Assembly: GCA_964036045.1 (NCBI GenBank)
Contig: OZ038378.1
Coordinates: 35,712,001 to 35,776,000, forward strand
Source: Eutreptiella sp. 'Long Island Sound 2002'
Lineage: Eukaryota; Protista; Euglenida
Length of the DNA: 64,000 nt
Direction: 5' to 3'
Each line of letters starts with the position of its first letter. Position 1 is the first letter of the stretch. A model generated the notes under the pieces. It searched no databases. It was given only the letters and a program-made list of their open reading frames with translations, and was not told the origin of the DNA. A program made the position numbers and the translations under genes. Below, one piece after another: positions 1 to 64,000 of the stretch.

Positions 1-1904
1 ATCAGTCTGACGACATCTTGAAGGCGCAGACCTGTGCCCTGTTCACAGCGTTTGCCTGTGCAATCTTTGCATGTGCATGTGCGTCTGTGTGTGTCCAGGA
101 AACAGCGAATTCGAACAAAATGCAGGGCGTGGAGGGGACGTGGTGGACGTACCTGGCCACCCTCAACTTGTTTGCGAGGCGTCACATGACTGACACATGA
201 GCGCATGCCCCCGGCTGGGAACAGGCTTGATCGCCTGGGGATCACAGAAAGCATGGCCACTCCGTGACGCGGGGAAGAGTGGGGCCATGGACCCGCGGGT
301 GTTTTGCCCGCATACAGCCGCAGCACCTGGGAGCCACACCCAAAGGGAGGACCTGGCATTGCCATGATGATGAATGACGGGCAACACCCGGTGACACGCA
401 GTCACCCAGCCCTGGCGACACGACGCACATCCCCCGTGTCATACGACCGTAGTGCAGCGCCATAGAGTCTGGTGCAATGTCTTTCGTGTCACCTGCTTTT
501 GTTGATGGAGGTTGTTGATCAAGATCTGGGGGAAGGGGTGGGGAGGGCTGTAAACCCCAAGAAGCACAAAAACAGAAAAAATCGCATCAAGTCAAAACAA
601 TGACAAGCAACTCGTACTCTCCGTCATATTGAGCACTACTCAACCCGCTGCAGTTGATTGCGAAATATCTTCAGCAAGGGGGAGGCATCGCAGACGGCAC
701 CCGGATCCACCGTCGGTTCCTTCCACACGCCAGCCTCCACTAACATAGCGAAAGCAACGGTGATTTGTGCACCTCTTTTTGACTGACGGCGATTGTCTAC
801 ACGAATATTTTGTTGGGGGCCTTTGCTCAGGCCAGGTACAAACGATCGGCATGTTGCAGTAAGGCACTCGGCACAAGGTTCCCGGGCTCTACATCAGCAG
901 TGTTCCTCAACACTCTCCATATTTGGAAGGCAGAAGACCTGCCTCGTGGACGGGTCCAGAATCGGACGGGACGCTTCGGGCTGAAGCGGGGCCCGCGTGA
1001 GCAGTGCTGCTGCAAACCAAAGGGACGGCGTAGTAAGGCAAATGCTTCAAGTTTCAAGTGTCATGTCACCGCAGGCGAATGGGGTGGGGAGGTGACGGAT
1101 GGGTCCGGAGACGTGACTTCTCAACTTTCGTCTCGTGGTATCAGGGGGATGAGGGTGTACATTGGCAAGCAGAGCTGGATTGGGTTTAGCCGGAGTGGCT
1201 TGGACTCCGCCCGATTGGGTTGAGTCCGATTGGGTTGGGTTGTGTGGTGATGGGCTGTGTTGTGTTTGGTCGTGTGGTAGTGTGCTGTATGGTGTTGGGT
1301 CATGTGGTGGTGTGTTGGGTGAGGTTGGGCGGGATTGCGTTGGGTTTGCTGCCCAGTGGGGGGGGGGGGGGGTTCTGTGGCTATTTGTTTTGTTTTGGGG
1401 GGAGGAGGCACGCCCATAACTGATATTCCAAATACACCCCCTCTACCTTTGGAATCCCAAGTGCCCAGGGGATTCAAACTTGCATGACATCCTTCTGCAG
1501 TGACGCACCACCTCCGCAGAAAGCTAGGAGGGACGAAAATGCGTTGGCATTCCGTGCGGACCTGTTCCCACGAGGAAAAAAAGGTGTCCCCCCACTGAGC
1601 GTGTCCCTACCACGAAAAAACGAATGAATCTCCGGTGCGCTGGGACCAGGACCCGCGCCTCAAAAAAAAAAAAAAGCACCGGCCAACCAGGAACCGGTTC
1701 ACAGATGGGTGGCAGAACGTGTGCCCCATTTTTGTTGGATCGATCTCTGAAAAGCCTGTCATGTGCGCACCTTCGCCCTCAACTCCCGAACATTGGGCAA
1801 GAGAAGCGCTGGAGACCCAAGTATCCCCCTCTCCAAGGAGTATGGCCAACAGCCGGAGACGCAATCAGTGTGTGGTACGCCTGCCCAAGTGGGCCCCAAA
1901 TGGC

Positions 1905-2191
1905 CTACGACTCGGCGTGGCTGCTGCAGCTCTGCACATTCAAGTCCTCCGGATGCTCCACCAAGGTCTTGCCGCTGTTGCTTCTCGTGATGCCATTGCT
2001 GTAATTGTCCGAAAGCGGCGGAGCCCCAGAGCAGCCCCGCTCGGAGCAGTGCCCGCTGGGCTCGACCTGGCGGTTGGGGCTGCCAGGGCTGGCGTCCTCG
2101 ACCAAGCCAGGGTCTTGGCCCGCACAGCACGCGTCGGCCGACTCCAACACAGGGCCGTTTAAGTTGAACAGGGCATGCCCCAAGACCAGGC
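1905..2191 (-). CDS. CTR: Ctr/COPT copper transporter copy 1, last exon
   Basis: Acceptor tgtgcag|GC CTG. The splice gives ITGLVLGHALFNLNGPVLESADACC, completing the GxxxG of TM3. Stop at 1905-1907; the frame is continuous across all three exons. Confidence 0.88.
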
Positions 2192-5100
2192 CTGCACATG
2201 CAAACACATGTGTGTCACCGGACGCTGCAACTTCAGGGGCCAGCAGTGCGAGGCAGCAACCGCCACTCGTACCCCAAATATCCAATGAACAACAGATCCT
2301 TAATGATGACAAATCCATTTACACCAGCAACAGTAAAGGGAATCAGAAAAAAAAACCAGAAGCGGGCAGAGCACAGCCACGTCACGCTGAGTTGCTTTGG
2401 GACCCACCCCCCAAACACCACAAAAACTGCGGAATGCGGTGTACAACCGGCAATAATTGCACCTGTGGGATGGTGCGCAACAATGGCAGCAAGGGGAGGG
2501 GCGCAACAAGGGCAAATTGTGGCCACATGAGCGGCACAACATACTAGAATTCACTGCCCGCACCCTATGGTGAGAACGGGGGGGGATGGGCTTTCCGAGG
2601 TTGGAGGCAATGCACCATTGGTGGAGACTTCAAAGGGTCCACAAGTGGGTCTATGTGTCTAGGTGTACATGCACCCAACCGGATCGTACCAGCTGTGACT
2701 GATTGTGTGAAGCGTGTCACCATAACTACCTACAGATTTTTCCCTCTGTTGTCCACTGTATCTGCACATGTGATTTCCTTTCGGTGAATGGAAACACACT
2801 GGAAGCATACTGAATACACATTCAAAAAAAACCGCATACACATACCCTCCCCCCCGCATGTCCAGCCCTCCCCCCCCAGGGACGACGGTTCCCCCCCACC
2901 CCAGGGGGAACCATCGCCAAGTGATGGTTCCCCCAGATGGACACCACTGGTGACCAACCACTTACCAATGCATACTATGTCGAATTCATGTCAGTTGCTT
3001 GCTGTTGGTTGCTCAAGGTCTAGGATTGATGGTGACATGCATAGATGCTGATGGTGCCATGCACATAATGCAAATAAGCAAAAGTCTCAATGCACTGCAT
3101 CCATTCATCAGTTTTCTGCCTGCCCCTTGTTCTGAACAGGGACAGTGTAGAACTTCCTCTTGCGGTCCCACATAGTCTTGAACAACTGCACATGTTCCCC
3201 ATCAGCGACAGGGATGGACGAACTGGCTGCAGCAGGCTTTGCTGTAGGCTGTCAAGCGTTTGATGGACGCGTGGTCATGCACAACCTTAGTGGCACCACC
3301 TTTGTACACGATGGTTCTGTACTGATCACCATGGGGAGGGGGGCCTTGCACAACAGCCAGCACAGGCTCCTTTGTGGAACGGACATAGCGTACGGTAGCG
3401 CCTCGATGGAACATTTTCAGAGGTCTGAGGAGTAAAATGGGTCTCGACAAAAGAGGTGCACATGAGGTTTGACAACAGGGTCTCACAGTTGCGCAGTTCT
3501 ATGCAATATGACACTGACATGTTTTTTGTTTCAGGGACTAGCCAGTGACCCCCCCCCCCTAGGGGGGATCAGGGGGGGCGACTACCAGCGTCCTGATGCG
3601 ACCCACCCCCAGCTATCTGTCAAAACTAAGGGGGGGGGTCTGGGGGGCAGTTTGGGGGGGGGGGGGGGTCGGTTGGAGGGTGTAGGGGGGGGTGTCAGGC
3701 ATCAGGTGGGGGGTATCTCCCGCAGCCCAGATAGGCTGTTTCCTCGCCGTGTCCTCAGCCCCAGAGGTCGTTGCCTCGAACTACCTTGGGAGCGGGGCAA
3801 GAGGCTTAGGGCAAGACAAAGGCTTGGAGGCAAGCTTGAACGACATTTGCATAGCGCCTCGTCTTGCGATATCTGGCGCTCAAAAGCACTAATGGATTGA
3901 TGAAAAGGAAGCATACACTAACAAAAGGGGGCGCCGTTGGCACCATGCCCCCAACCCACTATCTCTCAAAACCCGGGAGGGGGGGGGGCTAGGGGGGTCG
4001 CATACAAGGACCGGGCCGGGCTGCCCCCCCCCCCCCCCCTGGGGGGATGGACAAAGGGGGGGGGGGGCTGGAGGGCCACAATGATCGGGTGTGGACCCGC
4101 CACTATCGCTCCAGCCGCGCTTGCCCCCAGCCTTCATTGCTCTCTCAGTTCATCGCATATTCTCGTGGCCATCGGCCCACTTCGCAGTCCATTCATGTCC
4201 CTGTCCCTTCCTCCCTGGCTAGGGTTTGGCATTTGGGCTCTGGGTTCTGGGCTTTATCGCCTGGTCACGTCACACTGGTTTTGAGTCCGGGTCGTGGCGT
4301 ACATTCCGGGTACCATGTTTGGTCCACCTGTGCGTCGGTTGTGCTCGCTGGCGCTGGCCTCTCCCGGCCACACACCCTATGCTCCACGTGTCTCGAGGGG
4401 CATGGTGGGCTCACGGTGTGAGAGGTTAAGTGTTTGCCGGTTTGGTTGCTGCCACCAACCTTGGCGAGGTTGTCGGTCCTTAGGGTTGATCAATCCCAGT
4501 GGGGGCTGGAGGGGAGGGGGGGCACATGCTGTTGTTGTTCTTGTTGTTGCTGAGGATGGCATACACGCCGGCCCCGTAGCCCTCCTACTCACATCTCCTC
4601 ATTCCATACATGGTCAAGAGCTGGAGCCGAAGGACCTGCAGAGCAGCTGGAGATATGCATGGCCTGTGGGTAAAAGAAAAAAAAGAAGAAGAAAAAACTT
4701 ACCACGTGGCCCAAGAAATCGAAAACGAAAATAAAATTGAAACGCACACCCAAATGAACTTTGGAAAAAAAAACAGCAGGAAAATATAGCGACCGTTGCT
4801 TGGACCACTGCTCAAGGCACAAAGCACAGGCAGGGCACCAACAACACAACAACAACATTCATTACTGTGCAAGTCAGTCTAGCACACCCTATTTGGGTGC
4901 ATATGTTCCATCCACTGTCTGATTACCTGATTTAGGCCTCTGGCCCTCTGTGCAATCACTCACAAGGAGTGTGACTACATATGGGGCTATTGCTCTGTGG
5001 CAGCAAAAACACACCCGCCCCACTGCAACAGCAAAAGCAGCCAAAAAAAGTCTGCTGCACCGTAAAATAGAAACGAGGCTCATTGCACTGTAGCAGCAAA

Positions 5101-6159
5101 AAAAAAAAAAGCTGGATGCTCAGCGGCAGCCCTAAAGGCCTGCTGCACTGTGTTATCCGAAAAGGCCTGCACAGTGGCAACAAAGAAAAACCTGCCTCAC
5201 TGTGGCAGCACAAAAGGCACCAAGGTCAAGGGAAAGCAGAAACACCTGGACTGTCCAGCATGGGGGACCGGCACTCGGGTCTGGTGCCCCTCTGGCGTAC
5301 CAACATCCGTAGACCTGCGCGCTATATGCTTGCAGAGCTGTGATGGAGGTGGGCGGTGTAGGTCCGCCAGGGCTGCTTGGGGGAGGGCGTTCAGTTATAC
5401 CTCTCCCCCCTTGTGCCGTCACGGGGTCCATCTCCCTCGTTTTCTGGCTCCCAAACAGGCACCATTGCTGTGTGGTGGCTGAGGTGTGAGCAGGGGGAAG
5501 GGGGGGGTTTAAAACCTTTTTTTGGGTCGTGGAGGCATTTTTCAATGCACCGTCTCCTGAGCATTTTGAATACACCTGAGCACAAGTTTGGGGGGAACAT
5601 CCCGCTCACCGTTCAGCATCCGTGGACAGTGGACATCTTCATCAGCTCGATGGCCCCCATAGGGCTTTGCCGCAGTTGTGCGGGCTGGGCGCGTGTTCCC
5701 TGAAAGCCTGTTGTTCGCCATTGAAGGGCGGGGGGGGGGGGCAGCCCGGCATGTAACGCGCCCCCCCCCCCCAGTGCCCCAGCCCCCCTTTCCCAACATG
5801 GGTGAACACCATGCAAAATGGGTTGGCAAACAAGCCGTACACGCGTCTTTTGAGACGTTTGGCGGTCAAGGTACAACACTTACAGGAAAAGAAAGCAGAA
5901 GACCCAGTTGCCCAACAGCCGGGTGGAGGTTGCGGTTGTGGGGCATAGGCCCGAAACGGCGGCGCCAGATGGTACTTTGGGCCATAACCGAGAACAGTTG
6001 CGCAGTAACCGATTGCAATTGGGCAGTAACCGACAGCACACTGGACATCAGCGCACGGGCGGGCAAACAATGGCCGGTGGTAATCGACGGCGATTGGGCG
6101 GTAGCTGTGCCAAAAACGACCCTGCTACAAACGCCCTAACCCTGTTTCAGGCCCAGGAC

Positions 6160-6323
6160 CTGTGATCACCATGAGGAACAGCTCCACTTCGTATGTCATG
6201 GCGATCAGCATCAGGAAGTAGCCAAGCGTCAACTGCACCCCGTACAGCAGCAGCTGCATCACAGCCCAGAACAGCCATCTCCGTCTGCTGTGCGTGGGTA
6301 GGCGCTCTTGGTTGATCCAACGC
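6160..6323 (-). CDS. CTR: Ctr/COPT copper transporter copy 1, TM2-TM3 exon
   Basis: Acceptor actttag|G. Translates RWINQERLPTHSRRRWLFWAVMQLLLYGVQLTLGYFLMLIAMTYEVELFLMVIT, containing the Ctr MxxxM motif (MLIAM). Donor ACAG|gtcctg. Confidence 0.92.
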
Positions 6324-8344
6324 CTAAAGTGAGGCGGACTGGGTACGTGGCCGCAACAGTCACCGCCGGTGGACGGGGTAAAGGAGATGGAGGGGCGCAA
6401 GCACGGGGTGGCAGGCGGACGGCAGCAATGTGCTTGAGGGGAAAGGGGCCCAAACGGGGGCAGGGTATCCTAAATAGGGTACCCCAAAAACGGTATTCAG
6501 GATTGGTTGCAAAGGCGGTGACCGGCGGTTGGTAAAGCGGCTGAGAGGCAATGTCTGGCGGGTACCAACCGGTTGGAGGGCCGTTGGGGGCGGACAGAAG
6601 CGGTTGGCCAGGATGACCGTTAGGGGGGACCCCCTCCTGTTCAAGCACAAACTTGCTGGACGGACTGAAGGGCCCAAACCCTACCGCTTTCGAGTCACAA
6701 CAACGCATGGAGCAGTGCATGGAGAGCCATGGCCTGTCCGCCAGGTGCCACCAAGTGCGAAGCTTCCTCTCCGCCTGAGTGCTGCCAAGCGCCACGCGAT
6801 GCCACATGACAACATACTTCCAAGGGAAGTTGCAAGCTTGACTGCAGATGCACCCAGGAGATCGATGGGTCTGCACCCCGTGCTCGCCCACATCCCGGAT
6901 ACCCAGAATACAGAGCCTGGAGGAGGTCTGCCCGGCCAAATACACTCGTAGTCATGGAGGCGTGGTTGCCAAAATGCTTTGTCTTTGTGTGAGTTGTACC
7001 TCCTCCCTGTAAAAGCCACTACCTGTGCAATGTAAGGCCTACAGATCACCTGGTGTGGACGTCCTCCAGTGTGTGACACCATCCCCCCCTCAGACAAGAG
7101 GGAGATATAACCACCAGGATCGATGGTACTGATGTTGTGACCGACTTTGGGCTTTGCGTGGGGCTCCATGCTCCCGCGTTGACTGCTTGTTTTAGCTTGG
7201 AAATCCTCCCCTGAGCAGCACACCTCTTTTGGGTTTCAACGACAAATTTCTCTGGCCTATTGCGTTCGTTTCTGTCCTCTGGCCCCCATTTTCATCCCCG
7301 TTGTGCCCCAACCTGTGTTTGCTTGGTTGCATTCGCTTCATGCTCTCTTCTGCTTGGGAATGCCCTTGGTCTCTTCCCGGGCATGGTGCGGTGATGCAGT
7401 CCATGGGTCCCCTAAATCTGCCATCTGTTGCCGGGGTGTCATGTCGTTTGTTTTTTTGGTGCACACTTCCTGCCATTGTTTGGTCTCTGTGGTTGCTTTG
7501 GGAATAGAGGGAGCTTCTATGCCCCCTAGGAGTTTCTTTTCCCCCCCCCACTGTACAATGGGACGGTTTTCCTGCTAGTCAGTCATTGGGTTGTTTTTTC
7601 AATTTTGTTGACGCTCCTCTTTGAACGGACAGGTGGTCATTTCTCAGGGGGTCATTGGCTGCCCCAAGAACGGGGAGACAGCCCACAGCTGGTCACACTG
7701 TGGTGGCTTGCAATTTGGGCCCACTAGGGGGGGAGGGGGGCTCAATTCCTGGTTTAATCCCGAGCAGTTGCAATTCACACAAATGGGGGGGGGGTGTTCA
7801 CCAGAAGCGAAAATAAACGACAGAAGTCAGACTGTGCCCAGACCTGCCACTAGCGCCCACCAGGTTCCTTACTGCGTTCTGCGTGTGACTGGGGCAGGTA
7901 ATACTGACTTGTGTGCGACATAGGGCTGACTTCCCGCTGACTTCCCGCGAAACTCAGTGGCACTGCTGGGAACAAGTGGCAAATCTGATTGTGCCCCTCT
8001 GGAATCACACCGGGCATCTCTCACAGTGCATTGTGATGAATGCCATGAATATGGCGCAGGATCGTCCAGCATTGTCCAGCTGCAGTCGATGATTGGAGTG
8101 AATGGGTAATCAAGAGCATGCATGGGGTACTCCTCCTCATTGGCTTAGGTTGCAGGGTCTGGAAGGTCATGAGGGTCTGGAGGGGGCTGGGGGGGAGGGG
8201 CACCGGTCCTACACGTAGATGTCCCCCATGCCTCCGCCCCTCGCTGCATCCCAGCGGCACATCTCCCTGCAGCCCACCCCATCGGCCCAGCAGAATGCTG
8301 CACTGGACCGGGCGCACAGCGCAACGACTGCAGGCACACAGGAC

Positions 8345-8489
8345 CTGAGCTTCACAAGACCCTCAACACACAGGCCCATGAGGAACACGCCGCAGCAACC
8401 GAGGGCGAACTTGGGGACGGTATCCAGCACCCATTGCGGGAACAGCAAGGCGACACAGGGATCTCCTGGGTCTCCCACTGACTGGAAGC
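8345..8489 (-). CDS. CTR: Ctr/COPT copper transporter copy 1, TM1 exon
   Basis: Acceptor cccacag|GC TTC CAG. Translates (G)FQSVGDPGDPCVALLFPQWVLDTVPKFALGCCGVFLMGLCVEGLVKL(R), a typical Ctr TM1 region. Donor CTCAG|gtcctg. Phase matches the next exon. Confidence 0.85.
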
Positions 8490-9639
8490 CTGTGGGCGCA
8501 TGGAACAGAGATGCGATTGGTCAGGACGCTGTTGGGCAGCGCATGGGGCAGTGCATGGAACGGCCATGGCCCATGGGACAAGGTTGTGGGGCAAACACAT
8601 GTCTGCAAGGAATTGAAAAAAAACTACATTGCAAAATAGATAAATTGCAAAATAAACTGCATACACGCTGCATACATGCTGCCTAAACATTCACTACACA
8701 CTGCATATGCACTGCATTATACTGCTTGGAATTCTTCTCACCCAAATGGACTTGTCATAAAGACAGTCATGTTGAGAGCACAGATTTTGAGGGGCCTCCC
8801 CCTGGTTCTCCCTCTCCTTCCCTGTCAACCGGCCAGCTCCTGGGACAGGTTTACCATGGCCACATTGGTTGGTGTGCGGTGCGGTGTGTAGTGTGACGTG
8901 CTTTGCCAGGAGTAGGGGTGGCGGGCAGGGGCCACCAGGTGCGAAGCTGCCTCTGTGTCCGAATGCAGCCAAGTTCCACGCAATTGGCGTACTAGTGTTG
9001 CCTGGTGGAGTGCATTTTTTTTCTAAGTTGTAGCTTGTGCACCACCACCAGGTGGTATGGAGGGAGGGGGAGAGGGAGGAAGGGGAGGGGCACATGACAC
9101 AATTTTGGCCATGTGGGCGGCACAATCTCCTAGAAATCTATGCCCACAGCCCATTGTGCAAACGGGGGGGGGGGCAGGCAGGGGTTGGCTTTCCGAGATC
9201 GGATGCAATGCACCATTGGTAGAGACTTCAAAGCGGGGGTATGGGGGACTAGGGGGACTGGGTTTAGGTTGAGGTGTGGCCGTACAATATTGGCATACCC
9301 CTGTGGGCGTACCCGGGAGCTCTCCTCTGATGGATACCCAAGGATTTCTGTGGTCTCCCGCATCGTGATCATCATCCGTCAGATCGTTGTGCCGCATCGG
9401 GTTGGCGATGATGAGCGGACACTACGCAACTTGTCCTTGGTGTCGCGGATCTGGTTGCTAGGGGCACCTGCGCCCCATTCGGTTGTCACCTCATGTTGCG
9501 GGGGGGGGGGGGGGGGCTTTGGGTAGCCCCGGCAGTCCCCTAGCTGGGGTTTTACTGTACTCCTACGGCGCACTTGACGGGGGGCACACGCCGAGGGGCA
9601 GACGGTGGGCAGGCCCGTGTGAATAAGGCAGGATGCGTG

Positions 9640-10075
9640 GGAGGAGGTACAAAGTGTTGTGCGCTATGCTGCTTAGAAGGGGTAGGGGGCAAGGGGCTGA
9701 CCGGTAGCGTTGCGGAGTGGTGTGCAAAGTGCTTTGCCAAGGTTCACAGGGCAGGGTTAGGACAAGGAGTAACATTAGGGTACACGGTGAGTAGACCCGT
9801 GCTCCTTAGATCCCCCGTAAGCTGACAAGTCCCGTTGTGGTGCGAGGTGCTGTGCGATGTGCTTTGCCATGAGTTTGAATGGGAGGCAAGGACAAGGAGG
9901 AACCAGCAGGTGGACGGTGAGCAGCCCTGTGCTCCTTAGCTGCCCACGAGGGCTGGCATGTCAGGTTGCAGTGTGAGCAGTTGTGCGCTGTGCTCTGCTA
10001 GGGGATGAAATAGAGGGCAAGGACAAGGAGCATCCACTGGGTAGACGGTGAGCAGACCCCTGCTCCGTAATCGCC
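9640..10075 (+). repeat. Degenerate ~130-bp tandem repeats (also at +25,698)
   Basis: The core GGACAAGGAG...ACGGTGAG(T/C)AG...GTGCTCC(T/G)TA recurs near 9760, 9890 and 10020. Confidence 0.6.
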
Positions 10076-12542
10076 CCGGGGGCAATAGGGTGCCAGGAAG
10101 GGTCAAACGGCGGATGAGAGTAGGGATCCGGCCAGGGAAACTTATTAAAGAGTAACATTATATCACTTTCTTTATTCTTTTGAAGCATTAAGTAGATTTT
10201 TCAACTACACTAGGGTAATAACCCTAGCCCCCCATGAAGTTCACCCCTACCACTCAATGGAGCGGAGTTCTCTTCCTTCATGGAGGTATACACCGACAAT
10301 GAAATACGGTAGCCGCTTCATGCCTTTTTCTATAAAGGTTAAGCGTAGTGGTCTCCTACCTCAGGACCTATAAATGTGTTTCATATTTCGACTTTTCCGA
10401 AAAGCAGTTGGGAAATGGTGTCTACTTAGCCATTCCCGGCCATCTGTGTGACCACGCCGAGGGACGAGCCACGCCTTGATATCTGGCGGGCCTTGAGCAT
10501 TTGACTTCAGTATCGTGGTTTGCACCTTTGAAATGCCACAAATCCCCAGAAGGGAAGAGAAAAGCGTGGACTGGGTTGAATCAGCACAGTAGAACCCCTA
10601 TCACATTTATGCAATATCCGCGTTTACCACAGGCCGCGGACAATTGATATAAAATCGCCAAGGTTGCTCAACCATATTTCGACTATGGGGACTGCCTAAA
10701 ATCAAATAAAATCGTAAACGGTACCATTGGGGCCAACTCTTGTTTTTTTTGCATACTAGGATGTAAAACGGTCAGGCACACATTGGACCTCGTGTAACAT
10801 TTGACGCCTGTCGCAGGCCGATGACCGTATGTACGAGACGGTTTCAATGCATTGTTCATGAATATACCAATGGTTCCACTTCATTCCCACAGGAAATTGC
10901 TAAAATTGCTTTTTTCTTACTACTTTGGGGAAATCGCGGACCAAATTAAGAACATCCAAATCGAATTTAGCGACCGCAGTGATATAGTAGAGAGAGATAG
11001 ATAAATGGGGGTTGCAACAAATTCAGCAGCTGTGAAGCCGGCCCTAACCCCCCAGCCCTGTGAAGCTACAACTTGAGGATTTGAAAAAAGAGGGGTCCTT
11101 ACAGCTCTTTTTGAACTCTTCGTACTTCGCGAGCACACCAGCGATTTGTCTCTTGCATGTACAATCACAGGTTGAACCCATGGGTTTTTGACAAGTTTTG
11201 CTGCTCTGCTTTGCTTTGCATTGAGATTTATGGTTGTGTAGATCTTGTCTTGGGTTTGGATGGCACATCCACCCATTTTGGTCCTGCTTTTAATGAGTTC
11301 CACCTCAACGGCCGCGATGTAATAGAACTAATTTGTTTGGTTGACACCGTTGGAACGACTGCCCTTGACATCCTTAAGGAATTCATCTTTTGTTTAATTG
11401 GGCTCCGGATAATGATGTTGAAAAGAGGTATGGCATGCCCTTGACTCCCATCTATGCAATCACATCCATGGCTTCAGACACCATTTCCTCAATGAGTGGC
11501 GAGCACGGTGGTTTCCAAGGTCTTTTGAGCACCTTTCAGTGCCTACTCTTCTCGCTTCGAGCTCCGTTGTTTTTGAGAGAAAGGCATCCAATGGGAGTTG
11601 TGCCGTCCAATAAAGGACGATGAGACTTGGTACACTGGTTACATGTAGGCCATTCGACATTGGAGTAATTGCCCCACCGAATTTGTCCCTCGCTTCCCTA
11701 TCTTCGCACCATCAAATTTGGGTGCACTCGTACATTCAATTCCTTGCCAATGTGTTTGAAAAGCATAAGTTGAACATTTGTGCCGCCATTGACATTGACA
11801 TGTGAATCAACACCATGAACCGCTTTGGTGAGACCATGTTCCGGTACACCCGTGCGCGCATAGCCGGTGCATAGCCGAGAATGAGCGCACGCGGTGCTTG
11901 CTCATGGAAGCATACATCCGTGTCCTCCTCAGTCATTTTCACGATGAGATAACATGACACAAACCATGGCCCTCACTTTGGGGAGTTTTCACGCCTCATT
12001 GAGGGTAATTGGGAAAATAGCCTCAAGCCGTACAATGCAGATTAGGCGGCACTCCTCTTTGAGAAGCGCCATGAAGAGGCTACACACGCAGGACGCGTTG
12101 CGCATCCTTCGGGGCCTGGAAGCTCTCCTTAATTATTACCTCCCGGCCATCTTTGTAGTGGGACACTTAGTACGTAGTTGCACTTGGGCTGGGCGCGCCG
12201 ACGGATCGACGGGTATAGTAGCCACGTGTGCACGTCAGCGCCGTGTGGAGTGTAAGGAGAAGGTGGCGCAAAGAGATGCAACGATACTTGCTGCTCTTGA
12301 CGGTTGTGGCTTGTTGCCGAACCCCAATCCTAAGAAGTTGACTGTAGATGTCATACACCGTGTAGGGAGGGAAGATTTTACAGAAAAAAACCGGTTACGT
12401 GCACCAGTTCTGTGGACCCAAAAAACCGTGTACGTACACGGTTTTTTTCTGAGAAAACCGTGAACGTACATGGTTTTCGACATAAGGGACATGATAAGGC
12501 GGAACTTGGGAGGTATATTCCTTAAGTATTGTGCACATCCGT

Positions 12543-12545
<3 letters not shown>

Positions 12546-12590
<45 letters not shown>

Positions 12591-12652
12591 AGGGAGGGAG
12601 AGGGAGGGAGAGGGAGGGAGAGGGAGAGAGTGTGCGATAGAGAGGCATACGA

Positions 12653-12697
<45 letters not shown>

Positions 12698-12710
12698 CAA
12701 ACAAAGAGAG

Positions 12711-12745
<35 letters not shown>

Positions 12746-12791
12746 CAAACAAAGAGAGAAATAGAGAGAGAGAGAGAGAGAGATAGACAAA

Positions 12792-12833
<42 letters not shown>

Positions 12834-12852
12834 GAGAGAGTGAGAGAGAGAG
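12546..12852 (+). repeat. Compound (AG)n/(GAGG)n microsatellite
   Basis: Long AG runs with ACAAACAA interruptions. Confidence 0.97.
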
Positions 12853-13339
12853 ACCTGGTTCTGCATTCCCCTGCGGATCTTTCAAGCAGACCCACGTGGT
12901 CTTCTCCTTGTCTGACACTTGGACCCCAGGCTCAATTAGTGGGCTACATAGAACTGCTCGCAGATATGCCCACTCAATGTCACTCCACAAACGCGCCTTG
13001 TTGCCAGAGTCCAAGGACGGATACGGTTCTTCCTTTGACCAAATCGATGTGCCTAGATTTAACTTGGTTGCACGTGAGGGCCCACCCAACATTTTTCTGA
13101 TCACCTGCAGCTCATGGTGATTGATTGTAACACGCATATTCATCTGTGTCATCATTGTCACAGGCGACATGAAATATAATGTGAACGTTGCAACGGGCAC
13201 ACATGCATCTTGATGGGTGTACAATGTGTTTGTTAGTGTGCCGATATAACAATTCCTATAGCCTGTCCTTCTTCAAAATCAGCGCTTTCCCCCGGAGCAC
13301 CAACCATTTCGTATCAGATCCACAAGTGTTTGGCTGAAC

Positions 13340-14684
13340 CTGCGCGCCTCGTTATACGAGGCGCAAATCGGGCTCGGCGCGCGCCTCGTTAGCGCCAACC
13401 CCCCCCCCCCCCCCGTGCGCCTCGTTAGCGCCAAACTCCCCCCCCCCCCGTGCGCCTCGTTAGCGCCAACCCCGCCCCCCCCCCCCCCCCCTGTGCACCT
13501 CGTTAGCGCCGAATCCCCCCCCCCCGTGCGCCTCGCTAGCGCGCCAAACCCCCCCCCCGTGCGCCTTGTTAGCGCGCCAAACCCCGCCCCCCCTGTGCAC
13601 CGCCTTTTGTGTGCACCGCCTTGTGTGTGTACCGCCTTGCCTGTGGCCCCTTAAATAACAAGACTCCTGCGGTGGCTACAGACTGCCTTTTGTGTGCACC
13701 GCCTTTTGTGTGTACCACCTTGCCTGTGGCCCCTTAAATAACAAGACTCCTGCGGTGGCTACAGGCCGCCTTTTGTGTGCACCGCCTTGTGTGTGTACCG
13801 CCTTCTATGTGTACCGCCTTGCCTGTGGCCCCTAAATTAACAAGACTCCTGCGGTGGCTACAGACCGCCTTTTGTGTGCACCGCCTTGTGTGTGTACCAC
13901 CTTGCCTGTGGCCCCTTAAATAACAAGACTCCTGCGGTGGCTACAGACCGCCTGTTGTGTGCACCGCCTTGTGTGTGCACCGCCTTTTGTGTGTACCGCC
14001 TTGCCTGTGGCCCCTTAAATAACAAGACTCCTGCGGTGGGTACAAACTGCCTTTTGTGTGCACCGCCTTTTGTATGTACCGCCTTGCTTGTGGCCCCTTA
14101 AATAACAAGACTCCTGCGGTGGCTACAGACCGCCTGTTATGTGCACCGCCTTGTGTGTGTACCGCCTTCTATGTGTACCGCCTTCTATGTGTACCGCTGT
14201 GCTTGTGGCCCCTTAAATAACAAGACTCCTGCGGTGGCTACAGACCGCCTTTCGTGTGCACCGCCTTGTGTGTGCACCGCCTTGTGTATGCACCGGCTTG
14301 TATGTGCACCGCCTTGTGTATGCACGGACTTGTATGTGGACTACCCCCCCCCCGTGCGCCTCGTTAGCGCGCCAATCCCCCCCCCCGCGCGCCTCGTTAG
14401 CGCCAAACCCCCCCCACGCGCCTCGTTTGCAACGCCCCCCCCCCCGTGCGCCTCGTTAGCGCCAACCCCCCCCCCCCCGTGCGCCTCGTTAGCGCCAAAC
14501 CCCCCCCCCCCGTGCGCCAAACCCCCCCCGTGCGCCTCGTTAGCGCCAAACCCCCCCCCGTGCGCCTCGTTAGTGCCAAAACCCCCCCCCCCGTGCGCCT
14601 CGTTAGTGCCAAACCCCCCTTCGTGCGCCTCGTTAGCGCCAACCCCCCCCCCCCCCTGTGCGCCTCGTTAAACGAGGCGCGCAG
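13340..14684. mobile_element. 1345-bp non-coding element: 14-bp TIRs, terminal hairpins, internal satellite arrays, no TSD
   Basis: Left CTGCGCGCCTCGTT (13340-13353) and right AACGAGGCGCGCAG (14671-14684). Arms are made of GCGCCTCGTTAGCGCC + poly-C units. The centre has about 7 copies of a CCCCTTAAATAACAAGACTCCTGCGGTGG unit. Confidence 0.75.
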
Positions 14685-17600
14685 TCTCGTTCAAACTCTG
14701 AGATCCACACAGACAACCCACAATTACGTCGATTTGATCCCCAGGGAATTTGGTGAGATGTCGAAGCGCAAACCGGGTGAGAGCTGCAATATAGGGGGAA
14801 GTTAGCAAAGAATGTGCTGCAGCACAATAATTTGAGTCAAATGGAATTGCACACCCTTGAGGCCCTTGTTGGCACTGGGGGCTGGTGGGATACCTTCTTT
14901 GGAAGTGCTCTCGAAACCGTCAATGGCGTCGGTGATGCGTCCATGGCTCAGTTGCATCAGTGTCGGCGGCTTCCATTGTTGCCATACGGCATCTTGATAG
15001 CAATGGCGGAGCAGTTGCACAAGGTATAGGACATTGCGGGTGCGGAACGAGACGGACCAGAAGTACATTGATGGTAGACATCGTTGACGAGGAGGGGGGG
15101 GGGGTATTTTCCACACCGCCGTGATTTTTGAGTCTTCTATACTTGCACCCATATTCTTAATGCGATCTAGCCAAGCGTCAATTTCGTAACACTATGTCCA
15201 ATGGCATTGTGATCACCGCATAGCATTCCCCGCACCTCCAATTGTGTTTCAGGCTTCGCTTCCTTAGCATACACGAAGTGCAGATAGTCTGGCAATGCCT
15301 TCTAAGCTATGGTGTAATCCTTTTGAGGCCTCTGGAGCACTCTGCCCACATGTGCACCCCCAAGGACATGCTAGGAACCATATGAGTGCACACAAGCAAT
15401 TTCAGTAAGCCAATGAGGCCTATTGACGAAAGAACACGCTGCAGCGCGTTCCCGACACGAAACTGCCACACCAGGCCCCACTGGACACACCTTCATCTCT
15501 CCATAGCAAAACAAAAAAAGCTTAGCTGTCCATTCGGCGGAGTCGCCACCAAACTTTGGCACCTCTCCACGGCAATATCCTCATCCCACGACCTCGTCTG
15601 CCCCCGTGTCATCTGCAGATCGTACTTCAGATTCATCAGTGGCATCTTGACCATCTCTTTGCGTACCCAAATTGCCCAATGCGCCTGCCTAGCGGTTTGC
15701 CGCACCTTGCATCCGCCGTCTGCTTTTTGCGTGGGTGTATTGGCCGTTGGCTCCGCGCTTGACTTGCACTGACAGCTTGTGAGATGGTAGGTAGGCTTTC
15801 CCCTACTTACATGTTTTGATTCATCTCACACGTGGGTATGAAGACAAAGCTGAGTATGTACGTACATTGATGGTGGCACGTCTCCTGAATCACCATCCTT
15901 GGATTTCACGTTTACCCGGTCTACCGTTCAGCGAGGAGCCGTGTAAAGTCATGGTCAGTTGTGTTGTAGCCAAGATGGCCCATTATCCCCACGTGCATAG
16001 TTTTGAGCAGGTATATGACTTGCTTGTGCTTGTCACCCCACCTGATAGCAAGAAAAAGAATTTGACGTATTGTAACATTTGGAAAGGGTTGCCAGAAAGT
16101 GTTACTGGCAGACTCCCAAGGCTGTGTGAACGTTGGAACTTAGGTATGATCCCTGCCGTACAATGGTCTTCCAACAAGCCATCTACGGTTGAGGTTGTGT
16201 GGCCCACTACCTTGCAGCTCCCTGGCCCTATACGAGCTATAATACCTCTTGATCATTTGAATGATTTGTTTTTAAAGATGTTTGCAGACCTTGGTAAGCC
16301 CACTTCCTGCTTCAGATGATGTCTTGACAGCCCTCACAAGTCACGTCCCCCCTCATGGACGGTACCATACACGAAATTCGTAACATGCTTCGGCGTTGCA
16401 ACAACCCAGCCCAGTGCCAAGCATGTTCACGGCACATGCCTACCATGGACGTACATGACGGGAAGGGGGGGTGTATCGGGGGAATGTGACAATGATGATG
16501 GTGATGATCATGGGGATGGTGCTGGTGATGAAGCCGATGATAGAGCCCCAGCGGAAGATGGTGGATACGAGGGGGACGAGGCTGTGGGCGATGCGGCCCT
16601 TATCTTACAGTGTCAGCAACCCCTGACCTTGTGAAGATATTGCACCCTATATAGTCCATACTGCAGAGGACACAGCCTCATATGCCCTTGCTTGTGGACC
16701 AGAACATACACTACCGTCTTCTGAAACTTGTTTATAGTCTTAGTTATGCTAAGTTTAATGTACCAATGTTCTTGAATAGAATACAAGTTCTGTACGGTGT
16801 TTGACACCCATACGAGTACTACATAACTCTTTGTTAGCACCAATTTTATGCCCCGTTAATTTTTTTTGCTATGGTAGACTGTCTTGAGGTAAGCTGGTTC
16901 CGAGTTTCCCTAAGGTAATTTACATAGAATGAGTTGTTGTTGTATCGTCGCAGGTGGCACATCGCTTGAAGAATAGTTTGCACCAACAGCTTCGGATCTT
17001 GCACACTGTCTTGTCACCACATTTTGCCACCCATAAGGCGTTGTTGTTGCCTTGCAAGTAGAAGGTATGATTGACTTGTTGTATGGTTATGCACCTGCTG
17101 TGTTTATTATTGGTTGTCATGTGCGAGACTGTCATTGGGGTAGTTATGCCAATTCGATCCGCAATTTAACTGCCGCCTAGTGTCCTTGACATGGTGGTCT
17201 CACAAAGACAGAACAAGGGTCGCTTCGGCGTGAGAAATAGTTAATGCGGCGTTGGAATAGAGAAGAAGCCTTGAAGTGTCCATTCGGTTCGACAAAAATC
17301 ACTAGCCGCTCAGCAGCATGCGAAACACATGATAAAAAATCATGGCCAAACTTTGAGAGTTCAATCAGCAGTTGTATAGGTGCAGCTAAAACGTGAGAAC
17401 CAACGGACAGGACGTCAACATCACAAATCATCATGGGTTCCCATTGTGGACTGGAAACATGTGTACGCTTAATGTCACGTGAACACCGTATGTCACGTAT
17501 CAGTTTAGGACCTCAAAATAGATCGCTCAAACCACCAACAAAACACTTGTGATTGTACACGAGCATCTCACTCACAGTTATGGTACGACTATGTAACTCT

Positions 17601-18202
17601 TGCACACTTGGGAGCCCGGGATTGACATCAAGGGAGCGAGGCATACGAAGAACAACAAATGTGGTACAATTCAGTGAACGATTGGACTTACCAGAGACAA
17701 GCTTAAAGACTCGGAGAAAGGTATCAGACCAGAGGATAAATTGTGTACGATATATCGCAGCGCATATGGCAAGACACCTCCGCTCTACCTCCTCTGAAAC
17801 AGAGGGAGCATTGAACTAGTAGGCACCAAAGCATGCCAAAGTGCGACGCTGCTTCCGGCTTACAGCCACCTCCTTGTGCTTCCTCTTCAAGCGAGGTTTA
17901 TGCATCAGAGAGAGCAAGTGGTAAAGATTGAATATCTCATCAACCGCAACTGTGTACCAACGAGGTGGCTTAAAACCAGATGCAAATCTATCCCGTTGCT
18001 CAATAAAATCACCTAGGGAGCGCCAACTCCTGTGGTTTGCCCTCAACTACAATGCCCAGTCAACAAAGACATTAACAGGTTCACTTGAACCAACCACCTT
18101 ACACAGGGCACCGGCATCCTTAAAATGAGCAACACGAAGGAACTGACAGAAAAGGAGAGCCTGCATACAAAAACGCCTAAGGTACAAGCAGAGGCCGATG
18201 AC

Positions 18203-20371
18203 CAAGCCGGGGATTTACGGGTGTCTACACTGCTTTTGGCACCCGGCACCCACCTTGTGTAAATTGGTGTAAATTTTCCCAAAAGTGGCGTAAATTTCCT
18301 TCAAAAAGTGTAAATTTAAGAAAAGGACGGTGTCACTCAACAGCTCAACCAATGTGCAAAACTCAGAAAAAAGTAATGTAGAGTTTTGTGATTGGTTGCT
18401 TGGGCCTTGTGACCCCAAGTGGCGTTTTCCCACCGTTTGCATGGTTGGTTTGGTGTTTGGATTAGAAAATGTGTGTAACATACTTATATATACCGGCAGG
18501 CAGGGTTTGTTTTAGGTGGGTTTGCCCAAGCACTGCCGGGGGGTAGAGGGGGTCACGGGGGATGGGGAATGCACCATGGACCCAGGCTGTGGTCCAAATT
18601 TTGTCTTGCCAAGGACAACTACACCTGCCTTTGTGCCTGTCATAACATTGGCACCATCGGTGCACAACCACACCAACCGACGCACCCACAACTCAAGCGG
18701 AACGGAGGCGTGCTCGAACACCGCCTTGTACGCACGCACAATAGACTTTGCGTCTCCCGCCCCCAGCGCCTGCAGAGAAAAAAATTGGGTGTCGATCTTG
18801 TTCCCCTGCGGGAAGCGCAGATACAGCAACTCTTCTTTCTTGGCCGACCTGTCCGTGCAGGACTCAAAGGTCAATGCCAAGTATGGGGCCTGTGTGACTG
18901 GTTGGGCATCCCCAATGCGCACATCCATGGCAATGTGCTGCAAAATCTCAGCCACAGCCCGATGGCAGCGGTATGCCTCAATCAGATGCACACCATTCAA
19001 AGTTGCGGCTTCCGCATCCCCTGCCACATCCCGGAGCCATACCCTACCGCCGGAGCTCCAAAGTGCAAGCGAGACGGCATGTGTCCCGCACTTTTGGTGC
19101 CTGGCAATTTTGTGCCACCTGATGCCGGTGATGCCACCAATCCACTCAGGTTGGGCTCCCAATTGGGGATGTCCACGGCATGCCGCACACCACATCACCC
19201 CGTTCTCATACTTCAACTAGGGGCGCCCTGATTGCCATGAAGTGTGGAAAGTACGAATTTTGGTAGGGGGAGGGCAAGGCGGGCATGTGGGTGGAGCACA
19301 TTGGAGACACAAACCATCAAGTGCACATTCAACATGCACGTAGCATTTGCATTGCCTGCATTGTTGGGTATCAATGTTGCCCAAAGGCTTTGCACAACCT
19401 CTGCAGGCACATGCAAAACACCAACGATGCCCCTCACCCCCCACCGTGACAAAGCAATGCTCATGGACACCCCTCTTGCATTGCGAGCATGAGCTAGTCA
19501 CCCCACATAGCTTGCCACGGCAGCTACTGCAATATGACGCACCCAAAACTTCGACAAAGCCGCCGATGGATTGCGTCGTAGTGGGAGGGGAGGCGGCTTG
19601 GGACTGTGGGGGTTGCTGTGGCGCGGCGGCAGCGGGTGTAGAGACTTCTTGCTACTGGGCGTCCGCTTCTTGCTTGCGAACCCACATCACATGACAAAAA
19701 CTGCCACAACAAACAGCAATGTGGAAGTAGCCCTACCAGCAAGCCAATTGCTAAGAGTGGAAATCTTATAACATGCAACGTACTCGGACTTGGTCATTAA
19801 CATGGAAACTCTTGCGACCCCACTGCTTGCGCACCCATGTCACATGACAACGAGCACCAAAACAAACAGCAATGTACAACCTTCACTGCAACCAAGGCAA
19901 TTGCTAAATATGTAAATGTTATAACATGCAAAGTACTCCAAGTCAATGGGGGTAAGACGCACTATGTAACCACCGGCGTCCGCCCTTGCACGCACCACAC
20001 TCGAGCCAGGCTAGCGCTCGAGAGTGGGATCTCCAGCACGCTACAAACGACATTTGTATAGCGCCTCATCTTGCGGAATCTGGCGGTCAACGCATGGACG
20101 GTTTGATGAAGGTGGCTAAATCCCTGAAAAAGTTGACACACCAAAGAAGAATTTACAAACTTTCATGTTCAATACTCACAATTGTAGACCTCCTACATAT
20201 CTATATATCGACCTAATAACATGCAAAGTACTTGGGTTCCTCAATTTACACCGAATTTACAGAAATTTACACAAATTTACGTCACTTTTTGAGAAATTTA
20301 CAAAAATTTATGTAATTTACAGCGTAAATGGGATTTGGCACCCGGCACCGTACCCATTATTCCCCGGCTTG
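18203..20371 (-). mobile_element. hAT DNA transposon, internal-deletion derivative (2169 bp)
   Basis: TIR CAAGCCGGGGA / TCCCCGGCTTG. Perfect 8-bp TSD CCGATGAC (18195-18202 and 20372-20379). Inverted subterminal GTAAATT/AATTTAC repeats. Confidence 0.93.
18512..19546 (-). pseudogene. Truncated ZNF862-like hAT transposase with N-terminal PHD-like Cys/His fingers
   Basis: ORFs 19217-19546 and 18512-19216 are in frame across one TAG (RP*LKYENGVMWCAAC). Motifs YLALTFESCTDRS, FFSLQAL and LCTDGANVMTG are present. Homology stops soon after the second catalytic Asp. Confidence 0.85.
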
Positions 20372-21819
20372 CCGATGACACACACTTGAAGAGGGCATAC
20401 AAACCTTGGAAGTTGCCGAAGAACGCGCTGCAGTCCGTTAATGTTGAATAATAGAAGATCTTATGGTCCAATGCCTGCAGAATGAAAAGACCCTAAGAGA
20501 GGTTGGTACAGTGTAACAAACAAGAGTAACGGGTAAAAAACATCGATGACAACGCAACGAGTATTCAAGTATGATGAATATAGGCAAAGCAAACTAAGCA
20601 AGGGAAAACATTTTACCAATGTGTATAATGGGCATACCTCAACATATGTAAAAAACACATCACTTCTTGGTAATACGGAAAATAACGCGCTGCAACGTGT
20701 TCTTTTAGAGAAAAAGGCGTTTTAGGTACCTGCTTTCAAAGGAAGTGCAATAGACCATATGGTCCATCAACAAGGACAATGGATGGCTGAACCCCATCAT
20801 TGTAATCCACGGTGGACAACTTCCACGGCATACAAATCACGGAAATTGGGTGCAGTTCGTCCAGGCACGTCTTTGTGTTACAACAAGGCTCCAATGAGTG
20901 AACAAAAGTGTTGTTTTTGAAAAGAACGCTTTGTAGCGCGTTCTTTTTTGTACCTTGCAGAACTGATACCATGTCTTCGCTGGTTCCGTATGAAACACCA
21001 GCATAAATTATGCAGAATGTGCGGGTCATTATTGCAACGAAGCGGGCGACCACCCCAAAAAAGAAACCCCAAAAATAGAGGTATAATTTCGAGTTTTGAG
21101 TTGGCCCAAAAATGTGGCTCGCACCCGCGAGGTACACCATCGGAAAGAGCCGCCTAAGCATTTGTTAGGCAACGAATGGCATTTGGCAGGCCTTGTCGGT
21201 ATTTTGTGTCCATGTTACCTTCCAAGCTGAAGCACTCTGGACACCTTTTGTGGCACCAAGAGCCTCACCACCTTGTCCAGACGGGGCTACAAAAACACAA
21301 TTAGGTTGCTACATATTTTTCAGGTCTTTCAAGCGTTTCATGTGTTTCGGCCAGGTGATGTGACTGTCACTAGTGCATTTCCTCTTGTGACACACTAGTT
21401 TATGACATGCACTGTACCACATGCTATCACCACGCACTTCAAATGTACCAGGAGGATACTGCCCTGCCCTTGATGATTGGGGTTGTTTTGGACTCGTATT
21501 TCGGTCTCACCTTTGTTTTCTCTGGTTCTTGCACATCACCTTCATTTTCCAAGTCCTTTTCCTCCAGATCAGGACAACCATCATCCTCATGTTCATCTTC
21601 TTCACCAATTGCTGGACGTGTGATGAACCTGTCCATGCATGGAGCAAAGAAAAACAATGCAAACTCAAGTGACATGGGATGCACGGATGCACAAAAAAGC
21701 GCAAAAAATGGCTATAGCCTTGAAGCGCAAAAAGGCACCAAGAAGCGCATTTGTGCTGCACCCCCTCTCGTTTGGGGCCGTACCAAAACCACTCACATTA
21801 AATCCCCACCCCGTGTTGT

Positions 21820-22290
21820 GTTGTGTTGTGTTGTGCCGTGCTAGGCCGTGCCTACCCGCTTGCCTGCCCGCCCGCCTGCTTACATACCGGTCCGTCTGCT
21901 TGTCCGTGTGCCTGTGATTTGCTTGTCCACCCGTCTGTCTGTCGGTTTGCTTGTTTGTCTATCCGTCCGTCCGTCTGTCTCTTTGATTGTTTGTCTTTCT
22001 ATCAGTTGGTTTGTCTGGTTGTCTTTCCATTCGCTGGCCGTTCCTGTTTGTGTATGTGTGTGCCTACGTGTGTCAATTTGCGTTTGTCCGTCTGTGTGTT
22101 TATATGTCAATTTGCTTGCCTGCCTGCCTGGCGGCTTGTATGTCTATCTTGTTTGGGCGTCTGTCTGTATGCTTGTTGGTTTGGCTTTTTGTTGGTCGGT
22201 CTACTAGCCTTCCTAACTATATGTCTTTTCTCCATCTGCCCATCGCCTTGCCCTCTGTATTTGTGTGTCCATGTGTCTGCCCAAATCACC
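21820..22290 (+). repeat. Degenerate (GTCT/GTCC/GCCT/GTTT)n low-complexity tract
   Basis: Tetranucleotide-like composition; the ORFs across it are compositional artefacts. Confidence 0.8.
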
Positions 22291-22979
22291 TACCCCTGAC
22301 ATGCATTAAGCGAACAATACACATGACACGCAAACACTGCGCTGACACTCTGCAAGGTCGCCGAATGTAGGCACCACTCTTCAGCATCAACTCGCAAAGC
22401 CCAGCATACTCCTTGTATGTGCTAGTGGCCCAACACACATTGTTAGGCTCGCCAATGCCTCAAATCCCACTCGCTGCAGCAACTTTCTAATAGCCATGGA
22501 GGTGTGGCGTGTGAAATTGGTGAGGTTCGGGGGCGGCTGCAACCAGGTGGGGACCCATTCACACTGCACGGCCTCACTTGCTGCCAGCCGTCCAGTGCGT
22601 GCTTGTGGTAGCCCCGCAGCGGCACGTAGCCCGGCGCTCACGACAACATCACCCTCTTCAACCTTGTCTTGTGCCGAAGCTTGCTGCAATTGTTGCTCGT
22701 TTGCTGCGGTGCTGCCCCCCTAGCATCGTAGAACCCAACAGTTACAGTCAGCTGAAGTGGGTGAACAGTGCAACTCAGAGTGGTAGTTCATTGTGTAGGG
22801 GCCATGGTAGTGGAACCCAATAGTTGCCTCCAACTGCATTAAGTGAACAATGCACCTCAAAGTTGTAGTGGTCTGTTGTGTACAGTGGAACCAGGGACAA
22901 CTCCGTTGGATTATTTCTGTTGTGTTTCCTTTGCTTCTTTGTGTCTACTTTGTGTCTTTCAGGCTAATCACAGGGAGCC

Positions 22980-23804
22980 ATGGACAAGTTCGTCGTTAAG
23001 AAAGCATCACCCCCACCATCCCTGGGGGTCTATCGCGGAGAAATTGCGGTTGCAGCTGCGAGGAAGGGCCTCCTTGCTTTGGCCCCAGATCAACCCACAG
23101 ACAGCATGTTCAACCCGCAGAAAACGAGTTTGGAGTTTGCACACTGCGGCACTTTGTACAAGAACATCCATAATGGGAAACTTCCCAAAACACTGGTTGA
23201 GGATTTCAACAAAGTTTTGGTAGCTAGGGTCAAAGCAATGGCACCAAACAAACAAAGTGATGCCAATGCACAATTACAAGCAGATCTCACAGAGGAACTG
23301 GAAGAGAGGTGGCTTCAATCCGACCAAAAACTGCTGGACATGTTTGGTGATGTAGTGAAAGCAAACATGGAGAGCTACAATGCTATGCCCCCCAGCCCAG
23401 AGCGCATGTCCCTAGGAACAAGCATTGAATGTCTTGAGAAGGTACAAGCCGCATGGCACATGATGCCTCTGGCTGAGCGCAACATCAGCGTGCTGCAACA
23501 TTTGTTTCAAAAATCCCTGACAGCCCTTCCTCCTAAGCCCCAGGTCCCTCGTTTCCTCCCTCCGTCCTTGCCACAGTCCATATCCAACAGAAACCCCCAC
23601 TCAAACCAACATCCACAAGTCATCTGCCAGAAAGACAGCATAAAGTCCTGCTCCAGGGAGCCTGAGCAGACATCCTTCGCCAATAGTGATGGACTGACCC
23701 CCCCAAACCCAAACCCTCCCTCCCTTCCCACCCTCGCTTGCCCCTTGACCCCTCCTGGACGGGACTGTCTGGACTGTCTGTGCGTTGCTACAAGGCATCT
23801 CTGA
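22980..23804 (+). CDS. Intronless 274-aa ORF of unknown function, helical/coiled-coil, possibly TE-derived
   Basis: ATG start and protein-like composition for about 190 aa (MDKFVVKK...LQHLFQKSL), then a Pro-rich tail. No domain recognised. Confidence 0.4.
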   Translation: MDKFVVKKASPPPSLGVYRGEIAVAAARKGLLALAPDQPTDSMFNPQKTSLEFAHCGTLYKNIHNGKLPKTLVEDFNKVLVARVKAMAPNKQSDANAQLQADLTEELEERWLQSDQKLLDMFGDVVKANMESYNAMPPSPERMSLGTSIECLEKVQAAWHMMPLAERNISVLQHLFQKSLTALPPKPQVPRFLPPSLPQSISNRNPHSNQHPQVICQKDSIKSCSREPEQTSFANSDGLTPPNPNPPSLPTLACPLTPPGRDCLDCLCVATRHL

Positions 23805-26800
23805 TGGGCACGCATCCTTTTGCTAGGCTTTGCCCCACCAGTGTTGCGTTTTGGGGACCAATCCACCTCTATCCATTGGCCCTGCGAGGCCACAACCCCT
23901 GTGCACAGTCCAGCACCTCACTCATCACTTTGAACACAGTTTCAGGCAGGGGTCAAGCTGCCAGACAATGAACGAATGAACGAATGAATGCACGGCGATG
24001 AGCGACACATGCAGACAGCCCCTCAGGAGGTGGGGGAGCCCACCAACGGAGGAGCGGTACTGCCTGTTTGGGAGCAGATTTTGGCACTTGGACCGAGGGG
24101 CTGTGAATCTGCACTGTCCGGGGTAATTCTGGGGTGCCCTCAGGGACCCCAAATGGTGGCCCTGGGTACACCCACACTATACACACTGCGCACCGCACCT
24201 GCCACTCCCCAATTGCACCCCCTTGCGCAAGCACAGCCGCAGTCCCAAAAGTCGGGGCAACAAAGCGGTTCAACGCCCACCCCGTGCTTACACAAACCCA
24301 TGTTTGTGTGCGACACATGCGACAGTGAAGCACGCACGTACCCCAAACCGTACAAAAAAGAGGTACAATGCACACACAAGATCCCACATATTCTGCCTGT
24401 CTGTGTTTGCTGTCAGGCACAGCAGGTGCCTCGGAATAGAAGCCCTTCAAATGGGTGTAGCTGTCCACATGACCAGAGGGACCAAAAATAATGGCAGGGG
24501 CATGGTCCCTAGTGCTCCAGATGTACATGACAGCCATGCCAGGAATAGCAAGGTTAGCCATGGCCGAAAATCACATCAAAACAAACAGCATGGGGTTGCA
24601 ATGTGTGGTACAATATTGTTATGATTAGAATGCACAATCACAGACATAAATGAGCCCCTCTTTCCCTCTACAAGCGCATCACAAACACCCAATCCTGCAT
24701 TCAGGACAACAAAAAACAGCGGTCTCAAAAAATCCTAAAAACAGCGGTTCAACGCCCACGCCGTGCTTGGACAAGCCCATGCTTACGCAAAGGAGGCAGG
24801 GTCAGATCTCTCCCGCGTTGGTGGCTGTGCTGTGCCTGGCAGGGAGAGCGCCAGTACATCCAGGAGCCCTGGGTCCAGTGGGGGAATGTCTGCCCGGCGC
24901 GCGCCCGGCGCATGCCCGGCGCGCTACCTTTGTATTAAGTATCTTATCTCTAGCCCCAAGCTTATCGTCACCTTGGAAAATCCCCCAAGTAGACCGCACT
25001 AGACCACAAACCTTCCCTGCAAGGCACCTTGCATAAGCCGAAATATGAGAATTCAACAACACAAAATGTCACTCCCACCACTTCCAACCACCACCCTTGC
25101 CATTGTCTTAAACTGGGTGCAAAGGATGTGCCAAAATCTTAGACACAACGAGAAGGTACTCCAAATTGTTTGGTTAGGTGGGGGCAAAAACAGGCGCGGT
25201 TGGGGAATGGTCAAAAAAAGATGCCCGGCGCGCGCCTGGCGCGTGCCCGACGCGCTAACACTCCCCCAGTCCCTCACCGTGGGTAGGACCTCTGGGAAGG
25301 GGGTGCAGGGGGTTTGGTTTGTGCAGAGGAAATGGCGCGCGAGCAGTGCGGGAGGTCCCCCTGAGGGCGAGCCCTGTCCCACGCAACCACCCGGGGGTCG
25401 CAACGGGTCCAATGCTGGATTCCACCTCGACCGTTACGCGAGGAGAACCAGACCAGCCGAAAGCGCTGTAGACACCCATCCTCCTGCATGATCCATAGCT
25501 GTGCACCGCAGCGCACTGGGGAATGGAACATGCAATGCCTATGCATACACTCAACCCTCAAGAACACAAGGCTGAGACGGCCTGAGACAGAGGGACAACT
25601 TGACGTTTGGGCACCGACATACACACTCTGAGCCTTTGCTTCGGCAGAAAGGCGCCCAGTCGTCTTGTGGCCCAATGCTTCTGTTGGCGGACCATTTGAT
25701 CAGTCTGACGACATCTTGAAGGCGCAGACCTGTGCCCTGTTCACAGCGTTTGCCTGTGCAATCTTTGCATGTGCATGTGCGTCTGTGTGTGTCCAGGAAA
25801 CAGCGAATTCGAACAAAATGCAGGGCGTGGAGGGGACGTGGTGGACGTACCTGGCCACCCTCAACTTGTTTGCGAGGCGTCACATGACTGACACATGAGC
25901 GCATGCCCCCGGCTGGGAACAGGCTTGATCGCCTGGGGATCACAGAAAGCATGGCCACTCCGTGACGCGGGGAAGAGTGGGGCCATGGACCCGCGGGTGT
26001 TTTGCCCGCATACAGCCGCAGCACCTGGGAGCCACACCCAAAGGGAGGACCTGGCATTGCCATGATGATGAATGACGGGCAACACCCGGTGACACGCAGT
26101 CACCCAGCCCTGGCGACACGACGCACATCCCCCGTGTCATACGACCGTAGTGCAGCGCCATAGAGTCTGGTGCAATGTCTTTCGTGTCACCTGCTTTTGT
26201 TGATGGAGGTTGTTGATCAAGATCTGGGGGAAGGGGTGGGGAGGGCTGTAAACCCCAAGAAGCACAAAAACAGAAAAAATCGCATCAAGTCAAAACAATG
26301 ACAAGCAACTCGTACTCTCCGTCATATTGAGCACTACTCAACCCGCTGCAGTTGATTGCGAAATATCTTCAGCAAGGGGGAGGCATCGCAGACGGCACCC
26401 GGATCCACCGTCGGTTCCTTCCACACGCCAGCCTCCACTAACATAGCGAAAGCAACGGTGATTTGTGCACCTCTTTTTGACTGACGGCGATTGTCTACAC
26501 GAATATTTTGTTGGGGGCCTTTGCTCAGGCCAGGTACAAACGATCGGCATGTTGCAGTAAGGCACTCGGCACAAGGTTCCCGGGCTCTACATCAGCAGTG
26601 TTCCTCAACACTCTCCATATTTGGAAGGCAGAAGACCTGCCTCGTGGACGGGTCCAGAATCGGACGGGACGCTTCGGGCTGAAGCGGGGCCCGCGTGAGC
26701 AGTGCTGCTGCAAACCAAAGGGACGGCGTAGTAAGGCAAATGCTTCAAGTTTCAAGTGTCATGTCACCGCAGGCGAATGGGGTGGGGAGGTGACGGATGG

Positions 26801-27602
26801 GTCCGGAGACGTGACTTCTCAACTTTCGTCTCGTGGTATCAGGGGGATGAGGGTGTACATTGGCAAGCAGAGCTGGATTGGGTTTAGCCGGAGTGGCTTG
26901 GACTCCGCCCGATTGGGTTGAGTCCGATTGGGTTGGGTTGTGTGGTGATGGGCTGTGTTGTGTTTGGTCGTGTGGTAGTGTGCTGTATGGTGTTGGGTCA
27001 TGTGGTGGTGTGTTGGGTGAGGTTGGGCGGGATTGCGTTGGGTTTGCTGCCCAGTGGGGGGGGGGGGGGGTTCTGTGGCTATTTGTTTTGTTTTGGGGGG
27101 AGGAGGCACGCCCATAACTGATATTCCAAATACACCCCCTCTACCTTTGGAATCCCAAGTGCCCAGGGGATTCAAACTTGCATGACATCCTTCTGCAGTG
27201 ACGCACCACCTCCGCAGAAAGCTAGGAGGGACGAAAATGCGTTGGCATTCCGTGCGGACCTGTTCCCACGAGGAAAAAAAGGTGTCCCCCCACTGAGCGT
27301 GTCCCTACCACGAAAAAACGAATGAATCTCCGGTGCGCTGGGACCAGGACCCGCGCCTCAAAAAAAAAAAAAAGCACCGGCCAACCAGGAACCGGTTCAC
27401 AGATGGGTGGCAGAACGTGTGCCCCATTTTTGTTGGATCGATCTCTGAAAAGCCTGTCATGTGCGCACCTTCGCCCTCAACTCCCGAACATTGGGCAAGA
27501 GAAGCGCTGGAGACCCAAGTATCCCCCTCTCCAAGGAGTATGGCCAACAGCCGGAGACGCAATCAGTGTGTGGTACGCCTGCCCAAGTGGGCCCCAAATG
27601 GC

Positions 27603-27889
27603 CTACGACTCGGCGTGGCTGCTGCAGCTCTGCACATTCAAGTCCTCCGGATGCTCCACCAAGGTCTTGCCGCTGTTGCTTCTCGTGATGCCATTGCTGT
27701 AATTGTCCGAAAGCGGCGGAGCCCCAGAGCAGCCCCGCTCGGAGCAGTGCCCGCTGGGCTCGACCTGGCGGTTGGGGCTGCCAGGGCTGGCGTCCTCGAC
27801 CAAGCCAGGGTCTTGGCCCGCACAGCACGCGTCGGCCGACTCCAACACAGGGCCGTTTAAGTTGAACAGGGCATGCCCCAAGACCAGGC
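27603..27889 (-). CDS. CTR: Ctr/COPT copy 2, last exon
   Basis: Duplicate of 1905-2191. Confidence 0.88.
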
Positions 27890-30800
27890 CTGCACATGCA
27901 AACACATGTGTGTCACCGGACGCTGCAACTTCAGGGGCCAGCAGTGCGAGGCAGCAACCGCCACTCGTACCCCAAATATCCAATGAACAACAGATCCTTA
28001 ATGATGACAAATCCATTTACACCAGCAACAGTAAAGGGAATCAGAAAAAAAAACCAGAAGCGGGCAGAGCACAGCCACGTCACGCTGAGTTGCTTTGGGA
28101 CCCACCCCCCAAACACCACAAAAACTGCGGAATGCGGTGTACAACCGGCAATAATTGCACCTGTGGGATGGTGCGCAACAATGGCAGCAAGGGGAGGGGC
28201 GCAACAAGGGCAAATTGTGGCCACATGAGCGGCACAACATACTAGAATTCACTGCCCGCACCCTATGGTGAGAACGGGGGGGGATGGGCTTTCCGAGGTT
28301 GGAGGCAATGCACCATTGGTGGAGACTTCAAAGGGTCCACAAGTGGGTCTATGTGTCTAGGTGTACATGCACCCAACCGGATCGTACCAGCTGTGACTGA
28401 TTGTGTGAAGCGTGTCACCATAACTACCTACAGATTTTTCCCTCTGTTGTCCACTGTATCTGCACATGTGATTTCCTTTCGGTGAATGGAAACACACTGG
28501 AAGCATACTGAATACACATTCAAAAAAAACCGCATACACATACCCTCCCCCCCGCATGTCCAGCCCTCCCCCCCCAGGGACGACGGTTCCCCCCCACCCC
28601 AGGGGGAACCATCGCCAAGTGATGGTTCCCCCAGATGGACACCACTGGTGACCAACCACTTACCAATGCATACTATGTCGAATTCATGTCAGTTGCTTGC
28701 TGTTGGTTGCTCAAGGTCTAGGATTGATGGTGACATGCATAGATGCTGATGGTGCCATGCACATAATGCAAATAAGCAAAAGTCTCAATGCACTGCATCC
28801 ATTCATCAGTTTTCTGCCTGCCCCTTGTTCTGAACAGGGACAGTGTAGAACTTCCTCTTGCGGTCCCACATAGTCTTGAACAACTGCACATGTTCCCCAT
28901 CAGCGACAGGGATGGACGAACTGGCTGCAGCAGGCTTTGCTGTAGGCTGTCAAGCGTTTGATGGACGCGTGGTCATGCACAACCTTAGTGGCACCACCTT
29001 TGTACACGATGGTTCTGTACTGATCACCATGGGGAGGGGGGCCTTGCACAACAGCCAGCACAGGCTCCTTTGTGGAACGGACATAGCGTACGGTAGCGCC
29101 TCGATGGAACATTTTCAGAGGTCTGAGGAGTAAAATGGGTCTCGACAAAAGAGGTGCACATGAGGTTTGACAACAGGGTCTCACAGTTGCGCAGTTCTAT
29201 GCAATATGACACTGACATGTTTTTTGTTTCAGGGACTAGCCAGTGACCCCCCCCCCCTAGGGGGGATCAGGGGGGGCGACTACCAGCGTCCTGATGCGAC
29301 CCACCCCCAGCTATCTGTCAAAACTAAGGGGGGGGGTCTGGGGGGCAGTTTGGGGGGGGGGGGGGGTCGGTTGGAGGGTGTAGGGGGGGGTGTCAGGCAT
29401 CAGGTGGGGGGTATCTCCCGCAGCCCAGATAGGCTGTTTCCTCGCCGTGTCCTCAGCCCCAGAGGTCGTTGCCTCGAACTACCTTGGGAGCGGGGCAAGA
29501 GGCTTAGGGCAAGACAAAGGCTTGGAGGCAAGCTTGAACGACATTTGCATAGCGCCTCGTCTTGCGATATCTGGCGCTCAAAAGCACTAATGGATTGATG
29601 AAAAGGAAGCATACACTAACAAAAGGGGGCGCCGTTGGCACCATGCCCCCAACCCACTATCTCTCAAAACCCGGGAGGGGGGGGGGCTAGGGGGGTCGCA
29701 TACAAGGACCGGGCCGGGCTGCCCCCCCCCCCCCCCCTGGGGGGATGGACAAAGGGGGGGGGGGGCTGGAGGGCCACAATGATCGGGTGTGGACCCGCCA
29801 CTATCGCTCCAGCCGCGCTTGCCCCCAGCCTTCATTGCTCTCTCAGTTCATCGCATATTCTCGTGGCCATCGGCCCACTTCGCAGTCCATTCATGTCCCT
29901 GTCCCTTCCTCCCTGGCTAGGGTTTGGCATTTGGGCTCTGGGTTCTGGGCTTTATCGCCTGGTCACGTCACACTGGTTTTGAGTCCGGGTCGTGGCGTAC
30001 ATTCCGGGTACCATGTTTGGTCCACCTGTGCGTCGGTTGTGCTCGCTGGCGCTGGCCTCTCCCGGCCACACACCCTATGCTCCACGTGTCTCGAGGGGCA
30101 TGGTGGGCTCACGGTGTGAGAGGTTAAGTGTTTGCCGGTTTGGTTGCTGCCACCAACCTTGGCGAGGTTGTCGGTCCTTAGGGTTGATCAATCCCAGTGG
30201 GGGCTGGAGGGGAGGGGGGGCACATGCTGTTGTTGTTCTTGTTGTTGCTGAGGATGGCATACACGCCGGCCCCGTAGCCCTCCTACTCACATCTCCTCAT
30301 TCCATACATGGTCAAGAGCTGGAGCCGAAGGACCTGCAGAGCAGCTGGAGATATGCATGGCCTGTGGGTAAAAGAAAAAAAAGAAGAAGAAAAAACTTAC
30401 CACGTGGCCCAAGAAATCGAAAACGAAAATAAAATTGAAACGCACACCCAAATGAACTTTGGAAAAAAAAACAGCAGGAAAATATAGCGACCGTTGCTTG
30501 GACCACTGCTCAAGGCACAAAGCACAGGCAGGGCACCAACAACACAACAACAACATTCATTACTGTGCAAGTCAGTCTAGCACACCCTATTTGGGTGCAT
30601 ATGTTCCATCCACTGTCTGATTACCTGATTTAGGCCTCTGGCCCTCTGTGCAATCACTCACAAGGAGTGTGACTACATATGGGGCTATTGCTCTGTGGCA
30701 GCAAAAACACACCCGCCCCACTGCAACAGCAAAAGCAGCCAAAAAAAGTCTGCTGCACCGTAAAATAGAAACGAGGCTCATTGCACTGTAGCAGCAAAAA

Positions 30801-31857
30801 AAAAAAAAGCTGGATGCTCAGCGGCAGCCCTAAAGGCCTGCTGCACTGTGTTATCCGAAAAGGCCTGCACAGTGGCAACAAAGAAAAACCTGCCTCACTG
30901 TGGCAGCACAAAAGGCACCAAGGTCAAGGGAAAGCAGAAACACCTGGACTGTCCAGCATGGGGGACCGGCACTCGGGTCTGGTGCCCCTCTGGCGTACCA
31001 ACATCCGTAGACCTGCGCGCTATATGCTTGCAGAGCTGTGATGGAGGTGGGCGGTGTAGGTCCGCCAGGGCTGCTTGGGGGAGGGCGTTCAGTTATACCT
31101 CTCCCCCCTTGTGCCGTCACGGGGTCCATCTCCCTCGTTTTCTGGCTCCCAAACAGGCACCATTGCTGTGTGGTGGCTGAGGTGTGAGCAGGGGGAAGGG
31201 GGGGGTTTAAAACCTTTTTTTGGGTCGTGGAGGCATTTTTCAATGCACCGTCTCCTGAGCATTTTGAATACACCTGAGCACAAGTTTGGGGGGAACATCC
31301 CGCTCACCGTTCAGCATCCGTGGACAGTGGACATCTTCATCAGCTCGATGGCCCCCATAGGGCTTTGCCGCAGTTGTGCGGGCTGGGCGCGTGTTCCCTG
31401 AAAGCCTGTTGTTCGCCATTGAAGGGCGGGGGGGGGGGGCAGCCCGGCATGTAACGCGCCCCCCCCCCCCAGTGCCCCAGCCCCCCTTTCCCAACATGGG
31501 TGAACACCATGCAAAATGGGTTGGCAAACAAGCCGTACACGCGTCTTTTGAGACGTTTGGCGGTCAAGGTACAACACTTACAGGAAAAGAAAGCAGAAGA
31601 CCCAGTTGCCCAACAGCCGGGTGGAGGTTGCGGTTGTGGGGCATAGGCCCGAAACGGCGGCGCCAGATGGTACTTTGGGCCATAACCGAGAACAGTTGCG
31701 CAGTAACCGATTGCAATTGGGCAGTAACCGACAGCACACTGGACATCAGCGCACGGGCGGGCAAACAATGGCCGGTGGTAATCGACGGCGATTGGGCGGT
31801 AGCTGTGCCAAAAACGACCCTGCTACAAACGCCCTAACCCTGTTTCAGGCCCAGGAC

Positions 31858-32021
31858 CTGTGATCACCATGAGGAACAGCTCCACTTCGTATGTCATGGC
31901 GATCAGCATCAGGAAGTAGCCAAGCGTCAACTGCACCCCGTACAGCAGCAGCTGCATCACAGCCCAGAACAGCCATCTCCGTCTGCTGTGCGTGGGTAGG
32001 CGCTCTTGGTTGATCCAACGC
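31858..32021 (-). CDS. CTR: Ctr/COPT copy 2, TM2-TM3 exon
   Basis: Duplicate of 6160-6323 (MLIAM motif). Confidence 0.92.
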
Positions 32022-34042
32022 CTAAAGTGAGGCGGACTGGGTACGTGGCCGCAACAGTCACCGCCGGTGGACGGGGTAAAGGAGATGGAGGGGCGCAAGC
32101 ACGGGGTGGCAGGCGGACGGCAGCAATGTGCTTGAGGGGAAAGGGGCCCAAACGGGGGCAGGGTATCCTAAATAGGGTACCCCAAAAACGGTATTCAGGA
32201 TTGGTTGCAAAGGCGGTGACCGGCGGTTGGTAAAGCGGCTGAGAGGCAATGTCTGGCGGGTACCAACCGGTTGGAGGGCCGTTGGGGGCGGACAGAAGCG
32301 GTTGGCCAGGATGACCGTTAGGGGGGACCCCCTCCTGTTCAAGCACAAACTTGCTGGACGGACTGAAGGGCCCAAACCCTACCGCTTTCGAGTCACAACA
32401 ACGCATGGAGCAGTGCATGGAGAGCCATGGCCTGTCCGCCAGGTGCCACCAAGTGCGAAGCTTCCTCTCCGCCTGAGTGCTGCCAAGCGCCACGCGATGC
32501 CACATGACAACATACTTCCAAGGGAAGTTGCAAGCTTGACTGCAGATGCACCCAGGAGATCGATGGGTCTGCACCCCGTGCTCGCCCACATCCCGGATAC
32601 CCAGAATACAGAGCCTGGAGGAGGTCTGCCCGGCCAAATACACTCGTAGTCATGGAGGCGTGGTTGCCAAAATGCTTTGTCTTTGTGTGAGTTGTACCTC
32701 CTCCCTGTAAAAGCCACTACCTGTGCAATGTAAGGCCTACAGATCACCTGGTGTGGACGTCCTCCAGTGTGTGACACCATCCCCCCCTCAGACAAGAGGG
32801 AGATATAACCACCAGGATCGATGGTACTGATGTTGTGACCGACTTTGGGCTTTGCGTGGGGCTCCATGCTCCCGCGTTGACTGCTTGTTTTAGCTTGGAA
32901 ATCCTCCCCTGAGCAGCACACCTCTTTTGGGTTTCAACGACAAATTTCTCTGGCCTATTGCGTTCGTTTCTGTCCTCTGGCCCCCATTTTCATCCCCGTT
33001 GTGCCCCAACCTGTGTTTGCTTGGTTGCATTCGCTTCATGCTCTCTTCTGCTTGGGAATGCCCTTGGTCTCTTCCCGGGCATGGTGCGGTGATGCAGTCC
33101 ATGGGTCCCCTAAATCTGCCATCTGTTGCCGGGGTGTCATGTCGTTTGTTTTTTTGGTGCACACTTCCTGCCATTGTTTGGTCTCTGTGGTTGCTTTGGG
33201 AATAGAGGGAGCTTCTATGCCCCCTAGGAGTTTCTTTTCCCCCCCCCACTGTACAATGGGACGGTTTTCCTGCTAGTCAGTCATTGGGTTGTTTTTTCAA
33301 TTTTGTTGACGCTCCTCTTTGAACGGACAGGTGGTCATTTCTCAGGGGGTCATTGGCTGCCCCAAGAACGGGGAGACAGCCCACAGCTGGTCACACTGTG
33401 GTGGCTTGCAATTTGGGCCCACTAGGGGGGGAGGGGGGCTCAATTCCTGGTTTAATCCCGAGCAGTTGCAATTCACACAAATGGGGGGGGGGTGTTCACC
33501 AGAAGCGAAAATAAACGACAGAAGTCAGACTGTGCCCAGACCTGCCACTAGCGCCCACCAGGTTCCTTACTGCGTTCTGCGTGTGACTGGGGCAGGTAAT
33601 ACTGACTTGTGTGCGACATAGGGCTGACTTCCCGCTGACTTCCCGCGAAACTCAGTGGCACTGCTGGGAACAAGTGGCAAATCTGATTGTGCCCCTCTGG
33701 AATCACACCGGGCATCTCTCACAGTGCATTGTGATGAATGCCATGAATATGGCGCAGGATCGTCCAGCATTGTCCAGCTGCAGTCGATGATTGGAGTGAA
33801 TGGGTAATCAAGAGCATGCATGGGGTACTCCTCCTCATTGGCTTAGGTTGCAGGGTCTGGAAGGTCATGAGGGTCTGGAGGGGGCTGGGGGGGAGGGGCA
33901 CCGGTCCTACACGTAGATGTCCCCCATGCCTCCGCCCCTCGCTGCATCCCAGCGGCACATCTCCCTGCAGCCCACCCCATCGGCCCAGCAGAATGCTGCA
34001 CTGGACCGGGCGCACAGCGCAACGACTGCAGGCACACAGGAC

Positions 34043-34187
34043 CTGAGCTTCACAAGACCCTCAACACACAGGCCCATGAGGAACACGCCGCAGCAACCGA
34101 GGGCGAACTTGGGGACGGTATCCAGCACCCATTGCGGGAACAGCAAGGCGACACAGGGATCTCCTGGGTCTCCCACTGACTGGAAGC
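34043..34187 (-). CDS. CTR: Ctr/COPT copy 2, TM1 exon
   Basis: Duplicate of 8345-8489. Confidence 0.85.
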
Positions 34188-36224
34188 CTGTGGGCGCATG
34201 GAACAGAGATGCGATTGGTCAGGACGCTGTTGGGCAGCGCATGGGGCAGTGCATGGAACGGCCATGGCCCATGGGACAAGGTTGTGGGGCAAACACATGT
34301 CTGCAAGGAATTGAAAAAAAACTACATTGCAAAATAGATAAATTGCAAAATAAACTGCATACACGCTGCATACATGCTGCCTAAACATTCACTACACACT
34401 GCATATGCACTGCATTATACTGCTTGGAATTCTTCTCACCCAAATGGACTTGTCATAAAGACAGTCATGTTGAGAGCACAGATTTTGAGGGGCCTCCCCC
34501 TGGTTCTCCCTCTCCTTCCCTGTCAACCGGCCAGCTCCTGGGACAGGTTTACCATGGCCACATTGGTTGGTGTGCGGTGCGGTGTGTAGTGTGACGTGCT
34601 TTGCCAGGAGTAGGGGTGGCGGGCAGGGGCCACCAGGTGCGAAGCTGCCTCTGTGTCCGAATGCAGCCAAGTTCCACGCAATTGGCGTACTAGTGTTGCC
34701 TGGTGGAGTGCATTTTTTTTCTAAGTTGTAGCTTGTGCACCACCACCAGGTGGTATGGAGGGAGGGGGAGAGGGAGGAAGGGGAGGGGCACATGACACAA
34801 TTTTGGCCATGTGGGCGGCACAATCTCCTAGAAATCTATGCCCACAGCCCATTGTGCAAACGGGGGGGGGGGCAGGCAGGGGTTGGCTTTCCGAGATCGG
34901 ATGCAATGCACCATTGGTAGAGACTTCAAAGCGGGGGTATGGGGGACTAGGGGGACTGGGTTTAGGTTGAGGTGTGGCCGTACAATATTGGCATACCCCT
35001 GTGGGCGTACCCGGGAGCTCTCCTCTGATGGATACCCAAGGATTTCTGTGGTCTCCCGCATCGTGATCATCATCCGTCAGATCGTTGTGCCGCATCGGGT
35101 TGGCGATGATGAGCGGACACTACGCAACTTGTCCTTGGTGTCGCGGATCTGGTTGCTAGGGGCACCTGCGCCCCATTCGGTTGTCACCTCATGTTGCGGG
35201 GGGGGGGGGGGGGGCTTTGGGTAGCCCCGGCAGTCCCCTAGCTGGGGTTTTACTGTACTCCTACGGCGCACTTGACGGGGGGCACACGCCGAGGGGCAGA
35301 CGGTGGGCAGGCCCGTGTGAATAAGGCAGGATGCGTGGGAGGAGGTACAAAGTGTTGTGCGCTATGCTGCTTAGAAGGGGTAGGGGGCAAGGGGCTGACC
35401 GGTAGCGTTGCGGAGTGGTGTGCAAAGTGCTTTGCCAAGGTTCACAGGGCAGGGTTAGGACAAGGAGTAACATTAGGGTACACGGTGAGTAGACCCGTGC
35501 TCCTTAGATCCCCCGTAAGCTGACAAGTCCCGTTGTGGTGCGAGGTGCTGTGCGATGTGCTTTGCCATGAGTTTGAATGGGAGGCAAGGACAAGGAGGAA
35601 CCAGCAGGTGGACGGTGAGCAGCCCTGTGCTCCTTAGCTGCCCACGAGGGCTGGCATGTCAGGTTGCAGTGTGAGCAGTTGTGCGCTGTGCTCTGCTAGG
35701 GGATGAAATAGAGGGCAAGGACAAGGAGCATCCACTGGGTAGACGGTGAGCAGACCCCTGCTCCGTAATCGCCCCGGGGGCAATAGGGTGCCAGGAAGGG
35801 TCAAACGGCGGATGAGAGTAGGGATCCGGCCAGGGAAACTTATTAAAGAGTAACATTATATCACTTTCTTTATTCTTTTGAAGCATTAAGTAGATTTTTC
35901 AACTACACTAGGGTAATAACCCTAGCCCCCCATGAAGTTCACCCCTACCACTCAATGGAGCGGAGTTCTCTTCCTTCATGGAGGTATACACCGACAATGA
36001 AATACGGTAGCCGCTTCATGCCTTTTTCTATAAAGGTTAAGCGTAGTGGTCTCCTACCTCAGGACCTATAAATGTGTTTCATATTTCGACTTTTCCGAAA
36101 AGCAGTTGGGAAATGGTGTCTACTTAGCCATTCCCGGCCATCTGTGTGACCACGCCGAGGGACGAGCCACGCCTTGATATCTGGCGGGCCTTGAGCATTT
36201 GACTTCAGTATCGTGGTTTGCACC

Positions 36225-36424
36225 NNNNNNNNNNNNNNNNNNNNNNNNNNNNNNNNNNNNNNNNNNNNNNNNNNNNNNNNNNNNNNNNNNNNNNNNNNNN
36301 NNNNNNNNNNNNNNNNNNNNNNNNNNNNNNNNNNNNNNNNNNNNNNNNNNNNNNNNNNNNNNNNNNNNNNNNNNNNNNNNNNNNNNNNNNNNNNNNNNNN
36401 NNNNNNNNNNNNNNNNNNNNNNNN
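36225..36424. other. Assembly gap (200 N)
   Basis: Run of exactly 200 N, probably a placeholder size. Confidence 0.99.
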
Positions 36425-36489
36425 CTCCCCCCTACCCCCCCCCACTACACCCCCCCCATACCCCCCCCCCCACACCCCCCCCTACCTCC

Positions 36490-37500
36490 AAGGTAGGGGG
36501 GGGGCGACTTCGTGCGATATATGGATCCAGGGAGTCCATGCCGGCACCACGGCGGCCCTCCCCTTTGTGAGGTTCATGAACATCGCCTACCGTGCTTTCG
36601 CAGTGATGCGCTTTCGATTCCCGGCGCTTATGTGGGTGGATGACACGATTGTCCTCATGGAGCGCGGTGATACTTGCCCCATCCAGGGGGTTTTGCTGGA
36701 CCAGCGGACGTACTACCAGGGTATCCTGTGTGTGGATGTCCCTGACCGCAAAGTCTGGCACAGGTCCACCACACACCCCAAGCCGCTACGCTCCCTCACG
36801 CCAGAGGCCGTGGCCCGACATGTGGGCCGCACGTGGGTGACGGATAGCCCAGAGAAGCGGGAGGAGGCGCTGGCCGGTGGCCACAAGTTAACGCCCTCCG
36901 AGGTCTTCAGGTACATGGGGGCCGACATATACCTAATTTGCCGGAGTACGGGCAGCCATTTGGAAACAACTGCGCCCCCTGCGGCTCTCTCCAGACGCGG
37001 CCATGATGGTGCTCGTGGCGAAGCTCCCGAGCAGGCTACTGCCCCTTGCCAACGTCCATCGCCCTACGGCGCGGGTGCACACGGCCGACGATGTCTTGAT
37101 GGTCCGGGGGCACAAGCACACGACAGGCACCTCCCGCCATGCCCACACGGATGCGTTGTAGGGAAGTTGGGAGTTTGCCAGGCCTTACCTAGTCCTCCCA
37201 AACCTGGCAAGTCGCGGTCGTCCAGGAGTGGGTCCGGCAGGGTGCCTAGGCCAAGGAAGCGTTCCGCGTGTCCCAGACCTACACTCTGCGAGTCACCAGG
37301 CACTTCGGGGGGGGGGTACACTTCCACTTGGGGGCGGGGGCCCCCAGCGCCCCCGCGCTCAGCCTGCTTGGGCCGTGCACCAATACCGGGGTGGTACCGG
37401 CCCGGCATCCACATCGGCAGGCCTACCTCGTCCACCACCCGCTGCAACGTTTGGAGGAGGTGGGGGCACCGTGCATGGTGGGTGTAGTCTCCCGGGGTAA
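36490..37500 (+). mobile_element. Decayed non-LTR retrotransposon RT fragment
   Basis: GVHAGTTAALPFVRFMNIAY (domain 4-like), WVDDTIVL (YxDD-like) and FRYMGADI (domain 7). A +1 frameshift continues into a thumb-like LRPLRLSPDAAMMVLVAKLPSRL. Confidence 0.7.
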
Positions 37501-40369
37501 GCAACACCAAGGCATTGTGTCGCGGTCTGTTGACTCCATGGCTTGGACCGGGACTAAGTGCTGCAACTCAGTGGCAAGTAGTGGCAGAGACAAAGTTCGG
37601 TCAACCGGCGCAAGGGCCGAGACAGGAACCGAGTGCTGCGGCTCGGCTACGCACACTGGCTGAGACGAGGTTTGGTCGCTGAGCGCAAGGGCTTGGACCA
37701 AAACCGACTGCTGCGGCTTAGTGGCACGGAAAGTTGGAGTCAAGTAGTTGTGGGGGTGGAGGTTGGGGTTGTCTGAGGTCTGCAACACTTAGGTTGAGAC
37801 CTGAGAACAAAAATCTACAGCTCGATGGCTTTAGTGAGGCAACAACAACTGTAGTGTGCACAACCCCCAATTGAAAGTTGTTTGACTTAACTTTATACTC
37901 AAACGAGATTTGACACACAATTACAACAGAGCCCCTTATGAGATGTATTGTTGTTGGCAATCAAGGCGAGATACACCTTTTCAGGAGCAATGGATTTTTG
38001 TGTCTGCCACTCCGAGGCATGGGCTATATTTGTGGAGGAGATCGTACTTGTCCCAGTGCTCATGGCATGGCACGCTTGCTTTGTTTTGCTTTGCTTTGTG
38101 GGTTTGTTTCTATGCAGAATGGAAAATGATTTGGAAAACACCCTCCTCTCTTCAAAAGCAATGAAAACACATCTCCTGTGCTCTTAACAATGGAAAATCT
38201 GTTGGAAAAGCCCCCCCTGCTTTATTGATCTACAACATGATGTAGGAGAGTGGGCTCTGCCTTGGTTAATATTTTGTGCGAATGTAGGTCCAAGTGCTCA
38301 TTTGTTTGATACAATTTTCAATGTTGCTGTGGTCGCCGGGGACCCCATGACCCTTTTTGTGATTCCGAATTTTTATTGATATAATTTTGACCGGTCATCA
38401 TGCCGACCCTTGGGGCCGCATAGCCAGCTTGCAATCTCAGCCGTGACGTGACAATGTGATTGTCAGCGGAGTATGTTGAAATGTGCTGACCCATTTGTCT
38501 TCGCGTGCTCGTTGTCTTCTTTGCAACCACTTCACGGATGATCCAATTCATCAGTGGACTTTGTGGGGCTGCTTTGGCAATGGTTGGTTTGTGCCCTGCC
38601 ACAGACCCCTGCGCAGGGGCTTTTTCTTTGGCCCTGTTTCGTGTTGTCAGAGCGGTTGAAAAACACGCCATTTTGTGTGTTGTTCCCATCACACACCATA
38701 AACACTAACTACTTAGAGTTGCTTGGCCATGAGCACGCAATGGATGCAGAGCACACAACTCCGGTTTAGGACACACAATGGTACAGAGTTTCAGGCACAT
38801 CACCAACCAACCAACCAACCAATCTCCCAACAAGAGAGCCGCTTTGCCCCGAGTGTTAGGCATCCCGTGTGCCTAGTGCTTCAGGATGTCTCCTCCGATT
38901 TGCTCGACCAATATAGCCCATACCTCTCTGTCGCACTTCACGCAAAACTCCTCACAGGGTGTATTTGACCTTGATTGCCAACAACAATACAACTAACAAG
39001 GGGCTCTGCTTTAGCTGTTTGGGAATTTTCGTTTGAATCTCAATTTCTTTGGAACAGAACTAGCTTGTAGCCTATGCCTTGGCGATGTGCCTGCAACTAT
39101 GTACCATTTCTTGTCCTAGGCGATGCGCATCTCTCCTCGATTCATACAAGCGAATTCATGAATGCACCTTGTGGGGCTGCTCTGTCGATGTGGGGTTTGT
39201 GCCCTACCACAGACCCTAGCAGGGACCTTTTTCTTAGGCCCTATTTCGTGTCAACAGAGCGTTTGGAAAAGACACCGTTTGTATTATCACTGAAGGGGTT
39301 GCAAAGAAGACAACAAGCACCCGAAGATGGTTGGCACATTTCAACATACTGCACCCACAGTCACAGCGCCATAGCCTAGACTGCAAGATGGCTAGGCTAC
39401 CTCAAGGGTCGGCATGATGACAAGTCAAAATTATATTAGTGAAACTCGGATTCACGAAAAGGTCATGGCAACCATGGCGACCACAACCACAATGAAAGTT
39501 GTATCCAACAAATGACCGTTGCAAGGTAAATTGACACAAAACATCAACCATTGCAAAGCCCCTTCTCATGTGTAATGTTGTAGCTCAAAAAGTAGGGCCT
39601 TGGAGGCGGGTCTTTATACATGCTGTACAAGGGTGTACACCCCCTGCGGTGAAATGTAGTAGGATTCGCACCAGGTAAATTGGTCTTGTGAAGCAATTGT
39701 TGGTACGAAATGGGGTGTGTACTCCCTGTGGTGATACGTAGTAGGATTCACACTAGGAAAATTGGTCTGGCGAACGGGTTGTTGGTACGAAACACGGCCT
39801 AAGAAACCGGTCCTTGCAAGGATCTGTGCCCGTGCAAGAACCCAACACCAACAACCCATCTCCACAGGGTGCTTGCACCCACCAAATAACAATCAGTGCA
39901 CAAGATGCAATAAAAGTCGGCTACTAAGGTGGGGGGGGGGGGGTGCTTTTTGGCACGAAGGGGGACCTATCAATCAGTTTGGGGGGAGAGGCGATGTGAT
40001 AAGCGGGGGGGGGGCCAATTTGGAATATGATGAGGGGGGATGTCCCTGAGGGTGTGTATGGGGGGGGGGGGTGCAAGTCATCACCAGAGGGGGGGGGGTT
40101 CAGGTGGGATAGGGGGGGTTGTGCAATGGGAACAGCGGTCCATAAAGGTCCGATGTCTGATGCCTAATAGTCCGTTGGGTTGCTATACACAATCTCGTTG
40201 TCCCCGTGAACCCAATTCCCCTAACAATACACGAAGCCCGGGAATAGTCGTCTTTTGGACCCCCTTCCTCGCGATCAAACCGCATTAAAAAGTGCTCATC
40301 CACATAGACAGACATCCACACACTGTAACTCCAAATCTTGTGGACAGAGCTCAAGCTAAGGAGCACGAG

Positions 40370-41600
40370 GTGCAACCCATGTTGACAAAAAAAAGTGCGC
40401 TACCACCTGCTCTTTGTTTTGGCCTCATGATATATATTGCCCACCTGGTACCCTATGATTGGCCCTTACAACAAGGCTTGTCACTCAAAAGACAAACGAG
40501 AACAAGCGTGCGACAACGCAACTCTCATCACAAAACAGAGCAGAACAAAAAAAGAACAGGGTGCGGCCAAGCACCGTTTGATCAAACAATGTGTTGAACG
40601 TTGGGTTTTAGGGGTATTTGGTAAAACTTAGTACCGCTCGAGGTAAAACTTAGTAAATTTTGACAAAATTTAGCAGAAATCTCGTAAACAAAATTTCAAA
40701 AAGAGGTTTCAACAAAAAAAGGTGTTCAATAAGTTTTACCTCGTTTCTACTAAGTTTTACCATACCCCCCCCCCAAGAAATATGTTATGAAGGAATCGGA
40801 CACTTCGATGGTAGGTGGTACTTTTGTCTAAGGGTACAAAGCCTCTAGATTGATCACCAGCCACTTGTGTTAGTGGTGGCCCACCCGGGCCCAAGCATCA
40901 TGCACACCAATTGGTTGGCAGGAATCCAATGTAATGTAATACAATTGCGATTGGACACTAGACACAAAATGAGGCTCAAGAAAACAACGCTAATCTAGCC
41001 ATGCCCAACATCAATGTAGCAGCTCTCGGAACAAAACCGGGTTGTCGCTCAAAAGGCAAACGAGAAAAATGTGCTATAACACATCTCTCATCACAAGACA
41101 GAGCACAACAGAAAAAGGGTGCCACCAAGCACCGTTTGATCAAAAAATGTGTTGAACATCGAGTTGTAGGGGCATTTGGTAAAACTTAGTACCGCACGAG
41201 GTGAAACTTCGTAAAATTTGACAACATTTAGGAGAAACTTCGTGAACAAAATTTCAAAATTTTATTCAACAACAAAATTTTGTTTACGAAGTTTACCTCG
41301 TTTCTACCAAGTTTTACCATACCCCCCCCCAAAAAAATGTCATTATTAAGGAACTGGACACTTCGATGGTAAGTGGTACTTTTGTTCAAGGGCACAAAGC
41401 CTCTGGTTGATTCCCAGCCACTTGTGTTAGTGGTGGCCCACCCAGGCCCAAGCATCATGCACACCAATTGGTTGGCACCAATCCAATATAAGGCAATACA
41501 ATTGGGATTGGACACTACAAACAAACTGAGGCTCAAGAAAACAACCTTGATCGGGCCATGGCCAACATCAGTAGAGCGGTTCTCGGAACAAAACCGAGTG
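40370..41600 (+). repeat. Diverged ~560-bp tandem duplication; each unit holds a ~160-bp foldback MITE-like segment
   Basis: 40483 onward resembles 41046 onward. The GGGGTAT..GGTAAAACTTAGTA..CGAGGTAAAACTT inverted pair occurs at ~40612-40775 and ~41170-41330. Confidence 0.75.
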
Positions 41601-42589
41601 TAATAAAAAAAAGAGAACCCGGAGTACCTCGCATGCCATCACCAGCGTTAGTGCCAACTACTGAGAACTAGTTGCAAAAGACACACTTCAAGATCAAGTT
41701 GGCCTTAGTATCTTGAGGGCCCGGTTTGCTTGCCTCTGTGGGATTCATTGTGCACATCCCAAAGATAATTTGTTTGTGCCACTTACCTGACGTCCGATGT
41801 GACTGATATAGTTCTGGTCCGTGCCCAACATGTTACTGTGCTGGAAAATGTCTTTCGAATTCGGCAACTCTGGAGATTGCAATGGTTAGATCATATGGGT
41901 TTTGACGAGTTCATCAATCTTCGCCAATAAGTGCAACATTTGTAGCCCTGCTCATGTCTTGTCAGGTATTGCATGCTACCTAGGGCAAGCACACAGAGGG
42001 TATGGGACGAGCAAAAGCCAGCGAGAGCGCGCAACGAGCTTCCAAAGTGACTCCCACTAGTCCACAATATGCCAGGGCCTGCAAGCAGGGCTGGTGTTCG
42101 TAGGCGTTGGCTCCTCCGCCTAATTAGGGCCTTGCTTGGCTTGGGCCAACCTCTCTTCGATGCATAGCATGGCGCGGCCGCCCTTGTCACACACACGTAC
42201 AAAAGTGAACATGTACATACTCCTACGTTTCCTAAGAACCCATGCCCCACCATCGAATGGAGCCACAAAGTTGGCTACCATTTCATGTGGCTCCCACACA
42301 CACCAAGTTGTTTGGTTGCTTGGTCTGCACACGCCACCTCCGTGTCCCACACCTTTATGATCTGCAAGGTAGTTCGGAAGTGGTCAGCAAGTAGTCGGTA
42401 TGTGGTCATGAATGGGAGACCAACTTTTGTTCCATGGTGATTTCGAGGAAACAAAGACACGGCCGTCCACTATTTTTGTTGTCGAGGTGGCATGTGATGC
42501 TTGTTTTGCTATTTCAAGGGAAGGGGGGGGGGGGACTCAACTTTGTTTTGGGGGGGAGCTTCCTGCTACTTCCTTCCGAGGGACACCAC

Positions 42590-43350
42590 ACATGACTTGA
42601 AATCATGTCTCCATGGGCAATGGTGATATGTATGATCGTCCTTAAGGTGTAGGACATCATTCAAGCGTGTGAAACCATGTCTCTGGTGGCAACGGTGAAG
42701 TGTAACATGGTCTACAAGATACAAGATGCCACCGTAGCCCATCAAAACCATGTCTCCATGGGCAGCAGTGATATGGATCGTCGTCCCAAAGGTTTAGGAC
42801 ATCATTGCAGCCCGTGAGCCCATGTCTCAAAAGGCAGCGGTGATATGTATCATCATCTACAATGTGTACGATATCACCGCAGCCCTGCAAACCATGTGTC
42901 CATCGGGAGCAGAGATATGTACGATCATCTATAAGGTGCGGGACATCACCGCAGCCCTGAACTCATGTCTCCATCGGTAGCGGTGATACGTATGATTATC
43001 TACTAGATGCCAGGTACCACGGCAACGTCTGAAACCACGTCTTCACCGGCAACGGTGATATGTACCATGGTCTACAAGGTGTAGGATATCACCACATCCC
43101 CTCAAACCATGTTCCCATTTGCAACGGCGAGATGTGACATGGGGTACAAGGTGTGGGATATCACCACAGGCGGAAACCATATCTCCATGGGCAGCAGTGA
43201 TATGCATCATGGTCTACAAGGTGCACAACATCACTGCACCCCCTTAAACCGTGTCTCAATGGATAGCGGTGATATGCAACATGGTCTACATGGTATAGGA
43301 TATCAGTGCTACCTGTAAAAGCAACTGTCCATGGGCAGCGGTGATATGTA
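42590..43350 (-). repeat. ~72-bp minisatellite, ~11 copies, encoding a 24-aa Cys/His repeat
   Basis: AAACCATGT-like anchors at ~42601, 42672, 42744, 42816, 42888, 42960, 43032, 43104, 43173, 43245 and 43317. Minus-strand consensus is about YHRCPWRHGxxGCxDVxHLVDHxT. Confidence 0.88.
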
Positions 43351-44045
43351 ACATCATGTCCCTTCACCTCCCTTGCCTCCCTAGCTGCCATCCCCCGCCG
43401 AAGCCGTGCATCCTCACACCCCAACAACCCTACCTCCCACAACTGTGCCCATTTACTGGGCTTGTGGGGCCTCCAGGAGCCCCACAGCTCCGAGCACTGG
43501 TGGCCGTGCTCCCACTCTTTCAAGCCGCGGAGCACGGCCAACCCAAGCGCGGGGTCTCGGGCGAGGAGCTTGTGGAGCCCGCCCAACCCCGCGCTGCGCT
43601 CCCCGTCCTTGTCGCTCCGAACGACACCGACGGTGCGAACATCGTGCCCGCAGACCACCACGTCCTTCACCTGCAACAAAACAGGCGGAGGCCATGGTCC
43701 GGGGGACAGATTAAATTTTTCGGACCACTGTTTTAAATTTTTTGGTTTACTTTTTAAGGTTCATTTTTAACTTTTGAAGCGCCGATCGAAAATTTAAATC
43801 TTAAACCAAAACTTTTAAACGGAGCGTCCAAAAAATTAAAGAAACGCAAACACGTATACACACACACACCTTCCGAAATTCTGGGCACCCCATGCATGCG
43901 GCACCCCCATCGCCTTCCAAAAGCCGGAGGCCGGGCTTGGGGCCTCTGCGGGGACGGCGGCATTGCTTTTGACGGCGATGGCGGCCGCCGGGGGTGCCGT
44001 CCGAGTGACGGCGGCCAACCCGCGGGTCGTCTGCGACCCAGGCAC
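43161..44045 (-). pseudogene. Spliced downstream coding segment (intron 43671-43904) running into the 72-bp repeats
   Basis: Phase-0 join FWKAMG|VKDVVVCGHDVRTVG. Donor GTGCCG, acceptor TTGTTGCAG. The intron is AT-rich like the one at 45848-46009. Confidence 0.55.
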
Positions 44046-44777
44046 CAGCCCCTCGCAGGTGTGCTAGGCGGCGGGATTGGGGGTGGGGGGGGGGGGGCAG
44101 GGCAGCCGGGCAGACAAGACCGGTGCAAACTGCACACATTTGCCCTGCGGCCATTGTTGGCACCAGCAAAGGGCTACCCAGTGCTGCAGGCCCCCGGGTA
44201 GTGGCTGGTGCCAAACCTGACCCCCCGGAGGTCGGCAAGCAGGTTCAGACCCCCAACGACCCCGAGCTGACCTTCTCCGGCAAGGGGGGACATGGGAACA
44301 CGCGGCACTGGATGCCAGTGCCGGGCGCCCCCTTTGGTGGCATCCCTCCGCCACTCCCCCTTGGACACCCCGTTTTTCCTAATTAGGCACCACAAAAGTC
44401 GGCGCATGACCCAGCACAGGGTGCAGTCACCCTTGCTAGGGTCAGAAAAAATTGGTCGGTCTGGCCCACTGCCCTATGCAATGACTTGGGCGAACCAGGA
44501 CCGTCTCCAGCCCTCGGCAGCCGCGCAGAGCGCTAAGCCGAGGGCCTGTGAAGGGCAGAAACAGGGGTCACTTATGCTCAGATTTGGGTTGCGGGAATGT
44601 TTTAGAGCCCTCACCTCAGTCCCCCTGCACTAGTGTCAGCGACAACGAGGCCCGTGGAGTCACCAATTACGACCAACCAGCATTGTTTGGGGGCGTGTGT
44701 ACAGGGGGTGGAACACACACACACACACACACACACAACCACATACCACCTTGTCAGTCATCTTTTGCTTCATTTTC

Positions 44778-46062
44778 TCAATCAACGCCTCCATTGCGGC
44801 GGGGTCCATGGATAGGGCTTACAAGAGCTAGGGGTGCAAAGGAAAGGGACATGGGTAGGGGGCCATGGTTACACATGAGCTTGGCCATTGTACACGGGGC
44901 CACATGGGGAGTTCCTAGGGTCCCTAGGGGTAGATCAAATTTCACAAACCACCATTCCCATACTTGCAAAACTACCTCCGCCTCCCTTTCTACGGATGTG
45001 GCCCCCGGCATCCCCCCCCCGCCGGCCGTGTGATCGTTGTAGGCCCGTTCTAAAATAGCATCCAGGCTTTCGACCACATCCGCACACCCCCCCCCCCGTC
45101 CCCACGCCCAAACGTGCCGCATTAGCCACCGCCGTGGTCGCATTCTCCTCCAGGTACAGGAGGTAGTTGGACTGGCAGACGGCCTTGCAACAATGTGCTT
45201 GGTACTGCCGCGCGACAGCAGACGCCCCCAGGTCATTGAGAGGGGGCGTGTCGCTGTACAAGTCTCGAAGTAGATCCCTCATGGCAACAACAGCTTGCCA
45301 TTCGGGGTCCTCCGGTGCGTAGGCCAATAGTGGGCCCATCTCCTCCCAAGCAAAGAAGAGGGCCCTGGCCTGCTCCCCATCGGGTGCAGCGGTGGCACCC
45401 AGCTTCAACCCTGTGTGCCAGGTACAACAACCGTTGCACGGCCTCGGCATTCTCCTTGGGGAGTGACTCCAGGCGCGCCTCAACCAAAGCGACCTGAAGC
45501 CGGCCAATGGCCATGCAACAATAGAGGATGCATCGGAACACCCAACACCGGTCAACCACGATGTGAGGTTCCGCTATACACCCCCCATTATCCAAGCTCC
45601 GACCCGTCACCTCATATTGGTGACGCGCGGCCGCCTCATTGTCCAAAGTCCGGCGCACGTCCACCAGCAACCACGCCGCCGCCGCCTTGTCCCACACCCT
45701 TATATTGTAAATAGACCCCACTTGGGGTGATGCGGACACCCCAATGAGGCGGTGAATAAACGGCTGGTCAGCCCCAAGGACTAGCGCAGCAGGCACCCAA
45801 CAGGATGCCCAGCAGAAACTTTTGCAGTCATGAATCGAGTGCCACACCTACAAAAGAGTGTGTGCATTGATATCCGGGAATCACTTCTTCGTTTTAATCT
45901 TAGCTTCAAATTTCGTTCGGCTTAAATTTTAAGCAATTTTTCGCTTTTAAATGAGGAACTTTGAAACGAAGCGAACCCAAATTCAATGCGACACAAAAGC
46001 GCCAAGTACCTTAAGATTCTCGGCCCAAATGGTGGCCAACGCGGCCATGTCTTTATCGCCGC
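44778..46062 (-). pseudogene. RAG1/Transib-like DDE transposase, 3' part, with intron 45848-46009
   Basis: CGDKDMAALATIWAENLK|VWHS..., LVLGADQPFIHRLIG, RRTLDNEAAARHQYE, GCIAEPHI, ILYCCMAIG, DGEQARALF, NYLLYLEE and CADVVESLDAILERAYNDH are colinear with the RAG1 core around D708 to E962. Frameshifted. Confidence 0.72.
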
Positions 46063-46877
46063 ACACCGCCCAGGATTGTGTATAAAGTCTGATGTCTGAT
46101 GTCTGATAAGGGGTGTTGTGTGTGCGGTCTGTCCAAGAAGATGTCTGATATTCTTGTCTATTGGAAGTGGGTCTAGGGGTCTAATGTCTAGAGGAAATTG
46201 GGAGAAACTATCCCTAAATCACCCCCCCCCCCTTGCCGTTGTCCACACCAAATTCTTCACAAGAACCCCCCCCCCTTGACCCACCCATCCCCCCCCCCCC
46301 CACTATCAAGTGCCTTCCACCCCCCCCCAAGGAAAAAAGGCGCCACAAAAAACAGAACACACAAACCCCCCCCCGTTTGGAAAACAATTGCACACCTGTT
46401 GTTGACAGCAGACAGCATCTGTGACAATCAGAAACATGGCAACACAAAAATAAAAACCACCTTGAGCACCACAACGGGGCAATGGGGAAAATGGGTGAGC
46501 AGCAAAAGTGGCCAAGGAAAAATACACTTTGGGAAAGGGAAAGGGGAAAGGGGAAAGGGGAAAGGGGAAAGGGGAAAGGAGAAAATGTGGGAGCAGGATA
46601 AGTGGGAAAATTGAACGACCACCACACAAAACGGCCATACATAGCACTGAAAACCCAATGGGTAACGTGGGGGAAATGTGCCAAACAGGGAAAGGGGCAG
46701 AAATCTCAACGGATAGCATCCTGACCATGGCAATTGGCATCAGTTAAATTCGGATCCACACATAAAATGGTCATGGTACACCATAGAACACCAAATGTTG
46801 CAACACGGAAAATGGGCAAAATCTTCAAAGAGAGCGCACAACAACAAAAAGGCACATGCAAATACGTGGGCATCCTC

Positions 46878-49800
46878 TCATTCATCGATGAGTCCATCCA
46901 TGTCATCCACTGGCTGCGAGCAACTGGGCTGGGAGCTGCTTGGTGGTGCCGCAGAACGCGTGACACGGTCCGTGGCTGGCACAAACGCATTCCATTCTTC
47001 CAACAATGGCAATGCGTGCTGCGTAGCAAGGTCCTGCAGTTCCCGCCGAGTGTTGTTACTTGCCACCTTCACACCAAGCACATCAAGACAATGCACCAAC
47101 GCCACCCTCGTCCAATCACGCACCCTGCCATTCTGCACTGCCATTGCCAACTTCGCCTGCATCCTAGCCACACTGCGCCCCTTATTTGGCTTGCGCGTTG
47201 TGGCCAATTCGTCTGCACTATTAGTATCCCCCTCATCATAGACATCACCTACAACATTCATCACCACCTCCCCACAAGGACGCGGGCTTGCGCAAAAGCA
47301 TGCATGACACACTAGACATGTATTGCACCAGATGCGAACCTCCTTCTTGCATGTGGCACACTCCATACCTCTGCGAAAAGCGATGAAGTCGTGGTTGCCA
47401 GCATGCGAGTCAGGCGTCCCATCTGGTGCCACAGTGCGTACCACATCAGCCTGGTGCCGTTCTGTACCCTTTCCTGAGGGGGCCGTGGATGCTAGTGGTG
47501 TACCCGGCCCTCCAAAGAAGGGCAGGTTGTCACCATCATCAGCCAGTGCTTCATTACCTTGTAGACACTGCAGCATCGCAGCTTCCAGAGATTCTCTTTC
47601 ACTTACCTTCCTTGAAACCCTCTGTCTTGGGTGCAGATCGAAGCGTGCACGGGCAGGCAAGTGGCGTGCCACTGCAACACCTTGTCCCTTTGTCCATTGC
47701 TGTAAAGGGGGCAAGTTGGAATGCAATGCCATGCACATGCTGAGGACATGTGTCTCCACAATGTCATGCATATTGCTGCAGAACCTCCCACGCAAAGAGA
47801 TGGCACGCTCTACTGCAGCTTCAGCGGGGCAATACGTTCGCAATAATGCGAGAACGCGCCACACATTGACCCACTGTGCATGTGCCCTTTCGGGTGCCAA
47901 TGCCTCCCACATCTTGGACGTTTGCACAGTTGCAAAGTGCTGCACCATGTGCTCCTTAAGGTCTGCCCACTCTACCAAGGCACGGTCACAGCTCACATGT
48001 GCCGCGCACAACTCTTCCTGGTGTGCAGCCATAAACTGACGCAACTGCTCTACCCCATATGCAGCACGCTCATTGACCGGGAGGCCAAGGAAACGGCCAT
48101 GGTCCAACAATACTGCGCACTCCAACACCCCCCTGGGGTCAATGGTTGCTTGCCCCTCCTTGATGCCTGCAAGCAACGCATCAGTTACTGCACGCGCCTG
48201 AACGCCAGGAAAAGGAGGGGTTGTTACACACTTCTGCCCACCTGAATCAAACTGCACCAACTGCACACCATGCCATGCACCGGTCGCAGTTTGCTCCTTG
48301 AACTGCAACAACCCTCGACCCTCCTCGCAAGCCACCTTCTGCAACCGGGCTTGCAGCATACCTGTGGCAGTGGCTAAGTGTGCACCTGTGGGCGCGCGCA
48401 GTTGTGCCACACTGTTAAAACACCGCATGCCATGCAAGATGTCCCCATAAACCACCCCCCATGCAAGCAAACTGGCATCATGGCAGTCCTCCCACACATC
48501 CTCCTCCTTGGTAGAGTGCTGCACCTTGGAATCCAAGTGTCGTGCCACCCAGGGGACATTGGCCAAAAAAGCAGTGTTGCGCCGTGCATTTGCTTGTGAC
48601 CACCTGATGCGATGACTTGTGGGGATCAGTTGCAAGCCACTACGGTTATCCTGCACATGCTTCTGCACACACTTTTGCAACTCCTTCCACTGCCGTGCCC
48701 CACTGTACAAGCCTCGCTGCCGATCGACGGCCGCCATGTAATCAACATGGGTCGCGCCGGCAGCCTCCAGCGCAAGACCCAACTTGCGCTGTAACACATG
48801 GCACGGCTCACCCAAGGGTGTCATCAACACCAACCACTTCCCAATCAAGGCAAACACATTGCTCTCAATAACAGAGACATCAACAACCTGCCGCGCACTG
48901 GCACCCCGCACACCAAGGTTGGAAGCCCTGTCCACTGCAAAGGTCACTACCCTCTTTGCCCACCAATCGCGGTCAGGAATCTAGGAAAGCAGAACGCATT
49001 CCAACTGTGTTGCAATCTCATGCGCATCACCACAGGCCACATCCACCACTCCAAGGAACACCTCACACATGCCCCCATGGCCAGTCCCCGGGAAAATAAG
49101 CAGAATGGCGTACTCATTGACGCGATGCCTCTGCCTATCCGAGCCATCAAGCAACAGTGCAATGAACGGTGTCAGGAATAAGGTGTGCGTCACCTCATCC
49201 TGCATGGCATCATGCATTGCTGCAATAGCCTTCTCAACTATCCACCGCCGTGATGCATGGTGCCCAGGGGCAGATGTCAGAGAACAGTGCAGAAGAATGC
49301 GCTCACTTATAGCACGGACGGAAGTGCACATGCGTAACCCAATATACACCTCAACCAACCGTGACAGAATGGCTGCCTCAGCATCCGACATAGCCACACC
49401 AATGTCCATGGCTTCCCCCCTGACGAACACAACGGTCGCTCCCACCACCACAGCTGTGGCAGCAGCAGTGGGGCACAATGCGCGATACCGCTCTGCACAA
49501 TGCAGCTTGAAACTGTCCTCAGCCAATCGGTGGTGGTGCACTCGCCTATGCAGATTCTTTCGGTTTGATGTTGTGCCACGTGATAACCCCAAGTGGCTTT
49601 CCAACACCTCCTTCCGCCACGTTTTTGGGCCGGAGGTCTTCATGCGCATCCCTACAGCATATGTTCCCAATACCAGGGCTTCACTTTTCTTAGGGGGACG
49701 CGCCACCCCAGGAATGCCACACACATTTGCCCACGCACAACACACACACTCAACACCCCCACTTGTCGTGAACTGATACTGCCAATGGGCGGCTACAAAC

Positions 49801-50363
49801 ATTTGTAGTGTCTTTGGACCACTGTCCAGTTGCATGGGAGTGGCCTGCATCAACACGCACAATGCGTCCTTCCCCGATGCGGCCAATGCAACAGACCTCA
49901 ACCTGTCTTGCTCGACTAATTGTGCCACGGAGGATTGTGACATGCCATGCTCTGCATGCCGCGCATCCCACTCTTTTGCATGCCGTGCTCTCAGTTGCAT
50001 CTGGTGTGCTTCAACACGCACTCTCAGATGCCTTGCCACTCGCACCTTGCGCTTCTGCAGCAACTGTGCCACTGCATCAACAAATTCTGAGGACGTCTGT
50101 AGCGGCGCCGAGGCAGCCACACACATCTCATTGGGCATGCTCTGAGCATGCATACTCATGTCCCCTACCTTTGAAGCACTCTGTGTTGCAATTGGGGAAG
50201 GGGGGGATGCGCCTTGTGCCAGCGCCATGGCTGGCATAGAGGCGTCCATAGGCACGCTCTGGGCATGCATAGGCCTGTTCCTGATGTACCCCACCCTTGA
50301 TGCACCCTGTGTTGAAGGAGGGGTGGGGAGGGACTCACCTGGTGCCAGCGCCATGGCTGGCAC
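46878..50363 (-). pseudogene. hAT (ZNF862-like) transposase, ~1160 codons, one in-frame TAG at 48981-48983
   Basis: ALLLDGSD (D1), FLGVVDV, FAVDRASN (D2) and YCPAEAAVERAIS (catalytic Glu, dimerisation region). ORFs 48981-50363 and 46878-48947 share a frame (LLS*IPDRDWW). Confidence 0.88.
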
Positions 50364-50389
50364 CGAGGTGTCAGTAGGTACGCTCCGGG

Positions 50390-50535
50390 TACACCCCTTC
50401 CGTCAAATATTTGGGGGCTGTAGACCCCCCAAATATTTGACGGAACCCCTTCCGTCAAATATTTGGGGGCTGTACACCCACCAAATATTTGACGGAACCC
50501 CTTCCGTCAAATATTTTGGGGGTGTACACCCCCCA
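50390..50535. repeat. 52-bp palindromic tandem array; partial second copy at 50921-51000
   Basis: The unit has a 20-bp stem, TTCCGTCAAATATTTGGGGG / CCCCCAAATATTTGACGGAA, around an ~8-nt loop. Units start at 50394, 50446 and 50498. Confidence 0.92.
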
Positions 50536-51290
50536 AATTGTCATGTATTGTCATGTATCGTTGTTGAACGGCAATTATCGTTGGCGTGTCTTCAACCTCC
50601 TTTTTGGGCATCCCCACCCTGAAGACCTTGGAGACCGCCTTCAATCTTGGGCAGTCAGGCATGGGCACATTCGTACCATTGCGGACAAACATAATGAACG
50701 CACAGTGCAGCAAACCTAGTGGTGATCACATGTGTGTACTCTTTCCCACATCTCATTAGGCATGCTCTGGGCATGCGTACTCATGTCCCCTACCCTTGAA
50801 GCACTCTGTGTTGCAGTTGGGGAAGGGGGGGGTGCGCCTTGTGCCAGCGCCATGGCTGGCACAGAGGCGTCCATAGGCACGCTCTGGGCATGCATAGGCC
50901 TGTTCCTGATGTACCCCACCATTTTGGGGGTGTAGACCCCCCAAATATTTGACGGAACCCCTTCCGTGGAATAGTTTGGGGCTGTAGACACCCGAAATTG
51001 TCATGTATTGTCCTGTATCGTTGTTGAACGGCAATTATCGTTGGCGTGTCTTCAACCTCCTTTTTGGGCATCCCCACCCTGAAGACCTTGGAGACCTCCT
51101 TCAATCTTGGACAATCAGGCATTGGCACATTCGTACCGCAGCGGACAAACATAATGAACGCACAGTGCAGCAAACCTGGTGGTGATCACATGTGTGTACT
51201 CTTTCCCGCTGGTGCTGTGGCTGGTACTGGTGTGATGTGGCAGGGATGGTCAGAGGCCATGGGTCAATGCATGTTCTTCTACATACAGGG

Positions 51291-54200
51291 TTAGTGGCGG
51301 CCCAAAATGTAATCTTTCACCCCGTGGGGCAGCTTGCGCCACCCACATTGGGGGGCTTCCTCCTCGTGCACCGGAATTGGTGCACACACCCCAAGGGCCC
51401 CAGGGCAAGGGTGCACACCATGGAGCAGGGAAGCCACGTACACACCAATAGGGGTGCGGAATTCCGCACGCAAGAACGGCAGGGAATCCAAGCAGGCGTA
51501 CGCGTCTTGCCACAAGGGCAGGTGGATCGTGCGGTACGCCCCTACTGTCTCCTTGTTGCTGTACTTTTGCTTCCAGAAGAGGGGCCTTCCCACCAGGTGC
51601 TGGACGAGTCGCTGCTCCCACACGTCAAGCTTGGATGTGTGGGTTACCCTCACCAGCCCCCCCCCGTCCCCCTCTCCCCTGTCCCCTTGTCCATCGTCCT
51701 CAACCAAGACGTACGGGAGCGCCCATTCGGTGAAGTCAGGCAGGATGACCCCCAGAAGGCGGGGTTTCACAATGTTCCCCCGTGCATCCCTCAGACAAAC
51801 AGACACCTCATCCTTCCGATTGTTGGCCATGATGCGCTCAAAGTCAAGCAACTGATCCGCACTGCCTGGTTGATACCCCCATGGGTCCCGTGCCCTCTTG
51901 TGCCTCCTCCATGGCTTCCACAGCCAGTGCCCCACCACCCCCCCAGCCAACCGGTAGATTGTGCCATGCACAATCTTCTCCACAGTTGCGGCCTCCCTCA
52001 GAACCCGTGCCAGCTCAAGAGTGTCGCTCACAGTCCTAGAGGCTGCTTCCCACTGCATCGCGTGCAGTGCCTCGAGCCATACACCAGGGGTGGGGTGGGT
52101 GGTCCACCGTGCAAAGTGCCCGAAGAGGTGCAGCTCCGACTGCGCCCTGCTGGTCATGGTGTTTGACCGCCAGATGTCGTGCATGATCCCTGGTGTCTTG
52201 GACACCAGGGAGGCAAGGATCACTGGGGCTTGCAGCCCCTGCAACCTATCGAGGGTCGCAACCGTGCTGAGGAGGTTTACATGATGGGTCTGCCACTTGC
52301 GGCCAACAGACGCCACGCAGTGTTTCATCCACACCATCTGTGCGTAGTGAGTCGTCACTACCGCTACCGACTGTGCTGGGTAGGTCCCTTTCCTGGCAGC
52401 ATACTCCAAAAAATGGCACACCAGCAAACCCTCCTCCATGCTCAGGCCCCCCTTGTTCAGCAACACCGGGTCCATTCGCAGCGTGGCCCATGCTTCCTGT
52501 ACGTCTTGCCACATTCTACCTAGGTCCTGTGCCCCCAAAGTCTGCTCCAACTCCCCCCACCAAGTGGACCTAGCGAGGTCCACAATGCGGATGGGGTTGT
52601 TCAGGATGGGGTCGGGGAGGGGGTGCTCAGATGAGTGGTAGTGGCCAACTGCCCCCCCCGTAAACAAGGCACGCATGACCGTGGCCAGCGGCTGGGTCAT
52701 CCGGTACTATTGTACCAGGATACTGGCCCGGCAGCGCGTGCGGTACAAAAAGAATTGCAAGGTGCTGGTGGTGCAAAACCGATGCGAATCATGCCAATGC
52801 ACTTCCGGGCCAGGACCGTCCATTACAACCCTGTTGAACTTGAAGGTGTCCGCCCGTGGCCATGCCACTCTGTGGGGGACTACGTCAAGCCCCTCAGCCT
52901 CACACCAACTTGCCAAAAGCTGGACGTGGCTGTAGGGCCGCAACTGCCTGGGTCACCACACAGCTGACATTGGCTGCCCATGGCGGCCAAGTCCAGGCCT
53001 ACAGGGATGCTGTGCCTCGACGCCTCATCCACGAAGCTGAACGTGAACCTGGTTTTTTCCTGCCCTTTCCCAAGCAGCATCTTGTGCCGGTTAGCAACCA
53101 TCCCAGCCGTGGCAAACAGAACACGGCAGGAGTTGAGGGCACATTTGAGGGTAGGCTGGCAACCTGGGGTCTTGCCCAAGGTCTTCTGCACCTCCTCCTG
53201 GTCGAAGGGTGCCAGGCCTGTTGGGGCAGTAGCCCGTTGGGCTCGGAGGCGCAACCAGGGGGCTGGGTGCTCGCCAAGCACCTTCTCACGAAACACACTG
53301 TCCTTGTAACACTCCTCGTGAACGCGTGCCAACAACATGTCGACTTGTGCGTTCGTGGGTGCAGTCACCAACACGCATGCGCGGGGTTGGGTATCTGACT
53401 CAGGTCCCCCCACCTTCCTGCCCATGTTCCACGTACTCCGGTCAGCAGGTTCAGGGTTCTGGGCGACCAGGAGGCCTTGCTGCCATAGCACGGCCTTGAT
53501 GCATGCCACCAAAGTCTCCGACTTCCCTGTGCCAGCACCACCAGTCAATGCCGTGATGCATGACTCATCCAACACCTGCCGCACAGCCAACGCCTGTGAG
53601 GGATTCAGCCCGTGCTGTTAGACAAGGTGTTTCAGGATGTCCTGGTCCTCGGTCGAAAGGGGAGGCGTGTCCCTCGGTTCGGCCCGCATGTTTGCCAGCA
53701 GTTGGGGCCACGCTTCTCCGTCCTGGATCTCCCTACGCAAGGTCTGAAAGGCACCTGTGTCGGGGACAACCTTACACCAATAGGTGTCAGCGAGATTGGT
53801 GTGTGGCTTATTGGCACAGCTGATCCAAACACGCTGTCCTGAGATGCCATCTCCATGCACCCTCGCCTCGAAGTCCGGCTTGTTTTTATCCCAGTGGTGG
53901 TTGCTGCAGATCAGTCACGCACCATGTCACCATCGGACAGCTCATAGTTGCCCCAGACCTCCATTTGGGAGGCCCATTGTGGCGGTGGGGGAGCATTCCC
54001 ATCCCCATCGCCATCACCGTGGGGCCACCATTCCTCAAAAGCCAGGCGCCGCTTGGTGCCGTTCTTGTCTGCCCACACCTCAGCGGCCGCCATCTCATGG
54101 ACGGTGTACACCTCTGATTCTTTGGTCACGAACTTGTCGCGGTCAAGCCACCGTTGCGTAAACCCTTCGACAAGGTTGTCATCGGGCCCGTAGTCCATGT

Positions 54201-56069
54201 TGTTCAACGTGGCCGTAGTGGGCAACAGTGTTGGCTGCTGTGGCTGAGCAGCACATGGTGGTTGTGAAGAGGGTTGAGCTCCTTGTGGCGCACCCGAGTC
54301 GGCCGGCGCCATGGCCGGGACAGGGGCGGATTGCTGCGGCTCGGGGGCACGCATTGCTGGTGCAGAGGGTTGGGTACCCTGTGGCGCGCCCGAGTCAGCC
54401 GGCGCCATGGCCGGGACAGGGGCGGATTGGTGCGGCTCGGGGGCACGCATTGCTGGTGCAGAGGGTCGGGCACCCTGTGGCGCGCCCGAGTCCACCGGCG
54501 CCATGGCCGGGACAGGGGCGGATTGCTGCGGCTCAGGGGCGCGCAATGATGGTGCAGAGGGTTGGGCACCCTGTGGCGCGCCCCAGTCCACCGGCGCCAT
54601 GGCCGGGACAGGGGCGGATTGCTGCGGCTCAGGGGCACGCAATGATGGTGGTTGTGCCGAGGGTTGCGGTGGGATCATGACGAAATCCACACCCCCGGGT
54701 GGCGGCTGGGACGGTGCCTGTGGGGGGGCAGAGGGTCGCGCGCCCCTGTCAGCCGGCGCGAGGGCCGGGTCAGGGGCGGAGTGCAGCGCCTCTGGGGCGC
54801 GCGGTTGAGGTGCCATTGCCTTTGGGGGGGCAGAGTGCGGCGCGCCCCTGTCAGCCGGCGCCAGGGCCGGGACAGGGGCAGACTGTGGCGCCTCTGGGGC
54901 GCCCGGTTGAGTTGCCGGTGCCCTTTGGGGGGCACAGTGCGGCGCGCCCCTGTCAGCCGGCGCGCGGGCCGGGACAGGGGCGGAGGCGCGCGCCTCTGGG
55001 GCGTGCGATGGTGATGGTGATGGTGATGGTGGTGGTGCTGTTGCCTTCGGCTTCGGCTTTGCACCATACTTGGTCTTGGCAAGCCATTTTGGAGCCATTT
55101 GGAAGAGTGCCCTACGAGTAAGAGACGCTCGGCGCACACTGCCCGAAGAGCTGGAAATTCGAACGTCTCGCCGAAGTCTGGGGTCGCTGCAAGGGGGCTT
55201 GCGCAGGGAGCAATGACCCAAATTGCGGGGGGGGCGGACTGAGACGCACGCCGCTGGAGCAATGAACCGTACTGCGGGGTGGGGCATGGCCGCTTTGGGG
55301 CGGGAGCCAGTGGGAGGAGTGAGGTACGGCGGTGCCTGCTATATTGGGTCAGCGTCACCTGATCACTTGGTGGAGGGGGCAGCGGCCGACGCGGCACAGG
55401 TGGCGGGGCTGGCTTGGGGATACGGGGGGGTTTTGGGGTGGCACACAGGATTTCAAGTACCACTGCTGCATGCTCCTCGTCCCTGCTGAGGAAATGCGAA
55501 CGACTAATTCGCATGCCCTCCTGCCACACACGCAGGGGGTTTTTCTTGGGCTGCTGCACAGCAAACCGGTACATCGCTCGGCGGTTCAGCACCCCGTCTA
55601 CGAAGTACTGGACCCCACCCCCGTGATTCTCCCGGATGAGTTGCAGTGTTTTGGCACTGTAGGGCCCGTGTACAGTGGGCTTTGGGGGGGTGGGCGGGTC
55701 CTTGGGTACGTACTTGGGGGGTTGCGGGGGGGATGGCGGTGGCACGGCAGTGCACATCAGGGCCTCCTCCACGGCTTCCAGGGCTACCAGGTATGGGGTT
55801 GGGTTAATGTGGGGTCTGCGTGGAGGACTTACGGGCATTGGAGAGGTTGTTGGTGCACGGCAGGGTGAAGGGGGAGAGGGAGGCGGTGTTGGCAATGGAG
55901 GCTGGGGGGAGGCCAGTTCGCTAAGCACTTCTCAGCATCAGAGTCCCACGGTGGTGATGGGGGTTGGTCTCCAAACCGCAAGAGCTCCGGCAGATCCCCC
56001 CAACCGCATTCCGGGAACGAAGGGCTGGAGGGGGCGGAAGAGGCCACACTAAGGGGGCTAGACGACATG
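51291..56069 (-). pseudogene. Large intronless Upf1/DNA2/NAM7-like superfamily-1 helicase ORF, decayed
   Basis: LNPSQALAV, Walker A GGAGTGKS, Ia VLVTAPTNAQVD, II FVDEAS, III CGDP-QLRP, Q*YRM, VAVVTTHYAQ, V TLDRLQGLQAPVILASLV and VI RSNTMTSRAQSELHLFG. Several stops and frameshifts. Long Pro/Ala repeat N-terminus. Confidence 0.88.
54200..55000 (-). repeat. Coding tandem repeats in the helicase N-terminus (~28-aa units, QSAPVPAMAPADSGAPQG..APEP)
   Basis: About 7 GC-rich units inside ORF 53911-55287. Confidence 0.9.
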
Positions 56070-56349
56070 GCAAAGTGCAGCCCGCAGTGGGTGGGGGATG
56101 AACGCATGGGTGCTGGGGCAGGCCCAACTCAAATGTTTGGGTCAGAGACGCAACGGTCTAGACCCTAGACGCGCTTCCTCGCCTCAAGGGTCAAGGGTCG
56201 ATAACAAAAGAGTGCCCTATGTGTAGAAGAGGCTCAGCGCACACTTGTCTCCTAGGCAATACACGCATTTCCCTATGTGTCGAGAGAGACATGCACAACA
56301 AGGAACAGATAAGCGTTGAAGGGACATAGGTACCAGGAGCATGTGACAT

Positions 56350-57965
56350 GGGACCCCTTCTCAGTAGCGGGCAGCATGTTCATCATTGAAGGGGTCTATG
56401 GTCATAGGCGCCATGGCCTAGACCACAGACGTACTAAACACCTCAAGGGTGTTGTGCATGATCCACCAAATAAAGTAAAATCAAGTGCGATAAAACCAAA
56501 ACATACCATGAAATCCCAACCACATTAAATCAATGGACCAGCAGTACCCACATAGCAGAGCCCCTTCTCAGTTTTTTTTTTTGGCTGACAGTGGGAATTC
56601 TGCATCACCCAACTCGAATGCAGTCCGTCACATTGGACAGTACTGCGCCCAGCAAGGCAGAATGAAAAAGAAACCTTGGGGCCGGAATCTGCGCAATGAC
56701 CCAGACAAGCTGTCAAGGTAGGGGCTGGCGTATGTTGTGCAGCACAAGGGTGCAGTAGGGCTGATTGCAGTGGTCTTTGGCAAGTTTGGCAAACATGCAG
56801 ATCCGTTGGAGTATGGGGAGATGCCTGGCTCCATCCAACAAAATAGGGCCTATGACAGTAGGCCCTGGACAGATTGTTCCCACATGGCTGACACATCATC
56901 GAAGGGGATGCATACGTGGAAACATGGAAGCAAATACCACGAAATCAGAACCCCTTCTCAGTTGTCGTCAGCAAATTCCTCATCGAAGGGGTCTGTGGTC
57001 GTAGGCGCCAGGGCCTAGACCATGGACATACCAAACACCTCGATGGGTGTTTTTCAGGAACAAACAGCACACGTTCAAATACACCGTCAAAAGAAATGCA
57101 ATGCGACACGTGGCACCAAAGTTGCAAATGTTCACGACTTACACCATAACACACCTCTGAGAATTGTAGTCTGTGGGTAATCTGTAGTCTGTGATTTTTT
57201 CCATGTTTTTCCACTACACACAGAACCAACAGAACATCGAACATCACAGACACACACCATTTGATGCTGACACTGAAAGAGGCAAGGCAGGCTTTTCCAC
57301 ACCATTGCGCATGGGGTTGCGTGGGGGGTGTTTTCCCTACACTGTGGATTTCTCTGCATGGTTTTCCAAACTTCCTCAAGAAACACCACGGCAAGACGGA
57401 GGACGACAAGACAGAGCACAGGGGTTTTAATGGTCGTCACCAGATCCTGCAATGAACAACAAAGCGTGAGCAGGGCATAGTGCACCACATTGCAATGAGC
57501 CTTCGGGGCTGGGACAGAGGGGCGGTTTAAAACAAGGAAGTCAAATTCGAAATCACTGCAAAGCCCCTTCTCAGATGTAGGTTGCTTGGTTTTCAAAATG
57601 GTTGCTGGCCATTGGAGGACATGGTGCACATTCTGGTGGACATGGTACACTGACTGCTGGGGGCAGTCCCATTCCTCGGCCGCAAATCCGCAAAGCTCCG
57701 TCCGCACAAAACAGGTCCTAAGAAATAGGTCCCTGCGGGGGTCGACACTGAAGACCCACGCGTGACGGAGCAGCACATGTAAATTGTCATGCATCGTCAT
57801 TGAAGGGGCTCACAGTCAGAAAATTGTAATTGGTTGCAGGAGCAAACGTGCCAGAACCCCTTCTCAGTTGTGATCAACGCGTTCATCATTGAAGGGGTCT
57901 CTGGTCTAAGGCGCAAAGGCCTAGACCACAAACAATCAAAAACACCTCAAGGGCGTTGTACACAA
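56350..57965 (+). repeat. Three dispersed ~130-bp direct repeats in the hAT 5' non-coding region
   Basis: CCCCTTCTCAGT..CATC(A/G)T(T/C)GAAGGGGTCT..GGCCTAGACCA..AAACACCTC at ~56354, ~56950 and ~57858. Confidence 0.75.
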
Positions 57966-58313
57966 ACAAATTGTCTGCTCAAACAACCAAAATCAGAATC
58001 AAATTGAAGTTGTCACATACATTGTCAACAACAGGTGTGCAATTGGTTTCCAAACGGGGGGTTTGTTTTTTCCGTGGCACCTTTTTTCCTCGGGGGGGGG
58101 GGGGGGGTTGAAAGCACCCGATAGTGGGGGGGGGGGTCACGGGGGGGGGTTTCCTGCGAAGACTTTGGTGTGGACAAGGGCGGGGGGGGGGGGGGTTGAT
58201 GTTGTGCATAATCAAGGGGTCGGGGGAGGGGGGTTCATGGTCTGGTAATGATGGTCCATAAAAGTCTGATGTCTGATGTCTGATAGCCGACTAAGTCGCT
58301 ATACACAATCCTG

Positions 58314-58940
58314 ACACCGCCATCTCAATGACCCACAAATAGGCGAGTGCGCGGCCCCGTTTGCCGTGGTTGAGGAGCCCAATAGACAATTGGGTCCAAC
58401 CCTGAGCCGCACATGGGTAGGCATCCCCGCGCACAATAAACGTGAGGGGCCGGTCCCAATTAATGGTGTCCACTCTTGGTGGACGCGATTGAATGTAGCG
58501 GGCCCATGATTGCACAGGCCAACTGCGGCCACTAGCGGGTGGGTCGTCCACTTGCACGGGGGGCCGGAACTCTAGCGGCTTAGCCATATCCTTCCACGTG
58601 TCCGAGAAGGCTTGCCACGTTGGGATGGGTCGCGGGAAAGTGTGGCCCGTAGCGGCCGTATAGTCAATTCCTCGCCGTGTCATGAACTCGAAGAGGTGGC
58701 GGAACCCCGTCTTCGTGACATTGAGATCCATGAGGAGCCCAATAAACTTGGTCGCGGGAAAAAGGGAGGAGGTGTATTGTTTCACCGCCTCCACTTGCTT
58801 AGTACGAATAAGGGAGGGGTAGCCAACGTCCGTGGCCTCCGGCCATCGGGCCCAGGCCAAGGGAGATGCAGCCACTCACTCACCAAGGAGTTGGGAGAAC
58901 AAAGGGTCCCGCAAACTCTTGGCTCCACTGAAACGTCATG
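58314..58940 (-). pseudogene. RAG1/Transib-like DDE transposase, 5' part
   Basis: FIGLLMDLNVTKTGFRHLFEF, PLTFIVRGDAYP (first catalytic Asp) and TQLSIGLLN...LWVIEMAV. Joins in frame to 46062 once the hAT and one TSD copy are removed. Confidence 0.72.
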
Positions 58941-59259
58941 CTAAGCTCGAGAATAGTGTCTCAAGGGAAAGGCATAACAAGTGCTACACAAGAGAAAAGG
59001 GGGTATGGAGTGGGGTTGGCGGTGGACCCAAAGAAGAGGACTAAGGGTTGCACACCCAACCCTTAGGCAACCCAACATCTCTACAAACCCATTGGGGAGT
59101 ATTCTACCACAAAAAAAACCCTCAAGACCCTAGCATACGCATGCAATTAACGGCGCAAATAGTTGAAACCCTAGAAAATACTAGGTATTCTCGTTTGCCA
59201 TGTTAAAATTTATCGGTTTAACATTTCACACCTTTCAAAAATTAAAATTGAAAATTTAA

Positions 59260-62200
59260 CATATTGGATTTAACGTGGGTCTCTTGGGCGGGCCTTCGAG
59301 TTCTTTGGTGGCTGGGCATCCAATCCATGGCGACTCACCTGTGTTGTGTGTGGCCACACACCGTGTGCGGACTTCGGCATCAAAACACTCCCGTGTGGGC
59401 CTTTTGTTAGCGCACGTGGTCACAGCCATATTGCAAATGTCCCGCATATCTCCGTTTGCTACTATATCTATCCAATTGGCTGCGCCATAATGCTAGTCGA
59501 ACGTCACGTAGCCTGACAACACGTCCTTGTATTCCAAAAGAAGCGTACAAGCGGTAGACACTGCGGGGTCGAGTTGTGAGCCGCGTGAGGTACAGTGACC
59601 AAAGGACCCCTCCACATGGTGGCCTTGGTCGTGGGCCCCGAGCAGTGGTACAAGGCCGAAATGTATTGTATACCTGATATGGTGACGAGGTGATATCCAG
59701 ATGGCACAGTGCCCGCCGAGGGGTTGTCGTGGAAGCGGTGTGGAGCCATGTAGTGGCGTGTGTAGAGGCTTGCGGGTCAACAGCGGGATGCGGTTGTCGG
59801 AGGTCTCGCGATCAAAAGAGTTTGGTCCTTCGGCCGGTTGTGGTGCGAGGTCCACCTGGAGTGCCGTGTGCGGGCCCAGCTCGATGAGTATGGCCAAGCA
59901 ATTATGAATGGGTACAGCCTGTGAGGGCAACATGTGGCTCATCCCACGAAGTTCGGGCAAGCATCTCGTGTGTTTTGCACCATGGTGACGAATCGTGCCT
60001 TGTGGGTCCGAAACATTTGGCGCAAGCCCTATCGGTAAGAGTGACGTAGCATGGAGCGTGTAGTGGGATATATGGACGTTGGTTGTGTTGAGCTCCACAG
60101 CCTCCGCCATGAGCAGAAACCTTAAGCACATGGAGTCCGTTGCCTGGAACAAAGAGTCATTGGGAAGAATGAGGGAGCCGTAATTCGACCGCGGGAGTAG
60201 AATGGCATTGAAAAGTTGTACTCTTTTGAAGGCATTCATTGTCAAGCACTTGTACCTGTCCAAATCGGCGCACATTGTGCCAATAAAGTCGTCACGTGCC
60301 TTTTGCTCCCACACTGGGTGTGCCATTAGGTGGCCCAAGTAGTGGAAGGTGGGGTCCTGCAGCGGTAGTTGTGTGCCGCACAATGTGATCACGTCTTTGT
60401 GCGGAGAGCATCGCCGTGCTACTCCCAGGCGGCGTGCTGGAGGGCCCATCGGTATACTTGTGTTTTTGCTAAATTAGTTCTGCGCACTCGTATGGTTCAC
60501 TGCTCGCTCACGGGTTCCCAGACTTGTTGCATCTTGCGGTCACGGGGGGAAATGATGGCAATATCGAACGTAAATGGGATAGTGCCATTGGGGAACGCCT
60601 GGATGAGGGTTTGGTGGAAGGCCTCGCATACAAGCACCAAAAGTGCGGGCGAGTGGGGACGACCGTCTTTGACCCCTCGGCATAGCAGAAAAACGGATGT
60701 CTGCATGTGCCCCCATGCATTGCGCATAGATGCTGACCACCATGTTGTATATGCGGGCCGGCGGGCCTATGGCTTGGAGGCCGCAAGTGAGGCATTCGCG
60801 GGACACCTTGGGGCAGGAATTTGCAATGTCAAGGACACATACAGGTGCATCATTCGCATAGTAGCCCCGGGGCAATCATATCCGGAGGGCGTGCTACGAG
60901 CTGGTATACCCCCGCCTGCTTTCCGCCTCGGGGTCGGGGAGGGTAGCACTTGTGGGTTCCCGCAGGGTGCACCACAGGAGATAGGGCACAAGGGAGTACA
61001 TCCCTGTCGCCACACTGATGGGTTGGCGGCTACGGGCCGTCTGACTGACCCTGATTTGTCAGTCATGGCGATTCTTGCCTCTAACCAGTAGGATGGGATG
61101 TAGCCGCTTTCCTAGACCCAACACATCGCAATGTAGAGGTCCCATTGTCACTCTGTGGACAGCCACTAATAAATGTGTGTTGGCACATGGTGCAATCCTG
61201 CCGCCTTTCTTTTTGGCTGGCCGAGTGCTGTCGTGAAAGCCTCCGACTAGGGTGGTGACTAGCGGTCCCCGCTGCATGCAGGGGGATAGAAGAGCTTTTG
61301 CCTCCTCCGGCCACCATGCCGCATCCATGGCCAAGTGTGGGAGATGCTCTCCTTGTCTCCGGGATGTGCAGCGGCAATTCCACAGATGAGCCACCACTTC
61401 ACGGTGCTAAAGAACATGGACAAGCGGTGCACTGTGCAGTCCCCACGGCGTCATAGGTGTGTGTGAGTTTGTTGCATGTTGGCGGCAGCTTTATTGTTGG
61501 TCCAAGCTTGCTGGGCTTTTGTGGAGGAGGAGTTGCGCCGCATGTTGTTTGCCAGCTGGTGCTCAACGGGTCGTGTGCCGGCTCTGGGCAGAGATCGGAC
61601 AACATAACGTTGCACACGCCGTCTATGATAGGCGCCCCCCCTATCTAGCAGGCGCATGTGATGGTCATCTATCACTGAGTGCTCCTTGCATCATTGGGTC
61701 ATGTGGCATGTAAACTTGCAGAACAGTGAGGATGGCCGGTGGGACACGCTGCCATGACCAGCGGCAGTGGTGGCCGCCGCCCCATCGGGTTCGTTATCGT
61801 CGCCATGACACCTTTGTGGGGGAAGTGCACGGCACTTGCTAAGACCGGGGGTCAAAGATCCAGTAATGCGGGGGAACATAGGACATTATCCAGCCTATAG
61901 ACACGCCTGTGTGTAGTGCGATTGTGAAGGTCAAAATACACGTGCATTGGGACCAGCTGTTTGCCTCATTCCAGGAGCCGGTGCTAATACCTGGTTGGTT
62001 GGGATGGCGTTCCCCAAACGTTGTTGCTACAATCCCCGTTGACCATGCTCACGTCCGGTCATCGTGCAGACCAGTCATCTAGTGATTCCCGCTGATGCCG
62101 TGAAAAAAGACCATGGATGTTGGCAATGACGCATGGAGCTTGTCCCCGGAAGGCCAATTTGATGATCTGAGCCTTCTTTTCCATGAAGGGTAGCTTGGAG

Positions 62201-63900
62201 ATGTACCGAACCTCTGAGCTGTGGAGAAGGAAGTGTGTGTGCGGGTTGTCAGCCCCGAACGTAACGGGGAGGTATCCGCTATCCATTGTGGATGTCCACA
62301 CCGCATGGTGTGCCCCTTTGTGGAATTGGAATTCCCGGAAGGAGATCACCACGGGTAATTCTCTCGTGATCTCTGCCGGGGATGTGTCCCCATGGCCGCA
62401 TAGACAAGAATGGTGCCCCGGCATTGATTGTCCGGAAGGACATGTGTGGCTGCTGTGGCGAGTTGGGTCCCCGTTTGGGGTGGATATCATCAGCTAGATG
62501 GACTAGTTGACGTGCTAGATTCCATAGGAGTAGGCGTGGCGGTGGGGGGCAAGAGGAGGTGTGATGCTACGACGCCGCGTAGGGTTGTGTTTGGCTGTCA
62601 TGCATGTGTGGCGGGTTCCATTTGTGGATTCCTACGTGCATGGCTGCAAGTACCAAGATGTACCATCCCAACAGACTAAAGCAGTGCTACCTGTGCCAGC
62701 CATGTATTACATGGTGACGGCGGCGCAGCCTATATATTCTTGGTGCCTTGGGACACCAGGACGCCAGTTGTACGGTGCAGTGAAGTGCGCACGGAGGTGA
62801 CGTGGCCGCTCCACAAGAAGCCGTGCAACGGGACAAGGTAAGGGGAGGCAACGGGTACATTGACTGCGATGGGGTCCTTGTGACTGCCGGTGTCCACGTG
62901 TGGTGCGCACGTCTCAAGTACATCCATAAATGCAAGTCTGCCTCAGCCTCGAGTGGTAGCGCATCGTGGAAAGCCATCAATGTGGCCGGCGTTCTATGGT
63001 CCTCTTCTTACACTGCTTTTTTGGCGTCCGGGGACCTACCGAGTGCCGGCATCGGTGCCATGCCCGCCTCGCCCGATCGCAAGGCTGTTGGCATCAGTGC
63101 GGTGTCCTGTGCCGGCATCATTGCAATGCTAGGCTCGCCCGGAGGTAACGGTGCTGCAAGTAGTGTGGCATCCCGTGCGGGCATGAGAGCCAAGGTCCCC
63201 GCATTGGATGGCAAGAGTGCTAGCAGCACTGGGGCATCTAGTGCCGGCAACAGTGCGAAGCTCCCCTCGTCCGATTGCAAAGCAGCTGGGAGCAGTGCGG
63301 CTTCCAGTGTCGGCATCCGTGCCAAGCTGCCCTTGTCTACTGGCACAAGTAGCACCACGACTGCTACCACAACCACAACCGTTGGTGCTCGAGCTGCTAC
63401 TGTTGTTGCACACGGGGTTGTTGCTACCATCAACAACACACAATGCTTCTACACTTCCAAATGATGTGGTGACAGTGCCGCAGCTATTGGTGCCGCGCTG
63501 TGGCAATTAGCAACCTCCTTCAACACTTGGCTCGCATCTGTGCACCCGAACGTGGACCATTTCCTCACGGTCCAATCGTGGTTGGCATAGTAACCCGCTG
63601 CTGAAGTAGTAAATCGCACAATGGACACGCGAGACACAAAGCTAGTATCGGTGGGAGCGAACACCAAGCATGGAGACAAACCATTGCAAATGATGAAGTC
63701 AACTTGTTTGCACTGTCACCAGGGAACAAAGGAGGCAGGTAGGAGAAGGTCTCAAGCTTCTGGTTTTCAACAGGGGTCCAAATCCTCATGTCCTTTGGAG
63801 CACTGTTGTCCGCCATGGTCTACCACGAGGCGTGGCTGGCAGTACGGTGCAGCACCTGGTGGGCATCAACGCAGCCAAACATGGGCAGCTTCCACATGGC
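59260..63900 (-). mobile_element. Decayed APE-type LINE (L1/Tx1-like): ORF1 remnant, endonuclease, RT
   Basis: APE: RTINAG, VVISFREF, VIANIHGLFS (~62060-62430). RT: RGVKDGRPHSPALLVLV, FTFDIAII (~60500-60730). Domain 7 and thumb: FHYLGHL, RVQLFNAILLPRSNYG (59493-60449). Repeat-rich ORF1-like frame at 63008-63439. Boundaries are approximate. Confidence 0.85.
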
Positions 63901-64000
63901 CCAATATTGGTTGGCGTAGTAACCCGCCGTAGCTCTTGGTTGTGACGTCTCTAAGATGGCGCACCATGAACTGGTATCGTTGCGGCAACAAACTTGCCAC

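Follow-up and report, generated by a model that had tools for sequence, protein, structure and literature searches.

Positions 46071-58313 of the window, by which we mean the whole 64,000-nucleotide stretch analysed here, are quite probably best explained as a copy from a giant DNA transposon family that is very abundant and was recently active. The copy itself is dead: both of its genes are broken and its middle is deleted at about 50390. Members of the family would move by cut-and-paste with the help of a large DDE transposase that is very divergent and most likely belongs to the hAT superfamily; it would act on 14-bp terminal inverted repeats (TIRs) and on subterminal repeats and leave 8-bp target duplications behind. 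Complete elements would span about 17-23 kb and carry, all in one orientation, a helicase gene, a variable 52-bp satellite with further sequence, and the transposase gene. The window copy lost its middle beside the satellite and would then have acquired stops and frameshifts in both genes. Its features are as follows.

46063-46070: 8-bp target-site duplication, left copy, ACACCGCC, identical to 58314-58321
46071-46084, plus strand: left 14-bp TIR, CAGGATTGTGTATA, perfect reverse complement of 58300-58313
46087-46107, plus strand: three tandem GTCTGAT heptamers, candidate transposase-binding repeats
46214-46407: left subterminal inverted repeat, C-run-rich, pairing with 58023-58194
46878-50389, minus strand: transposase pseudogene, divergent DDE, probably hAT-type, collinear with P0001
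50390-50392: internal deletion junction, where homology breaks in other copies
50393-50538: 52-bp palindromic, hairpin-forming satellite, 2.8 units (TRF period 52, 94% matches)
50461-51207: duplicated block downstream of the helicase (B 50461-50747, A' 50747-50923, B' 50921-51207)
51291-55338, minus strand: Upf1/Sen1-like SF1B helicase pseudogene, AAA_11 and AAA_12, in three frames
54236-55020, minus strand: tandem coding repeats of 96 bp and 102 bp, which make up the N-terminal helicase part rich in proline and alanine (frame 0 translation)
55339-58022: stretch from the helicase start to the right subterminal repeat, with dispersed short repeats (D5, D8, D9)
58023-58194: right subterminal inverted repeat, G-run-rich, pairing with 46214-46407
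58300-58313, minus strand: right 14-bp TIR, TATACACAATCCTG, 14/14 match to the left one
58314-58321: 8-bp target-site duplication, right copy, ACACCGCC, equal to the left copy

The ends of the element are those proposed in the initial annotation. Its perfect 14-bp TIRs and 8-bp target-site duplication were recovered, with 14/14 matching positions and ACACCGCC on both flanks, and the subterminal inverted repeats that it put at ~200 bp measure about 190 bp and are 76-86% complementary between the ends; such pairing is likewise present in 59/59 other end loci. The left TIR is nearly invariant in the family (exact in 27 of 30 left ends). At the right end, locus L044 gave no match, and of the 29 loci that did, 12 have a TIR variant ending CATAGCTG. 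A second GTCTGAT array lies at the right end (58264-58284) in direct orientation as in the left array, and all four exact double-heptamer matches fall at the two element ends, where 0.03 would be expected by chance. Collecting copies flanked by 8-bp duplications, a check suggested at the outset, yielded eight further copies whose two ends could be paired on one contig, all of them with such duplications (six perfect, two at 7/8). Because the duplications recur in these eight copies, the termini are no chance match.

The family is large. The 2.28-Gb genome holds about 1400 first-look candidates for its end sequences, 930 candidates for the transposase and 678 for the helicase, and DNA identity among the listed copies is 93-99%. 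The eight other copies verified by target duplications are 6.1-32.5 kb long, mostly 17-23 kb. Among the matches listed, 12 of 40 transposase copies have a partner among 58 helicase copies, invariably in the same orientation and on one side, where chance would give about 0.001 pairs per copy. Of 29 left ends sampled, 26 run on into the 3' part of the transposase, and the helicase lies 7.0-7.75 kb from the right end in five copies. The same genome contains a sister subfamily with a transposase that is 65% and a helicase that is 50% identical, in which the helicase is again situated upstream of the transposase and co-oriented with it in 21 of 44 transposase copies. Despite an overall identity of 50%, the sister helicase retains motifs I, Ia, II, III, IV, V and VI. 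Judged from these comparisons, the helicase is an accessory gene that is stably kept in the lineage and diverges along with it, and no passenger private to the window copy. The initial annotation, which had suggested that the helicase may be stable cargo, is upheld by a fixed position and orientation throughout the family and by the same gene order in the diverged sister subfamily. Its proposal of a two-gene hAT lineage holds in so far as the helicase-transposase pair occurs family-wide, but not as to the number of genes, as at least one more conserved open reading frame resides between the two in the sister subfamily.

The 12.2-kb layout with two adjoining genes is not the native form of the family. 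At 50389/50393 all other scored copies break and have extra DNA: 26 copies align to 46071-50389 and then lose homology, and 39 match 50393-51290 and run on without a gap into the 3' end of the helicase. The two blocks flanking the junction, 46071-50389 and the one at the helicase 3' end, are 0.9 kb apart here and 4.4-15 kb apart in other copies. Correspondingly, the gap between helicase and transposase amounts to 1.39 kb in the window copy and to 5.3-22 kb in the other listed pairs, and in the eight copies verified by target duplications the genes are separated by 3.5-14 kb or more, the 52-bp satellite included. What the deletion removed is inferred from these coordinates and from the sister subfamily. 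In other elements the satellite forms longer arrays with tandem copies spaced 104 bp. Folded as single-stranded DNA, it has an energy of -56.4 kcal/mol (z = -13).

The helicase gene starts at about 55287/55338 and runs down to 51291. In intact copies elsewhere the open frame measures ~1352 aa, which places the 5' end near 55340 rather than at ~56069 as given previously; the open reading frame 54675-55928 is an alternative frame overlapping the helicase. The window gene is disrupted by frameshifts near 53915 and near 52940 and by in-frame stops at 53618-53620 and 52707-52709, where intact relatives have K and Q. One of the frameshifts cuts motif III, and a stop cuts the beginning of motif IV. 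P0201, P0223, P0219, P0242 and P0246 have all seven motifs (I, Ia, II, III, IV, V, VI) in conserved form. In about half of the 58 helicase copies among the matches listed, the matching part is free of stops, and several frames reach ~1350 aa. The Upf1-like SF1 assignment made earlier proved correct: the pieces in the window match AAA_11 with 43.5 bits and AAA_12 with 33.4 bits at a cut-off of 27 bits (38.9 and 35.7 bits for the intact relative P0201), whereas the RecD/Pif1-like AAA_30 stays under its own cut-off with 20.2 bits, and the only PDB matches are Sen1-like 5'-3' RNA helicases, 8ftm being the best. By sequence, the enzyme is therefore of the Upf1/Sen1 and not of the Pif1 type. A C-terminal extension of ~270 aa is conserved and has no known relatives. 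Two further statements of the initial annotation stand, namely that the two genes, which both lie on the minus strand, are co-oriented with the helicase upstream of the transposase, and that no TIRs were seen around the helicase itself, the repeat search of the window element having found no inverted repeats or duplications that bracket the helicase block.

Several explanations for the presence of the helicase were weighed. That the helicase is its own mobile unit, or a fragment captured elsewhere, inserted into a single hAT copy is the scenario named at the outset as refuting the proposal. It is very improbable: nothing was found in its favour, many independent copies flanked by duplications have the helicase at this site and in this orientation, as does the diverged sister subfamily, and neither inverted repeats nor duplications surround it. 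Private capture in the manner of Pack-type elements was rejected, as the helicase is family-wide, fixed in position, preserved in ~1350-aa frames and conserved in two subfamilies. The gene could also be a host gene, captured once by the ancestor of the family and since then carried as a neutral passenger, kept through the youth of the copies alone. At the 93-99% identity of the copies intact frames would be expected regardless, and the open helicase frames may thus reflect youth and not selection. Furthermore, at least one copy, the 18.8-kb C24 with its 7/8 duplication, has no helicase, its right-end locus L054 joining 57626 to 50813; the helicase gene is therefore not needed in cis for insertion. 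The window copy, too, is an example of free decay of the gene. We nevertheless regard a neutral passenger as distinctly unlikely, since loss or decay would be expected over a divergence at which seven SF1 motifs and the C-terminal extension survive in two subfamilies at 50% identity, with order and orientation relative to the transposase kept. That the helicase is the mobilizing enzyme, in a Helitron-like or replicative mode, and the 'transposase' merely cargo is hardly credible. Helicase and satellite parts are indeed very abundant and partly present as rearranged fragments. However, TIRs and 8-bp duplications on 9/9 copies are the mark of DDE cut-and-paste, no Rep/HUH domain was found, the helicase is Upf1/Sen1-type and not Pif1-type, and the copy devoid of helicase still possesses a target duplication.

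The transposase gene of the window follows P0001 (1093 aa) in one frame with 90.6% identity, reaches up to the deletion junction and is interrupted by an in-frame stop at 48981-48983, where P0001 has the W of 'MSWIPDRDWW'. Transposases of the family are large, ~1100 aa or more, and end in a cysteine-rich domain. hAT transposases are characterized by an RNase-H-like DDE core, an insertion domain and a C-terminal hAT dimerisation domain (PF05699); their TIRs are short (about 10-25 bp) with termini fitting YARNG, and the preferred target is nTnnnnAn. No hAT Pfam match was obtained at E values up to 10 for the window open reading frames, eight full-length relatives and 41 family members, and neither sequence nor profile searches of the PDB retrieved Hermes. 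Nor did any Pfam, PDB or profile match tie the transposase to another superfamily. The sole weak PDB match of the transposase profile is 6zop, the cysteine-rich domain of a piggyBac-derived protein (E = 0.19), and one fragment weakly matches the IS1595 type (E = 0.058). Both structure models are poor. With a mean pLDDT of 51 (catalytic region below 50) in the AlphaFold model, the fold search based on it, in which Foldseek returned no match with E below 1, is meaningless. On the other side, the transposase contains 'DGASN', then an 'H' motif and then 'ERxxSxxG' near its C-terminal region, which we take to be the hAT-typical contexts of D, D and E, and P0148, at 27% identity, keeps these D/D/H/E motifs. 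Protein-language-model neighbours of the transposase and P0148 are hAT clusters (Buster/ZBED5-type) with scores of 0.78-0.90, a range reachable by chance; all named neighbours of these two members belong to the hAT clan. The TIR begins with CAGGA, fitting YARNG at four of five positions. Among the target duplications of 60 ends, 19 have T as their second base (~10 expected) and 17 have A as their seventh (~9 expected), roughly double the background of such GC-rich sites, with paired copies counted twice. Taken together, the 8-bp duplication, the D/D/E motifs, the weak T2/A7 bias and the protein-language-model neighbours suggest that the transposase probably belongs to hAT. Another or an undescribed superfamily with 8-bp duplications (P, Merlin, Mutator, Novosib or Zisupton/KDZ-like) is less likely, though a serious alternative: the lack of sequence similarity to any hAT model or to Hermes and the weak matches to 6zop and the IS1595 type would fit it, and the catalytic motifs, the hAT-clan neighbours of two strongly diverged members, the short TIR starting with CAG and the target bias speak against it.

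With hAT elements such as Ac, hobo, Hermes and Buster the family has in common the 8-bp duplication, a short TIR beginning with CAG, short subterminal repeats, a transposase of the DDE type that has an 'ER..S..G' motif in its C-terminal part, and many internally deleted derivatives. It differs in a transposase that is invisible to Pfam hAT models and to PDB sequence searches and is much larger (~1100 aa, with open frames of about 1640 aa in the sister subfamily) with its C-terminal cysteine-rich domain, and in an element size of 17-23 kb instead of a few kb, with a helicase gene and an internal satellite aboard. Helitrons and Helentrons are likewise eukaryotic DNA transposons that encode an SF1 helicase. 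In Helitrons, a Pif1-type helicase is fused to a Rep/HUH nuclease, and neither TIRs nor target duplications are present. A Helitron was rejected here on account of TIRs and 8-bp duplications, the failure to find a Rep domain, a separate gene for an Upf1/Sen1-type helicase and a DDE-type transposase. OTU proteases are additionally encoded by some Helentrons (PMC6431247). The closest solved relatives of the helicase by sequence are cellular Sen1/Upf1 5'-3' helicases (8ftm, 8fth, 8ftk), with which it shares AAA_11, AAA_12 and, in intact copies, all SF1B motifs. Unlike these, it shows significant similarity over the first RecA part only (E = 1.5e-11), begins with proline/alanine-rich repeats, ends in an extension of 270 aa, and is encoded inside a transposon of about a thousand copies. 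A precedent for the gene arrangement is provided by the TET/JBP-carrying hAT7 and other two-gene fungal DNA transposons (Kojima, 2025; PMC12730594). In hAT7 as well, a gene for an accessory enzyme resides upstream of the transposase, is co-oriented and is kept across related families, but the enzyme is a dioxygenase and not an SF1B helicase, the host is a fungus, the duplication has 7 instead of 8 bp and the element is several times smaller (PMC12730594). In the literature, we found no paper that pairs an SF1B helicase gene with a probable hAT transposase gene.

In this family of about a thousand copies, a DDE element, probably hAT, can reach ~20 kb and retain its helicase gene while the sequences diverge substantially, a parallel to the retention of dioxygenases in some fungal DNA transposons. 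Cut-and-paste DNA transposons are usually pictured with one gene and a length of a few kb. Our best guess for the enzyme is a 5'-3' helicase activity on structured nucleic acids of the element itself: it may unwind R-loops or the hairpin satellite while the element is transcribed or replicated, or, as a second option, clear transposition intermediates. If it were needed, DDE transposition of very large, structure-rich elements would include a step beyond the transposase alone, for which transcription through hairpin satellites, R-loop removal and intermediate processing are candidates, and the family would offer a natural transposase-helicase pair for testing. We tentatively consider it possible, if rather doubtful, that this giant hAT-like lineage, so far seen in one protist genome, has the helicase as an obligate, co-evolving partner of the transposase handling satellite, R-loops or intermediates; it would then be the first cut-and-paste DDE transposon depending on a dedicated SF1B helicase. 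As the transposase escapes all standard models, a major repeat family of the genome would be left unclassified by routine pipelines.

The remaining parts of the window element are repetitive. Downstream of the helicase, segment A' of the duplicated block copies a 5' coding part of the transposase (A, 50122-50298) at 95%, and residues 1-49 of P0044 accordingly match twice, from 50270 downward and at 50895-50749. Between helicase and right subterminal repeat no gene was recognized, the open reading frames in 55339-58022 being without Pfam match. Within this region, 56460-56920 is polymorphic among copies, and homology ends at 56895/56920 in about half of the right-end loci.

The termini assigned to the helicase-carrying element by the initial annotation, i.e. 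perfect 14-bp TIRs, an 8-bp target-site duplication and subterminal inverted repeats, were all confirmed in the sequence, and the two co-oriented long genes for a helicase and a transposase are likewise present, though both are broken. The relevant features of this window copy are as follows.

Features of the window copy (window positions 46071-58313)
46071-46084: left TIR, CAGGATTGTGTATA, perfect reverse complement of 58300-58313
46087-46107 and 58264-58284: triple GTCTGAT heptamer just inside both termini
46214-46407 and 58023-58194: subterminal regions, inverted repeats (76-86%)
48981-48983, minus strand: in-frame stop in the transposase gene (W in the transposase reference P0001)
50390-50392: deletion point
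50461-50747 and 50921-51207: two copies of a 287-bp block
50747-50923: A', a repeat of the transposase 5' coding part at 50122-50298 (95% identity)
52707-52709 and 53618-53620, minus strand: in-frame stops in the helicase gene (Q and K, respectively, in intact relatives)
near 52940 and near 53915, minus strand: helicase frameshifts, the former cutting motif III
near 55340, minus strand: start of the helicase gene

The duplication ACACCGCC flanks both termini. When left and right ends were paired within a contig and both flanks were readable, eight further copies emerged, all of which have 8-bp duplications (six perfect, two matching at 7/8), and TIRs and 8-bp duplications in every copy tested, the two 7/8 cases included, mark insertion by DDE cut-and-paste. 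When the element and one copy of the duplication are excised in silico, an open stretch of 213 aa runs across the junction on the minus strand, which fits the interruption of another ORF (58291-58875, minus strand, and 45986-46070); the ORFs flanking the element are without a match in Pfam. Exact double-heptamer matches number four, all at the two ends, against 0.03 expected by chance. The triplets are direct at both ends and not inverted, an unusual arrangement for subterminal binding sites in an element with TIRs.

The element belongs to a large family. A first look at the 2.28-Gb assembly G000, in which the window occupies C1:35712001-35776000, returned 1401 candidates for the left end, 1463 for the right end, 930 for transposase DNA and 678 for helicase DNA, and the copies listed are 93-99% identical. 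The eight paired copies measure 6.1, 17.1, 18.6, 18.8, 19.9, 20.6, 22.8 and 32.5 kb, so that the window copy with its 12.2 kb is short. When the whole element served as query, each scored copy matched 46071-50389, where the alignment ended, while a query with 50390-51290 matched 39 copies over 50393-51290, contiguous with the helicase 3' end and in many cases with extra tandem 52-bp palindromic units at 104-bp spacing. The two blocks lie 4.4-15 kb apart in other copies versus 0.9 kb here, and the gap between helicase and transposase amounts to 5.3-22 kb elsewhere versus 1.39 kb in the window copy. Because other copies break at this very point and hold wider gaps, we conclude that the middle of the window copy was lost at 50390-50392. 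The 12.2-kb two-gene layout that had been suggested for the lineage is therefore that of a dead deletion derivative. Since the transposase reading frame runs open into the junction, the deletion may have removed coding sequence as well. The deletion point adjoins the edge of the satellite as delimited by TRF, and the 52-bp satellite forms strong hairpins as single-stranded DNA (-56 kcal/mol, z = -13). Further deletion derivatives are found at L029, which joins 47121 to 55970, at L024, which joins 47097 to the satellite, and on contig C24 (right-end locus L054), where a copy of 18.8 kb without helicase joins 57626 to 50813. Just downstream of the helicase stop, the A' segment (through '...HAQSMPNEM') is situated between the two copies of the 287-bp block, a layout also found in other copies; A' may have arisen by duplication of a 5' exon or of a promoter unit.

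The helicase of the window copy is spread over three frames, and its pieces were searched separately rather than as a joined read-through. Intact copies elsewhere feature open frames of about 1352 aa, which places the start near 55340 and shortens the gene by about 0.7 kb relative to the 5' end formerly set at 56069. The classification as Upf1-like holds, the protein being an Upf1/Sen1-like SF1B helicase: AAA_11 and AAA_12 score above the gathering threshold, AAA_30 remains below its cut-off, and among solved structures sequence searches match only the Sen1-like 5'-3' RNA helicases 8ftm, 8fth and 8ftk. The AlphaFold model of the helicase is too poor to use (pLDDT 37).

Position, pairing, intactness and occurrence in a sister subfamily all show that the helicase is a stable part of the family. 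In five copies, 7.0-7.75 kb separate it from the right end. Within the small samples of the family that were listed, 12 of 40 transposase copies have a partner among 58 helicase copies, in each case with the same orientation and on the same side, compared with a chance expectation of about 0.001 per copy. About half of the 58 helicase matches are stop-free, and several of these belong to open frames that span about 1350 aa. The gene is dispensable in cis, because the C24 copy lacking it still has a 7/8 duplication. The proposal that the helicase is stable cargo of a two-gene hAT element is thus borne out with respect to fixed position, co-orientation and presence in the sister subfamily; the native layout differs from the one proposed, and membership in hAT is only probable.

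The sister subfamily is a second, diverged version in the same genome, whose transposase P0011 and helicase P0219 are 65% and 50% identical, respectively, to those of the window copy. All seven SF1 motifs and a C-terminal helicase extension of 270 aa are conserved between both subfamilies. A co-oriented helicase is located 1-52 kb upstream in 21 of 44 sister transposase copies, and in 22 of the 44 a further conserved ORF (P0043, residues 9-525) precedes the transposase by 1.5 kb. The resulting order, seen for example at G000:C6:97267998-97284514, is a helicase frame of about 1210 aa, a variable interval, an ORF of about 575-665 aa, 1.5 kb and the transposase, the open frames of which reach about 1640-1690 aa. 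P0011, P0219, P0043 and the relative P0201 are each 100% identical to a place in the assembly and are thus this species' own copies. USP-like signals N-terminal to the sister transposase are weak: UCH at E = 0.0048, which is below cut-off, UCH_1 at E = 0.0081 and USP5 at E = 0.47. The P0043 ORF is without a match in Pfam. We do not assert a USP or OTU identity for the extra coding sequence.

The transposase of the window copy is collinear with P0001 (1093 aa) in one frame at 90.6% identity and carries, besides its stop, a G to R exchange beside the second catalytic D. Pfam searches with E up to 10, covering both transposase ORFs, eight long relatives and 41 family members, recovered no transposase family, and PDB sequence and profile searches gave chance-level matches only. 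HMMER against 1.84 billion representatives returned 251 matches, nearly all listed ones being fragments 44-95% identical to the query; only two of the matches listed are clearly distant relatives, P0148 (27% identity, E = 3e-26) and P0142, and a Pfam domain is absent from both. A profile word search with the A2 transposase profile retrieved P0148 itself and nothing else, and a scan of viral and metagenome contigs with that profile gave no match. P0148 and P0142 have the motifs 'DGS/DET', 'F(A/G)VDGAS', 'H(V/L)(V/L)', 'SHRIR(W/F)' and 'E(R)' within 'CPAEAAVERAISLRG' in common, the last of which, together with its spacing, resembles the stretch around the catalytic E where the dimerisation domain of hAT transposases begins. 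The protein-language-model neighbours are all from the hAT clan (Dimer_Tnp_hAT, DUF4371, FAM200-ZBED5), with scores of 0.78-0.80 for the window ORF and 0.87-0.90 for P0148, a range that the tool itself ranks as leads only. In 60 flanks, the duplication has T as its second base and A as its seventh at about twice background, and nTnnnnAn is the target tendency of hAT-type elements. Taken together, the element probably belongs to the hAT superfamily. The AlphaFold model of the transposase is poor (pLDDT 51), rendering a Foldseek search with it meaningless. A cysteine-rich C-terminal motif, C..C...R.WC..C..C (P0001 ~925-960; window ~47080-47190, minus strand), is conserved in P0148; this part accounts for the only weak PDB match, a faint resemblance to the cysteine-rich domain of the piggyBac-derived PiggyMac (6zop, E = 0.19; Foldseek rank 24, with the poor model).

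Two-gene elements are known from fungal hAT7 families, in which a co-oriented TET/JBP dioxygenase gene precedes the transposase gene (PMC12730594), whereas the accessory gene here encodes an Upf1/Sen1-like helicase. Helitrons contain a Pif1-type helicase fused to Rep (PMC6431247). Our literature searches turned up no DDE transposon, hAT or otherwise, that carries an Upf1/Sen1-like helicase. The transposase would bind the TIRs and the subterminal heptamers. Retention across the divergence of the subfamilies suggests that the helicase serves the element, and the predicted 5'-3' SF1B motor would most plausibly unwind the hairpin-forming satellite, R-loops or transposition intermediates.

Among the right ends compared, TATACACATAGCTG replaces TATACACAATCCTG in the TIR of 12 of the 29 matched loci (L044 was unmatched), variant ends including L036, L040, L041, L043, L045, L046, L051, L053, L055, L056 and L059. 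Their flanks differ, except for the pair L036/L055, so that the variant constitutes a lineage; a counterpart was not present among the 30 left ends. In at least one copy with a variant right end, on contig C261, the distance to the helicase is normal. L036 (G000:C10:19158049-19161408) and L055 (G000:C10:19258114-19261473) are separated by 100 kb and share 99.8% identity across the full 3360 bp including the flanks; they represent a segmental duplication containing an element copy.

Rfam gave no match in the window. Positions 1-10526 and 25699-36224 are 100% identical over 10,526 bp in direct orientation, 25.7 kb apart, and reflect a segmental duplication of very recent date or else an artefact of the assembly. 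Outside the element, tandem-repeat arrays with units of about 70-560 bp and 68-90% identity are located at 13344-14670, 40475-41599 and 42580-43358.
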